Notes under the pieces: model-generated
Told to the model about the DNA's origin: nothing
Seen by the model: only the letters and a program-made list of their open reading frames with translations
Database searches by the model: none
Made by a program: the position numbers and the translations under genes
Source of the DNA: Chrysochromulina tobinii
Taxonomy: Eukaryota
NCBI GenBank assembly: GCA_001275005.1
Contig: JWZX01003220.1
Location: forward strand, 1 to 41,538
DNA length: 41,538 nucleotides
Direction: 5' to 3'
In this document: positions 1 through 41,538 of the stretch, in pieces
Numbering within the stretch: position 1 is the first letter of the stretch
Layout of the letters: each line of letters opens with the position of its first letter

Positions 1-2
1 TC

Positions 3-485
3 GCGACGCTCACGAGCCTGGTGGATGAAGATGGCAGCAGAGGCAGTGGCCAGGGCGCGCTCGACGGCTCGGTGCTTTCAAGCTCGGAGCAGCCCGCGAG
101 CACAGCGGCTGGCTACGTGCCCACGCCGCTCTCGATGCAGGTGCGTGAGATGCGCAAGGGCTCCGATGCGCACAAGGGCGTCAAGGACAATATGCTGCTC
201 GCGTTCAGCAGCGTGATGTCTCGACTCGACGCCATCTATGCAGCAAGGGCGGCGAAGGCGCCCGAGGGCTTTGAGGAGCGCATCAACTATTGGCATCGCG
301 AGTGTGGCATGCGGACCGACCTGAAAGATCGGTTGCACTCGCTCCGTATTTGGAGGAATGCCGCGAGCCACCTCGACGACGATCGGTGGCGCCGCGACGG
401 CCCACGCAACGAGGCGGAGGCGTCGCAGCTCGTGTCCGCAGTGAAGACAGCGATCGAGGCGCTCGAGGGTGCTCCATCACGTTGA
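3..485 (+). CDS. C-terminal part of a protein ending in a HEPN-like (DUF4145-type) helical domain; 5' end lies outside the window
   Basis: The frame is open back to position 3. FEERINYWHRECGMRTDLKDRLHSLRIWRNAASH carries the HEPN R-N-x3-H motif in a typical helical context. Stop TGA at 483-485. Confidence 0.6.
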   Translation, partial: ATLTSLVDEDGSRGSGQGALDGSVLSSSEQPASTAAGYVPTPLSMQVREMRKGSDAHKGVKDNMLLAFSSVMSRLDAIYAARAAKAPEGFEERINYWHRECGMRTDLKDRLHSLRIWRNAASHLDDDRWRRDGPRNEAEASQLVSAVKTAIEALEGAPSR

Positions 486-615
486 GTACAGCTTTTAGAC
501 GCGGCTGGTTGCCGTGTTTTACGACTTGCGATGGATGAGTGAATGGCGCCCATAATGCAGACACCTTCGCCGCGCCCCCGAGGGGACACCGCACAGCGCT
601 CCTGTCCTTCTGGAC

Positions 616-667
616 ACTGGAAACCGAACTGGTTCAGGACGACTGGAAACCGAACTGGTTCAGGACA
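616..667. repeat. 26-bp tandem duplication
   Basis: ACTGGAAACCGAACTGGTTCAGGAC occurs twice with a 26-bp period, followed by (TATCAG)3 at about 683-700. Confidence 0.9.
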
Positions 668-1079
668 TGGGTGTGTACGTGCTATCAGTATCAGTATCAG
701 TATCACATGCTATTAGTATCACGCTTTGAGGCTCTCGAAAATTGAAATTCTTGAAAATTGAACACTCGCTGCCAGCCGCATGGCAGGGCGAGATACGGTC
801 GAGTGAGGTGATCAACAGGTGGACTCGATTTGCACAAGATGCCCTGGGACGGGACAAAAGCCAAGGCTGCCTCGCACATACCTGAGAATCCCACCAACGG
901 CGGAGCGCCGCCCACACCACCGCGGCCCTAGGGGCCCTTGCATCCGGTTGGATGGGCCGTGTCGTAGGTGGCCGGAGCGGAGTAGTGAGTGGAGAAGTGC
1001 TGCGCTCCTGTGACTAGCCCCCCATTCGTGCCATTCAAAACGCATCCTGACGCGTCTGGCTGCGATTGAGACCATCCGA

Positions 1080-2607
1080 TTATGACTGGATGCTGCTGCT
1101 CTCGACCCACGTGTACTTGGTGAGCGGCGGCGGTGTGGTAAACATCAGGTAGTCGGCCAGCGGGAGCACGGCGCTACCAACGCGTGCCTGGCTCACCGCA
1201 GCGGCACGCTCGCGATCTTCAGGCTTTGAACCAATGACAGGCGCGCCCCCGTCGCCCGGCACGGGCGCATACCGCAGCTGCAAGATGTACTCGCCAAAGT
1301 TGAGACGCCCGCCGGGACCACCAGCAATCGACGGGTCTCTCACCTGCATGCAATCAGTGAGGCATGCATGCAATCAGAGAGGCGAGCAGCAATCGACGGG
1401 TCTCTCACCTGCATGCAGCGCAACTCGTGACCATCCGCGTCAAACGGCGGTCATCAGCGGTCATCAGAGGTCATCAGCGGTCATCGGCGGTCGAACGGCG
1501 GTCGAACGGCGGTCATCAGCGGTCATCAGCGGTCATCAGCGGTCATCACACCAGCGTGCGAGTCGAGGGATGGCTCACCGTATCCGATGGGAGCGGGTTG
1601 AGCATGACCGACGCGACGGAGGCGAGGCCGCCGGGTAGCTGGCGCGCGCATCGCGCGGGTACGCCGCAGCCGAATTTCACATGGTCGGAGCCCACGAGGC
1701 CGACGAGAAGCCCCTCCGGGTTGTTGCGGCACCAGGCGGCCGACGCAGAGCCCATGCTCTCATCCCATAAGACTCGTCCCGAGAAGAAGTTGCGAAAGCT
1801 CATGTCCTCGTCGAGCATCTGGCCGGTGATCGTCGTGCGCAGGATGCCCATCCGCTGGTGCATCTGGTAACTCGGCTTCACGATGTATGCCACGTACTCC
1901 TTGAATGCAGTCGTCGCTGCGAATGCCGAGAAGCCCTCAGGGTCGGTCACGTAGCTGCGCAGCGTCTCAGGCGGCAGCGCAGGCAGGCCGCCCACCTCAA
2001 CACGGCTCAGGTCCTCCGAGTCCACGTTGAGCGCGAGCAGCGGGATGCCGAGCTCGCGGCATGCACGAAAGACGGGAGCATAGGCGGCGAACGGCCAGAA
2101 CCAGCGCTTTCGCCACTCAGTGGCCTCCTCGAGCTCCACCTCGCCGATCCGGCCCGCCACGAAGCTGTCGAGTGCCGGCTGGAAGCGGCGCTGCACCGCC
2201 TCGAGCCCGACGGCCATGGGTAGGCTGCCGCGTTCCTTGTGCAACTCACGGATGACTGCGGACTGTAGCAGGTGGTCGGCAGCGCTGTTGTGGTGCTCTC
2301 CGAGGAATACGGCGCGACACTGCTGCAGCTGCTTGACGATGGTACCCGCGGTAAGAGGCTTGACTGTCGGCGAAAGAGTCTTTGTCGAGTCGGGCACGAC
2401 ACTGTAGATTTCGGCCGAACGTAGTGTGACGCCATCTTCAGTTAGAAGCAGTGTGGCTGCGCTGGTAGGCAGGACGCCAGAGAGGCCAGCGGCGGCGAAC
2501 GCGCCGGCAAGTGCTCTGCGCGAGACGTGGCTGCAATGCTGGTTGCCATGCTGCGGTGTATGCAATGCGGCGACCCCAATACTCAGAAGGAGCACGAGCA
2601 TCGGCAT
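1080..2607 (-). CDS. ChaN/PhuW (Tiki-superfamily haem-uptake-like) protein, probably in the thylakoid lumen; exons 2607-1579 and 1343-1080
   Basis: Motifs AVFLGEHH, MAVGLEAVQRRFQPALDSF, WDESM, VGSDHV and the C-terminal PLADYLMF. N-terminal signal peptide MPMLVLLLSIGVAAL, then SRRALAGAFAAA (Tat-like). A phase-0 GT..AG splice joins the two ORFs. Confidence 0.85.
1344..1578 (-). other. Spliceosomal intron made of two stacked units (1578-1409 and 1408-1344)
   Basis: GTGAGC donor at 1578, a TGATGACCGC tandem array, an internal CAG|GTGAGA at 1409/1408, and the final CAG acceptor at 1344. Removal restores the frame. Confidence 0.85.
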
Positions 2608-2806
2608 CCGCAAATTTCGCAGGCGATTCTGGAAGTTTCTTGTCGGTGTGTGAGGGGCCTGATCACATGTGATCATTGGCTGATTGTGTCTTTGACGGGC
2701 TCTAATTGGCCTCTGATTGCGTCTTCGACTATGCGATGCACGTGAGCACTGTTGCCCACGTGCACCGGAGTGAGCCTCCGAGTGCTGCTGCTCAAGTCTA
2801 GGAATT

Positions 2807-3901
2807 CTACGCAGAGCAAGCTCGGACGCGCGCTTCGAGAGCAGCGACCTCATCGGTCGTGTCTACCATCGGGTACACGGCCGCGAAGATGCTCGCAGAG
2901 CCGAGGACGACGCACACGTGCCAAATGGCCACATGAAACTCGAGGCTGCGGATGGCCCAAGGCAGCAGTCCACCTATGTAGAAGACGCCCGAGATCCAGA
3001 TGAGATCCATTTGCCACGTGTGCAGCGTCTCGCGCACCATGGCGATTGAGGCGTTGTACGTGAGTAAGGGACCGAAGACAAACGACACGACGTGCAGGGC
3101 GATGTTGTCGAGCACTCCGCCGGAGGCCTTCGCGAGGATCGTAGCCAGCATGAGGATCCAGAGCACCGCGGACGATCGCCACGCGCACGAAAAGACGAGG
3201 ACGGGCGTCGCAGAGCCCGCAATCAACACACAGATCCCAATGTGATCGAGCAGCGCCAAGCGATCGACATCCAACCAGAGCTTCAATCGGGCGAGCCTCT
3301 GGCCCACGTTGAAGGCGGCGGAGCAGATGAGCATCGTGAGCAGGGACATCCCATACACGAAAATCACTGCAGCGACCAAGATGGGAAAGCCTTCGCTCAG
3401 ATCGGTGTGCCGCCAGACAGCGAGCCACTGCTTGACGGCACCGACCACGGTGGCAACAAAGGCGACAGCGCCGAGGGCCAGCCCAACGCCATGGACGATG
3501 GCGTCGGTGAGAAGCTCTCTACGGCTGTACAGCCGCACTTCGGGATACCATGGGATCTGCTGATCGAACGGATAGCGCAGATGGCCAAGGAGGGACGGCA
3601 CCGATTCGGAGCCGCTGGCATCGGACCGATCCGGGAATTCCTCAAGGAGGATCTCGGTAGCGAGCCGATCCTCGGCACGCTGCTGGGAATTCTCGACGGC
3701 CCGGCGAGCCATCTCCGCCTCGGTCTCTGCAAGCCTGATGGCCTCCGCTAAACTCATTGGCGACTTGCCGCGTTTGATCGCCTCCATGTAGTCACCGCGC
3801 GCATCATCAAACAACTTCTTGAGGTCCGCGGAGCTGAGCACGTCCCGTTCCATCTTCTCCATTTTGTCCATGATCGACATAGCTGCTTCAGCGTACGACA
3901 T
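2807..3901 (-). CDS. PAQR / haemolysin-III family 7-TM protein
   Basis: ELLTDAIVHGVG, LDHIGICVLIAGSATP and FHVAIWHVCVVLG match the HlyIII/PAQR motifs. About 7 hydrophobic segments. First ATG at 3901. Confidence 0.88.
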   Translation of the reverse strand: MSYAEAAMSIMDKMEKMERDVLSSADLKKLFDDARGDYMEAIKRGKSPMSLAEAIRLAETEAEMARRAVENSQQRAEDRLATEILLEEFPDRSDASGSESVPSLLGHLRYPFDQQIPWYPEVRLYSRRELLTDAIVHGVGLALGAVAFVATVVGAVKQWLAVWRHTDLSEGFPILVAAVIFVYGMSLLTMLICSAAFNVGQRLARLKLWLDVDRLALLDHIGICVLIAGSATPVLVFSCAWRSSAVLWILMLATILAKASGGVLDNIALHVVSFVFGPLLTYNASIAMVRETLHTWQMDLIWISGVFYIGGLLPWAIRSLEFHVAIWHVCVVLGSASIFAAVYPMVDTTDEVAALEARVRACSA

Positions 3902-4108
3902 CGTCCACACCTGGGCGCTGCCGAGGAGCTCTCGCTCCCTCCGACGGCTCGGGCATCCGCCCAAGTTTCAGCATCTGGAGGGAAAATTGGCAAAAAAAAG
4001 ATCTGCGGTCGCCGTCAGTCTATGACGGAAAAGTTCGTGTGTATTCACACATGTGTTCTTTATGAACACTGTTGGCGGAATGCGCGGAAAGGGTCTTCGC
4101 GGAAAGTC

Positions 4109-4888
4109 ATGTCCGCCCGAGGCGATGCAATTGCCCTCGCTGCATGCGCCGCAGCTGGCGCCGTGGCATTTGCCATCGGCGTTTTTATGTCGGAAAGGCT
4201 CTCGTCTTCTAAGTCCGTGGACGTCCGCTTGGACCCACACAGCAGGTCTTGGAAGCCCATGCCCACAACAGCCGAAGCGCCAACGGCTTGCTGTGCACCG
4301 AATGAGGAGGAGGTGCCGGAGATGCCGAAACGCATGCGTGAGGCGCTCGTTCGCAAGGGGGAGACCACCGAGTCTGCGTTCAAGCCACGGTGTGCAACCG
4401 AATCGCCCAAGGCCTGTTGTGACAAGGCTTGTGCACCTGCTTGTACTGATCACCACGAGGTGCCGGAGATGCCAAAACGCATGCGTGATGCTCATGCCCG
4501 CCAATTGGCGACAAATTGGGAAGGATTCCTCGAGCGCGTACCTGGGAAGGAGTCCACGAAGGCGGAGCCCTCGAAAGCGGAGCATGTCAAGCCGCAGCTG
4601 GGCTCCGTGATGGCGCTGGCGAAGGACACGGGCAGGCCGCGGGACGAGTGCAGGGCAGCGCTCATCGCCAGCCAGAACGATTACGACCGGGCCAAGGCGA
4701 GCCTGATGCCAGACGCCATCCTGAGCCAGGCGCCCAGCGGCGTGGCCATTGAGGGTGTGTACGAGCCGGCCGAGAAATTCGGTGGTGGTCGCCCTGGATG
4801 GATCTTCAAGTCCGGTCCGCACGGCCTAGGTTATTACAAGCACAAGGACCCTCTCCCAGCTTGCATGCCGGCGGCAAAGGGCGGCTGA
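4109..4888 (+). CDS. Uncharacterised protein: N-terminal TM helix, duplicated Cys-flanked EVPEMPKRMR repeat, EF-Ts-N/UBA-like domain and C-terminal GLGYY motif
   Basis: AIALAACAAAGAVAFAIGVF is hydrophobic. VMALAKDTGRPRDECRAALIASQNDYDRAKASL resembles the EF-Ts N-terminal UBA-like three-helix unit. C-terminal KFGGGRPGWIFKSGPHGLGYY. The alternative start at 4022 is less likely. Confidence 0.7.
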   Translation: MSARGDAIALAACAAAGAVAFAIGVFMSERLSSSKSVDVRLDPHSRSWKPMPTTAEAPTACCAPNEEEVPEMPKRMREALVRKGETTESAFKPRCATESPKACCDKACAPACTDHHEVPEMPKRMRDAHARQLATNWEGFLERVPGKESTKAEPSKAEHVKPQLGSVMALAKDTGRPRDECRAALIASQNDYDRAKASLMPDAILSQAPSGVAIEGVYEPAEKFGGGRPGWIFKSGPHGLGYYKHKDPLPACMPAAKGG

Positions 4889-5541
4889 TGCTAAGCGCAG
4901 CCTTGCCGACATCGTCGAGGCTGCTCGTTCGTGGATCTTCGATGGCGATTGCGAAGAGCCGAGGGACGCGGCTCACAAGCTCAACGAGTTCGTTGGGCTT
5001 GGGTACTGCGACCTCGGACAAATGACGGCGTCACCCCCAAAGGCCGTTGCGTTGCATGCGCAGGCCAAGGGTGCCGCCCGATGAGATCTTCTCTCGCACC
5101 ACGGTAGGCTCACAAAACGCATCCCCACGCACAATCCAGTGCCCCCAAACCCGGCCGTCGAGCCCCTCGTGGTCTCGTTTCTCAATTCCTTCTTCTGGTA
5201 TGAATCAGATATTTGTACGGGTTGAGCCGCGGCCGCGACGGACTCGTCGTCTTCGTGCTGCGCGTACCACTCGGCACGTCACTCGTCAGGACCACACGCA
5301 GTGGGGATTTATTGCTCAGTCGCCGGAGCATTTCCATTTGGATTTGCAGTCTTGCGCATCCTTCATATCCTTCTATCCGACCGGACTGTGAGGACCCAGA
5401 TCACGATTCGTCTGTTCCAGGCGTTTACGTGGTCGGGGGTGCGTATTCGGGTAAGTTGGTTGAGCTGACCTTTCTTCTAACTTGTTCGCAGTCTTCATAC
5501 GCCCGGAGCCCCGCGGACGCGAAGCCGACGAGCGGCCTAAT

Positions 5542-6962
5542 ATGCCTCCGGAGGTCACGATCTCGTGGGCCGAGCCGCGCAAGAGCTCGCCGTACACGCT
5601 CGCGCGGTCGTCCATCAAGGATGATGACGGCGAGATGCCGCTCGAACCGGGCTCACTCTCGAACTCGGACAAGTCGGACAGGTCTTCAAGCGAGCCGCTA
5701 TCCATGCCGACCCTGCTGCAGCGGCTCATGTGGCGGCACTCGGTGCTCTTCAACACGGCGCAAGAGCTCACACTGCTGCTGCTTATCGGCATGGGGACGA
5801 CCGCGGTCGTCTACTCAGTCGACAAGTCCATCGATGTCATGCTCAAATGGCGCATGAACACGCGGCTCTCATGGCACGTCGCCGGCGGCTTCCTGCCAGA
5901 GTACCTCGTGTGGATAGGCTCGTCGATGCTGCTGTGCACTCTCTCGGCTGCCTGCGTCCATTTGATCGGGCCTTGCGCCGCGGGCTCGGGCATCCCGCTG
6001 ATGAAGTGCGTGCTCTCGGGCGCCCAGATGGATGATTACATCTCGTTTCGCACCCTCGTGGCGAAAGCGACCTCGCTCGCCTTCGCATATTCGGGCGGGC
6101 TCTCGGTCGGCAAGGAGGGCCCGTTTGTGCACATGGCCTCGTGCGTCGCGCACCAGATGTGCCAGCTGCCCATCTTCCGCCGCGTCGCCCAGAACGAGCA
6201 CCTGCATCGACAGGTGCTCGCCGCCGCCTGCGCCGCCGGTGTCTCCGCCGCCTTCGGCTCGCCTGTAGGTGGTGTGCTTTTCTCGATCGAGGTCACATCG
6301 ACGTACTACTCGATCTCGCACCTGTGGAAGGCATTCTTCACCGCCGTTTGCGGCACTCTCTTCGTTCGCCTCGTCCGTGCCTACGGATCGCTAGCGAACT
6401 TCCGTATCACCGACTTCTCGGTGCAGGTGCGCTGCCCGTCCCTGGGCTTGGCTTCTGTTACGTGCTGCTCGGCCTCGGATGCATGCTGATCGTACGCATG
6501 CTGACGGTGCGCTTGCTTCTCTGCCTTCGCAGGACGCCGACACCGGCCTTTCGGCAAGTCTCCTCAGTGGGGAAATCTACGCCTTCCTGCTGCTCGGAGT
6601 ACTGTGCGGGGTGCTCGGCGCCGCATTCGTGCATGCAACGGCCTCGACCATACTGCTGGTGCGCAAGCTGCGCGTCTCGCTCAGCAAGCCGCAAGGTCGC
6701 GCCGGTGCCAGCTGCAGCGGCGGCGGCAGCGGCGGCGGCGGCAGCGGCAGCGGCAGCGGCGGCAGCGGCGGCAGCGGCAGCGGCAGCGGCGGCGGCGTTG
6801 CCAGTGCATCTGGAGGTTCCAACGGCAAGGGAACCGCGCACGGCCCCGTGCCGCTCACGCCTGCGAGTGCATCGCCAGCTGGCGCCCACGGCAGCGCGTC
6901 AACGGCCGCGCCGCCTGTGCTCTCGTTCTCGGAGCGATGGTCCTACGAAACCGTCAACGGCA

Positions 6963-7014
<52 letters not shown>

Positions 7015-9220
7015 CGGATGCGGCGGATGCGCAGCCGAGTGCGGCGGGTGCAGCTGCTCCGATGGCCGTATGAGATGCGTCTTCGCGGCGCTGATCTCGC
7101 GCTATGGGTTCGTCAACGTCGTCGCCTTCGTCACCGCGATGTTCTCCTTCCCGTTCGACTTCTTCTCCTCCGAGCCCGAGGAAGTCACCTCTGAGCTCTT
7201 TGGCGCGGCGCCCTTCGACTTCAAGGCACGCTGGTCCATCACTCCTTGATTGCGTCTTGATTGCGTCTGATGGCCCCAGTTGATGCCCTCTGATTGCCTC
7301 CCTCATCAGGCACGCTGGTCCAATCCATCACTCCTGGTCAACCTCTGCATCTACACCGTGTGCAAGTTCTTCTTCACCTCCGTGGCCGCCGGCTGCCCCT
7401 TGGGCGTCGGCATCTTCACACCCACGTTCCTCATAGGCGCCGCCACTGGGCGGGCCTTCGGTGAAGCTCTCAATGCGCTGCTGGTCCTCACCTCGTCGTC
7501 CTTCCAGGTGACCGCTGAAGACCGCTGATGACCACTGATGACCGCTGATGACCGCTGATGACCGCTGATGACCGCTGATGACCACTGATGACCGCTGATG
7601 ACCGCCGATGACCGCCGATGACCACTGATGACCGCTGATGACCGCTGATGACCGCTGATGACCACTGATGGCCACTGACTGATGGCCACTCTCATTGCGC
7701 GGCTTCCAGGTGACCGCGGGGGCGTACGCGGTGGTTGGCTCCGCGGCCATGGCGGCCGGCGTCACCCGCACCATCTCATGCGCCGTGATGGTCTTTGAGC
7801 TCACTGGACAACTCAACCACCTGCTGCCGGTGCTCGTGGCGGTGCTGGCCGCGTACGGGACTGGCAACGCGTTCAACAAGTCGTACTACGACACCATGCT
7901 CGAGCTCAACAATTATCCGTTCTTCAGGCCGCCGGACCTGACAGTCCCCTCCTCGCAGGCGGCTCAGGATGTGATGGACACGTCCCTCGTCGGGCTGGCG
8001 CGCGTGTGCACCTACCTCGATGTCCACCTCCTACTCACCACGTCCAGTGACTTCGAGTTTGCAGTCGTGGATGCTCTGGACAGCCAACGGCTGCTGGGCA
8101 CGGTGACCCGCGCTACGCTCGCGCGGCTGCTCGATGCGCACATGCTGAGCGGCGAGCGCGCGCGCCGCCATCGGATGCCAGGCCTGGGGACCGTCCTAGG
8201 GAGTCGATTTCGTCAACAGTTTCGTCGGATGCCCGGCCTGGGGAGTCGGTGCGGCAGTATGGGCAGCCTGCTGCGCGGCAGCCTCGCCAACGGTCTGAGT
8301 CGCTTTCTCTCCCCGTCTGCGGGAGTTTCGTCAGTTGGTGTCTCCATCGGAGTCGCCTACGAAGCGACGGAGCGCGCACGCCTCTCGTCGGGCGCCTCCG
8401 ATGGCGCTTCGGACTGTGCGTCACACGACGCCGTCTCCTTGGAGCCCTCAGCAGACCATCAGACGACCATGCACCTGCCCGACCGCGCGCTGCGTGAGGC
8501 GCTCGCTGGAGCCGTTTCCGAGGATACGCTGTCGGACACTCAAAGCCCGGCACCGACGGCGGCTGCGGCTGGCGATCCCGTCGCCGGACGCACGAGCGGA
8601 GGCAGTCCGAGCGGCGGCGGCACCGGTAACGGTAGCAGAGGCACCGGCGAGGCCGAGGCCGACGACGACCGTGAGTGGCGCTGCGCGCGTGGCAGCGGCG
8701 TGCTATGCGGACCTCACGCGGGAAAGTCGCTCGGAGAGCGGCAGCGGCAGGCAGGGGTACGTCGGGCGCACCCATCGGCCTCGCCCAGCATGCACATGCT
8801 CACCACAGCGCTCTCGCCCCCACAGATACGGGCGCACCCATCGGCTCCTCAGCCTCGCCCAGCATGCATGTGCTCACTACGGCGCTCCTTCCCCTCCCCC
8901 CACAGGTACCCATGGGCTCGGTGTATTCAGAGCTCGAGCTCGCCTTGCTTCGTCAACCCGTGGACTTCGGAATGGAAGCCGCGGACAGCGACACATGCGC
9001 CGGCGCCGCCGACAGGCTCGGCGGCGGCGCTGAGGGCGCGCCCGGGGTCCCCACGCTTCCTAGCGGTGGTCTCGTGCAGTGCGCGCCGAACATCTGCACG
9101 GCGGGCGCTCCGCTCAGCCAGGTGCACATGCAGTTCTCGGTGCTCGGGCTCGAGCGCACCTACGTCACGTACGCCGGGCGCCTGCTCGGCGTCATACGCC
9201 GCTCGCAGCTCGGGCGGTGA
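5542..9220 (+). CDS. CLC: CLC-family chloride channel with two CBS domains; exons 5542-6426, 6533-7225, 7310-7507, 7710-8756 and 8906-9220 (the linker splice is less certain)
   Basis: Motifs GSGIP, GKEGP, GGVLFSIEVTS, GIFTP, YAVVGSAAMAAGVT, VFELTGQ and SYYD. CBS2 reads VHMQFSVLGLERTYVTYAGRLLGVI. All four splices are phase 0 and in frame. Confidence 0.92.
6427..6532 (+). other. GT-AG intron 1 of CLC (106 bp)
   Basis: CAG|GTGCGC donor, CTGAC branch-like site, pyrimidine tract and CGCAG acceptor. Removal joins the two ORFs in frame. Confidence 0.88.
7226..7309 (+). other. GC-AG intron 2 of CLC (84 bp), TGATTGCGTC/CCCTCATCAG family
   Basis: AAG|GCACGC donor, in-frame TGA at 7247-7249, ends CCCTCATCAG. 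The 5' end duplicates the downstream exon start. Confidence 0.85.
7508..7709 (+). other. GT-AG intron 3 of CLC (202 bp), TGATGACCRC tandem-repeat family
   Basis: Roughly 15 copies of a 10-nt unit, with CTTCCAG|GTGACCGC at both junctions. Removal restores the frame. Confidence 0.9.
8757..8905 (+). other. Intron 4 of CLC; two related units in tandem (8757-8825 and about 8832-8905)
   Basis: GTACGT donor in phase 0. Both units contain GGGCGCACCCATCGGC..CCTCGCCCAGCATGCA..GCTCAC and end CCCCCACAG. The 8905 acceptor opens the CBS2 frame. Confidence 0.65.
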
Positions 9221-9450
9221 TCCTGAGAGATGACCTGTAAACTCTATACTCTTAGTATTTAATACGAGTTAGGTATATTGAAGGGAGGTAGTTAACGAGG
9301 TACGCATGAAGTCAATTAGGGAGGCACGAATTAGTGGAACAAGCGCGAAGGCACTCTCACACGACAGAGATCGACGAAGGTGCGGATCGAGCCAGAGAGC
9401 CTGAAGAACAGAGCGATCCACCCAGAACAAGCACTGCGTTGTGAGCCTAC

Positions 9451-12400
9451 CTACCCCGTGGCCGCCATCTCAAACACGTACGGCGTCGGCTTCTTGAAGA
9501 AACGACGCACCTCCTCGGCCGATAGCATTTGATTGGGCGAGCCGCGCAAGAGCAGCGTCGCGCCGCGTGTCGTCTTCTCGACGCCAAACTGCATGATGCC
9601 CACGATGAGCAGCACGAGCATATCGACGCGCCGCCAGATCGGGTCGGCTTGCCCCTTTCTCTGCTTCCGGTGCGCCGCGTCCAGCCAAGCTTGGTAGGCA
9701 GCGGGCCCCACCTCAAGAAGAGCGCCGAAGAACTCGCCGGGGAACTCGAAGCCGTGCCGGCGCATCTCTTTATCGGTGGGCAGCGCCTTGATGAACGCAA
9801 TGCGCACAATCGCCTCGAGGAAACCTTCGAATGAGAGCTGCATCAACGTCCCCAGCTGGCTCTTGCGCGACGTCTCGTCAATCGTGGCCATCCGGCTATG
9901 CGAGAAGATGACGAAGACGGTTCGAACCGTAAGCTCCTTGGTCATGCCTATGTCGCGGATAAACGAGGACCACTCTTGTACGCCGAGCAAGTCGGTCACT
10001 CCAAACTGGTCTGCTGCCCCTGAGCCATACGCGGCGTACACATTGAACACGTTGAGCAATGAGGCCTTGTGGTGGTCGAGGACGGCGCACACCTCGCGAC
10101 GGTAGCAGTTCGAACGCCGGAAGGCGTCCGCATCGTGCAAGATACTCCCCGCATGGGGGAGCCGCCCCAGGTTGAGCATATCTTCAAACATCTCATTCAC
10201 ACAGCGCGGCATGTCCTCGATCTCCTGGTTGTCGATGGCGGCGCGCACGAGGACCTCGATCAACTCGGAGCGCGTCAACCGTGTCTTCGAGTTCCACGCC
10301 TTCTGTGACTTCGACAGCTGCGACTCATTCACCGAGATCCAAAGCAAATCCCACCCGTCCTCTCCGCGCGGCCTGGCGTGGCGTGCGGTGGGCACATAAA
10401 AGCGCTCGTTGTGATCCTCTTGGTCGTGAAAACGACGCACGAGAAACTCCTTCGAAAAAGCTTCTTCGTGCCCACTCTCTTGCATGATGAGGCCCGCCTC
10501 CTCGAGCATCAGCGAATAGCCGGCGTGCGTCAAGCCCTGCACAAATTGCGTCACCTCCGCCTCGATGCACGAGTAGAAGTCGTGGATACGCAGCAGCATC
10601 GGGTACCAGTGCTCGAGTGCGTCGCGGATCTTCGTACACGTGGTTGCGCTCATCGACTTGAGGCCAAAGGAGCGCCGCTCCATGTTGTTGACCAGCGCCT
10701 GGCCGCCCGATGTATTCATCCAATCGCTCGCGAACGCCGCCTTGAGGGCACTTGGCGTGTTCACGTAGTCCTTGGAATCGCACGCGAACTTGCCTCTCTT
10801 GCGCGGAGCCCAGCACGTAGCGTCCAGCCAGCTCAGATCGGCGTTGGGATCACTGCCGCCGACGCTCGAGGCGGCCCAGAAGTTGGGAAGCTCGCCGCCG
10901 CTGTCGATGTTCCTCATCATCTCCTCGACTGCGGGATCCAACATCTCACCCAAATCTTCATCTTCGCCTCGACCGCCGCCTCCGCCGCTGCCGCCGCCGC
11001 CTCCGACCCCGCCGCCTCCAGATGCCTTGTCCATACCGCCGGCTCTGCCACCATCTTCTTCCAGCCCTCTACCTCCGCCGCCTCCGCCACCACACCCGCC
11101 GCTTCCGAGTCCACTGCCGCTCTTGCCGCCGGTTCCTTCGCCGCCCTTGCCACCGCCTAGCCCACCTCCCTCGCCTCCGCCACCCTTGCCACCGCCACCA
11201 TCACCTCCACACCCCACGCCGCCGCCTCCACCGCCTCCCCCACTTGTACCACCGCCGCCTTCGCCACCGCCACCGATCCTGCGGCCGCCCTTGTCACCAC
11301 CGCCCCCGGCACCGCCTCCTCCGTCGCCCCCACCACCATCACCTCCTCCTCCTCCGCGAGTGCCGCCGCCACCGCCACGCTTGCCAGCACTCGCGAAGGC
11401 ACCGGAGAGCAAATTGAAGTCAACATCGTCTTCATCCTCGTCCTCCTCGTCATTGCTGGCTACAGCCGCACTGAACTCTGAGACGCTGAATCGTAATTGC
11501 GCAGTCGCGGGGGGGGCGCCATCGGCGCTCCCGCTCCTTTCTCCGTCGCCACCCTGACGCCGGATTCGGTTGGCGTCGCGGCTGGATGCCACCCCCGAGA
11601 GCTTCCCACGCATGGCCTCATGCTCCGCCTCACTGGCGGCCGCGGCGGCCGAGGCGGCAGCAGCGTTGCGATCGAGGGCGCGGGTCTCCCGCGCATATGC
11701 GCGCCAGCTCTGGTCGTCATCGCGCGACTCATTCGAGTGGAAAGCACCAAGCGCCACATGCGAGTCGGGCAGGAGGCAGTGTAATCGACTCGCTTCATTG
11801 CGCCCATCATGGTGCCTCGGACTGTGCCGGCGCACTGTGGGCAGCGCATGCATGCCTTCGGAGAACTCGAGCCCAGTCCCACGCGTCAGCTCGCCCTCGT
11901 CGTTGCGCAGCTTGAAGCTTGCCGCCGGCCGGCCTCCCGCAAACGATGCCCGCGCCGAGCTCGCCATCACATCGGGGCGGATGCCCCACACCCCGTCCGG
12001 ATGTGCGCGCGCGGAGGCCTTGAGCGTGCCGTTCATGAAGTAGCGCGAGCGCGAGAGCTCCTGCAGTTGCACCTGAAAGTTGAGGACTGAGACGTCCGAC
12101 TCTGCATCCTGCTGTACGCTCTTGAGAGCCAGCTGGCACTTGGCACGCAGCTGATGGTGTGAGCGGTCGAAGAGACGCGATGAGTCGAAGACGGGCTGTG
12201 GATGCTCATGACCGCGCCACGTCGCGTCTGCCTTGCTCGTCAGGGGCGTCTGCGCCCACATGGGAGGGCGCGCGGGTCAATCTCGGTGGTAATCTCGGTG
12301 GTAATCTCGGTGGCAATCTCGGTGGCAATCTCGGTGGCAACCCATGGTAATCCATGCCAATCAGTGCGGCACTTACAGGCGGTCGTTTGAATTGGACTGT

Positions 12401-13246
12401 GCCAATCACGAGCTTCTTGACCTTCTGCCACTTGTGGGCCAAGGGCGAGGCATGGCTTGACGATGTGGTAGTTGCACGGTCTTCGTGTGACATCTTTCGT
12501 GCAGACAAACTCTTTTGGCGTATCTTGCTTTGGCGCTGCAGGTCCGCGGAGGGTATGTCGAGCTCGTGTGCATCTGCAAACCTGACTGGACCACCAATCG
12601 CAACCTCACCCAACCGCGGACGCGCCAACACCTTGGTCACGTGCTTGCTCTTCCGAGCAAGGATTTCCTTGAGCTCGTCCAACTCGGAGCCAGGACCCCG
12701 CACGCGGTGCAAGGCGTTGGCTTGAGTCCCCGTCAAGAAGGTGTCAATAGGTTCGGTCGCGGCTTGCTTCGCACAGCCCAGTCGAAAACCAATCCTCCGC
12801 CACTTGCAACGTGCAGCCTCGAGGGCAGCCTCTCGTGCCGCCTCGCTTTGACGCTTCACGCTAGGCAGGAAGGGCTTGAGCATTTCTGGGGATCCGTGTG
12901 TGGTCCGTGGGCTACACACGGATCCGTCGTCCAGGGATCCGCGTGTGCCTCCGAAGAAACGACCATCAAGGGGGTCCTCCCAATCAAATGAGTCTTGCTT
13001 CTTGATTTGCACCTTCCGTGGGCGTGCCGTCAGGGCTATGCGCTCCCAATCACGGTCCGGCTCGGAAGCAACGCCTGTACCCGATAGCGACGTCTTTGAG
13101 GAGCGGCGAGCTGCCGGGTTCCGTGGGGAAGGCGGATAGCGAAGGCTCGTAGAAGGTGACGATGGCGGCCAGAAGGGATCCTCACGCAGGGGTAGAGATC
13201 GTGGCACCACGCGGGACTGCACGGTCGGCTGGCCCACGGACCACAT
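9451..13246 (-). CDS. Large uncharacterised protein with a Gly-rich linker and a C-terminal EF-hand-like helical region; exons 13246-12377 and 12249-9451
   Basis: Two long ORFs joined in phase 0 by a GTAAGT..CAG intron. Repeated helical motifs LTRSELIEVLVRAA, LGVQEWSSFIRDIG and LSFEGFLEAIVRIA. Function not recognised. Confidence 0.75.
12250..12376 (-). other. GT-AG intron (127 bp) containing a 12-nt GATTRCCACCGA tandem repeat
   Basis: Consensus GTAAGT donor at 12376, CTGATT near the 5' end, five repeat copies and a GCAG acceptor at 12250. Removal gives an in-frame join. Confidence 0.88.
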
Positions 13247-13439
13247 ACGATTTTGCGTGTGGGCTGGGCTACAAGTCGTGTCGCCGGCTCGACTCGCACT
13301 CACGGGTCGCGGTTTTGAACGTTATTTTTGGTGACGACTTGTCATGCGGCGTCGTTCGAGTAACGTCTTTTTAACTTTGAAAAGGCAATGCATGCTCGTC
13401 GGAAAGGACACCCGGTGGGGGGCAATTGCTGCGTGTGCG

Positions 13440-15281
13440 TCACAACTCCTCTTTCAATCTTGCTGTCGGTGTCACCACCGCAGCGTGCTGCGGCACATCC
13501 ATGGGCAAATCATACCCCGCTGCCTCGCCTGCTCCGTGCTCGTCTCCATCGTCCTCATTCGCAGGCCGTTCAGCCTGGGGCCGTTCAGGCGCCTGTGGCT
13601 TCGGCTGTGCGTCCTCCGCCTGCACCTGAGCCTGCACCGTCGCAAAAGGCGGGGTCACTGAATGCCCGCCCTCGCCGCCAAGCGTCTCCTGCACGAGTGA
13701 GCCGAGCTGCTCCTCTGTAGCCTCGAGCTGACGCTGCAGCGCCGACTTCCTCTCGTCATCCGATGGCAGCCTGCCGCCGCCCGCACCGCCCGCGCCGTCC
13801 TCGCCACCGCCCTCGCCACCGCCCTCGCCACCGCCCTCGCCGCCCTCGCCACCGCCCCCGCCCTCGTCGTCGGAGCTGCCGGCGCGCCTAGCTGCCTCGG
13901 TCGCCTCGAGCGCGGCGAGCTGCTGGCGTAAGACCTCCACTTTTTGCTGCAACTGCCGCATCTGCTCGGTGGTACGTTGCTCCTGCTCCTTGTTTCGCAG
14001 CTCTCGCTCCTCAAACTCCGCAAGGCGAGTCTGCATGGAGTGCCACAACTCCTGCTTCTGATCAAAGTCCTCCCGCAGCTTCTTCGTCTCACTCAGCTGC
14101 AAGGCAAACTCGGCGCGCACCTCAGCGGCCTTCGTCTCAGCCACCACCTTGGCGGCGCCCACCGCGCGCTGCGCGCGCGCCTCAGCCTCCCGAAGGGCTT
14201 CCTCGAGCCTCGCTTCCCTCAGCTGCGCCTCATTCCATCGCGCCTCGGACTCGCGACGAAGCCGATCGATCTCTTCATTGTACTCGGTGCGCATGCGCTC
14301 GCGCTCCTCGCGCAGCTGGCGCTGGAAGTCATCCATGCGCATCCCGAAGCTCTCTGCGAGCGCCACCGCCATCATTGTCGCGTCTGGTGGATGGTAGTGG
14401 ACCGCCATGTGCGGAAGCGCCGCGACCGCCGACCGCAGCTCGTCGTACTTGTCGCGGCTCGTGAGCACCACGGTGCCTGTCGCATTGGGCGCGTGCGCAA
14501 AGAACTCGCGCATAATGTCCTCCCGAAAGAAGCGTCGCTGCTCATCGTCTTCGGCACGGTCGTCCTTGGTGCCGACGAGGATCACGTTGGCCCACTTCTC
14601 CTCACCTACGAAGCCCTTGTCCACGATCGTGGCGACGACCTGCGCTCCGAGCTTGACGCGCCCGTCGGAGATCGGATTGGTCACGAGCACGCCGTCGATC
14701 GGTGGCAGCAGCCGCGCCTCGAGCATTGAGATCAGCTTCGTCGGTGTCACGTCCTTATCACCGACGCCCGGCGTGTCCAGCAGCTCGACCGGGTGGCCGT
14801 TGATCGGCAGCCCTACGTATGACATGATCTGCTTGGTGACGCCGCGAGCAGAGCGACCGGCCTCGGCCTCGCCGCTGCGCGTCGGGTCGCGCAGCGCATT
14901 GATCATCGTGCTCTTGCCGTCACCCACCTCACCAACGATGAGCAGCCGTTTGAGAGGCAACGCTGGATCCTCGGGCTTCAGCGCCCCGAAATAATGCTCG
15001 AAGAATAGCTTGCCGTGTTTGTGCACGTGGTCTTTGAGGTGCGCCTTTAGCTGGCTGTGGTTCGACTCGGGGATCAGCCACGCAACCACGGGCGCCAAGA
15101 AAAGTATGGTGAGCGCCACGCGTGCCGTGCGGCTCATCCGTGCCCAAAGCCGTTGCACAGCACGGTACACGACGGCAAGCGCCGCTTGGATCACGAAGCG
15201 GCCAGTGATGATGACGACCAGGCTGATCAGCCATATGATGAGCTGTTGCGGGTGGGACGGCACGAGACCCACGAGCACCAT
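13440..15281 (-). CDS. Membrane-anchored TRAFAC GTPase (AIG1/GIMAP/Toc34-like) with a C-terminal coiled coil
   Basis: G1 GEVGDGKST, G2 GVT, G3 DTPG, G4 TKDD. Two N-terminal hydrophobic helices and a long E/R/Q-rich coiled coil. Confidence 0.85.
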   Translation of the reverse strand: MVLVGLVPSHPQQLIIWLISLVVIITGRFVIQAALAVVYRAVQRLWARMSRTARVALTILFLAPVVAWLIPESNHSQLKAHLKDHVHKHGKLFFEHYFGALKPEDPALPLKRLLIVGEVGDGKSTMINALRDPTRSGEAEAGRSARGVTKQIMSYVGLPINGHPVELLDTPGVGDKDVTPTKLISMLEARLLPPIDGVLVTNPISDGRVKLGAQVVATIVDKGFVGEEKWANVILVGTKDDRAEDDEQRRFFREDIMREFFAHAPNATGTVVLTSRDKYDELRSAVAALPHMAVHYHPPDATMMAVALAESFGMRMDDFQRQLREERERMRTEYNEEIDRLRRESEARWNEAQLREARLEEALREAEARAQRAVGAAKVVAETKAAEVRAEFALQLSETKKLREDFDQKQELWHSMQTRLAEFEERELRNKEQEQRTTEQMRQLQQKVEVLRQQLAALEATEAARRAGSSDDEGGGGGEGGEGGGEGGGEGGGEDGAGGAGGGRLPSDDERKSALQRQLEATEEQLGSLVQETLGGEGGHSVTPPFATVQAQVQAEDAQPKPQAPERPQAERPANEDDGDEHGAGEAAGYDLPMDVPQHAAVVTPTARLKEEL

Positions 15282-15403
15282 TGGGGTGGATTGATGGCGA
15301 TTTCACACCTCGAAACCCCATGACAAAACTGCACACATCCACGGAAAGGGCCACCGCAGGATGTTAGCAGATTTTTTGTGCGCGTGTGAATCTATTTTCG
15401 AAG

Positions 15404-17131
15404 ATGGAGACGGGCTTCATGTGGCCTGACCTCACACGGCATCATCACCCACAAGGCTTCGAAAACATGAAGGTCAAGGACGTTCTGGCCTGGTCCTCCG
15501 AGAAGGCCACCCACGTAGTGACCTGGTCCTCCGAGAAGGCCACCCACGTAGTGACCTGGTCCTCCCAACACGTCTCCGATGCTCTTTGCGTGAGCATCAA
15601 CGTTTCGTGCAGGAAGAAACCAGAGCTCTTTGACCAGCCGGGTGGGGTCGTCTTCTTCTGCATACTGGCGTTTTCCAATGTGTTTGCACTATTAGTTCTC
15701 ATCTCCGTAGTCGGCGGCTTTGTCACGAGGCTTTTGGATCCGGCGGCAGCATTCGCACGCACACTTCGTGACCCGCGCGCACACGCTTTCGCCAATATGC
15801 AGCGCGAGGTACTCGGCAAGACGTCCCTAACCGTGCTGGTGCCATGCTACCTGCCCAACGAGCAGCTGATCGTGAAGAGCACGATCGCACACCTGATCCA
15901 CAACCTCGAGTACAGCTTCCCGTTCCGCCTCATCGTTTGCTACAACACGCCCTACCCGATCGCCTTCGAGGACGAGCTGCGCGAGCTCGACGGGTACGTG
16001 TACGCCAACGGCCGGTCCGTGCAGATTCTCAAGGTGGAAGGCTCCTCTTCCAAGGCTGAGAATCTCAACTGCGCGCTGCTCTCCGTGGACACCGAGTATG
16101 TCGCCCTGTACGACGCCGACCACCACCCTGACGCGCACTCGCTGCTCATTGCAAGTGCGCACATGGCGGCGCGCGGCGTCGCGTGCGTGCAAGGATCGAC
16201 GTACCTTCGATCGTTGCCCAACTTCATGGCCGTCTACATCAACGCCGAGTTCTTCGTCACCCACTTTGTCTTCTTTCCTGCCATGCAGTTCCTCACGTCC
16301 TTCGGAATCTTTGGCGGCTCGAATGCGCTCTGGAGGACCGCCATCCTCAAAGCGTACCAGTTTCGTCATGACGTGCAGACTGAGGATATCGACGTGTCGA
16401 TCCGGTCCTCGCTCGATGGGCGCGTCAAGATCTCTTTTTGCCCCGAGTGTCGCTCGGGTGAGCTGCCGCCACGTACCTTCAACGACCTCTACCGACAACG
16501 GCTGCGCTGGGCTCTAGGGTGGGATCAGGTGACGCTGCAACACATGCGCAGCATTGGGAGCAGCACCGAGCTCAACTGCGCCGAAAAGGCTGGCATGTAT
16601 TACCTGCTGCCGCTCCGATGGGCTCTTCTCTTGTCCGGTGTGGCCAATGCACTCGTCGCGCCGATAGTCGCCTCCGCTTGGGCGAATGGTGTCGGCGGCG
16701 AGCTTGGTGGTCCGATTGAGACTTGCTACGCCTTCTCGTTCACCACGTACGCCACGCTTTTCGCTGTCGCGGCCATCAACGCCATCCTCCACGAGCCACG
16801 GCAGCGCTGGCCGGCAATTATCGCCTTCCAATTGACCGGCGCCGTATATATTGGCTGGAACCTCGCGCTGTACTTCATCTCGCTCATCAAGATTTGCACG
16901 GGCGCGGATAGCGAGTGGGTCGTCACCACGCGCGCGCCCGACGTTCCTTCCAGGGCGCGCACCGCTGGGCTCGCTTATTTGCACCCGAGTGATACATGCG
17001 CATCAAGCCCTCGGCCTGAGCTGAGCACGCCCATGCAGGCAGCGTTCGCGATGTCGTGTGAGAAGGAGCTCGTAGAAAAGTACAACGCGGCGCGTGGCGA
17101 AGTGTCGGACCCGCCCATCCCCATGCTTTAG
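15404..17131 (+). CDS. Processive GT2 beta-glycan synthase (cellulose-synthase-like), intronless
   Basis: LVPCYLPNE, SKAENLN, YDAD (DxD), GGSNALWR, TED and QRLRW (QxxRW). One N-terminal and several C-terminal TM helices. A 33-bp tandem duplication encodes WSSEKATHVVT. Confidence 0.9.
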   Translation: METGFMWPDLTRHHHPQGFENMKVKDVLAWSSEKATHVVTWSSEKATHVVTWSSQHVSDALCVSINVSCRKKPELFDQPGGVVFFCILAFSNVFALLVLISVVGGFVTRLLDPAAAFARTLRDPRAHAFANMQREVLGKTSLTVLVPCYLPNEQLIVKSTIAHLIHNLEYSFPFRLIVCYNTPYPIAFEDELRELDGYVYANGRSVQILKVEGSSSKAENLNCALLSVDTEYVALYDADHHPDAHSLLIASAHMAARGVACVQGSTYLRSLPNFMAVYINAEFFVTHFVFFPAMQFLTSFGIFGGSNALWRTAILKAYQFRHDVQTEDIDVSIRSSLDGRVKISFCPECRSGELPPRTFNDLYRQRLRWALGWDQVTLQHMRSIGSSTELNCAEKAGMYYLLPLRWALLLSGVANALVAPIVASAWANGVGGELGGPIETCYAFSFTTYATLFAVAAINAILHEPRQRWPAIIAFQLTGAVYIGWNLALYFISLIKICTGADSEWVVTTRAPDVPSRARTAGLAYLHPSDTCASSPRPELSTPMQAAFAMSCEKELVEKYNAARGEVSDPPIPML

Positions 17132-17379
17132 CATCGGCCTCTCGGCCTCGATCGGCACCATCGGGTCGACCGGCGTCAAGACTTTCTGAGAACGAACAAG
17201 AACGTTAGCGTTTTGGGTGATTTTCATTATCTCGTAAGAGTGACGTATTGACCGGACGGAAACGCCCCAACCGCGAACCCCGGTCACGGGTCAGTGGCAA
17301 GTAGTACACGGACTTAAATCGAACCAGAGACAGACTCTTCATCTACGAGAACTTAGTTTTCTCGCGTGCCCCAAAGAAC

Positions 17380-19947
17380 TTATTGGACGAATTTCTCGGC
17401 ATAGTAGAGCGCTGCTGTGGCCTCCGGTGCGCTCATGGCGAAGCGGGCGCGAACACGTGCGCTGGGATAGATGCCTTGAGGATACAGCAGCTTCAACCGT
17501 ACTTTGGGCACTCCGGGCGTTGGGGACCCCTTCGGCTGTCCGGGTGCGCCGCGCGCACCCCCCTTGGCTGCCTGCGGACTCGCGAGCGCATTCTCAGCCG
17601 CGGGCGGTTCGCAGAGCCCTACCAACTGCTGCCAGGGCGGCGGCGTTGGCTCCTGGGGCGACGGCGTTTGCGGGAACTGACACTGCTGCGATGGCGGCTG
17701 CCACTGTTGCTGCCATTGCTGCGGCTGCGGTTGCGGCTGCGGCTGCGGCTGCTGCTGCTGCCACTGCTGCTGCTGCTGCTGCTGCTGCACCCGCAGGCGC
17801 TCCTTTTGTAGTGCCTGCTTGGCTGCGGCCTTCAACTGCTGCTGCTGCTGCTGCTGCTGCTGGCGCTGCTGCTGGCGTTCGGCTGCTTGGCGAGAAAGCT
17901 CCGCGGCCTTCAACTGCTGCGGCTGCTGCTGGAGCTGGAGCTGCTGCTGCTGCCACTGCTGCTGCTGCTGCTGCTGGAGCTGCTGCTGCTGCTGGAGCTG
18001 CTGCTGCTGCTGGAGCTGCTGCTGCTGGAGCTGCTGCTGCTGGAGCTGCTGCTGCTGCCACTGCTGCTGCTGCTGCTGCTGCTGGAGCTGCTGCTGCTGC
18101 TGCCACTGCTGCTGCTGCTGCCACTGCTGCTGCTGCTGCCACTGCTGCTGCTGCGACTGCTGCTGCTGGTGCTGGTGCTCCGCCGCCCTCTGACGTAGCA
18201 GTGCCTCCTTCTCGAGCACAGCGCGCTGCTTCTGCTCGAGCAGCACCCGCTGGCGATACTCTTGTAGAGCCTGCTTGGCTGCGGCCTTCTCTCGACGCTC
18301 CACCTCCTTCTCGACGCCCTTGAAGAGCCGGCCGAGCACGGCGCGCACCTCGAGCTCGATGCGGCGCTCTTCCGCAAGCCGCAGCTTCTCGGCCGCCTGC
18401 CAGTGACGAAACTCGAGTTGCGCGCGTCTCGCCGCCTCGGCCGCGCTTCGCTGCGCCTCGAGAGCCCGCATGCGCTCCACCGCGAGCGCCCGCGCGAGCT
18501 CCTGCTCGTGTGCCAGCTCGACTCGGCGGACCAGCTGGTCGAGGGTGCGACTCACCTGATGAGGGATGCAATCAGACGCAATCAGACGCAATCAGACGCA
18601 ATCAGACGCAATCAGACGCAATCAGACGCAATCAAGGGTACGACTCACCTCAAGGGTGCGAAGCGCCTCCTCGGACAGCGGCGGCAGCTTGGGCTTCGGC
18701 GGCAGGTTGAGGTTGAAACCGGCCCCGGGAAACGGCGTGGGTACGTGCACGACGATCTGCAGCTTCATGCCCGGGTAGGCGTTCGGAGGCAAGGTGATCT
18801 CAAACCGTCGCGGGGAGGGTGTGCCCGGCTCGAGTACAGCGATCCGTTGGCCGGGCACCATACCCGGCGTCACGGTGACGATCAGCTGCTTCGTCTGCAT
18901 GCTTGGGAGTTGGATGGGCTCCACGAGACGCTTGATGAGGGATTCCACCACAGCACGCACTTCGCGATCCACGCGCTTGTCGCATCTATCGAGGCGCGTC
19001 CGCAGCGCTGAGCGTTGGAAAGGCGTTCGGCCGCCGTCTACGCCGGCGGCGCCGGCAGCACGGGCAGCACCGGTGATGCACGCACCATCCGACGCAGATG
19101 GATCTCCGGATCTCGACGGATCTCCCAGGCCGAGCCGTACGAGCGCCGCGTCGAGCGCCACCGCAGCTGGCGCTGCGCCGTGCGACGACTCGTCGGCGGG
19201 CCCGAGGCCGTCCGTGAGAGTCATGGCACAACGCTTACAAAGCGAGCGCGATTCCGCCAGTGTCGACAACGTTGGCCTTCGGAACTGGCGATCGGCGTCG
19301 AACGGTAGCGCGTCGCCGCAGAAACAGCAGATCACTTCCGCCTTGCGGCGGCTCCCACTGCGCCGGGGTTGCGACGACACCGCAGACGAGATCAGCCCCT
19401 CTGTGTGGCAAGTCAGCGCAGCTGCGGAGGCGCTGCTTCCTCCAGCCGTAGCTGTCCGAGGCAGGCGCGCGGGCTCCTCCGCGCGCTCGTCGCCGCCTTC
19501 CTGGGTGGTACGGCGTCGCTTTGGCGCAGGTTCCACCTCGTCCATCTCGGGTGGTCGCGCAACCAGCTCTGCCAACGTTTCCTTCGTGTGGTGGCGGGTG
19601 GTGCCAGGCGCACGATGGAACCAGGCCTCACCTTCGTCGCTGTCGTTGCCGCCATCATAACAGTCATGATTGTTGACGTCCTTGGCGGAGTGTTTGTAGC
19701 CGGGCTGACGGCTCTTCCACTCGTCGCGCGCTTGCTCCTGTTCGCGGTTTATCTGGCGCTTGAGAGCTTGCTGTGCATCCGGCCGGCGCCACTCCTCCTT
19801 AGCGAGCGCGAATGCCTGCGAGGATGTTAGTGACGAGTCGGCCTGGGAAAGTGCCGAGCGTCGCTCCTGCACGAAGCGATTGTATGCCGAGAGCGGGATC
19901 GAGTCGTTCGAGCTCGAGTTTGCGGCCGTTTTGTACGAAAGTGGCAT
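17380..19947 (-). CDS. Putative nuclear protein: HMG-box-like domain, Cys4 cluster, coiled coil and long poly-Q/W tract; exons 19947-18649 and 18555-17380
   Basis: PLSAYNRFVQERR..AFALAKEEWRR is HMG-box-like. NLS PKRRR, CCFC..CKRC and a paired VTPGMVPGQRI/LPPNAYPGMKL motif. A 93-bp intron joins the ORFs in phase 0. Confidence 0.75.
18556..18648 (-). other. GT-AG intron (93 bp), TGATTGCGTC/CCCTCATCAG family
   Basis: GAG|GTGAGT donor, six TGATTGCGTC units with an in-frame stop, ends ATCCCTCATCAG. The 5' end duplicates the downstream exon start. Confidence 0.9.
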
Positions 19948-20053
19948 CGCCACACTTTTGTTGTGGGGCTGTGCCAAGGGGCGTGGCTGTATGCGCTCCG
20001 GATGAGCAAAACTTGACGCAAACTTGGCAGGCAGTTACGTCATCTGGGGCAAG

Positions 20054-20078
20054 CAAGTCAAGTCAAGTCAAGTCAAGT
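20054..20078. repeat. (CAAGT)5 microsatellite upstream of the HMG-box gene
   Basis: Seen directly. Shorter CAAGTC runs recur at about 23341-23391, upstream of the next minus-strand gene. Confidence 0.9.
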
Positions 20079-20773
20079 GGTCAGTAACGCTGTGGCGGAA
20101 GGTTTCGAGCGGGGTGCGCCGGCGGGCGGTCACTGAATATAGGAGCATTCACGGCGGTCGCCCGGTCGGCGGACGACACTACATGTATGATAGGATAAAA
20201 TCCGGGCGTCCTCATCCGCTTGAGTCTGTACATGTAGTCGTGTCGGCCCGCTCAAGCCACATTTGTCGTGCCCCACCCTCCCGGACCCATACTCCTTGTG
20301 GCTAGAGAATAGGGGACTCAGCGCTCGGCCTTTTCGCCTTAGCTCGGCCTTTTTTTTGGCCAGCTCTCGGGCTATTTTACGTTTTTACCCAATGGGGTCT
20401 AAGGGCAAAGGGGAGGGATGATGTCTGGATTGGCACATAATCCTCATACCCTGATCTCAAACTGAGCGATTTACGCATTTAACCAAGGGGGTAGGGGAGG
20501 GATTAATATCTGGATTTGCACACAATCCTCCTGCTCAAGTCATAAATAATATTACCCGGATTCAGCTGGGCCCTGATTTCAAACCGAATGTTTCGCATTC
20601 GCGTCATTGGTGTTTCGCTATATATACGGACTATAAAATAATTAACTGATCCCTTAGACCGCGCTTACGCGTCGGCATCGCATGCACAGACGCGAACACG
20701 CGTCTGCGCGATAAGACTAGATTGGAGCGGCGCTGATGGCCCAAAAAGGTCGTTCTTATACAACGTAACGCCC

Positions 20774-22516
20774 TCAAAAGGGCACCTCCGTGCGCGCTCG
20801 GTCGCCACCATCTTCGAGGACGAAATTGAGCACCGGCTGCAGCGCGCGCAGCACCTCGCGCAGCTCCCCCAGCGGGAAATAGTCCTCGCACGACACGAAG
20901 AGTAGCTGGGTGCGATAGCTTGACGCGTCGCGGTACGAGGCGAGCAGCCGGTGCGCGCCATAGTTGCCCGCGCCGTCGATGCGGATGATGAGCTGACCGC
21001 CATCAGAGCTCACATTTGGCCACGGACTGCCGATACCCACACCGGGGGCAGCAGCAGCAGCCCCCGTGGCGGCCCCCTCCTCTTCGGGTGCCGCCGCGGA
21101 AGCTGCACCGCCCTCTGTGCCGCCCGCCTCGCCGTCTGATTCCTTGCTCGTGGCGCCATTGGGTAGTTTCCGATGGACTTTGGAGGAGGCCACGTGGCGT
21201 ACGCCTGCGGTGCCGTTGAGGAGGTGGGCGACGCGCTTGAGCCCAGGGAGCCACACGCCGTACGGGCGAAGGGGCGTCGGCCCGCCTACGCTCGCGCCGC
21301 CACGCCCGCCCTCACCGCGACTGAGGGGCATCCCCCGACCCCCCCGGCCTGTGCCACGGCCACCGCGGCCGCGGCCAAAAGTCCAGTCGGCACTTGCCAA
21401 ATTAGGGGCACTTGCCAAGTTAGGGACGCGGCCGCCGCCGCCGCTGCCCGTGCCGTCGCCGAGGCCGCCGAGGCCGCCGCCGTTGGCGGCGTTCGCAGGG
21501 CCGTCGAGCGTCTGAAAGAGAAGCTGCCATTGATCAGCGAGGCCAGGGTCGGCCTTGAATGTGGACGGGCCGGCGGCGTCGAGGGCGAGGACTTCTTCCG
21601 TCAGGCGCGCGACGGCGGAGCGCAGGGCGCTCTGGATGGCGCCGTCACCGGACGCGCCGAACGCGCCGAGGAGCCTCGGTTCCACCGGCAAGCCGCCAAT
21701 GAGCACGATCGCGAGCGAGCCGGCGCTCGACGGGCAGGCCATGCGGAGTGCCCGCAACAGCGCGCCCTGGCGGTCTTGATACGTGGCGAAGCTGGTGCCC
21801 GCGGCGGCGCGACGGAGCGCCGTCGTGATCAGCGCTGGCGCGTCGCCGTCGGCGAGGCCTACCAAAGTGACCCCGAGCGAACGCCGCCGGGGCGCGGGCA
21901 GCTGCGCATCGAAGTAGCGCCACGCCTCCGTAAGGGAGGCGCTGTCGGTGCGTCCGCACACGAAGATGAGGCGAGGCTGCTGCTGCCCCTCGGCATCGAG
22001 CAGCGCCATGAGCGACGCCGACGCGAGCGGCGCACCGCCCGATACGGCGGTGCCCGCCGGCCCGCCGAGCAGCTCGAGTCCATCCAGCGGCAGGTTGGCG
22101 GGTAAAGCCTCTCCTGAGCGACTAGCTGGCGCCGCCGCCGCTGCTGCCGCCGCCGCCGCCGCTGCCTCGGCCGTCGCCGACACCGCGGACGCCGCCTCGG
22201 CCGCTGCCGCCTCGGCCGCCGCCGCGGCCGCCGCCCGCTGCCTCTCCTCCGCCCGCTGCCTCTCCTCCTCAGCGGCCGCGTCCTGCTGCTGCGCGAACCT
22301 CTGCACCGCCGCTAGAGCTTGCTGAGCCGCCTCCGCCGCCGCCGCCGCCGCCTCGCCTGCCTGACGCGCCGCCGCAGCCGCCACACTCTCTGCTTGCTGC
22401 CGAGCGCTTACTTCGGCGTCTCGGGCCGCCTGTGCTTGCTCTAATTGCAGCTGCAATTGGCGCATCTGCCGCTCAGCCGCCGCCACGCGCTCCGAGGAGG
22501 AGTCCGCTTCCGTCGC

Positions 22517-22586
<70 letters not shown>

Positions 22587-23252
22587 ACTGCGGCTTTCTT
22601 GGCAGCCGCCTTCGCCGCCTCCTCCTCCGCCGCCTTGGCAGCCTTCGCCGCCGCCTGCTGCGCCGCCTGCTGCGCCGCCAGCTGCGCCGTCGCGCGCGCC
22701 TCGGCCGCCGCCTTGCCCGCCGCCGCCTGCCGCGAATGGGCGCTTGGTGCCCGAGACGGCGCCCGAGGCGGCGCCCGAGACGGCGCCCGACGGAACTGCG
22801 CTTGCCGCTGCCGCGCTTGCCGCTGCCACAGACACCACCGGCACTGCGTCCACCACCGGCACTTCGTCCACCACCGGCACCTTCGGCGGCGCCGCCACCA
22901 GCGCCACCATGACTGCCTTCTCTGCCGCCTCTGCCGCTGCCGCCTCTGGCACTGCCATCTCGGCCGCTGCCTTCTTGGCCTTCTTGGCGTTCTTGGCGTT
23001 CTCGGCCGCTGTCTTCTTGGCCGTTTCCTCTTCGGCCGCTGCCTCCTCGGCCGCCGCCTTCTCGGCCGCCGCGTGCTGCATGGCCTTCCATTCGGCCGCA
23101 GACGTACGGGGTGGCGGACGATACGGGTGCGGCAGCCGGCGCGGTGTAAGCTGTGACACTGGCAGCGTGAGCGTCGGCGCTGGCCCATCCTCTTCGGCGA
23201 TCGGCGGCAACGGCGTCAGTGGCTTCATCGGACGAGTGCTGCACTTCGGCAT
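20774..23252 (-). CDS. Uncharacterised Ala/Lys/Gln-rich protein with globular C-terminal domains; split between two frames near 22727
   Basis: ORF 23252-~22880 (AAAEKAAAEE..) switches to the ORF containing AAAGKAAAEARA, poly-Q and an alpha/beta region. The frames are joined by a candidate intron at 22880-22727 or by a 1-nt indel. Confidence 0.6.
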
Positions 23253-24329
23253 CAGCGAGAGAGTGGAAGGAAAGGGTTGCCGAGTCGTCGGCTTTTTTCT
23301 GCATGCATTCCAAGTGCCAAGTTTTTTGTCTCGTGTGGCACAAGTCAAGTCATGTGAAGGCAAGTCTGTGTTACTGTACTTATCAAGTCAACTATTATCA
23401 ACAAACTTTAACAACCGCATCCCAAGCCGGTGCTAGTCCTTAGTTAAGCAACTCGGCGGCACGCACAACTGGCGCGCGCACTGCCTTCGACCTTTGTGCC
23501 CGGCCGCGCGCGCGGCGCTCAGCCGCGCTCGCACCTCGCAGAATACACACACCTTTCACCTTACACGACCGCCTGTTTACGAGACACAGTCACGGAGCGC
23601 ACATGTGCGCGTTGTGTGCGCAAAAGCCGCGACGGCGCTTGCGGGTTGCGGCAATTTGCCCGCCATACACTAACCGACTACGCGTACCCGCACGTCCACG
23701 GTTACGGTCGGTGTGTATGCTAATGCTTGGCGACGACGCTAACGAACGCTAACGGTATGGGCTATAATTACGATGGCGTTTAGTTTTTACTATAGTTTTG
23801 GTGACGCGAATCGTTCGGCGCTTCCTGCCTTACCGGCTTGCCCGCGCGGCCCGACATGCGAGGACTGCGTCGCCGTGCGGGTGTGCCGTGGCCTGGCGCC
23901 GCGCACAGACGCAAGACTCGCACGCGGTGGTGGTCACACGCTTCGTGCACGAGAACAACCACGATGCCGTCGGCTGGTTTGTACACAAACCACCGGAACG
24001 CACAGCACCACAGTCAGTCCAAATAGGGCACGCAGCCACGGGCGGAAGCCTGCGGCGCACACGCGCAGCCGGGCCGGCATTGGTGCGAGGAAGCCTGCTG
24101 CGGCGCACACGCAACCGGCGGGCGGGAGGCGACGAACCGACGATGGCGGGGCGCGGCGGTGGAGACGACGGCGGAATCGAACCTGTGCGCCGACGCGCCC
24201 GATGGCGCGCCCCCCTCTGGGTACGCAAAAGACGCACTCGACACCGTCGTCAGTGACGATGGTGTCGAGCACAGGTAGCTTCCGTCGCGTCGCTACGAAC
24301 GCTCCTCGAGCTGCTCGTGTCGGGTACCT

Positions 24330-24620
24330 CCCCCAAGGCCACCGCCCAAGCAGATCCAGCCAGCCGCCCTCGTACATGAAGCCGTCGGCGTACACGCGCC
24401 GGCCTTGCCCATCAGCGACGCGAGAAGAAGCCCCCGTACACGTCGCCGCGCCCCGACGTCAGAGTGCCGTGCCCGCACAGAGCGTCTTGCACCCACAGGC
24501 CCGTTAGCACGTCACCGCTCGCACCCAGCCGCAGCGCACAACCCGCCGCGAAGATCACGACCCTTCCTTTCTCATTTCTGGCTCCCATCGAGCTCCAGCC
24601 GCGCCTTCCCACCGGCTGGC
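24330..24620 (-). pseudogene. Degenerate MORN-repeat gene fragment
   Basis: GDVLTGLWVQDALCGHGTLTSGRGDVYGGFF in one frame continues as VADGQGRRVYADGFMYEGGWLD in another. Frameshift and stop at about 24412-24420. Confidence 0.6.
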
Positions 24621-24635
24621 TGCGCGAGAGCGAAC

Positions 24636-27302
24636 ATGGACCCCAGTGAGCGCTCGCCGCTGCCCCCGGCGGCGGCGCAGGAAGCCAAAGAGGTGAGCCC
24701 CGGGCTCAATCGATGCTCCTACTCGTTCTCGATCAAGCGCGGGCGGGTGACCACGCGTGATGACGACGCTCCGTTCAGCAACAGGAGGCGGACTTCCACT
24801 CCCATAGGCCTGGGTTCGCGCGCGGGCGAGTCGCCATCGCACTTTGCACGGCTGCACCTCGGAGGTCAGGACGCGTGCTCTTACTCCCGCATGCCGCGCG
24901 CGCATCCCCTCTTCTCGCGACCAGCTCTCTCACGCGCCCTTGCCTCCCCGGGATCAGGTGGCGTTTCACCAGTGGGTCTTCCGTCTGCGGCCGCGGGGCC
25001 ATCGGATGCGATGGTGCCGCTCTCGCGCGGTGGCGGCACCCGCCTCATCATGCACGGCGGGCGCGGCGTCTCGCCGTTCGCCGCCTTTGCCAACGCGCTC
25101 ACGCCGCTGCCAGCGGAGCAGGCGGTCGGCGGCAACCTCGCACGGCTGCTGCATAAGAGCCACTACTCCAACTACCAGCCACCGTCCGGGCCGATGGCCA
25201 GGATGGGCTCGCCGTCCATCGAGGCACCGCCGAGCATCCTACCACCCGCTGCTGCTGCCGTTGCCGCTGCCCCGGCCGCTGCCGCCGCCGTCGCTGCTTT
25301 GGGGTTCGCCGGCGCCAGGTCGGCGGCGTCGCAGCGCAAGTCGCCCGTACGAAGCGGCGCTTCGTCTTCGTTGCGCAGCGCACCCCTGGTGGGCGAGAAC
25401 CTCGGCGAGAACCACACGGGCGGCGCACGGCTGAGCATAGGCAGTGCGACCGGACCGACCGACCGACTGACCGACGAGGACGCAACGACGGCGGCGGCAG
25501 CGCCGGTGCCACCCACGCTCGGCGAGGCCTCGAGTGCCGACTCGTCGTGGTACATCGGTGGCGCCGGCGCGACGTCGGCGACGAGCCAGCCGCCCTCGGC
25601 TTCGCGTGCCTCTTGCGAATCGGCGGCGCGGAAGGGCAACTCGGGAGCACGCCGCGGCCTGAAGCTCCTCGCCGGCAGCCATTTGCCGCCCGGCAGCAAC
25701 AGCGCTGGTGGCAGCAGCAGCAGCCACGCGGCGGCGACGCCGCTGCCGCCGCTCGATGACACGCCATCCTCCATCGAGCGCTTCCTGCACGCGAGCGTCG
25801 CCGACAACATCGGCGGCGATCGTGCCCTTTGCGGTGCACTCGGGCTCGACATCACGATGGAGCAGATCATCGCCGGCATCGATGAGTCCGAGGAGCAGCA
25901 GCTCGGGAGTGGACTGGCGGGCACCTGCGACACCTGCGAGGACGAGGGCGGTGCCGGCGAGGACGGTGCGGGCGTGCAGCAATATGACGAAGCGGGCATG
26001 CCGATTGCGCCCCAAGCGATCAAGTCGTCCAAGAGCCGTGGCGGCCGGCCAAAGAAGTGTAACTGCCGCAACTCCAAGTGCCTCAAGCTCTATTGCGATT
26101 GCTTCTCGGTCGGGCTCATGTGCGACGGGTGCAACTGCAACGACTGCGCGAACAAGGAGGAGACTCGGGACAAGGTCGACGAGGCGCGCAAGTCGGTGCT
26201 CAAGCGCAACCCGAAAGCATTCCAGGCAAAGTTCATCGACCAGGAGAAGGGCGAGGCGGCCAAGGAGGGCGTCACCCAAAAGGAGAAGACCAAGCACGCG
26301 CGCGGGTGCAACTGCACCAAGAGCCGCTGCATCAAGAACTACTGCGAGTGCTGGCAGATGGGCATCGAGTGCACCGACAAGTGCAAGTGCGTCGACTGCG
26401 CCAACAACGGCAATGTCGACAAGTCCGGTGGCGCCTTCCTCGCGCCTTCGACGGCGGCGACGACGACGACGACGACGCAGGGCCTCGAGAGTACTAGCGA
26501 CCTACCACGGATGCCGCCGATGAAGCTGCTGGATGCCGACGAGCTCGGGGCGCCCGGCAGTGCCGGACCCCGATTGTTCGACGACGACCTATTCGGCGGC
26601 ATTGGTGGCGGTTCGCGCCACTTGGACGAGCTGCCCTTCAGCTCGCCCTTCTCGCCCGATGCGTCGATGCTCACGACGCCCGCGCCTGCTGGGTTCATGG
26701 CGCATGTCGCCCCGACCGCGCATCTGCCGCCCGCGACGGCTCTCTTCCACAACGGTGGGGGCAGCAGCACCGGCAGCGCCAGATCGAGCGCCAGATCGGG
26801 CGCCTTCCCGACCAGCACGCCGCTCGCCGAGTCCTTCCAAGACGATGATCTCGCGTCGTTGGTGGGGATGGCGGTCGGGCTCAGTAATGCCCAGCAGCAG
26901 CAGCAGCACCAGCACACGTCGCGGCCGACCGCGCCACCGCCCCAGACCGTACCCCCGGGATTCGTGCGTGCCCCGCCACGGCTTTCGCATGGGGGCACGG
27001 GTGGGCCGAGCAGCTCGACAGTCGCCACCGCGCCCACCTTCCTCGCACCGACGCCATCGGCGCAGCCAGGCGCCACCGGCGAGGCGCTCGCAGGCCTATC
27101 AAGCGAGGAGCGCATCGCAGTACTGAGCGAGCTTGCTCCGTTCCGACTCGACACGCCTACGGGCTGCTCGATCAAGGCGCTGCTTCAGGCCAAGCCCGGA
27201 TTCGACGACGAGGATGCACCACCCGCAAAGCGCATGCAGACCGAGCTGTCAAGCGCCAAGGGAGGCGAGCATCCCTTGGACGCGACGACCATGGCTACGT
27301 AA
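24636..27302 (+). CDS. LIN54: CRC-domain (tesmin/TSO1-like CXC) transcription factor, LIN54 homolog
   Basis: CNCRNSKCLKLYCDCF..CNCNDCAN, RNPKAF hinge, KHARGCNCTKSRCIKNYCECW..CKCVDCAN. There may be an in-frame 93-bp intron at 24865-24957. Confidence 0.88.
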   Translation: MDPSERSPLPPAAAQEAKEVSPGLNRCSYSFSIKRGRVTTRDDDAPFSNRRRTSTPIGLGSRAGESPSHFARLHLGGQDACSYSRMPRAHPLFSRPALSRALASPGSGGVSPVGLPSAAAGPSDAMVPLSRGGGTRLIMHGGRGVSPFAAFANALTPLPAEQAVGGNLARLLHKSHYSNYQPPSGPMARMGSPSIEAPPSILPPAAAAVAAAPAAAAAVAALGFAGARSAASQRKSPVRSGASSSLRSAPLVGENLGENHTGGARLSIGSATGPTDRLTDEDATTAAAAPVPPTLGEASSADSSWYIGGAGATSATSQPPSASRASCESAARKGNSGARRGLKLLAGSHLPPGSNSAGGSSSSHAAATPLPPLDDTPSSIERFLHASVADNIGGDRALCGALGLDITMEQIIAGIDESEEQQLGSGLAGTCDTCEDEGGAGEDGAGVQQYDEAGMPIAPQAIKSSKSRGGRPKKCNCRNSKCLKLYCDCFSVGLMCDGCNCNDCANKEETRDKVDEARKSVLKRNPKAFQAKFIDQEKGEAAKEGVTQKEKTKHARGCNCTKSRCIKNYCECWQMGIECTDKCKCVDCANNGNVDKSGGAFLAPSTAATTTTTTQGLESTSDLPRMPPMKLLDADELGAPGSAGPRLFDDDLFGGIGGGSRHLDELPFSSPFSPDASMLTTPAPAGFMAHVAPTAHLPPATALFHNGGGSSTGSARSSARSGAFPTSTPLAESFQDDDLASLVGMAVGLSNAQQQQQHQHTSRPTAPPPQTVPPGFVRAPPRLSHGGTGGPSSSTVATAPTFLAPTPSAQPGATGEALAGLSSEERIAVLSELAPFRLDTPTGCSIKALLQAKPGFDDEDAPPAKRMQTELSSAKGGEHPLDATTMAT

Positions 27303-28300
27303 GTCTGAGTCAGCACGCGTGCTGCGAGATCCCTCGTGATGATGATGATCAGTGCGAGACACAGGCCCAACACGGCGTCCGGGAAAGGCAGCGAGGTGCT
27401 GCCGGAGCGTATCGGTACACACACGAAGCTATCGCCGTTCGGCCATGGCGGTCGGGCGGCCGAGCAGAGGCCGTTGCGCTGCGAGGGGCGGCGTGGGACA
27501 GGCCTCTTGAAGGGTGAGATCGCCATGGGCGGGGATGGCGGAAGCGCAGACGGGGGCGTGTGATGGGGCATGTGACGGCAGTGCGGCGGCGTGAAGACCG
27601 CCTCTCGCTGAGCTTTGCGACTACAGGAGGGAGGCCATGCATGAGCGTCGTGTTGAGCAGACAGCTGGCCCTGGGGGCCGGCCACGATGCGCCGTCGGGT
27701 GCACGAGAGTGCACGCCGAGCACCGCAGCGTTGGAGAACGGACGCGTGCACACGTAAAGTGCGTGCCTGTGAGCTGTGTGCGACAGTGCTCTTCCACGTC
27801 TTCGGTTGAAACGTGTCCAGTACGACGTGTTGCGTTGGGTCGAGGTTCTCTGTGGGAGCGCCCGGCGCTGTATGAAATGATGTGCGCGGTGTGGAGGCAC
27901 GTCGTAAACGGTTCGGTCGTTGTGGCGTACTCTAGAGAGCGATCCGAAGGATCATGTTCATGACGACGATAAACACGTACACGAAATCCATAATCCATCC
28001 ATGCACCTTGCGTTGCACGTCGGCGCGAGAATGATGTTGACGAGTTGACCTTGGGGGAGGGTTTCAACCATGGTTTCAACACTCAGGTAATTACCCTATG
28101 GTGTTTCTACATAGTGGCACGAAGTCTCCAACTAACGTGACGTGGAACATTCGGGATGGGTACCGGAGCTTGCACAAAATTACCGCCATTCGCACTGGAG
28201 ACTCTCGTCGGACGTAATCGGTAATGGAACACCGCGCCATGCAACCAGCCAGCGCCCGATGACAACTTTATGATGTGTTCATGGTCATGCGTCATGGTGC

Positions 28301-30274
28301 TCATGCCGGCTGAAGGACAGGGCCGCGATCGATCGCGGCCTTTTGACCCGTGCGCCGCCGCGCCCACAAGTTTTTTCGCGCGCGCGGCTCGACGCGATTT
28401 GGTCGTATGAGCTCGATGATGTCGTCGGCGATCCTTTCGGTCGCCAGAGGCCGCGCGGCGAGTATTGAGCGCTCCGACATTTGGGCGAGACGCTGCGGCT
28501 CGGCGAGCCAGCTGGCGACGGTGCTTGCTATCTTGGCGGGCTCGGATGCGTACGCGCCGAAGCCGCCATCGACCACGAAAGCCACGTTGCCGGATTCCTG
28601 TCCTGGCAGGTAGCCGGAGAGCATGATTGGCAGTCCGGAACAGCACGCTTCAGCTATCGTCCCCGGGCCCGCCTTGGTGACAATGCACGAGGCGACGCCC
28701 ATGTAGTCGCTCATTCGCGACGTGAAGCCCACGACGGCCACGTGCAGGTGAGGGCCCCAGTCGCGCGCCTGCAGCTGCTGGCACAGCTCCTGGTTCTTGC
28801 CACACACGACCGCCATCTGCGCCGGCGCCCAACTCGGCGCCCCGCCCGCGGCATTATACTCCGCGAGCTCTTGAGCCATCGCGTGGACAATTTCGCCGAG
28901 CTTGCCGACCCCATCGCCGCCGCCCACGAGAAGCACCGTGTGACGGTCAGGCAGCAGGCCCAGCTCACTCAACACGCTCGGGACGGCACGCGACGCCACC
29001 CAAGAAGATCCATTGGTGACGGCACCGGGCGCCGTCGCCAAGACGCGTTTGGGAGAGAAGCCAGGTCGGACCGGTAGGCCGTGCTGCCGGAGCTGCGAGC
29101 GCGCGAGGCCGCGGTCGGTGGCAGCCTTGTGGAAGCTGTCCGAGGGCACGAAGCACAGGTCGGCGCGCGGATGCAGCCAGAAAGGGTGCGGCGTCGCGAG
29201 GTCGGTAACTACAGTCACGAAGGGAATGCGACGCGCCGCCCGCGCGCCCGGATGCACCGCCGCCGCCGCCGCCTCGAGCTCATCACGGTGCATCCTACGG
29301 AGCACCTTGATGGGCACCGCCTGGCAGAGCGGGTGCATCGAGATCACCACGTCCGGGGCGTGCTCGCGGATGCACTGCTCAAAGCCTCTGTAGCACACCG
29401 CCGACATGAGCTGCGACATGAGGTACGCGGCCGGCTTGAGTGAGCTCGCGCGGAAGTGCGCCCACCATAGGAGTGGCCGCTTGGCAAGCTCGCGGTAGTA
29501 GGGCACGAGCTCTTGTCCAAACGGCCACGGCCCGTAGAGGGTCCACACGTCCACGATCGCCGTCTCAACTTTGTCACCGTGACGCTGGGCGAGTACCTCG
29601 GCGAGTGCCTGGGCAGACGCGCGGTGGCCGCCACCCGTGTCGGACATGAGGATGAGAACCTTCTGCTTGGGCCGCCGTGCGAGAGAGCCGATCGCGCTGC
29701 GAGGGCCGACGGCGGCGCTGGGGCTGCCTGGAAACATCGGGATGCCCTTCGCGGGAATCAAAGTTGCGACTGGCGCCAGCCTGGGTGGTGCCGGCTGCTG
29801 TCGCCGTCGGCCGGCCCCGAGTATCGAGCGAGGCGACGCATGTGCTACTGCTGCTGTTCCTGCTCCTGCTGAAGCTCGTGGCTGCGCAGGCGGGGCGATA
29901 GAGGTGGCGCGAGGCTTCACTGGTGACATTCGATAGAGGATCCGAGCGGCCCATCGCACTATGCTGGCCGCAACGTAGCCCTGCGCCAGTGGCACCGCAT
30001 GGAAGCGGGCCAGGAACGAGGGCGTCTTTTGTGTACCCGAGATGAGCGAGCCGCACACGCCGAGGGCCGCACTGATGGGCATCGCTGCCACGTGACCCTC
30101 AGTATACGATTGGCAGAGCAGGCAGAGCACCCCGGCGCCGGTGACGGAGAGCGAGCGCACGCGACCCACAGTTGGTGGCGGGCTGGTGGCGCGGCCAGCT
30201 GCACTGGTGGCACTGAACACATTCGCAGCGGACAGGAGCAGGGCAAGGACGAAGCCCTTCGGACCAATGGACAT
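28301..30274 (-). CDS. MGD: Monogalactosyldiacylglycerol synthase (GT28)
   Basis: LILMSDTGGGHRASAQAL, PDVVISMHPL, VTVVTDL, GLPVR, LVGGGDGVG, TKAGPGTIAEA and PGQESGN. N-terminal signal peptide plus a transit-like region. Confidence 0.93.
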   Translation of the reverse strand: MSIGPKGFVLALLLSAANVFSATSAAGRATSPPPTVGRVRSLSVTGAGVLCLLCQSYTEGHVAAMPISAALGVCGSLISGTQKTPSFLARFHAVPLAQGYVAASIVRWAARILYRMSPVKPRATSIAPPAQPRASAGAGTAAVAHASPRSILGAGRRRQQPAPPRLAPVATLIPAKGIPMFPGSPSAAVGPRSAIGSLARRPKQKVLILMSDTGGGHRASAQALAEVLAQRHGDKVETAIVDVWTLYGPWPFGQELVPYYRELAKRPLLWWAHFRASSLKPAAYLMSQLMSAVCYRGFEQCIREHAPDVVISMHPLCQAVPIKVLRRMHRDELEAAAAAVHPGARAARRIPFVTVVTDLATPHPFWLHPRADLCFVPSDSFHKAATDRGLARSQLRQHGLPVRPGFSPKRVLATAPGAVTNGSSWVASRAVPSVLSELGLLPDRHTVLLVGGGDGVGKLGEIVHAMAQELAEYNAAGGAPSWAPAQMAVVCGKNQELCQQLQARDWGPHLHVAVVGFTSRMSDYMGVASCIVTKAGPGTIAEACCSGLPIMLSGYLPGQESGNVAFVVDGGFGAYASEPAKIASTVASWLAEPQRLAQMSERSILAARPLATERIADDIIELIRPNRVEPRARKNLWARRRTGQKAAIDRGPVLQPA

Positions 30275-30466
30275 TGCGGAATCCCAGGTAAGATCTCTGC
30301 GTCGTCAATGCCGCCTCCTTAAAATAGTACGCTTCGACCTGTTCAACGCTGCCGGAACGACGTCGGGTTCGTGTCGGAAATGGAATTCCTCTCAGAATTT
30401 TCCAAAGAGTGCTGCCATATTTGGATACTCCTCGCACCCTAATTTGGTAGCAAAAAACACCGATCG

Positions 30467-32113
30467 ATGGTCTTCACCATGCTGTGTGCCATCATGGCGA
30501 TGCCACTGCAAATGCGCGCTGCGGGGCTAATCGAGCCGGTGGGCGTCAGCGGCCCCGCGACATCAGCGTCAGCGCCTAGTGGGCCTCGGCCACTCCAGGC
30601 TTGTGCCGAGTGGGCGGCGGCGGGCGAATGCCGGACCAATTCGGCCTTTATGCATACACAGTGCCTCCTCGCGTGCCAGAAGGCAGACGCGGCACATGCA
30701 CCGGCCGCGAGGCCTGAACCGGCAGCGGCTGCCATCAAACACACGCCGGCAGTACAGTCATCGCCAGGGGATGGGATTCGTATCATTGATGAGACTCCAC
30801 ACGCACCGGGAACAGGATCACACAAGCCGGCAGAACAGACAATGCCAGCAGAAGAGACGGATCCCACCCCGACGACGCCACACGCACCGGGAACGCACAC
30901 ATCGCCAGCAGACGAGACGGATCCCACACCGACAACGCACACACCGGGAACTCACACACCGGGAACAGGGGCAGCACACACACCTGGAACAGGGGCACAC
31001 ACGCCGGGAACGCCAGCAACACACACCCCGGCGACACACCCCCCGGCGACACCGCATATTCGCCCGCAGGTGCTGGTCATCGTCTCGGACCACGGAAGCG
31101 GAACGACGAACTTCGGGGCAGCGCTCGATACTCACCCGTGCGTGTTCGACCTCGGGGAGCCCTTCGCACACGCCACGACGTTGTGGGCAAAGGCCAACGT
31201 CCCCGAATGCGATAACTCGAAGTTTCCGGACACCATCTTCAATGCGGACTCTGGCGCCCTCATGCATTCGAACAATCCGCAGCTGACACTGAAGATGGAA
31301 AATGCGATCAAACACAATCTTCTTCCTTCGATGAATCTCGCCCATGCCACTGCAGATATGTGCACGGGTCTGACCTACAACCTCGCCGATTACTTTGTCC
31401 GCGCCCGCGATCTCATCTGCTCGGACGTGCCCGATCATATCTGCCCCGCAGCGGACTGCACGATCACGCTCAAGTTTTTCCCTCAGTTTGTCAACGCGGA
31501 TACGCCGGGAGTGTTGATGAAGGACGAGCACACGTCGCAGTGTTCGACGGCGAAGAACACGCACGCGATGCAGGCGTGGAAGGACGGTCTCGAGTCGTTC
31601 AAGCAAAACCCGAAGGTCGCGTCGTTCACACTCGAGCGAAACGAGGCGAAGCGGCAATTCTCCGTGTTCCATCGGTTCACTCCTGCCGGCACCGAGTATG
31701 ACTGCAGCATCCCGCGCTATGCGACCGAATTCGCAAACGTGTCGAAGTCCTACACCGATGGCCTGATCAGCATCGAGGACTGCTGGACAGGCGCTGCGGG
31801 TGCCGCATCGTGCCTGAGCAAAGCGCTCCACGAGGTTGGTCTGGACATGGAACCGATGGGTAAGGCGGGGACGGATGCAATGGCGGGCACCGGCATCACG
31901 CACACATCCTTAAGTTGCACCACGAACCCGACATCCATCTTCAAGCGGCTCGCGAATGACGACGTGCAAGTGGTCAACCCCAAAGACCACTCGTGGCGAA
32001 AGAGCGATCATCACAACGCCTTCGAGGGACTGACGTTTGACGAGAAAGTGGAGGATGTCAGCGGTCCGACCCTTGTGCTTTCCCACACCACCCGTGCGTC
32101 TCGGCGTTCTTAG
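30467..32113 (+). CDS. Secreted or Golgi-lumenal protein: signal peptide, ShKT-like Cys module, Pro/Thr/His stalk and sulfotransferase-like P-loop domain
   Basis: CAEWAAAGECRTNSAFMHTQCLLAC (ShKT-like), repeated THTPG units, and VLVIVSDHGSGTTNFGAALDTHPCVFDLGEPF resembling a sulfotransferase 5'-PSB region. Confidence 0.7.
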   Translation: MVFTMLCAIMAMPLQMRAAGLIEPVGVSGPATSASAPSGPRPLQACAEWAAAGECRTNSAFMHTQCLLACQKADAAHAPAARPEPAAAAIKHTPAVQSSPGDGIRIIDETPHAPGTGSHKPAEQTMPAEETDPTPTTPHAPGTHTSPADETDPTPTTHTPGTHTPGTGAAHTPGTGAHTPGTPATHTPATHPPATPHIRPQVLVIVSDHGSGTTNFGAALDTHPCVFDLGEPFAHATTLWAKANVPECDNSKFPDTIFNADSGALMHSNNPQLTLKMENAIKHNLLPSMNLAHATADMCTGLTYNLADYFVRARDLICSDVPDHICPAADCTITLKFFPQFVNADTPGVLMKDEHTSQCSTAKNTHAMQAWKDGLESFKQNPKVASFTLERNEAKRQFSVFHRFTPAGTEYDCSIPRYATEFANVSKSYTDGLISIEDCWTGAAGAASCLSKALHEVGLDMEPMGKAGTDAMAGTGITHTSLSCTTNPTSIFKRLANDDVQVVNPKDHSWRKSDHHNAFEGLTFDEKVEDVSGPTLVLSHTTRASRRS

Positions 32114-32322
32114 TGGGAGCATCGTGAGTCTCGGCGTACCGCTACCCGAATCCGAAAGCGAAACCGTCGCAGTCGCAAATGGAACCGAATGCTAATGAAA
32201 TGCATGTACTGTACTGAACGACCATAGTGCGGGGAGCGGCGGTGCAAAGTGTGTAGGTTCCTGACAAGTTCCATGTGTTTCAATGATGTGCCGGGCGTGT
32301 CGCGTGCGGGATGAATCTAGAT

Positions 32323-33474
32323 TCACACTCTGACTCTACTCTGACCCACCGCCACCCTCTCGAGAGCGACGTGAAGCTCCTGCATCTGAAAGGGTCCGCT
32401 CTGAGCGGAGACGAGGTCGATCGTCCGAAAGGCGCTCGTCTCGGCGAGCCACGGGCGGGCTGTCTCGAGCATCTCACGCATCGCCGGCACGTCCCACGCG
32501 TGGAAGTGGCTCTGGTGCACGTCGTGGTTGCGATGCACAGTGCGCAGCCACGACATCAACCGATGCGCGGGTCGCTGCGCCGTGAGCGGCGCCCCTGGGC
32601 ACGGTGCCTGCTTCGCGAACTCCGCAGAGTTGGCAAACTGACGCATCTGAAGCTCCGTCGGGCGGTTGGCCAGCACCCACGCGGCGATTTCAAGGATGAA
32701 CACGCCCTGCGAGATGGACGACTCTGTGCCGTGTATCCTATCACTGCGCGAGAGCAGCGGCGCTGCCTTGTGTTTATGCTTGAGAGCAAATCGGTGGTCG
32801 CTCACCAGATGCTCCGGCGTGGGCGGCAGGCGCAGCCGATCGCCGTTTTGCCGCTCGGCGCACGCATCGGGAACCGCGAAGAGGATGCAGCCGCCCGGTC
32901 GCACCACGCGTAGCCACGCCTTCAGCGCCCCAATTGGATCGGCCATGTGCTCGAGTACGTGGAACGCCATCAGCCCGTCATACGAGCTGTCAGCCACGTT
33001 GCTGAGCACTTGCGCGTCATCGACTACATCGATGTGCGGCACGCTCTTGCCGTTGAAGCAATTCTTGCGCAGAAGCGCCTCGTCGTTCGTGAAATCCGCC
33101 GTGTGCACAACCACTTTGGCCTTGATGTGGTCAGGCAGGTGCGGCGTGAAACGATTCGGCATGAGACACGGACCTATCTCCAAAATTGTCAGCGGCTGTT
33201 GGCGCCGCTCAAAGATGCTCGCAAACCGGCTGGCGGACCATTGTGCGCGCCAGGACTCCTGCGGCCTGCCCTCCGTAGCGTTGCATCGACGATGGCCAAG
33301 GTGCGGAAACGCAGCGCTTGTCAGGTTGTGCCGGAGCCGCCACCGCTCGTCCGCGTCATCGCTGCTCTCGCTGCCGCCCGATGAGGCGGACCGGTGGTCG
33401 TGCTCAACGAGTTCGACGCACGTGGAGGGCGCTTGAGCAGCAGGAGTGCTGGCGCGATCGGAACGACCCTGCAT
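32323..33474 (-). CDS. Class I SAM-dependent methyltransferase (Methyltransf_11-like)
   Basis: ILEIGP (motif I), then DDAQVLSNVADSSYDGLMAFHVLEHMADPIGALKAWLRVVRPGGCILFAVPD. Confidence 0.85.
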   Translation of the reverse strand: MQGRSDRASTPAAQAPSTCVELVEHDHRSASSGGSESSDDADERWRLRHNLTSAAFPHLGHRRCNATEGRPQESWRAQWSASRFASIFERRQQPLTILEIGPCLMPNRFTPHLPDHIKAKVVVHTADFTNDEALLRKNCFNGKSVPHIDVVDDAQVLSNVADSSYDGLMAFHVLEHMADPIGALKAWLRVVRPGGCILFAVPDACAERQNGDRLRLPPTPEHLVSDHRFALKHKHKAAPLLSRSDRIHGTESSISQGVFILEIAAWVLANRPTELQMRQFANSAEFAKQAPCPGAPLTAQRPAHRLMSWLRTVHRNHDVHQSHFHAWDVPAMREMLETARPWLAETSAFRTIDLVSAQSGPFQMQELHVALERVAVGQSRVRV

Positions 33475-33481
33475 ATTGGGC

Positions 33482-33605
33482 GAAACAAGACACAGTGATG
33501 ACCTGCAACCAAATCTCGGACACGCGCTGGGGAGCGTTAAGCGGGTAAAGCAACCGCATATTCACCGTGCATTCACAGGCATTCATCAAATTCACATCAA
33601 CACGT
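33482..33605. repeat. Dispersed repeat, copy 1 (partner at 35865-35976)
   Basis: Shares GAAACRAGACAC, GACCTGCAACCAA, GCGTTAAGCGGGTAAA and ATTCAC arrays with copy 2, in the same orientation. Confidence 0.85.
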
Positions 33606-33891
33606 GCATTCACGGAAAAGCTGCTGTTCAAAGCGCGCCTCTACACCGGGGGAGCTGGGACACACACGGGACACACGGGCGCACACGGGCACTGGTATCG
33701 CTGTGGACGGAGGCGTGGCCGACACCAGCCTCGCTATTTTTACACAGGCCGTTATTGACTGAGATGCCTCACAGCGCCATATTTCTATTTGGGTAAGAGG
33801 CTATTTTGTCTCTTTTGTCTCACTCCGTCCTGAATTCGGCTAAATTCAAAGTGAAGTATAAGGCCATAACTCCCCGCCGTCATCGCTCACC

Positions 33892-35691
33892 TCAAACGCC
33901 CTCACTCGCCATCATCATACCCGTACCGCCACTCCCTCGTCGCTGCTCCTGTTCGCCCGCCTCCTGCACCGTCATCCCCTCGAGGTATCGCGTCACCGCC
34001 TCCTGGTAGGGCTCCAAAGGGGGCAGCTCGTCGGGTCCCATCGGCGCGCCCGCGCGCAGCCTCGAACACACCCACTTGCGTTCGGCAGACTTGCACACGT
34101 TGAGGATGTCACGGCCGCTCAGCCCGGTCGCGCGATCCCCGAGCTGGCTCAGTGCGTTCGCGTCGAGCTGGCGGGCGTAGCGCGCAAAGATGCTCGCGCG
34201 GCCGGCGGCGTCGGGCGCCGGAAAGCTCACGCGCACATCGAAGCGGGAGATGAGAGCCGGGTCGAGGTCTCGCGGTCGGTTGGTCGCCCCGATGAGCGCG
34301 ACGTGCTGCCCAGCATCGAGACCATCCATGTGCCGAAGCAGCGTCGACAGCATTCGGCGCGACGCCTCGTGCATCTCTTTGGCACGCGTGCCGCCGAGGG
34401 CATCGATCTCATCTAGGAAGAGCACACAGGGGCCGAGCTGCTCGCACCGAGCGAAGAGGGTAGCGAGCTTCTGCTCTCCCTCGCCGTACCACTTCGAGAT
34501 GAGCGCCTCGAGCGGCGCCGCGACGAGCGGCAGCTCGGCCGCCTCGGCCGCGAGCCGCGCCGCCATCGTCTTGCCCGTGCCTGGCGGCCCGAAGAAGAGC
34601 AGTGCAGTCGGGCGCGGAGCCGTCACGGCCTCTCCCGCGCGCGTCCCGCGCCGCGTGTGCTCAAAGGCCTCCGGGTGCTTGAGAGGGAAGAGGAGCCCCT
34701 CCTCGACGGCCTCGCGCACGTGCTCCGCGCCGGCGAGGCTCGACCAGCCGTCGGTCGCACGCGCCGTGCCGGGCGCGGGCGCGGGGTAGACTCGCACCCC
34801 GAGCTCGCCGAGAATCGTCAGGGCGTCGTCGTGGGCGTCGTCGTCCTCGGCGGGTGGGCGCGCCGTGTCGGGCGAGGTCGTTGACGAAGCCGATGAGCTG
34901 GCGCGCGCCCCCCGCGCCGGTGTCGGCGAGCTCCCAGGAGCAGAAGGCACTTTGAGCGGCGGCACCACGGCCGCGGCCGCGGCAGAGGCGGCGGCGGCCG
35001 CCTCATTGACCCAAGAGGGCTTCTTGGCTGCAGGCCACGGATTCGGCGCCAGCGGTTCAGCTGCGGCCGCACTCTCAGGTGCAGCTGGCGGCGCCGAGAG
35101 CGCAGGCATCGTCTTCAGGAAGTTGTCGAGGGCGATGAGTGGACCATCCTTAATGGAGCGGGCGGCGACGTCTTCTCGCGACATCGCGCGCTGAGCAGCC
35201 GTGGCGAGCGCCTTTGCCATCTGCATCGACAGGCGAGGCGCCTCAAAGGTCAACCAGCCGGGCTGCAAGCGCGGTCGCGCGAGCATGGGCCTCTCACTCG
35301 TCGAAATCATCTCGAGAGAGTGAGGTATTTGCAGCTGCAGCTGCACGCTCTCACCCGCCTGGAGTAGCGCGTGGAATGCCACGCCGCTGCCTCCACGCCT
35401 CGTCGCGACAACAGACCAGTCGTTCCGTCCGGCCATGGCGGCTTCCAGCACGCCCACCGCATCCACATCCGACAGAGTCGACAATACAACTCGCACACCG
35501 CCTTGTGATGCCTCGCCGAGCCTCACGGGCGTCGTCGGAAACGCCTCGAGCGTGTGCCGAAGAAGCAGCTCGGCGGACTTGAGCGGCTCGGTGGCATTGC
35601 TCTCCACTATCAGCCGAGCTTGCGACGCGAACGTGCGTGCCGGCAGGAGCAGCAACTTCCGACTCGCGCAGTGCAAAACCCTCGACAACAT
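33892..35691 (-). CDS. Single-domain AAA+ ATPase (classic AAA clade) with a mitochondrial-type presequence
   Basis: Walker A GPPGTGKT, pore loop SKWYGEGE, Walker B FLDEID and SRH ATNRPRDLDPALISRFD. N-terminus MLSRVLHCASRKLLLLPARTFAS. Confidence 0.92.
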   Translation of the reverse strand: MLSRVLHCASRKLLLLPARTFASQARLIVESNATEPLKSAELLLRHTLEAFPTTPVRLGEASQGGVRVVLSTLSDVDAVGVLEAAMAGRNDWSVVATRRGGSGVAFHALLQAGESVQLQLQIPHSLEMISTSERPMLARPRLQPGWLTFEAPRLSMQMAKALATAAQRAMSREDVAARSIKDGPLIALDNFLKTMPALSAPPAAPESAAAAEPLAPNPWPAAKKPSWVNEAAAAASAAAAAVVPPLKVPSAPGSSPTPARGARASSSASSTTSPDTARPPAEDDDAHDDALTILGELGVRVYPAPAPGTARATDGWSSLAGAEHVREAVEEGLLFPLKHPEAFEHTRRGTRAGEAVTAPRPTALLFFGPPGTGKTMAARLAAEAAELPLVAAPLEALISKWYGEGEQKLATLFARCEQLGPCVLFLDEIDALGGTRAKEMHEASRRMLSTLLRHMDGLDAGQHVALIGATNRPRDLDPALISRFDVRVSFPAPDAAGRASIFARYARQLDANALSQLGDRATGLSGRDILNVCKSAERKWVCSRLRAGAPMGPDELPPLEPYQEAVTRYLEGMTVQEAGEQEQRRGSGGTGMMMASEGV

Positions 35692-35864
35692 CGGAAACCA
35701 AGGGGTCCAGCACCAGGAGGTCGTGCTGCAGACTTGCGGAAATCGCTCACACGCTTGTTCTCAGCTCACGCTCACGTTCACGTTCACGTTATTTTGCCGT
35801 GACGGCGAGATGCAAAGCCACATTCGCTCACGCTCAAATTCATTGTGCTCTTTTGTTAAACAGT

Positions 35865-35976
35865 GAAACGAGACACGGACTGAAGACCTGCAACCAATAG
35901 CGGAAACGCTCTTAAACGCTCTGGGGGGCGTTAAGCGGGTAAATTCATTCACATGCATTCACAATTCACCAACACG
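35865..35976. repeat. Dispersed repeat, copy 2; the ATTCAC-rich tail extends to about 36105
   Basis: Same blocks and orientation as the copy at 33482-33605. Confidence 0.85.
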
Positions 35977-36247
35977 CACAAACCAAACTCAAGAGCGTGA
36001 AGTGCAACACCTCGTACACATCACAGTCGCTTCATTCACACCGAGCTAATATGTCACACGAGTTCACACATTGAATTCACACCGAGTTCAATCCGGATTC
36101 ACATATTTACTAATGTACTCGGCACCGAAACCACTTACCAAAACTGAGGGCAAGCGATTTCGGTGCCCTACTTATAGGATTTCACGGGTACTGTAATTCC
36201 TTCCGTCCCAACTTACGTTCCAAAGTTGGGACCGGGGGCTGATCGGG

Positions 36248-36823
36248 ATGAAGGAGTCGCAAAAGTGGCTGCACGAGCTCTTCGACTTGCTCGCATTCGT
36301 GTCGGCCTTCTTCTCCACGGTCTCATTAGTGCCGCTGCTCGCTTTCGACGCGTCCGACTACGCCGACGCCGACTCGCGCGCCTTTGCGCGCACCCCATCT
36401 CGTGGGGAACACCAAATCTCGTGGGCAATTTCGTTTTGGGCGCCGCTGTCCTGCGTGCTCTCGTGCCTGTCGCTCGTCGCGGCCATTCTAGGGCGCATGC
36501 TGAGCATCGCCGAGGATCGCCAGAACGGCACGCTGCGCGCGCGCCTGAACAAGATCAACTTGTTCTTACTTGTGTTCGCGTTGGTGACGGTCATGCTGAG
36601 CATCATCTTATTCCCCATTGCGCTCTATTACTCGGGCTTTATAATGTTCGTGGACGAAATCGTTTGGGACTCGAATCAGTGGTTCACGCTCGGTGCCTCT
36701 TTTATGGCTATATCGGCCACCCTCATTGTCATCTCGTTTGGCACGCTCGCGCTAGTATACTGCTGCCAGCACAAGCCCCAGGAGGGCGCCGCGCACCTCA
36801 CTCAGTCTGAGATCTCAGTTTGA
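36248..36823 (+). CDS. Small uncharacterised membrane protein (about 4 TM helices)
   Basis: ATG-initiated 191-aa ORF with four hydrophobic segments. No family recognised. Confidence 0.65.
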   Translation: MKESQKWLHELFDLLAFVSAFFSTVSLVPLLAFDASDYADADSRAFARTPSRGEHQISWAISFWAPLSCVLSCLSLVAAILGRMLSIAEDRQNGTLRARLNKINLFLLVFALVTVMLSIILFPIALYYSGFIMFVDEIVWDSNQWFTLGASFMAISATLIVISFGTLALVYCCQHKPQEGAAHLTQSEISV

Positions 36824-36857
36824 AATCAGGGATATTCAGGTAGGCGCGCCACCTATT

Positions 36858-37353
36858 TAAGGGATGCATTTGGGAGGACGATCAATTTAGTCGAGGCCGG
36901 AGGAGTTGGTCACATCACGCGACCCGCCCCGGACCCCAATTAGTGAGGCCGGAGGGGGCGGCGGCAATTGGGCGGCGGATACGTAAATAGGTTAGGAATA
37001 CTCAAAAGGTTGGGGCTTCCAAGTTGGGGGGGGGGGTAGGTACACTCAAAATACTTGGGGGTGAACCGATACGGTGGAGACGTATAATTTGGCGTCACTC
37101 ATGAGGCTCGGGGTTAGCCGGGGGTGTGGGCTCTGGGCTGCATGCTGGGCTGCCGGACCCCCAATTAGTGAACCGGGCAGATACGTAAATTTAGGTACAC
37201 TCAAAATACTTGGGCACCCATTAAAGGGATGCATTAGGGAGGACGATCCATTTAGTCGAGGCCGGAGGAGTTGGTCGCATCACGCGACCCGCCCCCGACC
37301 CCCAATTAGTGAACGGGGCGGCGGATATGTATTTATACTCAAAAAGTTTGGGG
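36858..37353. repeat. Modular non-coding repeat block
   Basis: A ~90-bp near-identical direct repeat (AGGGATGCATTWGGGAGGACGATC..CCCAATTAGTGA) at about 36858-36946 and 37221-37311, interleaved with GATACGTAAAT and ACTCAAAA..TTGGG sub-repeats. Confidence 0.85.
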
Positions 37354-37976
37354 TATGAGGATTGTGTGCTAATTGTGTGCAAACCCAGATATTATTTCAT
37401 ATGATATGTGAAAGAATTTGTTAGAGCGTAGCAAAGGGGTAGTGGCTCAAGTCGACCCGGGGTGCCGTGTGCCGATCCAGGTTGTTATTTCACTATCCAT
37501 CATCAAATATTTCATAACAAATCTATAACAAATTCCAGCATTGAGCGATAAGTATAATAGTTTCAACACTTTGTTTATTGACGCGGCTCGCGGGTGCAGC
37601 CGGACCCGTTTGCGTTTCAACCTCGCGTCCATAAATCGAACTGACTCAGCTCCCAGCCGCCGGTGAAGCCGCCGGTAGCCCGGTAGCCGCCGCTCGCACT
37701 CGAGACAGCGCGTAATGAGCCTGAGAGTGCGTCGGACGTACGCCGGCGCGGGTCATGCAGCGTACGGCAGAGAGTCCCGCTAGTAAGTCGCGGTTACTCG
37801 TCGGGCCGTTCGGTTGATATGGGATTGGGTCTTGCCCACGGTCCTGCCGGTGTTGTCCTCCGTCCCCCCGCGCGCGTACTAACCGCGTATTACACCCCGA
37901 CACTCTCACGGTGTGGTCATGCCGGTGAGGTGAACTACAGGTTCGTGCCTATTGTCGTTGTTTTACATCAACTGAT

Positions 37977-39249
37977 TCAAGTCCGCTCGCATCGCGCGCG
38001 CCGCGCCGCGTTGAGTGCCTCGAGACTGGTGCCCCTAGTAAGATAGGTACGGCAGCGCGCAAAGAGGCCGTAGCCTGCGTCGAGGATCGCGTGGGCCACG
38101 GGGTTTTCGTAGATGGCCCACACCCAGCCGAGGCCCACGGCCTTGTACGCCTCCTGAAAGACTTGCATGCCGCGCAGCACCTCGCCATCGGAGCGAACAG
38201 CGTGGAAGGAGGCGAGCGCGGTCCCGTAGTCGACTCGGCCGTTACGCGCGGCGGTCTCGTCGTACTCTGGCGACTCGACGTCCGTGTAGGTGAGCTTACC
38301 CTCAGAGTCGCGCGCGGAGAGGAAGTCAACCTCCCATCGGCACACGGCGCACTTGCTGTCGTACAGCAGGTTGAGCTCCTGTGGGAAGAGGCGCCGCGCC
38401 TCGCCCGTCGATGCGCAGAGGGATGGCGAGGGCGCGCGCCGCACCTCAGGCAGAGGACGGCAAAGCGCGGCCATGGACGGCGGCCCCACGGCGTCGTCTG
38501 CGCAGAGGGCACGCTCTACCTCGGGCGTCATAGCGCGGGCAAGTGGCCCTAGTGCCGGTGCCGCCGCCGCCGCCGAAGCGGGCAGCGCCGGGCTCCGCGT
38601 CGCGATGCGTGCGGTCATGAGCGGCCGCCCGGTGGTAAGATCGAGGAATGTGTCGGCTGCCTCGCACATCTCCTCGAGCGCGCGCTCCACCTCGCCTCCC
38701 GGGTACGATGCAATCAAGCGGCCTGGCCAGGCGGGCGCCGCCACGTTGCTGACCGGCTCGAAGGCGTCCGGTCCAACCAACGCGGCGTCGAGGGCTCGCA
38801 GCTGCTCTTGCACGAGTTCCACCTGTTGGGCAGCCGCACGCATCAGCAAAGGATCGGGCTCGCATTCGCACGAAGCCTGTTCCGGAGCGCAGATGCGCAG
38901 ATCAGGCAGCGCCCGGACCATCGTCTCACTCATCGACTGAAGAATCGGCCGATCACTAGCGACACGCTTGCGCAGCAGATCATAACCAGCTTTCAGTGGT
39001 CCAGAAGACCCGCCCGCCGTCTCCCGCAATTCCTCGGCCGCGTCGCGCACAAAGAATTGCAGCGACCGCACTTGCAAGGACAGCTGTCCCACGGATTCGA
39101 TGAGCGCAAAGGTGCCTAATGTGTCCGCGTCGGCTGGCGCAGTGAAGACGGGTGAAAAGGTTTGCTGCTGAAGCAGCGGCCGCGAGCACCGCTCGCCGTG
39201 GCAGAACGTAAGGCACCAGGCCAGCCGCGCAGAAGAAGACGTAAAGCAT
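37977..39249 (-). CDS. Plastid-lumen-targeted protein with a C-terminal DCC1-like (DUF393) thiol-disulfide oxidoreductase domain; 1-nt frameshift near 39160
   Basis: LLYDSKCAVCRWEVDFL (DxxCxxC), FHAVRSDGEVLRGMQVFQEAYKAVGLGW. The N-terminal signal plus RRAVLAAAA is in the adjacent frame. Confidence 0.75.
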
Positions 39250-39998
39250 CCGGACCGGATGGTGCCGAGAACCCGAGATTCTTTGACGTCACTCGACCCC
39301 TTTTTGGTCCGCGCTCTCGATTCGTCACTCTCGATTGGCGCGCGGCGGGCGGCGCATCGTGGCGTTTGTGGAGCCGTGCAGCTCACGCATAGAGCCGTGG
39401 TAAGATAGCAAAGACACGTAGGAAATCTCGAAAAAGCATGACGTCTTGACGTACGCTGACTCACAGTCGTGCGCTCGTGCCCTCGTCGTGCGCGTAGCCG
39501 TAGGCGGTAGAAAGGCGGTAGAGCCCCAACCAAGCCGTGCCGTGGCCGACACGCTTGGGTGGGGAGACGTTACTTCTTACTAACCGGAGCGTTATCGGGC
39601 AAGCGGTCGTGCGGAGATCGTCTGAACTAGATAGCTGATCCCTTGCTACATGAATCAGTTGTGACGTTCGGTCAGCGTTCGGTTGATCGTAGACGTAGTT
39701 GTCGTTCTCGTTGAGATTTCAGATTACAGAAAAGCGGCTGGCACCAGGCTGCAGGCAGGGTCCCAGCCGGGGGCGAGGGGCGCCAGGGCGACCTGCCACC
39801 TGGGAGCAGGGTGCTTGGGTGGTTCATTGGGTGGCAGCTCTTATCCCCCTCGCAATACGTGACATACAAGGACGGATATTCCGCGTGGCCCTCGCGTATT
39901 TCTGGAGAGGTGCTGTGCCCGCGGGAACCCTGAGTGCTGCTCCGCTTTGTCACTCTACATTGTACAGATCTCAGTGGCGTGCGACCATCCGGCCGCCC

Positions 39999-40634
39999 TC
40001 ACTCCTCCTCGACGAGCTGCTGCCGTGCACTGAGCCGCTGCTCGCACGCGCTCTCCGCCATCGCTCGCTGCGTGTGCTCGACGACAGGCTGGTAGAAGCA
40101 AGCAAAGAGGCCAAGCACGTTGGCCTCAAAGGTCGTTTCGTCCATGAGCTTGCGCACGCGGTCCATCTCGAAGAGGAACTGGTCTCGGTTGAAAACGGGC
40201 GGCAGCTGCAGGCGCACGGCCTTGGAGGGTCGCCTCTGAGTGTTCGCGCGAAGCGTGAGCGGCTGCGTGCCGCGCGCGACGGCCTCGAGCACGTCTGCGA
40301 GCGCGACACGCCCTGGGCCAGCCGCAGTCGACGCCTCCTCCATCTCGTCAAAAACGCAGAGGAGGTGGCGCTCGATCTCGGTGTGCTTGAGCTTCTCCTC
40401 CTTCACGGCTTTGGCTGCTGCGGACGACGCGCGCCTGAACTCGGCGAGCGGGTCAAAACCCGCGTCCTCATCGGGCGATGCCTCGTTCTCAACGGCATTC
40501 TCCACATCCTCCTCCTCTTGCTGCGAGGGCTGCTCGCCAAATTCGATCGCTTGCTGATCATCGGACGTGTTGAGTGCGAGCTTGGGCTGCTTCTTTGTCC
40601 GCTTCGGGGCAGGGCGCTTCGGGGAGGGCGGCAT
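39999..40634 (-). CDS. Hypothetical protein with a basic NLS-like N-terminus
   Basis: ATG at 40634 (MPPSPKRPAPKRTKKQPK), an acidic tract and a helical C-terminal half. No family recognised. Confidence 0.6.
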   Translation of the reverse strand: MPPSPKRPAPKRTKKQPKLALNTSDDQQAIEFGEQPSQQEEEDVENAVENEASPDEDAGFDPLAEFRRASSAAAKAVKEEKLKHTEIERHLLCVFDEMEEASTAAGPGRVALADVLEAVARGTQPLTLRANTQRRPSKAVRLQLPPVFNRDQFLFEMDRVRKLMDETTFEANVLGLFACFYQPVVEHTQRAMAESACEQRLSARQQLVEEE

Positions 40635-40714
40635 CAAGCACGCTTGGCCCCAGGGCGCAGCCAAGGTGAGCAGCGCGAGCTTTTTTTGAAATCAGCAGCG
40701 AAATTGAGGTTCCC

Positions 40715-40716
<2 letters not shown>

Positions 40717-40751
<35 letters not shown>
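40717..40751. repeat. (CAAG)n microsatellite
   Basis: About 8.7 perfect copies. Confidence 0.95.
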
Positions 40752-41146
40752 TATCTCTCTCCTTCTCCGCCCACCCTTTCCTACCCCGTTGGCTACAGGG
40801 GTACTCGGTTGCGCTGGTTTAGGTACTTGTGTGTGTCGACTAATTAGCTTGCTTGATTCCCCACAGCGTGGAGCGTGAGTCGTCTGTTTACTTGTGTGTG
40901 GTGTGTGAACGTTAACACGACAGACGCGACAACCGGTGCTACGGCACTGTTCTTGAGGGAATGCCCCCCATCTGCTATTTGTTTCTTGCGTGTTGAGGAA
41001 CACAAAGATTGTAGGTTGTGTGACATTACAGTAGGGGAAATGTAATTTCAACCTTCGGACTCTCGGAATCCTAAACCTCTTGGCCTTGGGGGCCTTTCGG
41101 GGCCGGGATTGGAATTAGGAATCTGGGAATTAGCCAAGGTTAGCGA

Positions 41147-41538
41147 GTTTGCAAGGAGCGCTGGGGGCCGGAAGTGGAATCGGGAATTTCGGAATCCTGG
41201 GTTTGCAAGGAGCGCTGGGGGCCGGAAGTGGAATCGGGAATTTCGGAATCCTGGGTTTGCAAGGAGCGCTGGGGGCCGGAAGTGGAATCGGGAATTTCGG
41301 AATCCTCTTGGGTTTGCAAGGAGCGCTGGGGGCTGGAAGTGGAATCGGGAATTTCGGAATCCTAAGTTTGCAAGGAGCGCTGGGGGCCGGAATTAGGCCG
41401 GAAGTGGAATCGGGAATTTCGGAATCCTGGGTTTGCAGGTTTGCAAGGACAGCGCTGGGGGCCGGAAGTGGAATCGGGAATTTCGGAATCCTGGGTTTGC
41501 AAGGAGCGCTGGGGGCCGGAAGTGGAATCGGGAATTTC
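41147..41538. repeat. 54-bp tandem satellite running off the end of the window
   Basis: About 7 copies of GTTTGCAAGGAGCGCTGGGGGCCGGAAGTGGAATCGGGAATTTCGGAATCCTGG with small indels and no unique spacers. Confidence 0.95.

What the first reader, a model, noticed from the sequence alone, without database searches (positions are those of the whole stretch)
1322..1578. Two intron units stacked with a zero-length exon: candidate recursive splice site
Seen: a perfect 31-nt duplication at 1322-1352 and 1387-1417 (sense TGCATGCAG|GTGAGAGACCCGTCGATTGCTG). The first intron unit (1578-1409, TGATGACCGC array) ends in CAG, followed immediately by GTGAGA, which opens a second 65-nt unit (1408-1344, CTGATTGCATGC repeats) ending in CAG before the true exon. 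Known: AG|GT ratchet points drive recursive splicing, mostly described in very long animal introns. Inference: a new intron inserted exactly at the 3' splice site of an older one, creating a ratchet point in a 235-nt intron.
Basis: partly seen in the sequence, partly recalled or inferred. Interest (0 to 1): 0.75.

Follow-up and report, generated by a model that had tools for sequence, protein, structure and literature searches.

The report
Duplicated splice junction in algal intron
In a freshwater haptophyte alga the end of one intron and the start of the next exon are present twice, so two complete-looking introns sit back to back; related strains carry a varying number of such copies, some with a dead splice donor, so it is most likely a tolerated repeat of the junction rather than a purpose-built recursive splice site, and how it is spliced is untested.

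Summary
The 31-nt duplication is real. It is exact, is carried by three other contigs, and appears at single-copy depth in two read sets. It consists of 9 nt of acceptor plus the first 22 coding nt of exon 2 of a ChaN-family gene of Chrysochromulina tobinii, so the 'ratchet donor' is a copy of the exon start. Five of 10 intron units in the window begin with such a copy. A sister lineage, seen only as translated ORFs, has a 48-nt [exon start + acceptor module] unit at the same site. It shows 1-3 extra copies in 11 of 15 listed proteins, and in 7 of those 11 the first copy has GT changed to AT. This fits a 'mirage', a length-unstable tandem duplication of an intron-exon boundary known from amphioxus. 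What differs here is that the unit is itself a complete GT-AG intron. Six low-depth RNA contig sets show no splice joint at this intron, so recursive splicing is neither shown nor excluded (two-step removal about 0.35). The scan has noted mirages, stacked mini-introns and repeat-flanked introns on other DNA.

The parts
1579..2607 (-). Exon 1 of a ChaN (haem-binding uptake, Tiki superfamily) gene, 343 codons, ends in phase 0
   Evidence: PF04187, E 5e-48, residues 91-319; 343+87 aa equals the 430-aa named model P0128
1409..1578 (-). Intron unit 1, 170 nt, GT..CAG
   Evidence: excision not observed
1552..1578 (-). Old, diverged copy of the ancestral exon-2 start that supplies the outer donor (13/20 nt to today's exon start; reads VSHPSTRTL against VSDPSTGTL in an orthologue)
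   Evidence: the sister lineage has the same intron start (P0003, P0134, P0142-P0144)
1447..1548 (-). Array of 10 copies of a 10-nt unit containing a CTGAT branch-point-like motif; abundant in the genome
   Evidence: about 1000 contigs per DNA run are laid on the stretch and depth peaks here
1424..1426 (-). GAG, the only other AG in unit 1 after the donor; in frame with exon 2 if used together with donor 1408 (15-nt microexon 1423-1409)
   Evidence: use not observed
1387..1417 (-). Upstream copy of the 31-nt junction: 9 nt acceptor + 22 nt exon-start copy; the inner AG|GT lies at 1409/1408
1344..1408 (-). Intron unit 2, 65 nt: exon-start copy (22 nt) + acceptor module (43 nt); if retained it shifts the frame, with a stop at 1342-1340
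1344..1386 (-). GATTGC-type acceptor module with branch-point-like motifs at -31, -15 and -11; its last 30 nt read LHACLTDCMQ in exon frame, against LHAECLPHCMQ in the sister lineage
1322..1352 (-). Downstream (authentic) copy of the junction
1080..1343 (-). Exon 2, 87 codons, conserved algal C-terminal tail; its linker is 18 codons shorter than in the sister lineage

Best explanation
The intron-exon junction of this ChaN-family gene is present twice, most likely through a tandem duplication of the boundary (a 'mirage'), and the 235-nt interval is predicted to be removed mainly by joining donor 1578 to the last acceptor 1344, with the inner AG|GT a tolerated by-product. Shown: the exact 31-nt duplication; that its 22 downstream letters are exon-2 coding sequence; that only acceptor 1344 gives the full protein among the zero-exon options; that 5 of 10 intron units in the window start with a copy of their downstream exon start; that a sister lineage has a 16-codon [exon start + acceptor module] unit at the same site in varying number. 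Inferred history: (1) the original intron arose with a duplicate of the exon start as its donor, which is why exon 2 begins with a donor-like GTGAG; (2) slippage or unequal crossing-over then copied [acceptor module + exon start], and because the exon start is a donor, every copy is automatically a complete GT-AG unit abutting the previous one; (3) the copies turn over like a minisatellite, and in the window's lineage only 31 nt of the upstream copy still match. The splicing route is inferred, not observed.
For: Sister-lineage ORFs (exon-2 core 69-71/76 identical): 11 of 15 listed members (cluster of 20) carry 1-3 extra units. With the M-marked first unit as anchor, 0, 1 or 2 further units lie before the exon (P0162/P0166/P0169; P0153/P0159/P0163; P0160). 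In 7 of these 11 the first unit reads MQM instead of MQV, so GTG has become ATG and the inner donor is gone. The window's unit-2 body is the homologue of that module. A second stacked intron in the window (8757-8905; units of 69 and 80 nt, aligned) has an inner CAG followed by AT, and only the last acceptor keeps the CLC frame open. Amphioxus mirages have this anatomy, vary in copy number and do not disturb splicing (PMC3087553 passages; PMC3902484 passage). In human introns under 1 kb that have recursive sites, conventional lariats predominate (PMC10156609 passage). A regenerated donor is not reused automatically: the spliced CLC joint 7223-7308, with 15 letters fitting either side, stands in RNA run X12.
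Against: In the window the repeat is not a clean tandem: the 34 nt upstream of each 31-mer match at only 10/34, so later replacement of the upstream copy has to be assumed. The sister data are translations only; AG is inferred from Q, gene callers choose starts freely, and assemblers can collapse or expand 48-nt repeats. The sister units are in frame and stop-free, so loss of GT there costs less than it would in the 65-nt unit. Unit 2 has the better donor (8/9) and the same anatomy as an intron seen spliced (7226-7309), which favours its removal on its own. The inner acceptor of the 8757-8905 intron could pair with a weak GC donor a few nt later (not tested). No RNA joint 1579-1343 was seen.
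Confidence: 0.55

Rival explanations
1. Same DNA, but removal is mainly two-step. Either unit 2 goes first (inner donor 1408 to acceptor 1344), which regenerates the 170-nt intron with its junction, or unit 1 goes first and the recreated donor is reused (true ratchet, about 0.15 of the 0.35). This concerns the splicing route and is compatible with either origin.
For: Both units are complete, with branch-point-like motifs. Inner donor 8/9, recreated donor 7/9, equal to the outer donor. 65 nt is within the window's 41-265 nt intron range, and an 84-nt intron of the same anatomy is spliced. In Lipomyces complex introns the splice sites defining the smallest intron are chosen first (PMC7138796 passage). 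Use of acceptor 1409 alone gives a stop after 22 codons, so re-splicing would rescue it.
Against: No intermediate in 6 of 6 RNA contig sets (weak, because depth is low). The inner GT is lost in 7 of 11 sister variants. Drosophila ratchet segments are 2.6-63.6 kb and conserved (10.1101/006163, first part of the text).
Confidence: 0.35
2. Origin by insertion: a short mobile acceptor module (Introner-like) landed at the start of exon 2 and duplicated 22-31 nt of its target, taking its donor from the duplicate.
For: Only 31 nt are duplicated. The same footprint is on 7226-7309, 18556-18648 and 7508-7709, and the first two share their 3-prime ends. Contigs from other loci with that intron end continue with GT or GC (loose ends at 7310/7311). 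Module-like sequence occurs at other loci (extra depth at 1342-1398; an X15 contig on 1345-1388 with 4 differences). Introners that carry the acceptor and take the donor from the target duplication are known (PMC9860276 passages; 10.1101/2020.10.14.339549 passages).
Against: The module at this site is shared with the sister lineage, where it is the terminal acceptor and is repeated in tandem, so it was probably there before the duplication. Known Introner target duplications are 3-9 bp, not 22-31. C. tobinii occurs once in the held part of that study's supplement, in the list of screened genomes (file cut when stored).
Confidence: 0.3
3. The stacked intron is poorly spliced and this allele makes mostly truncated or retained transcripts.
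For: Every listed RNA contig that crosses a boundary is unspliced: X11 1239-1391 and 1537-2108, X15 1534-1701, X13 1030-1351. Spliced joints were seen for two CLC introns in X12 and X13.
Against: Depth is about 2-7 and similar over flanking and intergenic stretches, so DNA carry-over is likely. Exon 2 is intact and 69-76/76 identical among relatives.
Confidence: 0.1
4. The inner junction is an ordinary exon end: the GAG at 1426-1424 is used as acceptor, 1423-1409 is an in-frame 15-nt microexon, and unit 2 is a normal intron.
For: The frame is open and in phase; a TTGAC motif lies 16-17 nt upstream of that AG (one search places it at -32 from 1409).
Against: GAG acceptors are rare (recalled). 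The letters before the inner GT read CMQ like the intronic module end in the sister lineage. Outgroup ORFs run directly from DT into VSDP (P0154, P0111, P0175).
Confidence: 0.05
5. Assembly artefact.
For: Repeat-rich intron in a short-read draft assembly (PMC4580454 passage).
Against: Identical in L001-L003; single-copy-depth contig across the unit in X1 and X9.
Confidence: 0.02

Closest known systems
Amphioxus 'mirages' (globin BflGb6, Adh3, troponin C, PGBD5; PMC3087553 and PMC3902484, passages read)
   Same: Tandem copies of the 3-prime end of an intron plus the 5-prime part of the next exon; copy number differs between haplotypes; unit length in the reported 10-160 bp range; only some copies keep splice signals.
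   Different: Here the exon start is itself a donor, so a unit is a complete GT-AG intron with no exon between units. In the window only 31 nt of the upstream copy match. Harmlessness to splicing is not shown here. The host is a haptophyte; my searches listed no such report for haptophytes.
Recursive splicing at zero-nucleotide exons (Drosophila ratchet points, 10.1101/006163, first of two parts read; human sites, PMC10156609 passages)
   Same: AG immediately followed by GT inside an intron; a donor is recreated after the first step.
   Different: Segments are 170 and 65 nt rather than kilobases; the site arose by duplication and is not conserved (GT lost in relatives); there is no junction, sawtooth or lariat evidence.
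[quoted passage not shown]
   Same: Duplication of an intron's 3-prime side and the exon's 5-prime side supplies branch site and acceptor for a second unit.
   Different: In potato the new donor lies inside the exon copy and leaves a small exon; here it is the first base of the copy, leaving none.
Fungal stwintrons and complex intervening sequences (Lipomyces, PMC7138796 passages)
   Same: Short complex intron made of two U2 units, possibly removed in one or two reactions; small duplications at splice sites proposed as origin.
   Different: Neither unit interrupts a donor, branch or acceptor element of the other; unit 1 is complete on its own.
Introners that carry the acceptor and recruit the donor from the target duplication (Symbiodinium, Polarella classes 4/5/6/8/10; PMC9860276 and 10.1101/2020.10.14.339549 passages)
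   Same: The intron start copies the downstream exon start, in 5 of 10 units in the window.
   Different: Duplications are 8-22 nt and variable, bodies are simple-repeat arrays, and no inverted ends or near-identical full-length copies were shown here.

Membership tests
Mirage (tandem intron-exon boundary duplication) | Repeat unit spans an intron-exon boundary | tested here: met
   31 nt = 9 intron + 22 exon; sister unit = exon start + acceptor module
Mirage (tandem intron-exon boundary duplication) | Head-to-tail full-length units | tested here: inconclusive
   Met in sister ORFs at protein level; in the window the 34 nt upstream match only 10/34
Mirage (tandem intron-exon boundary duplication) | Copy number varies between haplotypes | tested here: met
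   0, 1 or 2 units between the M-marked unit and the exon among 7 sister proteins; protein level only, assembler effects not excluded; no variation among L001-L003
Mirage (tandem intron-exon boundary duplication) | Mature mRNA uses the authentic junction | tested here: inconclusive
   No joint in 6 RNA contig sets; P0128 is a gene model, not a read
Recursive splice site (ratchet point) | AG|GT inside an intron with donor recreated after step 1 | tested here: met
Recursive splice site (ratchet point) | Junction reads from the upstream exon to the inner AG | tested here: inconclusive
   None in 6 of 6 low-depth RNA contig sets, but no mature junction either
Recursive splice site (ratchet point) | Lariat beginning at the inner GT; sawtooth coverage | not testable with these tools
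   Only contigs were served, no raw reads
Recursive splice site (ratchet point) | Evolutionary conservation of the inner site | tested here: not met
   First inner GT changed to AT in 7 of 11 multi-unit sister variants; orthology of that unit to the window's inner junction is inferred
Stwintron (sensu stricto) | Internal intron splits a donor, branch or acceptor element of the external intron | tested here: not met
   Unit 1 has its own intact donor, branch-like motifs and CAG
Introner | Family of near-identical introns at unrelated loci | tested here: inconclusive
   Shared ends between 7226-7309 and 18556-18648 and module-like contigs elsewhere; no genome was held
Introner | Short fixed-length target duplication (3-9 bp) and/or inverted ends | tested here: not met
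   Duplications of 8, 13, 17, 22 nt and one degenerate; inverted ends not searched for systematically; folding not above shuffles
Introner | Empty-site allele lacking the element | tested here: inconclusive
   No allele lacking 1344-1408 in L001-L003, X1 or X9; outgroup ORFs are uninterrupted at the whole intron site but may be transcripts

The most novel reading that the evidence does not exclude
Because many introns of this alga are born with a copy of the exon start as their donor, any later duplication of their 3-prime junction creates a ready-made zero-exon ratchet point. Haptophyte genomes would then continually generate stacks of 48-65 nt introns that are spliced out one after another and vary in number between strains: recursive splicing arising de novo in very short introns.
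Probability: 0.3. Interest if true: 0.7.

Novelty: new variant of a known kind. Interest (0 to 1): 0.42.

Why it matters
It offers a compact natural series for asking how a spliceosome chooses among stacked acceptors and how recursive sites arise: a frame-breaking 65-nt unit with its GT intact, in-frame 48-nt units in 1-3 copies with GT kept or lost, and an 80-nt unit with GT lost, all in one cultured alga and its close relatives. If two-step removal is shown, it would be recursive splicing on segments about 40 times shorter than the shortest Drosophila segment (65 against 2,596 nt), with a visible origin. If not, it extends mirages to haptophytes and warns that AG|GT inside a short intron is often only a copied exon start.

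Tried and rejected
Masking hairpin over the inner junction: folding z-scores were -0.58 (1300-1600), 0.11, -0.07, -0.90 and -0.37, and both acceptors are predicted equally paired; rejected. A longer exon 1 ending at 1552 plus a 30-nt mini-exon, to restore the ancestral linker: dropped, because the sister lineage has the same intron start yet keeps the full linker in exon 2, and there is no AG before 1438. RNA: 6 of 6 RNA holders were laid with no joint at this intron; X14 had no cover in the 1217-1433 bin; uncovered parts are no evidence. A product lacking only unit 2 would probably be invisible in these contigs, since the repeat is as long as the 31-letter words (inference). Of 20 listed runs 8 were laid; X2-X8, X10 and X17-X20 were not. 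More sequence of this genome could not be had (no genome; records behind L001 and L003 not held). Four answered viral-collection scans gave 0, 6, 1 and 0 loci; the 7 hits look like chance matches. The genome-collection scan gave 4 loci, none from this gene. Searches used some off-by-one intron ends; the tally comes from the corrected. Only 2 of its 10 units are RNA-confirmed, and 24693-24957 and 5451-5491 are uncertain. The near-length search with P0128 residues 325-430 found only 2 proteins; the 50%-cluster search added no further stacked cases among the 7 new hits read of 21. Paper searches listed no report of stacked or recursive introns in haptophytes; subscription papers are not covered, and the supplement of PMC9860276 was cut when stored.

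Full report
Setting. The feature lies on the minus strand, in a gene whose first exon (2607-1579) encodes a ChaN/Tiki haem-binding domain and whose second exon (1343-1080) encodes an 87-residue tail. A 430-aa protein equal to the two exons joined is on record under the name Chrysochromulina tobinii (P0128). It is a gene model, not a read. The genome paper reports 63.4% GC, about one intron per gene and a short-read draft (PMC4580454, passages).

Observation. The two 31-nt copies are exact and maximal; the longest repeat in 500 shuffles was 12 nt. Three metagenome contigs carry the whole interval unchanged (3 of 3 close loci among 14 returned). In the two DNA-type runs laid, a 95-nt contig spans the unit at about the depth of its flanks (66.7 against 69.2/79.8; 41.7 against 45.5/45.3). 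The unit is therefore real and not heterozygous in that culture, which may be the window's own source.

What the duplicate is. Nine of the 31 nt are acceptor and 22 are the coding start of exon 2, so the inner donor is a copy of the exon start and the true exon start carries the same signal. Acceptor 1344 gives the full protein; acceptor 1409 alone gives a stop after 22 codons; retention stops after 10. The outer donor is also an exon-start copy, an older one: 13/20 nt to today's exon start, and 7 of 9 residues to the orthologous exon of P0007 when read in frame.

The pattern is general in this window. Of 10 intron units that I inferred, 5 begin with a copy of their downstream exon start: unit 2 (22 nt), 7226-7309 (13 nt, then a gap), 18556-18648 (15 of 17), 7508-7709 (8 nt, plus 7 on the other side) and unit 1. 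For these five, 2-10 of 4,369 or 10,155 same-dinucleotide sites scored as well, self-matches included; for the other five the figure was 502 or more. Two CLC introns are confirmed by RNA joints, one with 15 letters fitting either side. The rest rely on open frames.

Relatives at the same site. A search for short proteins matching the junction region returned P0153, whose cluster has 20 members, 15 listed. They match the window's exon-2 core at 69-71 of 76 residues and keep an 18-codon-longer linker. In front of the exon, 11 of 15 carry 1-3 extra copies of a 16-codon unit made of the exon's first five codons and an 11-codon stretch ending CMQ; 4 of 15 show none. The window's unit-2 end reads LHACLTDCMQ in the same frame, against LHAECLPHCMQ, so it is the same acceptor module. 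In 7 of the 11 the first unit has M where V stands, which can only be ATG, so that donor is dead. Between that marked unit and the exon lie 0, 1 or 2 further units, a variation that start-codon choice cannot explain. I saw no DNA for these. AG is inferred from Q by homology, and assemblers can miscount 48-nt repeats. More distant orthologues run straight from DT into VSDP.

A second stack. The CLC intron 8757-8905 consists of two alignable units of 69 and 80 nt. The inner CAG is followed by AT, and only the last acceptor keeps the reading frame to the stop. If my boundaries are right, an inner acceptor without a donor is skipped there; a weak GC donor a few bases on is not excluded.

RNA. All six RNA holders were laid. 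None shows a joint at this intron. The listed contigs crossing its boundaries are unspliced (X11, X13, X15). Depth is 2-7 and similar on flanking stretches, so DNA carry-over is likely; two CLC joints show that some spliced RNA is present. This neither supports nor refutes recursion. No structure hides either junction.

Mechanism. I read the site as a duplicated intron-exon boundary, turning over like a minisatellite, in an intron whose exon start happens to be a donor because the intron itself was born with an exon-start duplicate (steps inferred). One-step splicing to the last acceptor is the most likely main route. Inner donors are lost in relatives and in the second stack; mirages leave splicing intact; and short human introns with recursive sites favour conventional lariats. 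Two-step removal remains a strong rival (0.35), since unit 2 has the better donor and an anatomy that is spliced elsewhere. Inner-first removal seems at least as likely as a true ratchet. Insertion of a mobile acceptor module with a long target duplication is the rival origin (0.3); the 10/34 match upstream of the copies favours it, the tandem sister units disfavour it. Origin and route are separate questions, so these confidences do not add to one. Whether the GATTGC-like letters at the exon's codons 6-7 and the 18-codon deletion came from an earlier stacked copy promoted to exon start is speculation.

Comparison and novelty. It works like an amphioxus mirage (lead from earlier notes; checked in PMC3087553 and PMC3902484 passages) and like the potato duplication. 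It has the sequence form of a ratchet point but fails the conservation test and lacks RNA evidence. It is not a stwintron in the strict sense and does not have Introner-length target duplications (PMC12130899 passages mention no haptophyte). The variant feature is that each unit is a full GT-AG intron with no exon between. Ten paper searches listed nothing on this in haptophytes; coverage is limited to open papers. The scan itself has noted stacked mini-introns in a fungus-like parasite (e1-7126178, not checked). Interest 0.42; if sequential removal is shown, about 0.7.

Noticed in passing
window 8757-8905 (+): CLC-type channel gene intron made of two alignable units (69 and 80 nt); the inner CAG is followed by AT, so the donor is dead, and only the last acceptor keeps the frame.
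   Followed up: partly
window 7226-7309 (+) and 18556-18648 (-): Two introns with near-identical 3-prime ends and GATTGC repeats, each starting with a 13-17 nt copy of its downstream exon start; the first is GC-AG and is seen spliced in X12.
   Followed up: yes
window 7508-7709 (+): Intron flanked by a 15-nt duplication spanning AG|GT, whose exon part matches the 10-nt repeat unit that fills the intron, suggesting microhomology at the target.
   Followed up: partly
window 7310-7311, loose ends in X12-X16: Contigs from other loci sharing this intron end continue mostly with GT- or GC-starting sequence, as expected if exon starts of this family are donor copies.
   Followed up: no
window 1343-1317 (-): Exon 2 lacks 18 codons of linker present in the sister lineage, and the join resembles the GATTGC repeat; P0124 has the same deletion with S and E at two positions.
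   Followed up: partly
window 1-81 and L001 4822 onward: L001-L003 match the window at 99.8% down to position 82 and then continue with a different though similar-looking sequence; the window's first 81 nt may be a paralogue, another haplotype or a contig-end error.
   Followed up: no
L023 and L025: Contigs in assemblies labelled bacterial carry the same 10-nt intron repeat family and look eukaryotic; L023 has two acceptors 21 nt apart, each followed by the same six letters.
   Followed up: no
window 41147-41538; 36885-37315; 15489-15565; 608-667: 54-nt satellite at the contig end, a block repeated at 365 nt spacing, and exact 33-nt and 26-nt tandem repeats outside the finding.
   Followed up: no

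What the first reader, a model, noticed from the sequence alone, without database searches (positions are those of the whole stretch)
1344..18648. Introns whose 5' end copies the start of the downstream exon: introner-like intron gain with long junction duplications
Seen in four introns of three unrelated genes. (1) 1408-1344: 31-nt perfect duplication. (2) 7226-7309: AG|GCACGCTGGTCCA-----TCACTCCT versus exon AG|GCACGCTGGTCCAATCCATCACTCCT. (3) 7508-7709: CTTCCAG|GTGACCGC at both ends. (4) 18648-18556: AG|GTGAGTCGTACCCTTGA versus exon AG|GTGAGTCGCACCCTCGA. In each case the donor (GT, or GC at 7226) comes from duplicated host AG|GY sequence, so splicing restores the protein exactly. In several cases the duplicated segment blends into the repeat unit by microhomology (TGACCGC, CTTGA, GATTGC). 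Known: introner elements in Micromonas and Aureococcus create introns and can co-opt target-site duplications, which are short and fixed-length for DNA transposons. Inference: variable 15-31 nt duplications, no terminal inverted repeats and junction microhomology point to a non-transposase route, such as target-primed reverse transcription or templated break repair. I cannot confirm from the sequence alone whether this is already described for this lineage.
Basis: partly seen in the sequence, partly recalled or inferred. Interest (0 to 1): 0.85.

Follow-up and report, generated by a model that had tools for sequence, protein, structure and literature searches.

The report
Repeat introns flanked by long duplications
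In this freshwater haptophyte alga, many introns are a short 10-base-repeat filler lying between two copies (10-55 bases) of the gene's own coding sequence, and close relatives appear to lack several of them, so the alga likely makes new introns by copying the tail of its old ones into breaks in its genes.

Summary
The four duplications are in the sequence. They belong to a genome-wide pattern in a Chrysochromulina tobinii-like alga. At 60 of 119 acceptors carrying the shared tail CTGATTGCnTCCCTCATCAG, the exon start is copied upstream (10-55 nt, median 24.5; 0.4% in permuted controls). The filler is a sense-strand decamer array. The 7508-7709 intron is spliced in three RNA runs. Near-identical alleles run straight through 7226-7309 (5 of 15) and 18648-18556 (6 of 9) while reading into the next intron, which points to recent gain or loss. 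Corrections: 1408-1344 has no exon before it and is the last unit of one intron, 1578-1344. The AG usually comes from the filler (host AG in 14 of 38). Some duplications straddle or end at the AG. Microhomology is weak (p 0.035). Best reading: repair of a staggered break copies the 3' part of an existing repeat intron, likely from its excised RNA; a DNA template is nearly as likely. This is not a fixed-duplication introner. Ten paper searches found no description. The scan saw the same footprint before on another piece of this genome (e1-2577349).

The parts
1579..2607 (-). Exon 1 of a ChaN-like (PF04187) gene
1409..1578 (-). Older unit of the compound intron: GT donor, decayed copy of the exon start, TGATGACCGC array (1447-1548), AG at 1409
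   Evidence: Its first codons read VSHPST, the exon reads VRDPSI, homologues read VSDPST; 12 listed ORFs of relatives read into it
1344..1408 (-).
   Evidence: no exon between the units; gene model P0183 joins 1579 to 1343; no RNA joint shown
1080..1343 (-). Exon 2 of the ChaN-like gene
5542..9220 (+). CLC chloride channel gene (PF00654); introns 6427-6532, 7226-7309, 7508-7709, 8757-8905
   Evidence: Open frame after four splices
7226..7309 (+). Intron 2, GC-AG: copy of the exon start (7226-7246, with a later 5-nt deletion), decamer array, shared tail 7290-7309
   Evidence: 5 of 15 cluster members run through it and read into intron 3; 3 keep the intact longer copy
7508..7709 (+). Intron 3, GT-AG: 15-nt duplication straddling AG|GT (7501-7515 = 7703-7717), 17 copies of TGACCGCTGA
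   Evidence: spliced in RNA contigs of X14, X15, X17; present in 10 of 10 informative cluster members
12250..12376 (-). Related intron with a 12-nt array (12278-12340), no junction duplication seen
   Evidence: boundaries inferred from the reading frame only
18556..18648 (-). Intron 4, GT-AG: 17-nt copy of the exon start (2 mismatches), TGATTGCGTC array, shared tail 18575-18556
18396..18397 (-). Empty site (CAG|GC) where all six intron-4-less alleles carry another array intron, here called J, 159 nt downstream of intron 4
   Evidence: Their ORFs end RHWQ-VSATDDD, the window reads on RHWQAAE
17380..19947 (-). Gene of unknown function with a Q-rich tract, interrupted by intron 4
   Evidence: 824-aa frame after splicing; no Pfam family

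Best explanation
These introns are a sense-strand filler of degenerate CTGAT decamers, often ending in CCCTCATCAG, set between two direct copies (10-55 nt) of exon sequence, and they likely arise when a staggered break in a transcribed exon is repaired by copying the 3' part of an existing repeat intron, likely from its excised RNA. Shown: the anatomy, the enrichment, the sense and gene bias, splicing of one case, and alleles whose reading frames run through the site with one copy. Inferred steps: (1) two offset nicks; (2) one free end primes on the intron RNA's natural 3' end, so the filler stops exactly at AG; (3) copying ends after 20-150 nt and joins the other end; (4) fill-in duplicates the target; (5) only products whose left copy starts with a usable GY donor, whose duplication contains AG|GY, or that stay in frame survive. 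The long direct repeats then likely drive further change: unequal exchange and repeated events at the same junction build chains such as 1578-1344, and recombination between the copies would delete the intron cleanly.
For: Filler ends exactly at AG: 102 of 185 array blocks that end in AG end in CCCTCATCAG (the loci were fetched with this motif). It does so also in one in-frame 54-nt insertion whose copy starts with AT, not a donor (L037). Stacks of 21-23-nt units run from the CTGAT motif to the AG (the branch-site reading of CTGAT is recalled). Geometry fits priming at a nick: fixed 3' end, variable 5' end, variable duplication. No host AG is needed (14 of 38). Arrays are confined to the sense strand of genes: 196 sense, 6 antisense, 13 non-coding-like, 30 unclear, 42 at edges, of 287 blocks; random positions 167, 199, 85, 83 of 534. 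Neighbouring introns share odd tails more often than chance: mean similarity 0.036 within 1 kb on the same strand against 0.015. Alleles without the intron. Intron-4 alleles nest among intron-less ones. Intron J is lost on the haplotype that has intron 4, as cDNA-based models allow (PMC3443670 section 6).
Against: 16 of 41 isolated events with a splice register straddle or end at a host AG (about 4 of these are sub-matches of other events); the true ones have a pure-array filler with no AG end. No reverse transcriptase or long partner element was found (30 sites searched to 10 kb; no genome-wide search was possible). Selection alone explains sense orientation inside exons. Introns 2 and 3 are neighbours but have different arrays. 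Coupled loss is seen in 1 of 4 informative cases (introns just downstream of intron 2, L075 and L067-4859 are kept). Presence and absence were read from predicted proteins, not DNA, and haptophyte RNA often retains introns (PMC4028052). Gain versus clean loss is polarised only for intron 4 and, by sister lineage, for L069 and L022.
Confidence: 0.42

Rival explanations
1. Same staggered break and selection, but the filler is copied from DNA: repair synthesis switches to an array intron (often nearby) and returns at short G|GT(G) or CTCATCAG homology (polymerase-theta-like templated insertion or break-induced template switching; pathway names recalled).
For: Explains all three geometries and the chains with one process. 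31 of 38 simple events have G before the GY, matching CAG|GT of a donor template. 14 of 22 acceptor chains have a filler unlike the previous tail and restart at an old CTCATCAG-like acceptor. Weak microhomology. Local similarity. Daphnia introns formed at staggered breaks carry 4-12-bp end repeats (PMC4202315).
Against: Almost no arrays in intergenic DNA, which is 16% of random positions. 7 of 38 simple events share no base before the GY. L037 ends at AG with no donor and no homology.
Confidence: 0.33
2. A short non-autonomous mobile element, moved by an unseen non-LTR retrotransposon, Penelope-like element or Replitron that recognises the CCCTCATCAG end.
For: Conserved 3' end, 5' truncation and variable duplications are retroposition hallmarks (recalled). 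Replitron-1 makes variable duplications next to RG (PMC10288648 section 9), and a Replitron locus is reported in C. tobinii (same paper, passage). The tail can fold into a 5-bp hairpin.
Against: No fixed 5' end or internal sequence, no poly(A), no long copy in 30 sites. Straddling events lack the end altogether. Confined to the sense strand of genes.
Confidence: 0.13
3. No net gain: old introns are rebuilt in place (duplication across a junction, then deletion of the old part), and the polymorphism is clean loss between the direct repeats.
For: About 100 of 154 repeat pairs adjoin another array. 8 of 22 chains are exact unit copies. Alleles differ in unit number (L054/L117). Intron J was lost. 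One intron-less L075 allele has a changed residue at the join (P0293).
Against: Sister lineages at 89-97% identity run through the L069 and L022 sites. Intron-4 alleles are nested among intron-less ones. Distant CLC ORFs that break at other places run through the positions of introns 2 and 3 (P0137, P0140). Perfect 30-40-nt straddling repeats need one event under gain but several under renewal.
Confidence: 0.08
4. A classical DNA-transposon introner (MITE) whose ends have decayed.
For: Introners with a 4-bp duplication and no inverted ends are described from a Chrysochromulina MAG (10.1101/2022.06.06.494994). CTGAT..ATCAG is a 5-bp inverted pair.
Against: Duplication length is not fixed (10-55 nt; 27 of 60 perfect); fillers differ in length and unit; three geometries.
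Confidence: 0.03
5. Assembly artefact at low-complexity repeats.
For: Arrays break assemblies.
Against: An independent contig spans case 1. The same intron-reading ORFs occur on 14 and 21 contigs. Copies differ by substitutions. Intron 3 is spliced.
Confidence: 0.01

Closest known systems
Intron gain at staggered double-strand breaks in Daphnia pulex (PMC4202315, passages read)
   Same: Insert flanked by a direct repeat of the adjacent exon end; segregating alleles; repeated events at one site.
   Different: Daphnia repeats are 4-12 bp (33 cases) and most inserts have no known source. Here repeats are 10-55 nt and the insert is always one repeat family with a shared acceptor tail.
Introners / introner-like elements (Gozashti et al., 10.1101/2022.06.06.494994; Roy et al., 10.1101/2020.10.14.339549; passages read)
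   Same: A family of related introns, one splice site recruited from a target duplication, exact restoration of the mRNA, phase-0 bias (15 of 19 shown).
   Different: Their duplications are fixed per class (3-8 nt; 4 bp in a Chrysochromulina MAG) and similarity spans the whole intron. That survey removed low-complexity families and partial similarity by design, so this type would have been filtered out.
Intron gain by tandem genomic duplication across AGGT (review PMC3443670, passages and section 6 read)
   Same: The straddling class uses a duplicated AG|GY for both splice sites.
   Different: Here a foreign repeat filler sits between short copies, and in the commonest class the host has no AG.
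Intron transposition through RNA: reverse splicing, RT template switching, intron circles (PMC3443670 section 6; PMC11146597 passages)
   Same: Filler is the 3' part of existing introns; sense only; one case of nearby gain and loss.
   Different: Reverse splicing gives whole introns and, by inference, no long duplication. Here copies are 5'-truncated and the donor comes from the target.
Replitron-1 of Chlamydomonas (PMC10288648, section 9 part 1 read)
   Same: Variable target duplication, dinucleotide context with G, one fuzzy end.
   Different: Replitrons have defined ends with terminal direct repeats and are 0.9-3.6 kb; not reported there to form introns.
Direct repeats near splice sites across taxa (PMC11782384, abstract only)
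   Same: Repeats of 4-30 bp near intron borders.
   Different: Mean 11.4 bp in a mixed set of 213 introns; no family filler, no anchoring rule, no alleles in the abstract.

Membership tests
DNA-transposon introner | Fixed short target duplication per family | tested here: not met
   10-55 nt in 60 events; no 10-nt periodicity either
DNA-transposon introner | Terminal inverted repeats or defined ends on both sides | tested here: not met
   5' end varies; only a 5-bp CTGAT/ATCAG pair in the tail
Introner (broad sense) | Sequence similarity over the whole intron, to both boundaries | tested here: not met
   5' part is locus-specific exon copy; arrays differ in unit and length
Introner (broad sense) | Many related introns at new positions, removed exactly | tested here: met
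   119 sites; intron 3 spliced in RNA; read-through alleles at six sites with DNA-type support
Intron gain by break repair (Daphnia type) | Insert flanked by a direct repeat of exon sequence; empty allele with one copy | tested here: met
   empty alleles seen at protein level only
Intron gain by break repair (Daphnia type) | Formation at a break, dependent on repair enzymes | not testable with these tools
   Needs experiment
Tandem genomic duplication | Intron made only of duplicated exon sequence containing AG|GT | tested here: not met
   A repeat filler is always present; host AG in 14 of 38
Non-LTR retroposon / SINE (TPRT) | Fixed 3' end, 5' truncation, variable duplication | tested here: met
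   Class A events; features recalled, not from a call
Non-LTR retroposon / SINE (TPRT) | Poly(A) or tail shared with an autonomous RT element; defined full-length copy | tested here: inconclusive
   No poly(A); no long copy at 30 sites; whole genome not available
Non-LTR retroposon / SINE (TPRT) | Microhomology at the 5' junction | tested here: inconclusive
   1.0 against 0.68 nt, p 0.035, n 33
Replitron (HUH) | Short terminal direct repeats and a Rep-coding partner | tested here: inconclusive
   No terminal direct repeat seen in fillers; partner not searched

The most novel reading that the evidence does not exclude
A self-feeding intron factory with no transposon: the excised tails of the alga's own repeat introns serve as RNA patches for staggered breaks in transcribed exons, bring branch sites and acceptor, take their donor from a 10-55-nt target duplication, and seed more introns in the same genes, while the long repeats also delete them, so that introns turn over within lake populations.
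Probability: 0.35. Interest if true: 0.9.

Novelty: new variant of a known kind. Interest (0 to 1): 0.75.

Why it matters
Where new spliceosomal introns get their sequence is a long-standing question. Break repair has been proposed, but the inserts usually have no traceable source, and introner surveys drop low-complexity families. Here source (a repeat-intron family), footprint (long duplication) and apparently empty alleles all occur in one culturable alga and in lake populations. Gain and loss can therefore be polarised, dated and provoked by experiment. It also warns gene finders: the copied exon start hides the true donor, and chains create false exons.

Tried and rejected
No whole genome was held, so counts come from 132 motif-fetched loci and are biased to the CCCTCATCAG tail; one search checks arrays without it. 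The motif found nothing in viral contigs or prokaryote genomes. Three viral-contig hits of a looser pattern were not examined. L095 was dropped after as an unrelated chance match, and duplicate or allelic loci were dropped. Locus-to-locus BLAST gave few orthologous pairs and no empty allele. RNA contigs showed no joint for cases 1 and 2; absence there is no evidence. A 15-nt micro-exon (LRCMQ) between the two units of case 1 keeps the frame but is not favoured: the gene model P0183 lacks it. A 10-nt periodicity of duplication length was rejected (p 0.15). The first microhomology control (0.36) was too lenient and was replaced. The first orientation test was confounded by intron-dense genes and was redone. 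Nine of 20 ORFs looked up were not in the collection. L039 was uninformative. L027-19140 (7 of 13 continuous) and L015 (1 of 15) could be RNA. Read et al. 2013 was not held: that E. huxleyi introns carry 10-11-bp repeats is recalled only. Ten paper searches found no description of this pattern. Subscription papers and the family tables in the supplements of the introner survey were not seen and may bear on novelty.
Full report
Setting. The window is gene-dense, GC-rich eukaryotic DNA. The ChaN-like protein falls in one 90% cluster with a Chrysochromulina tobinii protein whose residues 321-430 match my spliced model. Runs that hold the stretch are mixed cultures and fresh water. I therefore treat the organism as C. 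tobinii or a very close relative. No whole genome was held.

The observation. All four duplications are present: 31 nt perfect at 1408-1344; AG + 13 nt, a 5-nt gap and 8 nt at 7226-7309; 15 nt at 7508-7709; AG + 17 nt with two mismatches at 18648-18556. Splicing 6427-6532, 7226-7309, 7508-7709 and 8757-8905 gives one open CLC frame that aligns with homologues across both junctions. RNA contigs of three of four runs skip 202 nt, GT..AG, at intron 3, and two skip 6427-6532. Of 253 YAG|GY sites in the window, 7 have an anchored upstream copy scoring 11 or more: introns 1, 2 and 4 and four plain repeats.

Case 1 is a chain. 1408 directly follows the AG of another intron unit, 1578-1409. That unit's first codons read VSHPST, the exon reads VRDPSI and homologues read VSDPST, so the older donor is also an exon copy. 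The gene model joins 1579 to 1343. Whether the two units are cut in one step or two is unknown.

Genome-wide test. Introns 2 and 4 share a 20-nt tail. Of 241 matches, 133 were last in their chain with enough flank and 119 were unique. The exon start had an upstream copy scoring 10 or more at 60 of 119 and 20 or more at 33 of 119, against 0.38% and 0.17% of 2,380 permuted pairs; 103 of 119 exons start GT or GC. The 60 copies are 10-55 nt long (median 24.5), 27 are perfect, 38 follow exon sequence and 22 follow an earlier acceptor. Before the 38 simple copies stands AG in 14, G in 31. Arrays without the scan motif show it too: 55 of 193 have a flanking repeat scoring 12 or more, against 1.7% of 783 control pairs.

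Three geometries. A search for any direct repeat around an array gave 154 pairs, 54 of them not adjoining another array. Of these, 41 fit a GY..AG register on the array strand (11 on the other strand): 25 start at the GY, 13 straddle AG|GY (about four are sub-matches of other events), 3 end at the AG. The straddling ones include a perfect 40-nt repeat around a pure array. Of 22 acceptor chains, 8 are exact copies of the previous unit and 14 have a different filler. Stacks of 21-23-nt units run from CTGAT to the AG. One 54-nt in-frame insertion ends at the AG although its copy starts with AT (L037).

Where arrays lie. Of 287 array blocks, 196 are sense within coding flanks, 6 antisense, 13 non-coding-like, 30 unclear and 42 at edges; random positions gave 167, 199, 85 and 83 of 534. 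The classifier called 18 of 20 known intergenic points non-coding. Most of the 19 exceptions still end in CAG|G or are reverse-strand matches of the tail. Same-strand arrays within 1 kb are more alike than arrays of different loci (mean 0.036 against 0.015), driven by a few intron-dense genes.

Empty alleles. I looked up intron-truncated ORFs and read their 90% clusters (at most 15 members listed each; 11 of 20 ORFs found, 7 of 7). Members that run through the site: intron 2, 5 of 15, all reading into intron 3, one on a 10.5-kb contig; intron 4, 6 of 9, all reading into another array intron, J, that the window lacks; L075, 7 of 15, six ending in the next intron, contigs to 14.5 kb; L022, 7 of 15 (one a gene model; six at 96-97% identity, contig to 17 kb); L069-10088, 6 of 14 (89-94% identity, one on 8.9 kb); L067-4859, 2 of 15. 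Unclear: L015, 1 of 15; L027-19140, 7 of 13. None at intron 3 (10 informative), the older unit of case 1 (12, apart from the gene model), L009 (15), L069-13959 (13) or L027-3467 (15). Caveat: these are predicted proteins, and E. huxleyi RNA often retains introns (PMC4028052, passages). Long contigs, the link with divergence, and the consistent retention of the neighbouring intron argue for DNA. Three alleles keep intron 2's copy intact at about 27 nt, so the window's 5-nt gap is later decay. In a tree of nine alleles the three with intron 4 sit with two without it, and the sister clade of four lacks it (support 100/97). Intron 4 thus looks gained and J lost on the window's haplotype. Distant CLC ORFs that break elsewhere run through the positions of introns 2 and 3 (P0137, P0140).

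Mechanism. A fixed-length transposase footprint is excluded. A staggered break filled with a copy of an existing array intron, followed by selection for clean splicing, accounts for the variable duplication, the three geometries and the GY starts. I favour excised intron RNA as template (0.42) for three reasons: the filler stops exactly at AG even without homology or a donor, the smallest units span the CTGAT motif to the AG, and arrays avoid intergenic DNA. A DNA template (0.33) explains the straddling class and re-use of old acceptors at least as well. Against my reading: no RT partner (30 sites), marginal microhomology (p 0.035), different arrays in neighbouring introns 2 and 3, and coupled loss in only one of four informative cases. 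All mechanistic steps are inferred.

Known systems. Introners have fixed 3-8-nt duplications and whole-intron similarity, and the main survey filtered out low-complexity families (10.1101/2022.06.06.494994 and 10.1101/2020.10.14.339549, passages). Daphnia break-repair introns have 4-12-bp repeats and mostly unknown inserts (PMC4202315, passages). Tandem duplication and RNA routes are reviewed in PMC3443670 (passages and section 6). Also seen: PMC11146597 (passages), PMC10288648 (passages and section 9 part 1), PMC11282704 (part 1 of 5), PMC11782384 (abstract), PMC4580454 (passages: one intron per gene on average; the word intron occurs once in the main text). Ten searches found no description of this pattern; supplements were not read. 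I saw it after my tests, and it is not independent support.

Verdict. Real, genome-wide and apparently still turning over. It works like break-repair intron gain fed by a repeat-intron family and is not a member of the fixed-duplication introners. New variant of a known kind; interest 0.75.

Noticed in passing
window 18397/18396 (-): Six alleles lacking intron 4 all carry a different array intron (J) 159 nt downstream, which the window lacks; both sites offer AG|G and J starts GTGAG like the intron-4 site (inferred from its translation). Possibly a coupled gain and loss.
   Followed up: partly
window 1409-1445 (-): The end of the older intron unit translates to FDADGHELR, similar to homologue residues that the present exon lacks; a former exon piece may have become intron.
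   Followed up: partly
window 12376-12250 (-): Intron with a 12-nt array (GATTGCCACCGA) of the same family and no junction duplication.
   Followed up: partly
window 2640-2730 (+): Degenerate CTGATTG units between two minus-strand genes, antisense to both; a rare non-intronic occurrence.
   Followed up: no
window 8757-8905 and about 5100-5200: Other repeated families: DNA depth rises to about 1000 at 8756-9032 and 265 at 5155-5431 against about 37. The 8757 intron has an internal duplication and a TGCTCACCACAGCGC-type motif also seen in loci L012, L065, L066.
   Followed up: no
L027, L065, L067: Single genes with an array intron every 200-300 nt, in a genome averaging one intron per gene; gain may cluster in some genes.
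   Followed up: partly
L020 696 (+), L050 3577 (-): Duplications that start with GA after the acceptor; possible GA donors.
   Followed up: no
window 41147-41538 and 36850-37350: A 54-nt tandem array at the contig end and a region of dispersed 88-nt and 23-nt repeats.
   Followed up: no
window 15489-15565 and 608-667: Short perfect tandem duplications (33 nt and 26 nt) without filler, consistent with a general tendency to make 25-35-nt duplications.
   Followed up: no

Follow-up and report, generated by a model that had tools for sequence, protein, structure and literature searches.

Introns of the haptophyte Chrysochromulina tobinii, built from duplicated host-gene sequence and shared repeat filler, probably continue to arise by the copying of existing introns in DNA repair

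We analyzed a 41,538-nt stretch of Chrysochromulina tobinii DNA (contig JWZX01003220.1; hence, the window) and related metagenome loci and found that the repeat-built introns of unrelated genes have a main feature that the initial annotation of the window had missed: each array is bracketed by a duplicated piece of the host gene itself, one copy on either side. Such introns consist of a duplicated 8- to 48-nt piece of the host gene with 20 to 190 nt of filler between the copies, and we propose, with confidence evenly balanced between acceptance and rejection, that they arise by repair of staggered breaks, during which filler is copied from existing introns.

All five arrays of the initial annotation were recovered in their places, whereas resampling the window 30 times with a Markov model yielded none, and the repeats lie in haptophyte introns. 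They comprise two A-type 10-mer arrays (positions 1447 to 1548, 10 copies; 7509 to 7678, 17 copies), two B-type arrays (7245 to 7297; 18568 to 18634, 6.7 copies), and a 12-mer array (12278 to 12340, 5.2 copies). The annotation's view that introns of this kind are common to unrelated genes was confirmed by similar intron sequences in such genes. It had also separated A and B as two families; their repeat units are real, but the two form one 10-mer mosaic, with A arrays joined to a B end in DNA contigs and both unit types within single introns. The common start assigned to family B (CCTTGA) is partly the end of an exon duplication and not the end of an element. The 12-mer array, described as related, is likewise real, but its unit lacks CTGAT. 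A further filler, family C, is nonrepetitive and shows the same duplication footprint as the array families. Arrays within one locus are slightly more similar than those of different loci (0.055 versus 0.034; 14 of 1,000 permutations), and the summed contig depth of array bins (17,800 to 35,200, versus about 37 elsewhere), a rough measure only, points to a high copy number. Searches of viral contigs recovered no match to family B, two matches to a degenerate array in unrelated sequence (54% and 36% GC), which we took as chance, and one to family C at 69% GC, probably host DNA. Rfam searches over positions 1 to 20000 gave no match at the gathering score, and the sub-threshold matches were mostly to a CAG repeat; a C/D-box snoRNA at 7614 to 7670 was rejected (a weak match, 19 bits versus 45), and the idea that the repeat units resemble the core of box C/D or of the hammerhead gained no support.

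The anatomy can be followed in the CLC chloride channel gene (5542 to 9220, plus strand), which has four introns. (i) Intron 1 (6427 to 6532), with a decayed 15-mer repeat containing CTGAT/CTGAC, is probably an old member of the repeat introns. (ii) Intron 2 (7226 to 7309; 84 nt, GC-AG) has a mixed 10/11-mer filler and a CCCTCATCAG acceptor, with the A of CTGAT at -17; the exon at 7310 to 7335 is copied, with a 5-nt deletion, as 7226 to 7246, and this copy provides the donor. (iii) Intron 3 (7508 to 7709; 202 nt) has 187 nt of A-type filler, the phase of which matches the end of a 15-nt duplication (7501 to 7515 and 7703 to 7717) that spans AG/GT and gives both splice sites. (iv) Intron 4 (8751 to 8905) is composed of two tandem 74-nt family C units of the GTGCTCACCAC...CCCCACAG type, its donor being at 8751 or 8757, with the frame kept either way. 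Upon removal of 7226 to 7309 and 7508 to 7709, the protein aligns unbroken at both junctions to 10 homologs, one of which shows a gap at the second junction, and retention of these two introns leads to stops.

On the minus strand, assigned from PF04187 homologs, the intron of a ChaN-domain gene is made of two units. Unit 1 (1409 to 1578) has a GT donor, the A-type array at 1447 to 1548, and a TGCATGCAG end and is without a long duplication; unit 2 (1344 to 1408; 65 nt) is a 31-nt duplication (1417 to 1387 and 1352 to 1322, spanning AG/GT) plus 34 nt of filler, placed at the acceptor of unit 1, and one DNA contig spans 1322 to 1416 with zero differences. With the 1409 acceptor alone, the frame stops at 365 aa, so unit 2 must be removed too; the existence and array of this intron had been correctly annotated, but its true span is 1578 to 1344. 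The 12-mer array lies in a 127-nt GT-AG intron (12250 to 12376, minus strand) that has no duplication and a single CTGAT, 112 nt from the acceptor; its removal gives a 1101-aa frame, for which no Pfam match was found. In the B-type intron at 18556 to 18648 (minus strand; 93 nt, CCCTCATCAG acceptor), which recurs in loci L015 and L112, the exon at 18555 to 18539 is copied as 18648 to 18632 with two mismatches, and the copy provides the GT donor; removal gives 824 aa, and retention gives a stop at residue 441. The label of an HMG gene given to its host amounts to a resemblance, as no Pfam HMG box was found in 18649 to 19947 at an E value of 0.001. Degenerate CTGATTG repeats at 2659 to 2725 (plus strand), between two minus-strand genes, showed no duplication and are possibly unrelated promoter boxes. 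Removal preserved frame continuity in 16 of 20 cases, and among the matches listed, RNA contigs lose their fit at 7238, 7703, and 8905, which is what spliced transcripts should do; splicing of these introns is predicted from protein homology.

Across 124 metagenome loci, which were chosen by the B end, so that the counts are not genome-wide, the first 8 to 43 nt of the next exon are copied at the intron start for 43 of 65 unique family B acceptors (versus 2.0% of 1277 mismatched pairs as the null), with lengths spread evenly over this range; the other 22 sites have no duplication. Twenty-four of the 43 duplicates have no mismatch and are therefore young. A first census of duplication events (201 rows), inflated by array self-matches, was reduced by filtering to 80 events, some nested or coding repeats still among them. 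By a rough classification, the filler supplies the acceptor in 34 of these, the duplicate straddles AG/G in 23 (mostly without a family acceptor), and neither applies in 23. GT or GC comes next in 21 of 25 acceptors found by a G-free pattern. The footprint is common to unrelated fillers (the 10-mer mosaic, family C, and a 5-mer array), and a test for a discrete element found no end-to-end similarity, with the 5' boundary, length, and unit mix all varying. Microhomology of at least 2 nt was present at 15 of 27 duplicate-end junctions of the filler (versus 6.4%) and at 5 of 9 of the other junctions (versus 8.2%); 10 of the 27 had none at all. Direct copies of at least 9 nt from the flanks occurred in 8 of 60 cases (versus 3.3%), several of them explained by nested units, and inverted flank copies in 1 of 60 (versus 1.7%); thus, local templating is not general, although the polymorphic intron of L073 ends with its own upstream exon copied in inverted orientation and the array of L024 resembles its own target.

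The mobile unit had been annotated as essentially an array of branch points plus an acceptor, which would favor splicing wherever it lands in sense orientation. In B introns, the A of CTGAT lies 17 nt from the acceptor, a distance partly built into the search pattern, and this A is a candidate branch point at a compatible position. However, a discrete unit of this kind was not supported: no more than the final one or two CTGAT repeats sit at branch-point distance, the duplicated target provides the donor, family C has the same outcome with no array, and some copies are antisense. The five named arrays are indeed all in sense orientation, and a strong sense bias was obtained from Pfam matches (sense in 11 of 43, antisense in 1 of 43), a codon model (sense in 50 of 57), and array orientation (97 co-oriented versus 9 opposite), but the rule is not absolute, given three antisense copies. 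Among the nine opposite arrays, three are pattern artifacts of the palindromic B end, one is a coding repeat, and three, judged by eye, lie in introns of a convergent gene and in its sense orientation; of the seven antisense codon-model calls, three are explained by a nearby stop or the next intron, two are ambiguous or have a sense Pfam match, and two are real. The antisense copies, whose hosts' strand was assigned in all three cases from frame length and the codon model, with no Pfam match, are two 78-nt B units within a 589-aa frame (L067; also in L123), an 88-nt copy located at a stop codon (L016), and an in-frame copy of 66 nt (L025); they occur where the protein is spared. The L025 duplicate also contains AG/GC on the opposite strand. 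A strong sense bias with surviving antisense copies points to strand-blind insertion followed by selection.

Comparison of 19 chosen allele pairs yielded 23 distinct indels of at least 55 nt, among which six sites, not polarized as gain or loss, have the intron in one allele and lack it, in frame, in another; at one of these, the uninterrupted coding allele lies inside a PHD finger. Units added at existing donors or acceptors and differences in array length are common between alleles. The same units recur across assemblies that are 1 to 3% apart, and assemblies of apparently one strain can differ by a tandem unit (L003 versus L026; L036 versus L043).

Under the repair model, a staggered break in the host gene would be repaired with duplication of 8 to 48 nt; the repair polymerase would prime on an existing intron via 2 to 7 nt of microhomology, copy repeat filler from it, and then re-anneal upstream. 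Insertion would be blind to strand and position, and selection would keep duplicates that start at or straddle (A)G/G(T or C) and have sense filler with a branch site, whether or not it brings its own acceptor. Each new intron would add a template, so that the system would feed itself, and recombination between the two copies could delete or multiply a unit. The analysis shows the duplication-filler anatomy with its variable length, microhomology at both ends of the filler, alleles with and without the intron, the occurrence of tandem units at a single site, and rare antisense copies. The duplications, the several modes of splice-site recruitment, the junction microhomology, the footprint common to unrelated fillers, the surviving antisense copies, the L073 and L024 cases, and the slightly greater similarity of arrays within a locus favor this model, and staggered breaks yielding duplications with templated inserts are described in the available text of PMC5730883. 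Against it, the 10 of 27 junctions lack microhomology, local templating is not general, the six polymorphisms are unpolarized, and strand-blind repair predicts intergenic arrays, of which the window has at most one. More tentatively still, we envisage a self-templating intron factory without a transposon, in which the host's repair machinery, or else a reverse transcriptase that it has borrowed, would take existing introns as templates, so that introns breed introns; each would be a unit of variable copy number (0 to 4 per site) between long direct repeats, with precise gain and loss in living populations and perhaps recursive removal across zero-length exons.

A fixed end next to the duplicate and a ragged opposite end are the classic signature of retroposition. 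The fixed ends seen here (CCCTCATCAG and CCCCACAG, abutting the duplicate) fit that process and weigh against repair, as does the antisense L067 copy, which retains the exact end without any splicing benefit. We also weighed target-primed retroposition, in which a non-LTR reverse transcriptase would copy a short RNA, either an excised intron with its AG as the end or an antisense transcript with a repeat tail that pairs at the nick; the product would have one fixed end, a repeat end that is truncated or slipped, and a target duplication of variable length. Acceptor ends fixed in three families, duplications varying from 8 to 48 nt, and the concentration of copies in genes agree with this, and non-LTR-derived introners are reported for Amoebophrya and one Pavlovales family (PMC12130899). 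The SINE-like combination of a duplication of variable length, a single fixed end opposite a ragged one, and junction microhomology was found, for acceptor-ended fillers only, whereas derivation from a known structured RNA gained no Rfam support over positions 1 to 20000. Nevertheless, 46 of the 80 census fillers (a rough count) have no acceptor end next to the duplicate, and microhomology at both junctions and the locally templated cases also weigh against retroposition, which we regard as possible but the less probable course. It is unlikely that old or ordinary introns were colonized by a minisatellite, with later tandem duplications at splice sites hidden by splicing: unit additions, allelic array-length differences, and arrays without duplication (ChaN unit 1, the 12376-12250 intron, and the 22 of 65 B sites) would suit such a history, but the six sites with an uninterrupted coding allele and the mismatch-free 24 of 43 duplicates do not. 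A conventional introner, i.e., a nonautonomous DNA transposon whose body is formed by the repeats, is very improbable; introners are present in marine Chrysochromulina metagenome-assembled genomes (MAGs) (10.1101/2022.06.06.494994), and a carried acceptor with a donor from the duplication is reported for Symbiodinium and Polarella classes 4/5, but the 8- to 43-nt duplication spread, the inconstant element length and 5' end, and the lack of a terminal inverted repeat beyond a 5- to 6-nt palindrome at the B end contradict it. A hairpin model was also rejected, as four window introns fold like shuffles (z from -1.3 to 1.7). Assembly artifact around short repeats can be dismissed almost entirely, for while assemblies that seem to be of one strain differ by a tandem unit, 30- to 48-nt duplications that an assembler could collapse are present at four of the six empty alleles, and L095 could be partly spliced RNA, intron removal restores conserved proteins, units recur in assemblies 1 to 3% apart, and the 80-nt L073 intron, almost free of duplication, is absent from two other assemblies.

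Short tandem repeats were reportedly noted in Emiliania huxleyi introns by Read et al. in 2013. Our introns resemble those of that haptophyte in being repeat rich with many GC donors, but the available text of the sources (PMC4028052; 10.1101/283549) gives one small intron family with 10-bp terminal direct repeats and no duplication-filler mechanism or polymorphism. In the accessible parts of 10.1101/2020.10.14.339549, introners of Symbiodinium, Polarella glacialis (classes 4/5, 6/8/10, and 14), and Aureococcus have fixed 3- to 8-nt duplications; they share with ours a carried acceptor combined with a duplication-derived donor, or else a duplicated AGG(T or C) that yields both sites, and several recruitment modes within one genome, and they differ in these short duplications and, in Symbiodinium, inverted repeats, as against 8 to 48 nt, a variable body, and mosaic tandem repeats here. 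Repeated intron families are also described for the haptophyte Chrysochromulina sp. TARA (10.1101/2022.06.06.494994; PMC9860276), with 80 to 98% in genes for most MAGs; the figured example, without inverted repeats, has a 4-bp duplication, carries a donor, and co-opts an acceptor, unlike our introns, in a comparison by description and not by sequence. The C. tobinii entry in the available portion of PMC12130899 shows 0 introner families. As in the account of AGGT tandem duplication in PMC3443670, a duplicated AG/GT piece gives both sites in CLC intron 3, ChaN unit 2, and L040/L073, but here shared filler lies between the copies and often supplies the acceptor. In Daphnia pulex, neointrons that arise from staggered double-strand breaks are, as PMC4202315 outlines them, similarly polymorphic, with direct repeats and repeated insertion rounds, but their insert sources are mostly unknown and not shared families, whereas a few genome-wide motifs serve as filler here. 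End-joining tandem duplications (PMC5730883, as far as its text describes them) also combine variable duplication, microhomology, and an occasional templated insert, which is cis-templated there and apparently mostly ectopic, from one repeat pool, here. Among openly readable papers, we found no description of a duplication-filler intron anatomy in haptophytes.

How new introns originate is a long-standing question for which recent surveys favor transposons. AGGT duplication and break repair with filler, proposed separately, appear joined and running at scale in one alga, and if the self-templating reading is true, introner pipelines that require end-to-end similarity would overlook such introns. 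Gene models and assemblies of these algae will mishandle the units. The alga grows in mixed culture, and the existence of alleles with and without the intron, together with the survival of antisense copies, makes the mechanism testable. New introns are probably still forming here through the copying of existing ones in DNA repair and not by an ordinary transposon.

The window is eukaryotic and gene-dense (~63% GC), its nearest named homologues are in Prymnesium parvum (72%), Prymnesium sp., and Emiliania huxleyi, and its sequence is present in mixed-culture and freshwater sequencing runs; together these make the source a haptophyte, perhaps one of Chrysochromulina type. The repeat arrays reported in the initial annotation were confirmed at their coordinates and exceed chance (5 in the window versus 0 in 30 resamples). 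Removal of 7226-7309 and 7508-7709 from the CLC chloride channel gene (5542..9220, plus strand) leaves a protein colinear with 10 homologues. On the minus strand, the whole of 1578-1344 must go for an intact ChaN frame, and excision of 18648-18556 and of 12376-12250 from two other genes gives 824 and 1101 aa; the former gene had been labeled HMG, and Pfam finds no HMG box in it. Matches of RNA contigs end at 7238, 7703, and 8905 as in spliced RNA, a hint of splicing. A probable intron of a TCR/CXC gene (24693-24956) lacks a repeat array and ends in GATCAG. Elsewhere in the window we observed long CAG repeats encoding polyglutamine tracts (17717-18179 and 22520-22586); an AT-richer intergenic region with dispersed direct repeats of 23 to 27 nt and longer (36870-37320), possibly a decayed mobile element; and a 54/64-nt minisatellite running to the window end (41147-41538), possibly subtelomeric or a contig-breaking satellite.

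Missed earlier was that copies of host sequence flank four repeat-bearing units of the window: CLC intron 2 (26 nt, with a 5-nt deletion), CLC intron 3 (15 nt), the second ChaN unit (31 nt), and the 18648 intron (17 nt, 2 mismatches). Scanning metagenomes with the fixed acceptor end of family B (10/11-mer arrays) recovered at least 124 loci in 46 clusters, the window included, and the matches listed held 244 anchors (146 terminal, 65 unique). Among these matches, the exon start is copied upstream at 43 of the 65 unique anchors, against a null of 2.0% of 1277 mismatched pairs; the copies span 8 to 43 nt, 24 of the 43 are mismatch-free, and their donors are GT (35), GC (5), or other (3). At clean-flank sites among the matches listed, an AG precedes the first donor in 16/20 and the frame is kept after removal in 16/20, while the remaining 4 take their acceptor from the filler alone.

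The arrays of families A (10-mers) and B are real; their proposed separateness did not hold, as the units form a continuum in which A arrays terminate in the B end, and A, B, and further fillers are one superfamily. Family C, a nonrepetitive filler also present in CLC intron 4 (8751..8905), is bracketed alike (22 co-oriented versus 2 opposite among the matches listed), as is a 5-mer array. One CAAGT/CAAG-like 5-mer array (locus L036, near 2232 in element orientation) is itself a duplication-bracketed intron; (CAAGT)n or (CAAG)n runs also lie directly upstream of minus-strand genes in the window (20050-20078, 23342-23370, and 40717-40751). Family C also occurs, together with a bracketed array, at 420-660 of L127, a contig from a viral collection (69% GC) that would be either host contamination or an integrated virus. 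In a rough census filtered to 80 events among the matches listed, the filler supplies the acceptor in 34, the duplicate straddles AG|G in 23, and 23 show neither mode, several of them at existing donors; duplications measure 14 to 48 nt (a lower cutoff being imposed) and fillers 18 to 187 nt. In 26 of 33 B calls among the matches listed, the last CTGAT (TTGAT counted) places an A at -17, fitting a putative branch point; copies further upstream need not function.

Comparison of 19 chosen allele pairs among the matches listed yielded 23 distinct indels of at least 55 nt, six of which set a whole unit (137, 86, 87, 80, 84, and 92 nt) against an uninterrupted coding allele; the others are array-length changes or units added at existing splice sites. 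The 86-nt unit interrupts a PHD finger. Two assemblies lack the 80-nt unit; it shows hardly any duplication and terminates in an inverted copy of its own upstream exon. Counting against activity, four empty alleles could reflect assembler collapse or recombination loss, L095 could be partly spliced RNA, and tandem-unit number varies between same-strain assemblies. The intron-generating system is real and active-looking. At L073 (1475-1760) and L004 (1383-1530), two to four units stand in tandem per site, each AG end abutting the next donor; these are candidates for recursive splicing.

We give about an even chance to a repair origin, with duplication and copied filler arising at a staggered break. 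The break would fall in a host gene, priming would occur on an existing intron, slipped copying would generate the filler, re-annealing would take place upstream, and selection would keep spliceable products. Staggered-break end joining, in excerpts of PMC5730883, yields such duplications, microhomology, and now and then templated inserts. Among the matches listed, microhomology to the repeat phase occurs at one junction in 15/27 cases (null, 6.4%; none in 10/27) and at the other in 5/9 (null, 8.2%); local templating of filler is rare overall, and same-locus filler similarity is slight. Two plain tandem duplications without filler (608-667 and 15489-15565; 26 and 33 nt) may stem from the same process; one of them lies between genes, and the other keeps the frame of a glycosyltransferase gene. 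Retroposition, which we think less likely, accounts equally well for the fixed ends, but not for fillers that end inside an array or that copy their flanks.

Intronic copies had been described as always in sense. The bias is strong: a codon model (97/107 correct, leave-one-gene-out) called 50/57 sense among the matches listed. At 43 listed sites whose downstream sequence was clean for 200 nt, the longest sense frame had a Pfam match in 11 (~8 genes), and the longest antisense frame had one at a single site, ~600 nt away; further listed arrays follow the seed orientation in 97 cases and oppose it in 9, in 110 kb. Three cases, however, look truly antisense and harmless: two B units of 78 nt each, read through within a 589-aa open reading frame (L067, likewise L123), an 88-nt copy located at a stop codon (L016), and a 66-nt copy that keeps the frame (L025); the host strand of these three has no Pfam support. 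Such copies suggest that the sense bias is at least partly selection. The L067 (320-475) and L123 (200-357) units are translated as a 26-residue repeat in the protein tail, apparently intron filler become coding sequence. Polymorphism, antisense copies, and acceptor-less fillers together weigh against a single discrete element.

In excerpts of PMC12130899, C. tobinii is listed with 0 introner families, and one Emiliania family, of 5 members, has direct repeats of 10 bp. Excerpts of other studies review AGGT duplication and break repair as two distinct routes (PMC3443670) and report Daphnia neointrons with direct repeats and mostly unknown sources (PMC4202315); further context is found in parts of PMC4580454, PMC4028052, 10.1101/283549, PMC2784329, and PMC8469720. 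Introner target duplications, as excerpted from 10.1101/2020.10.14.339549, 10.1101/2022.06.06.494994, and PMC11282704, are fixed at 3 to 8 nt, whereas those of our units vary from 8 to 48 nt. The duplication-filler introns are introner-like in their working, but by the tests applied they are neither a discrete element nor a DNA transposon.
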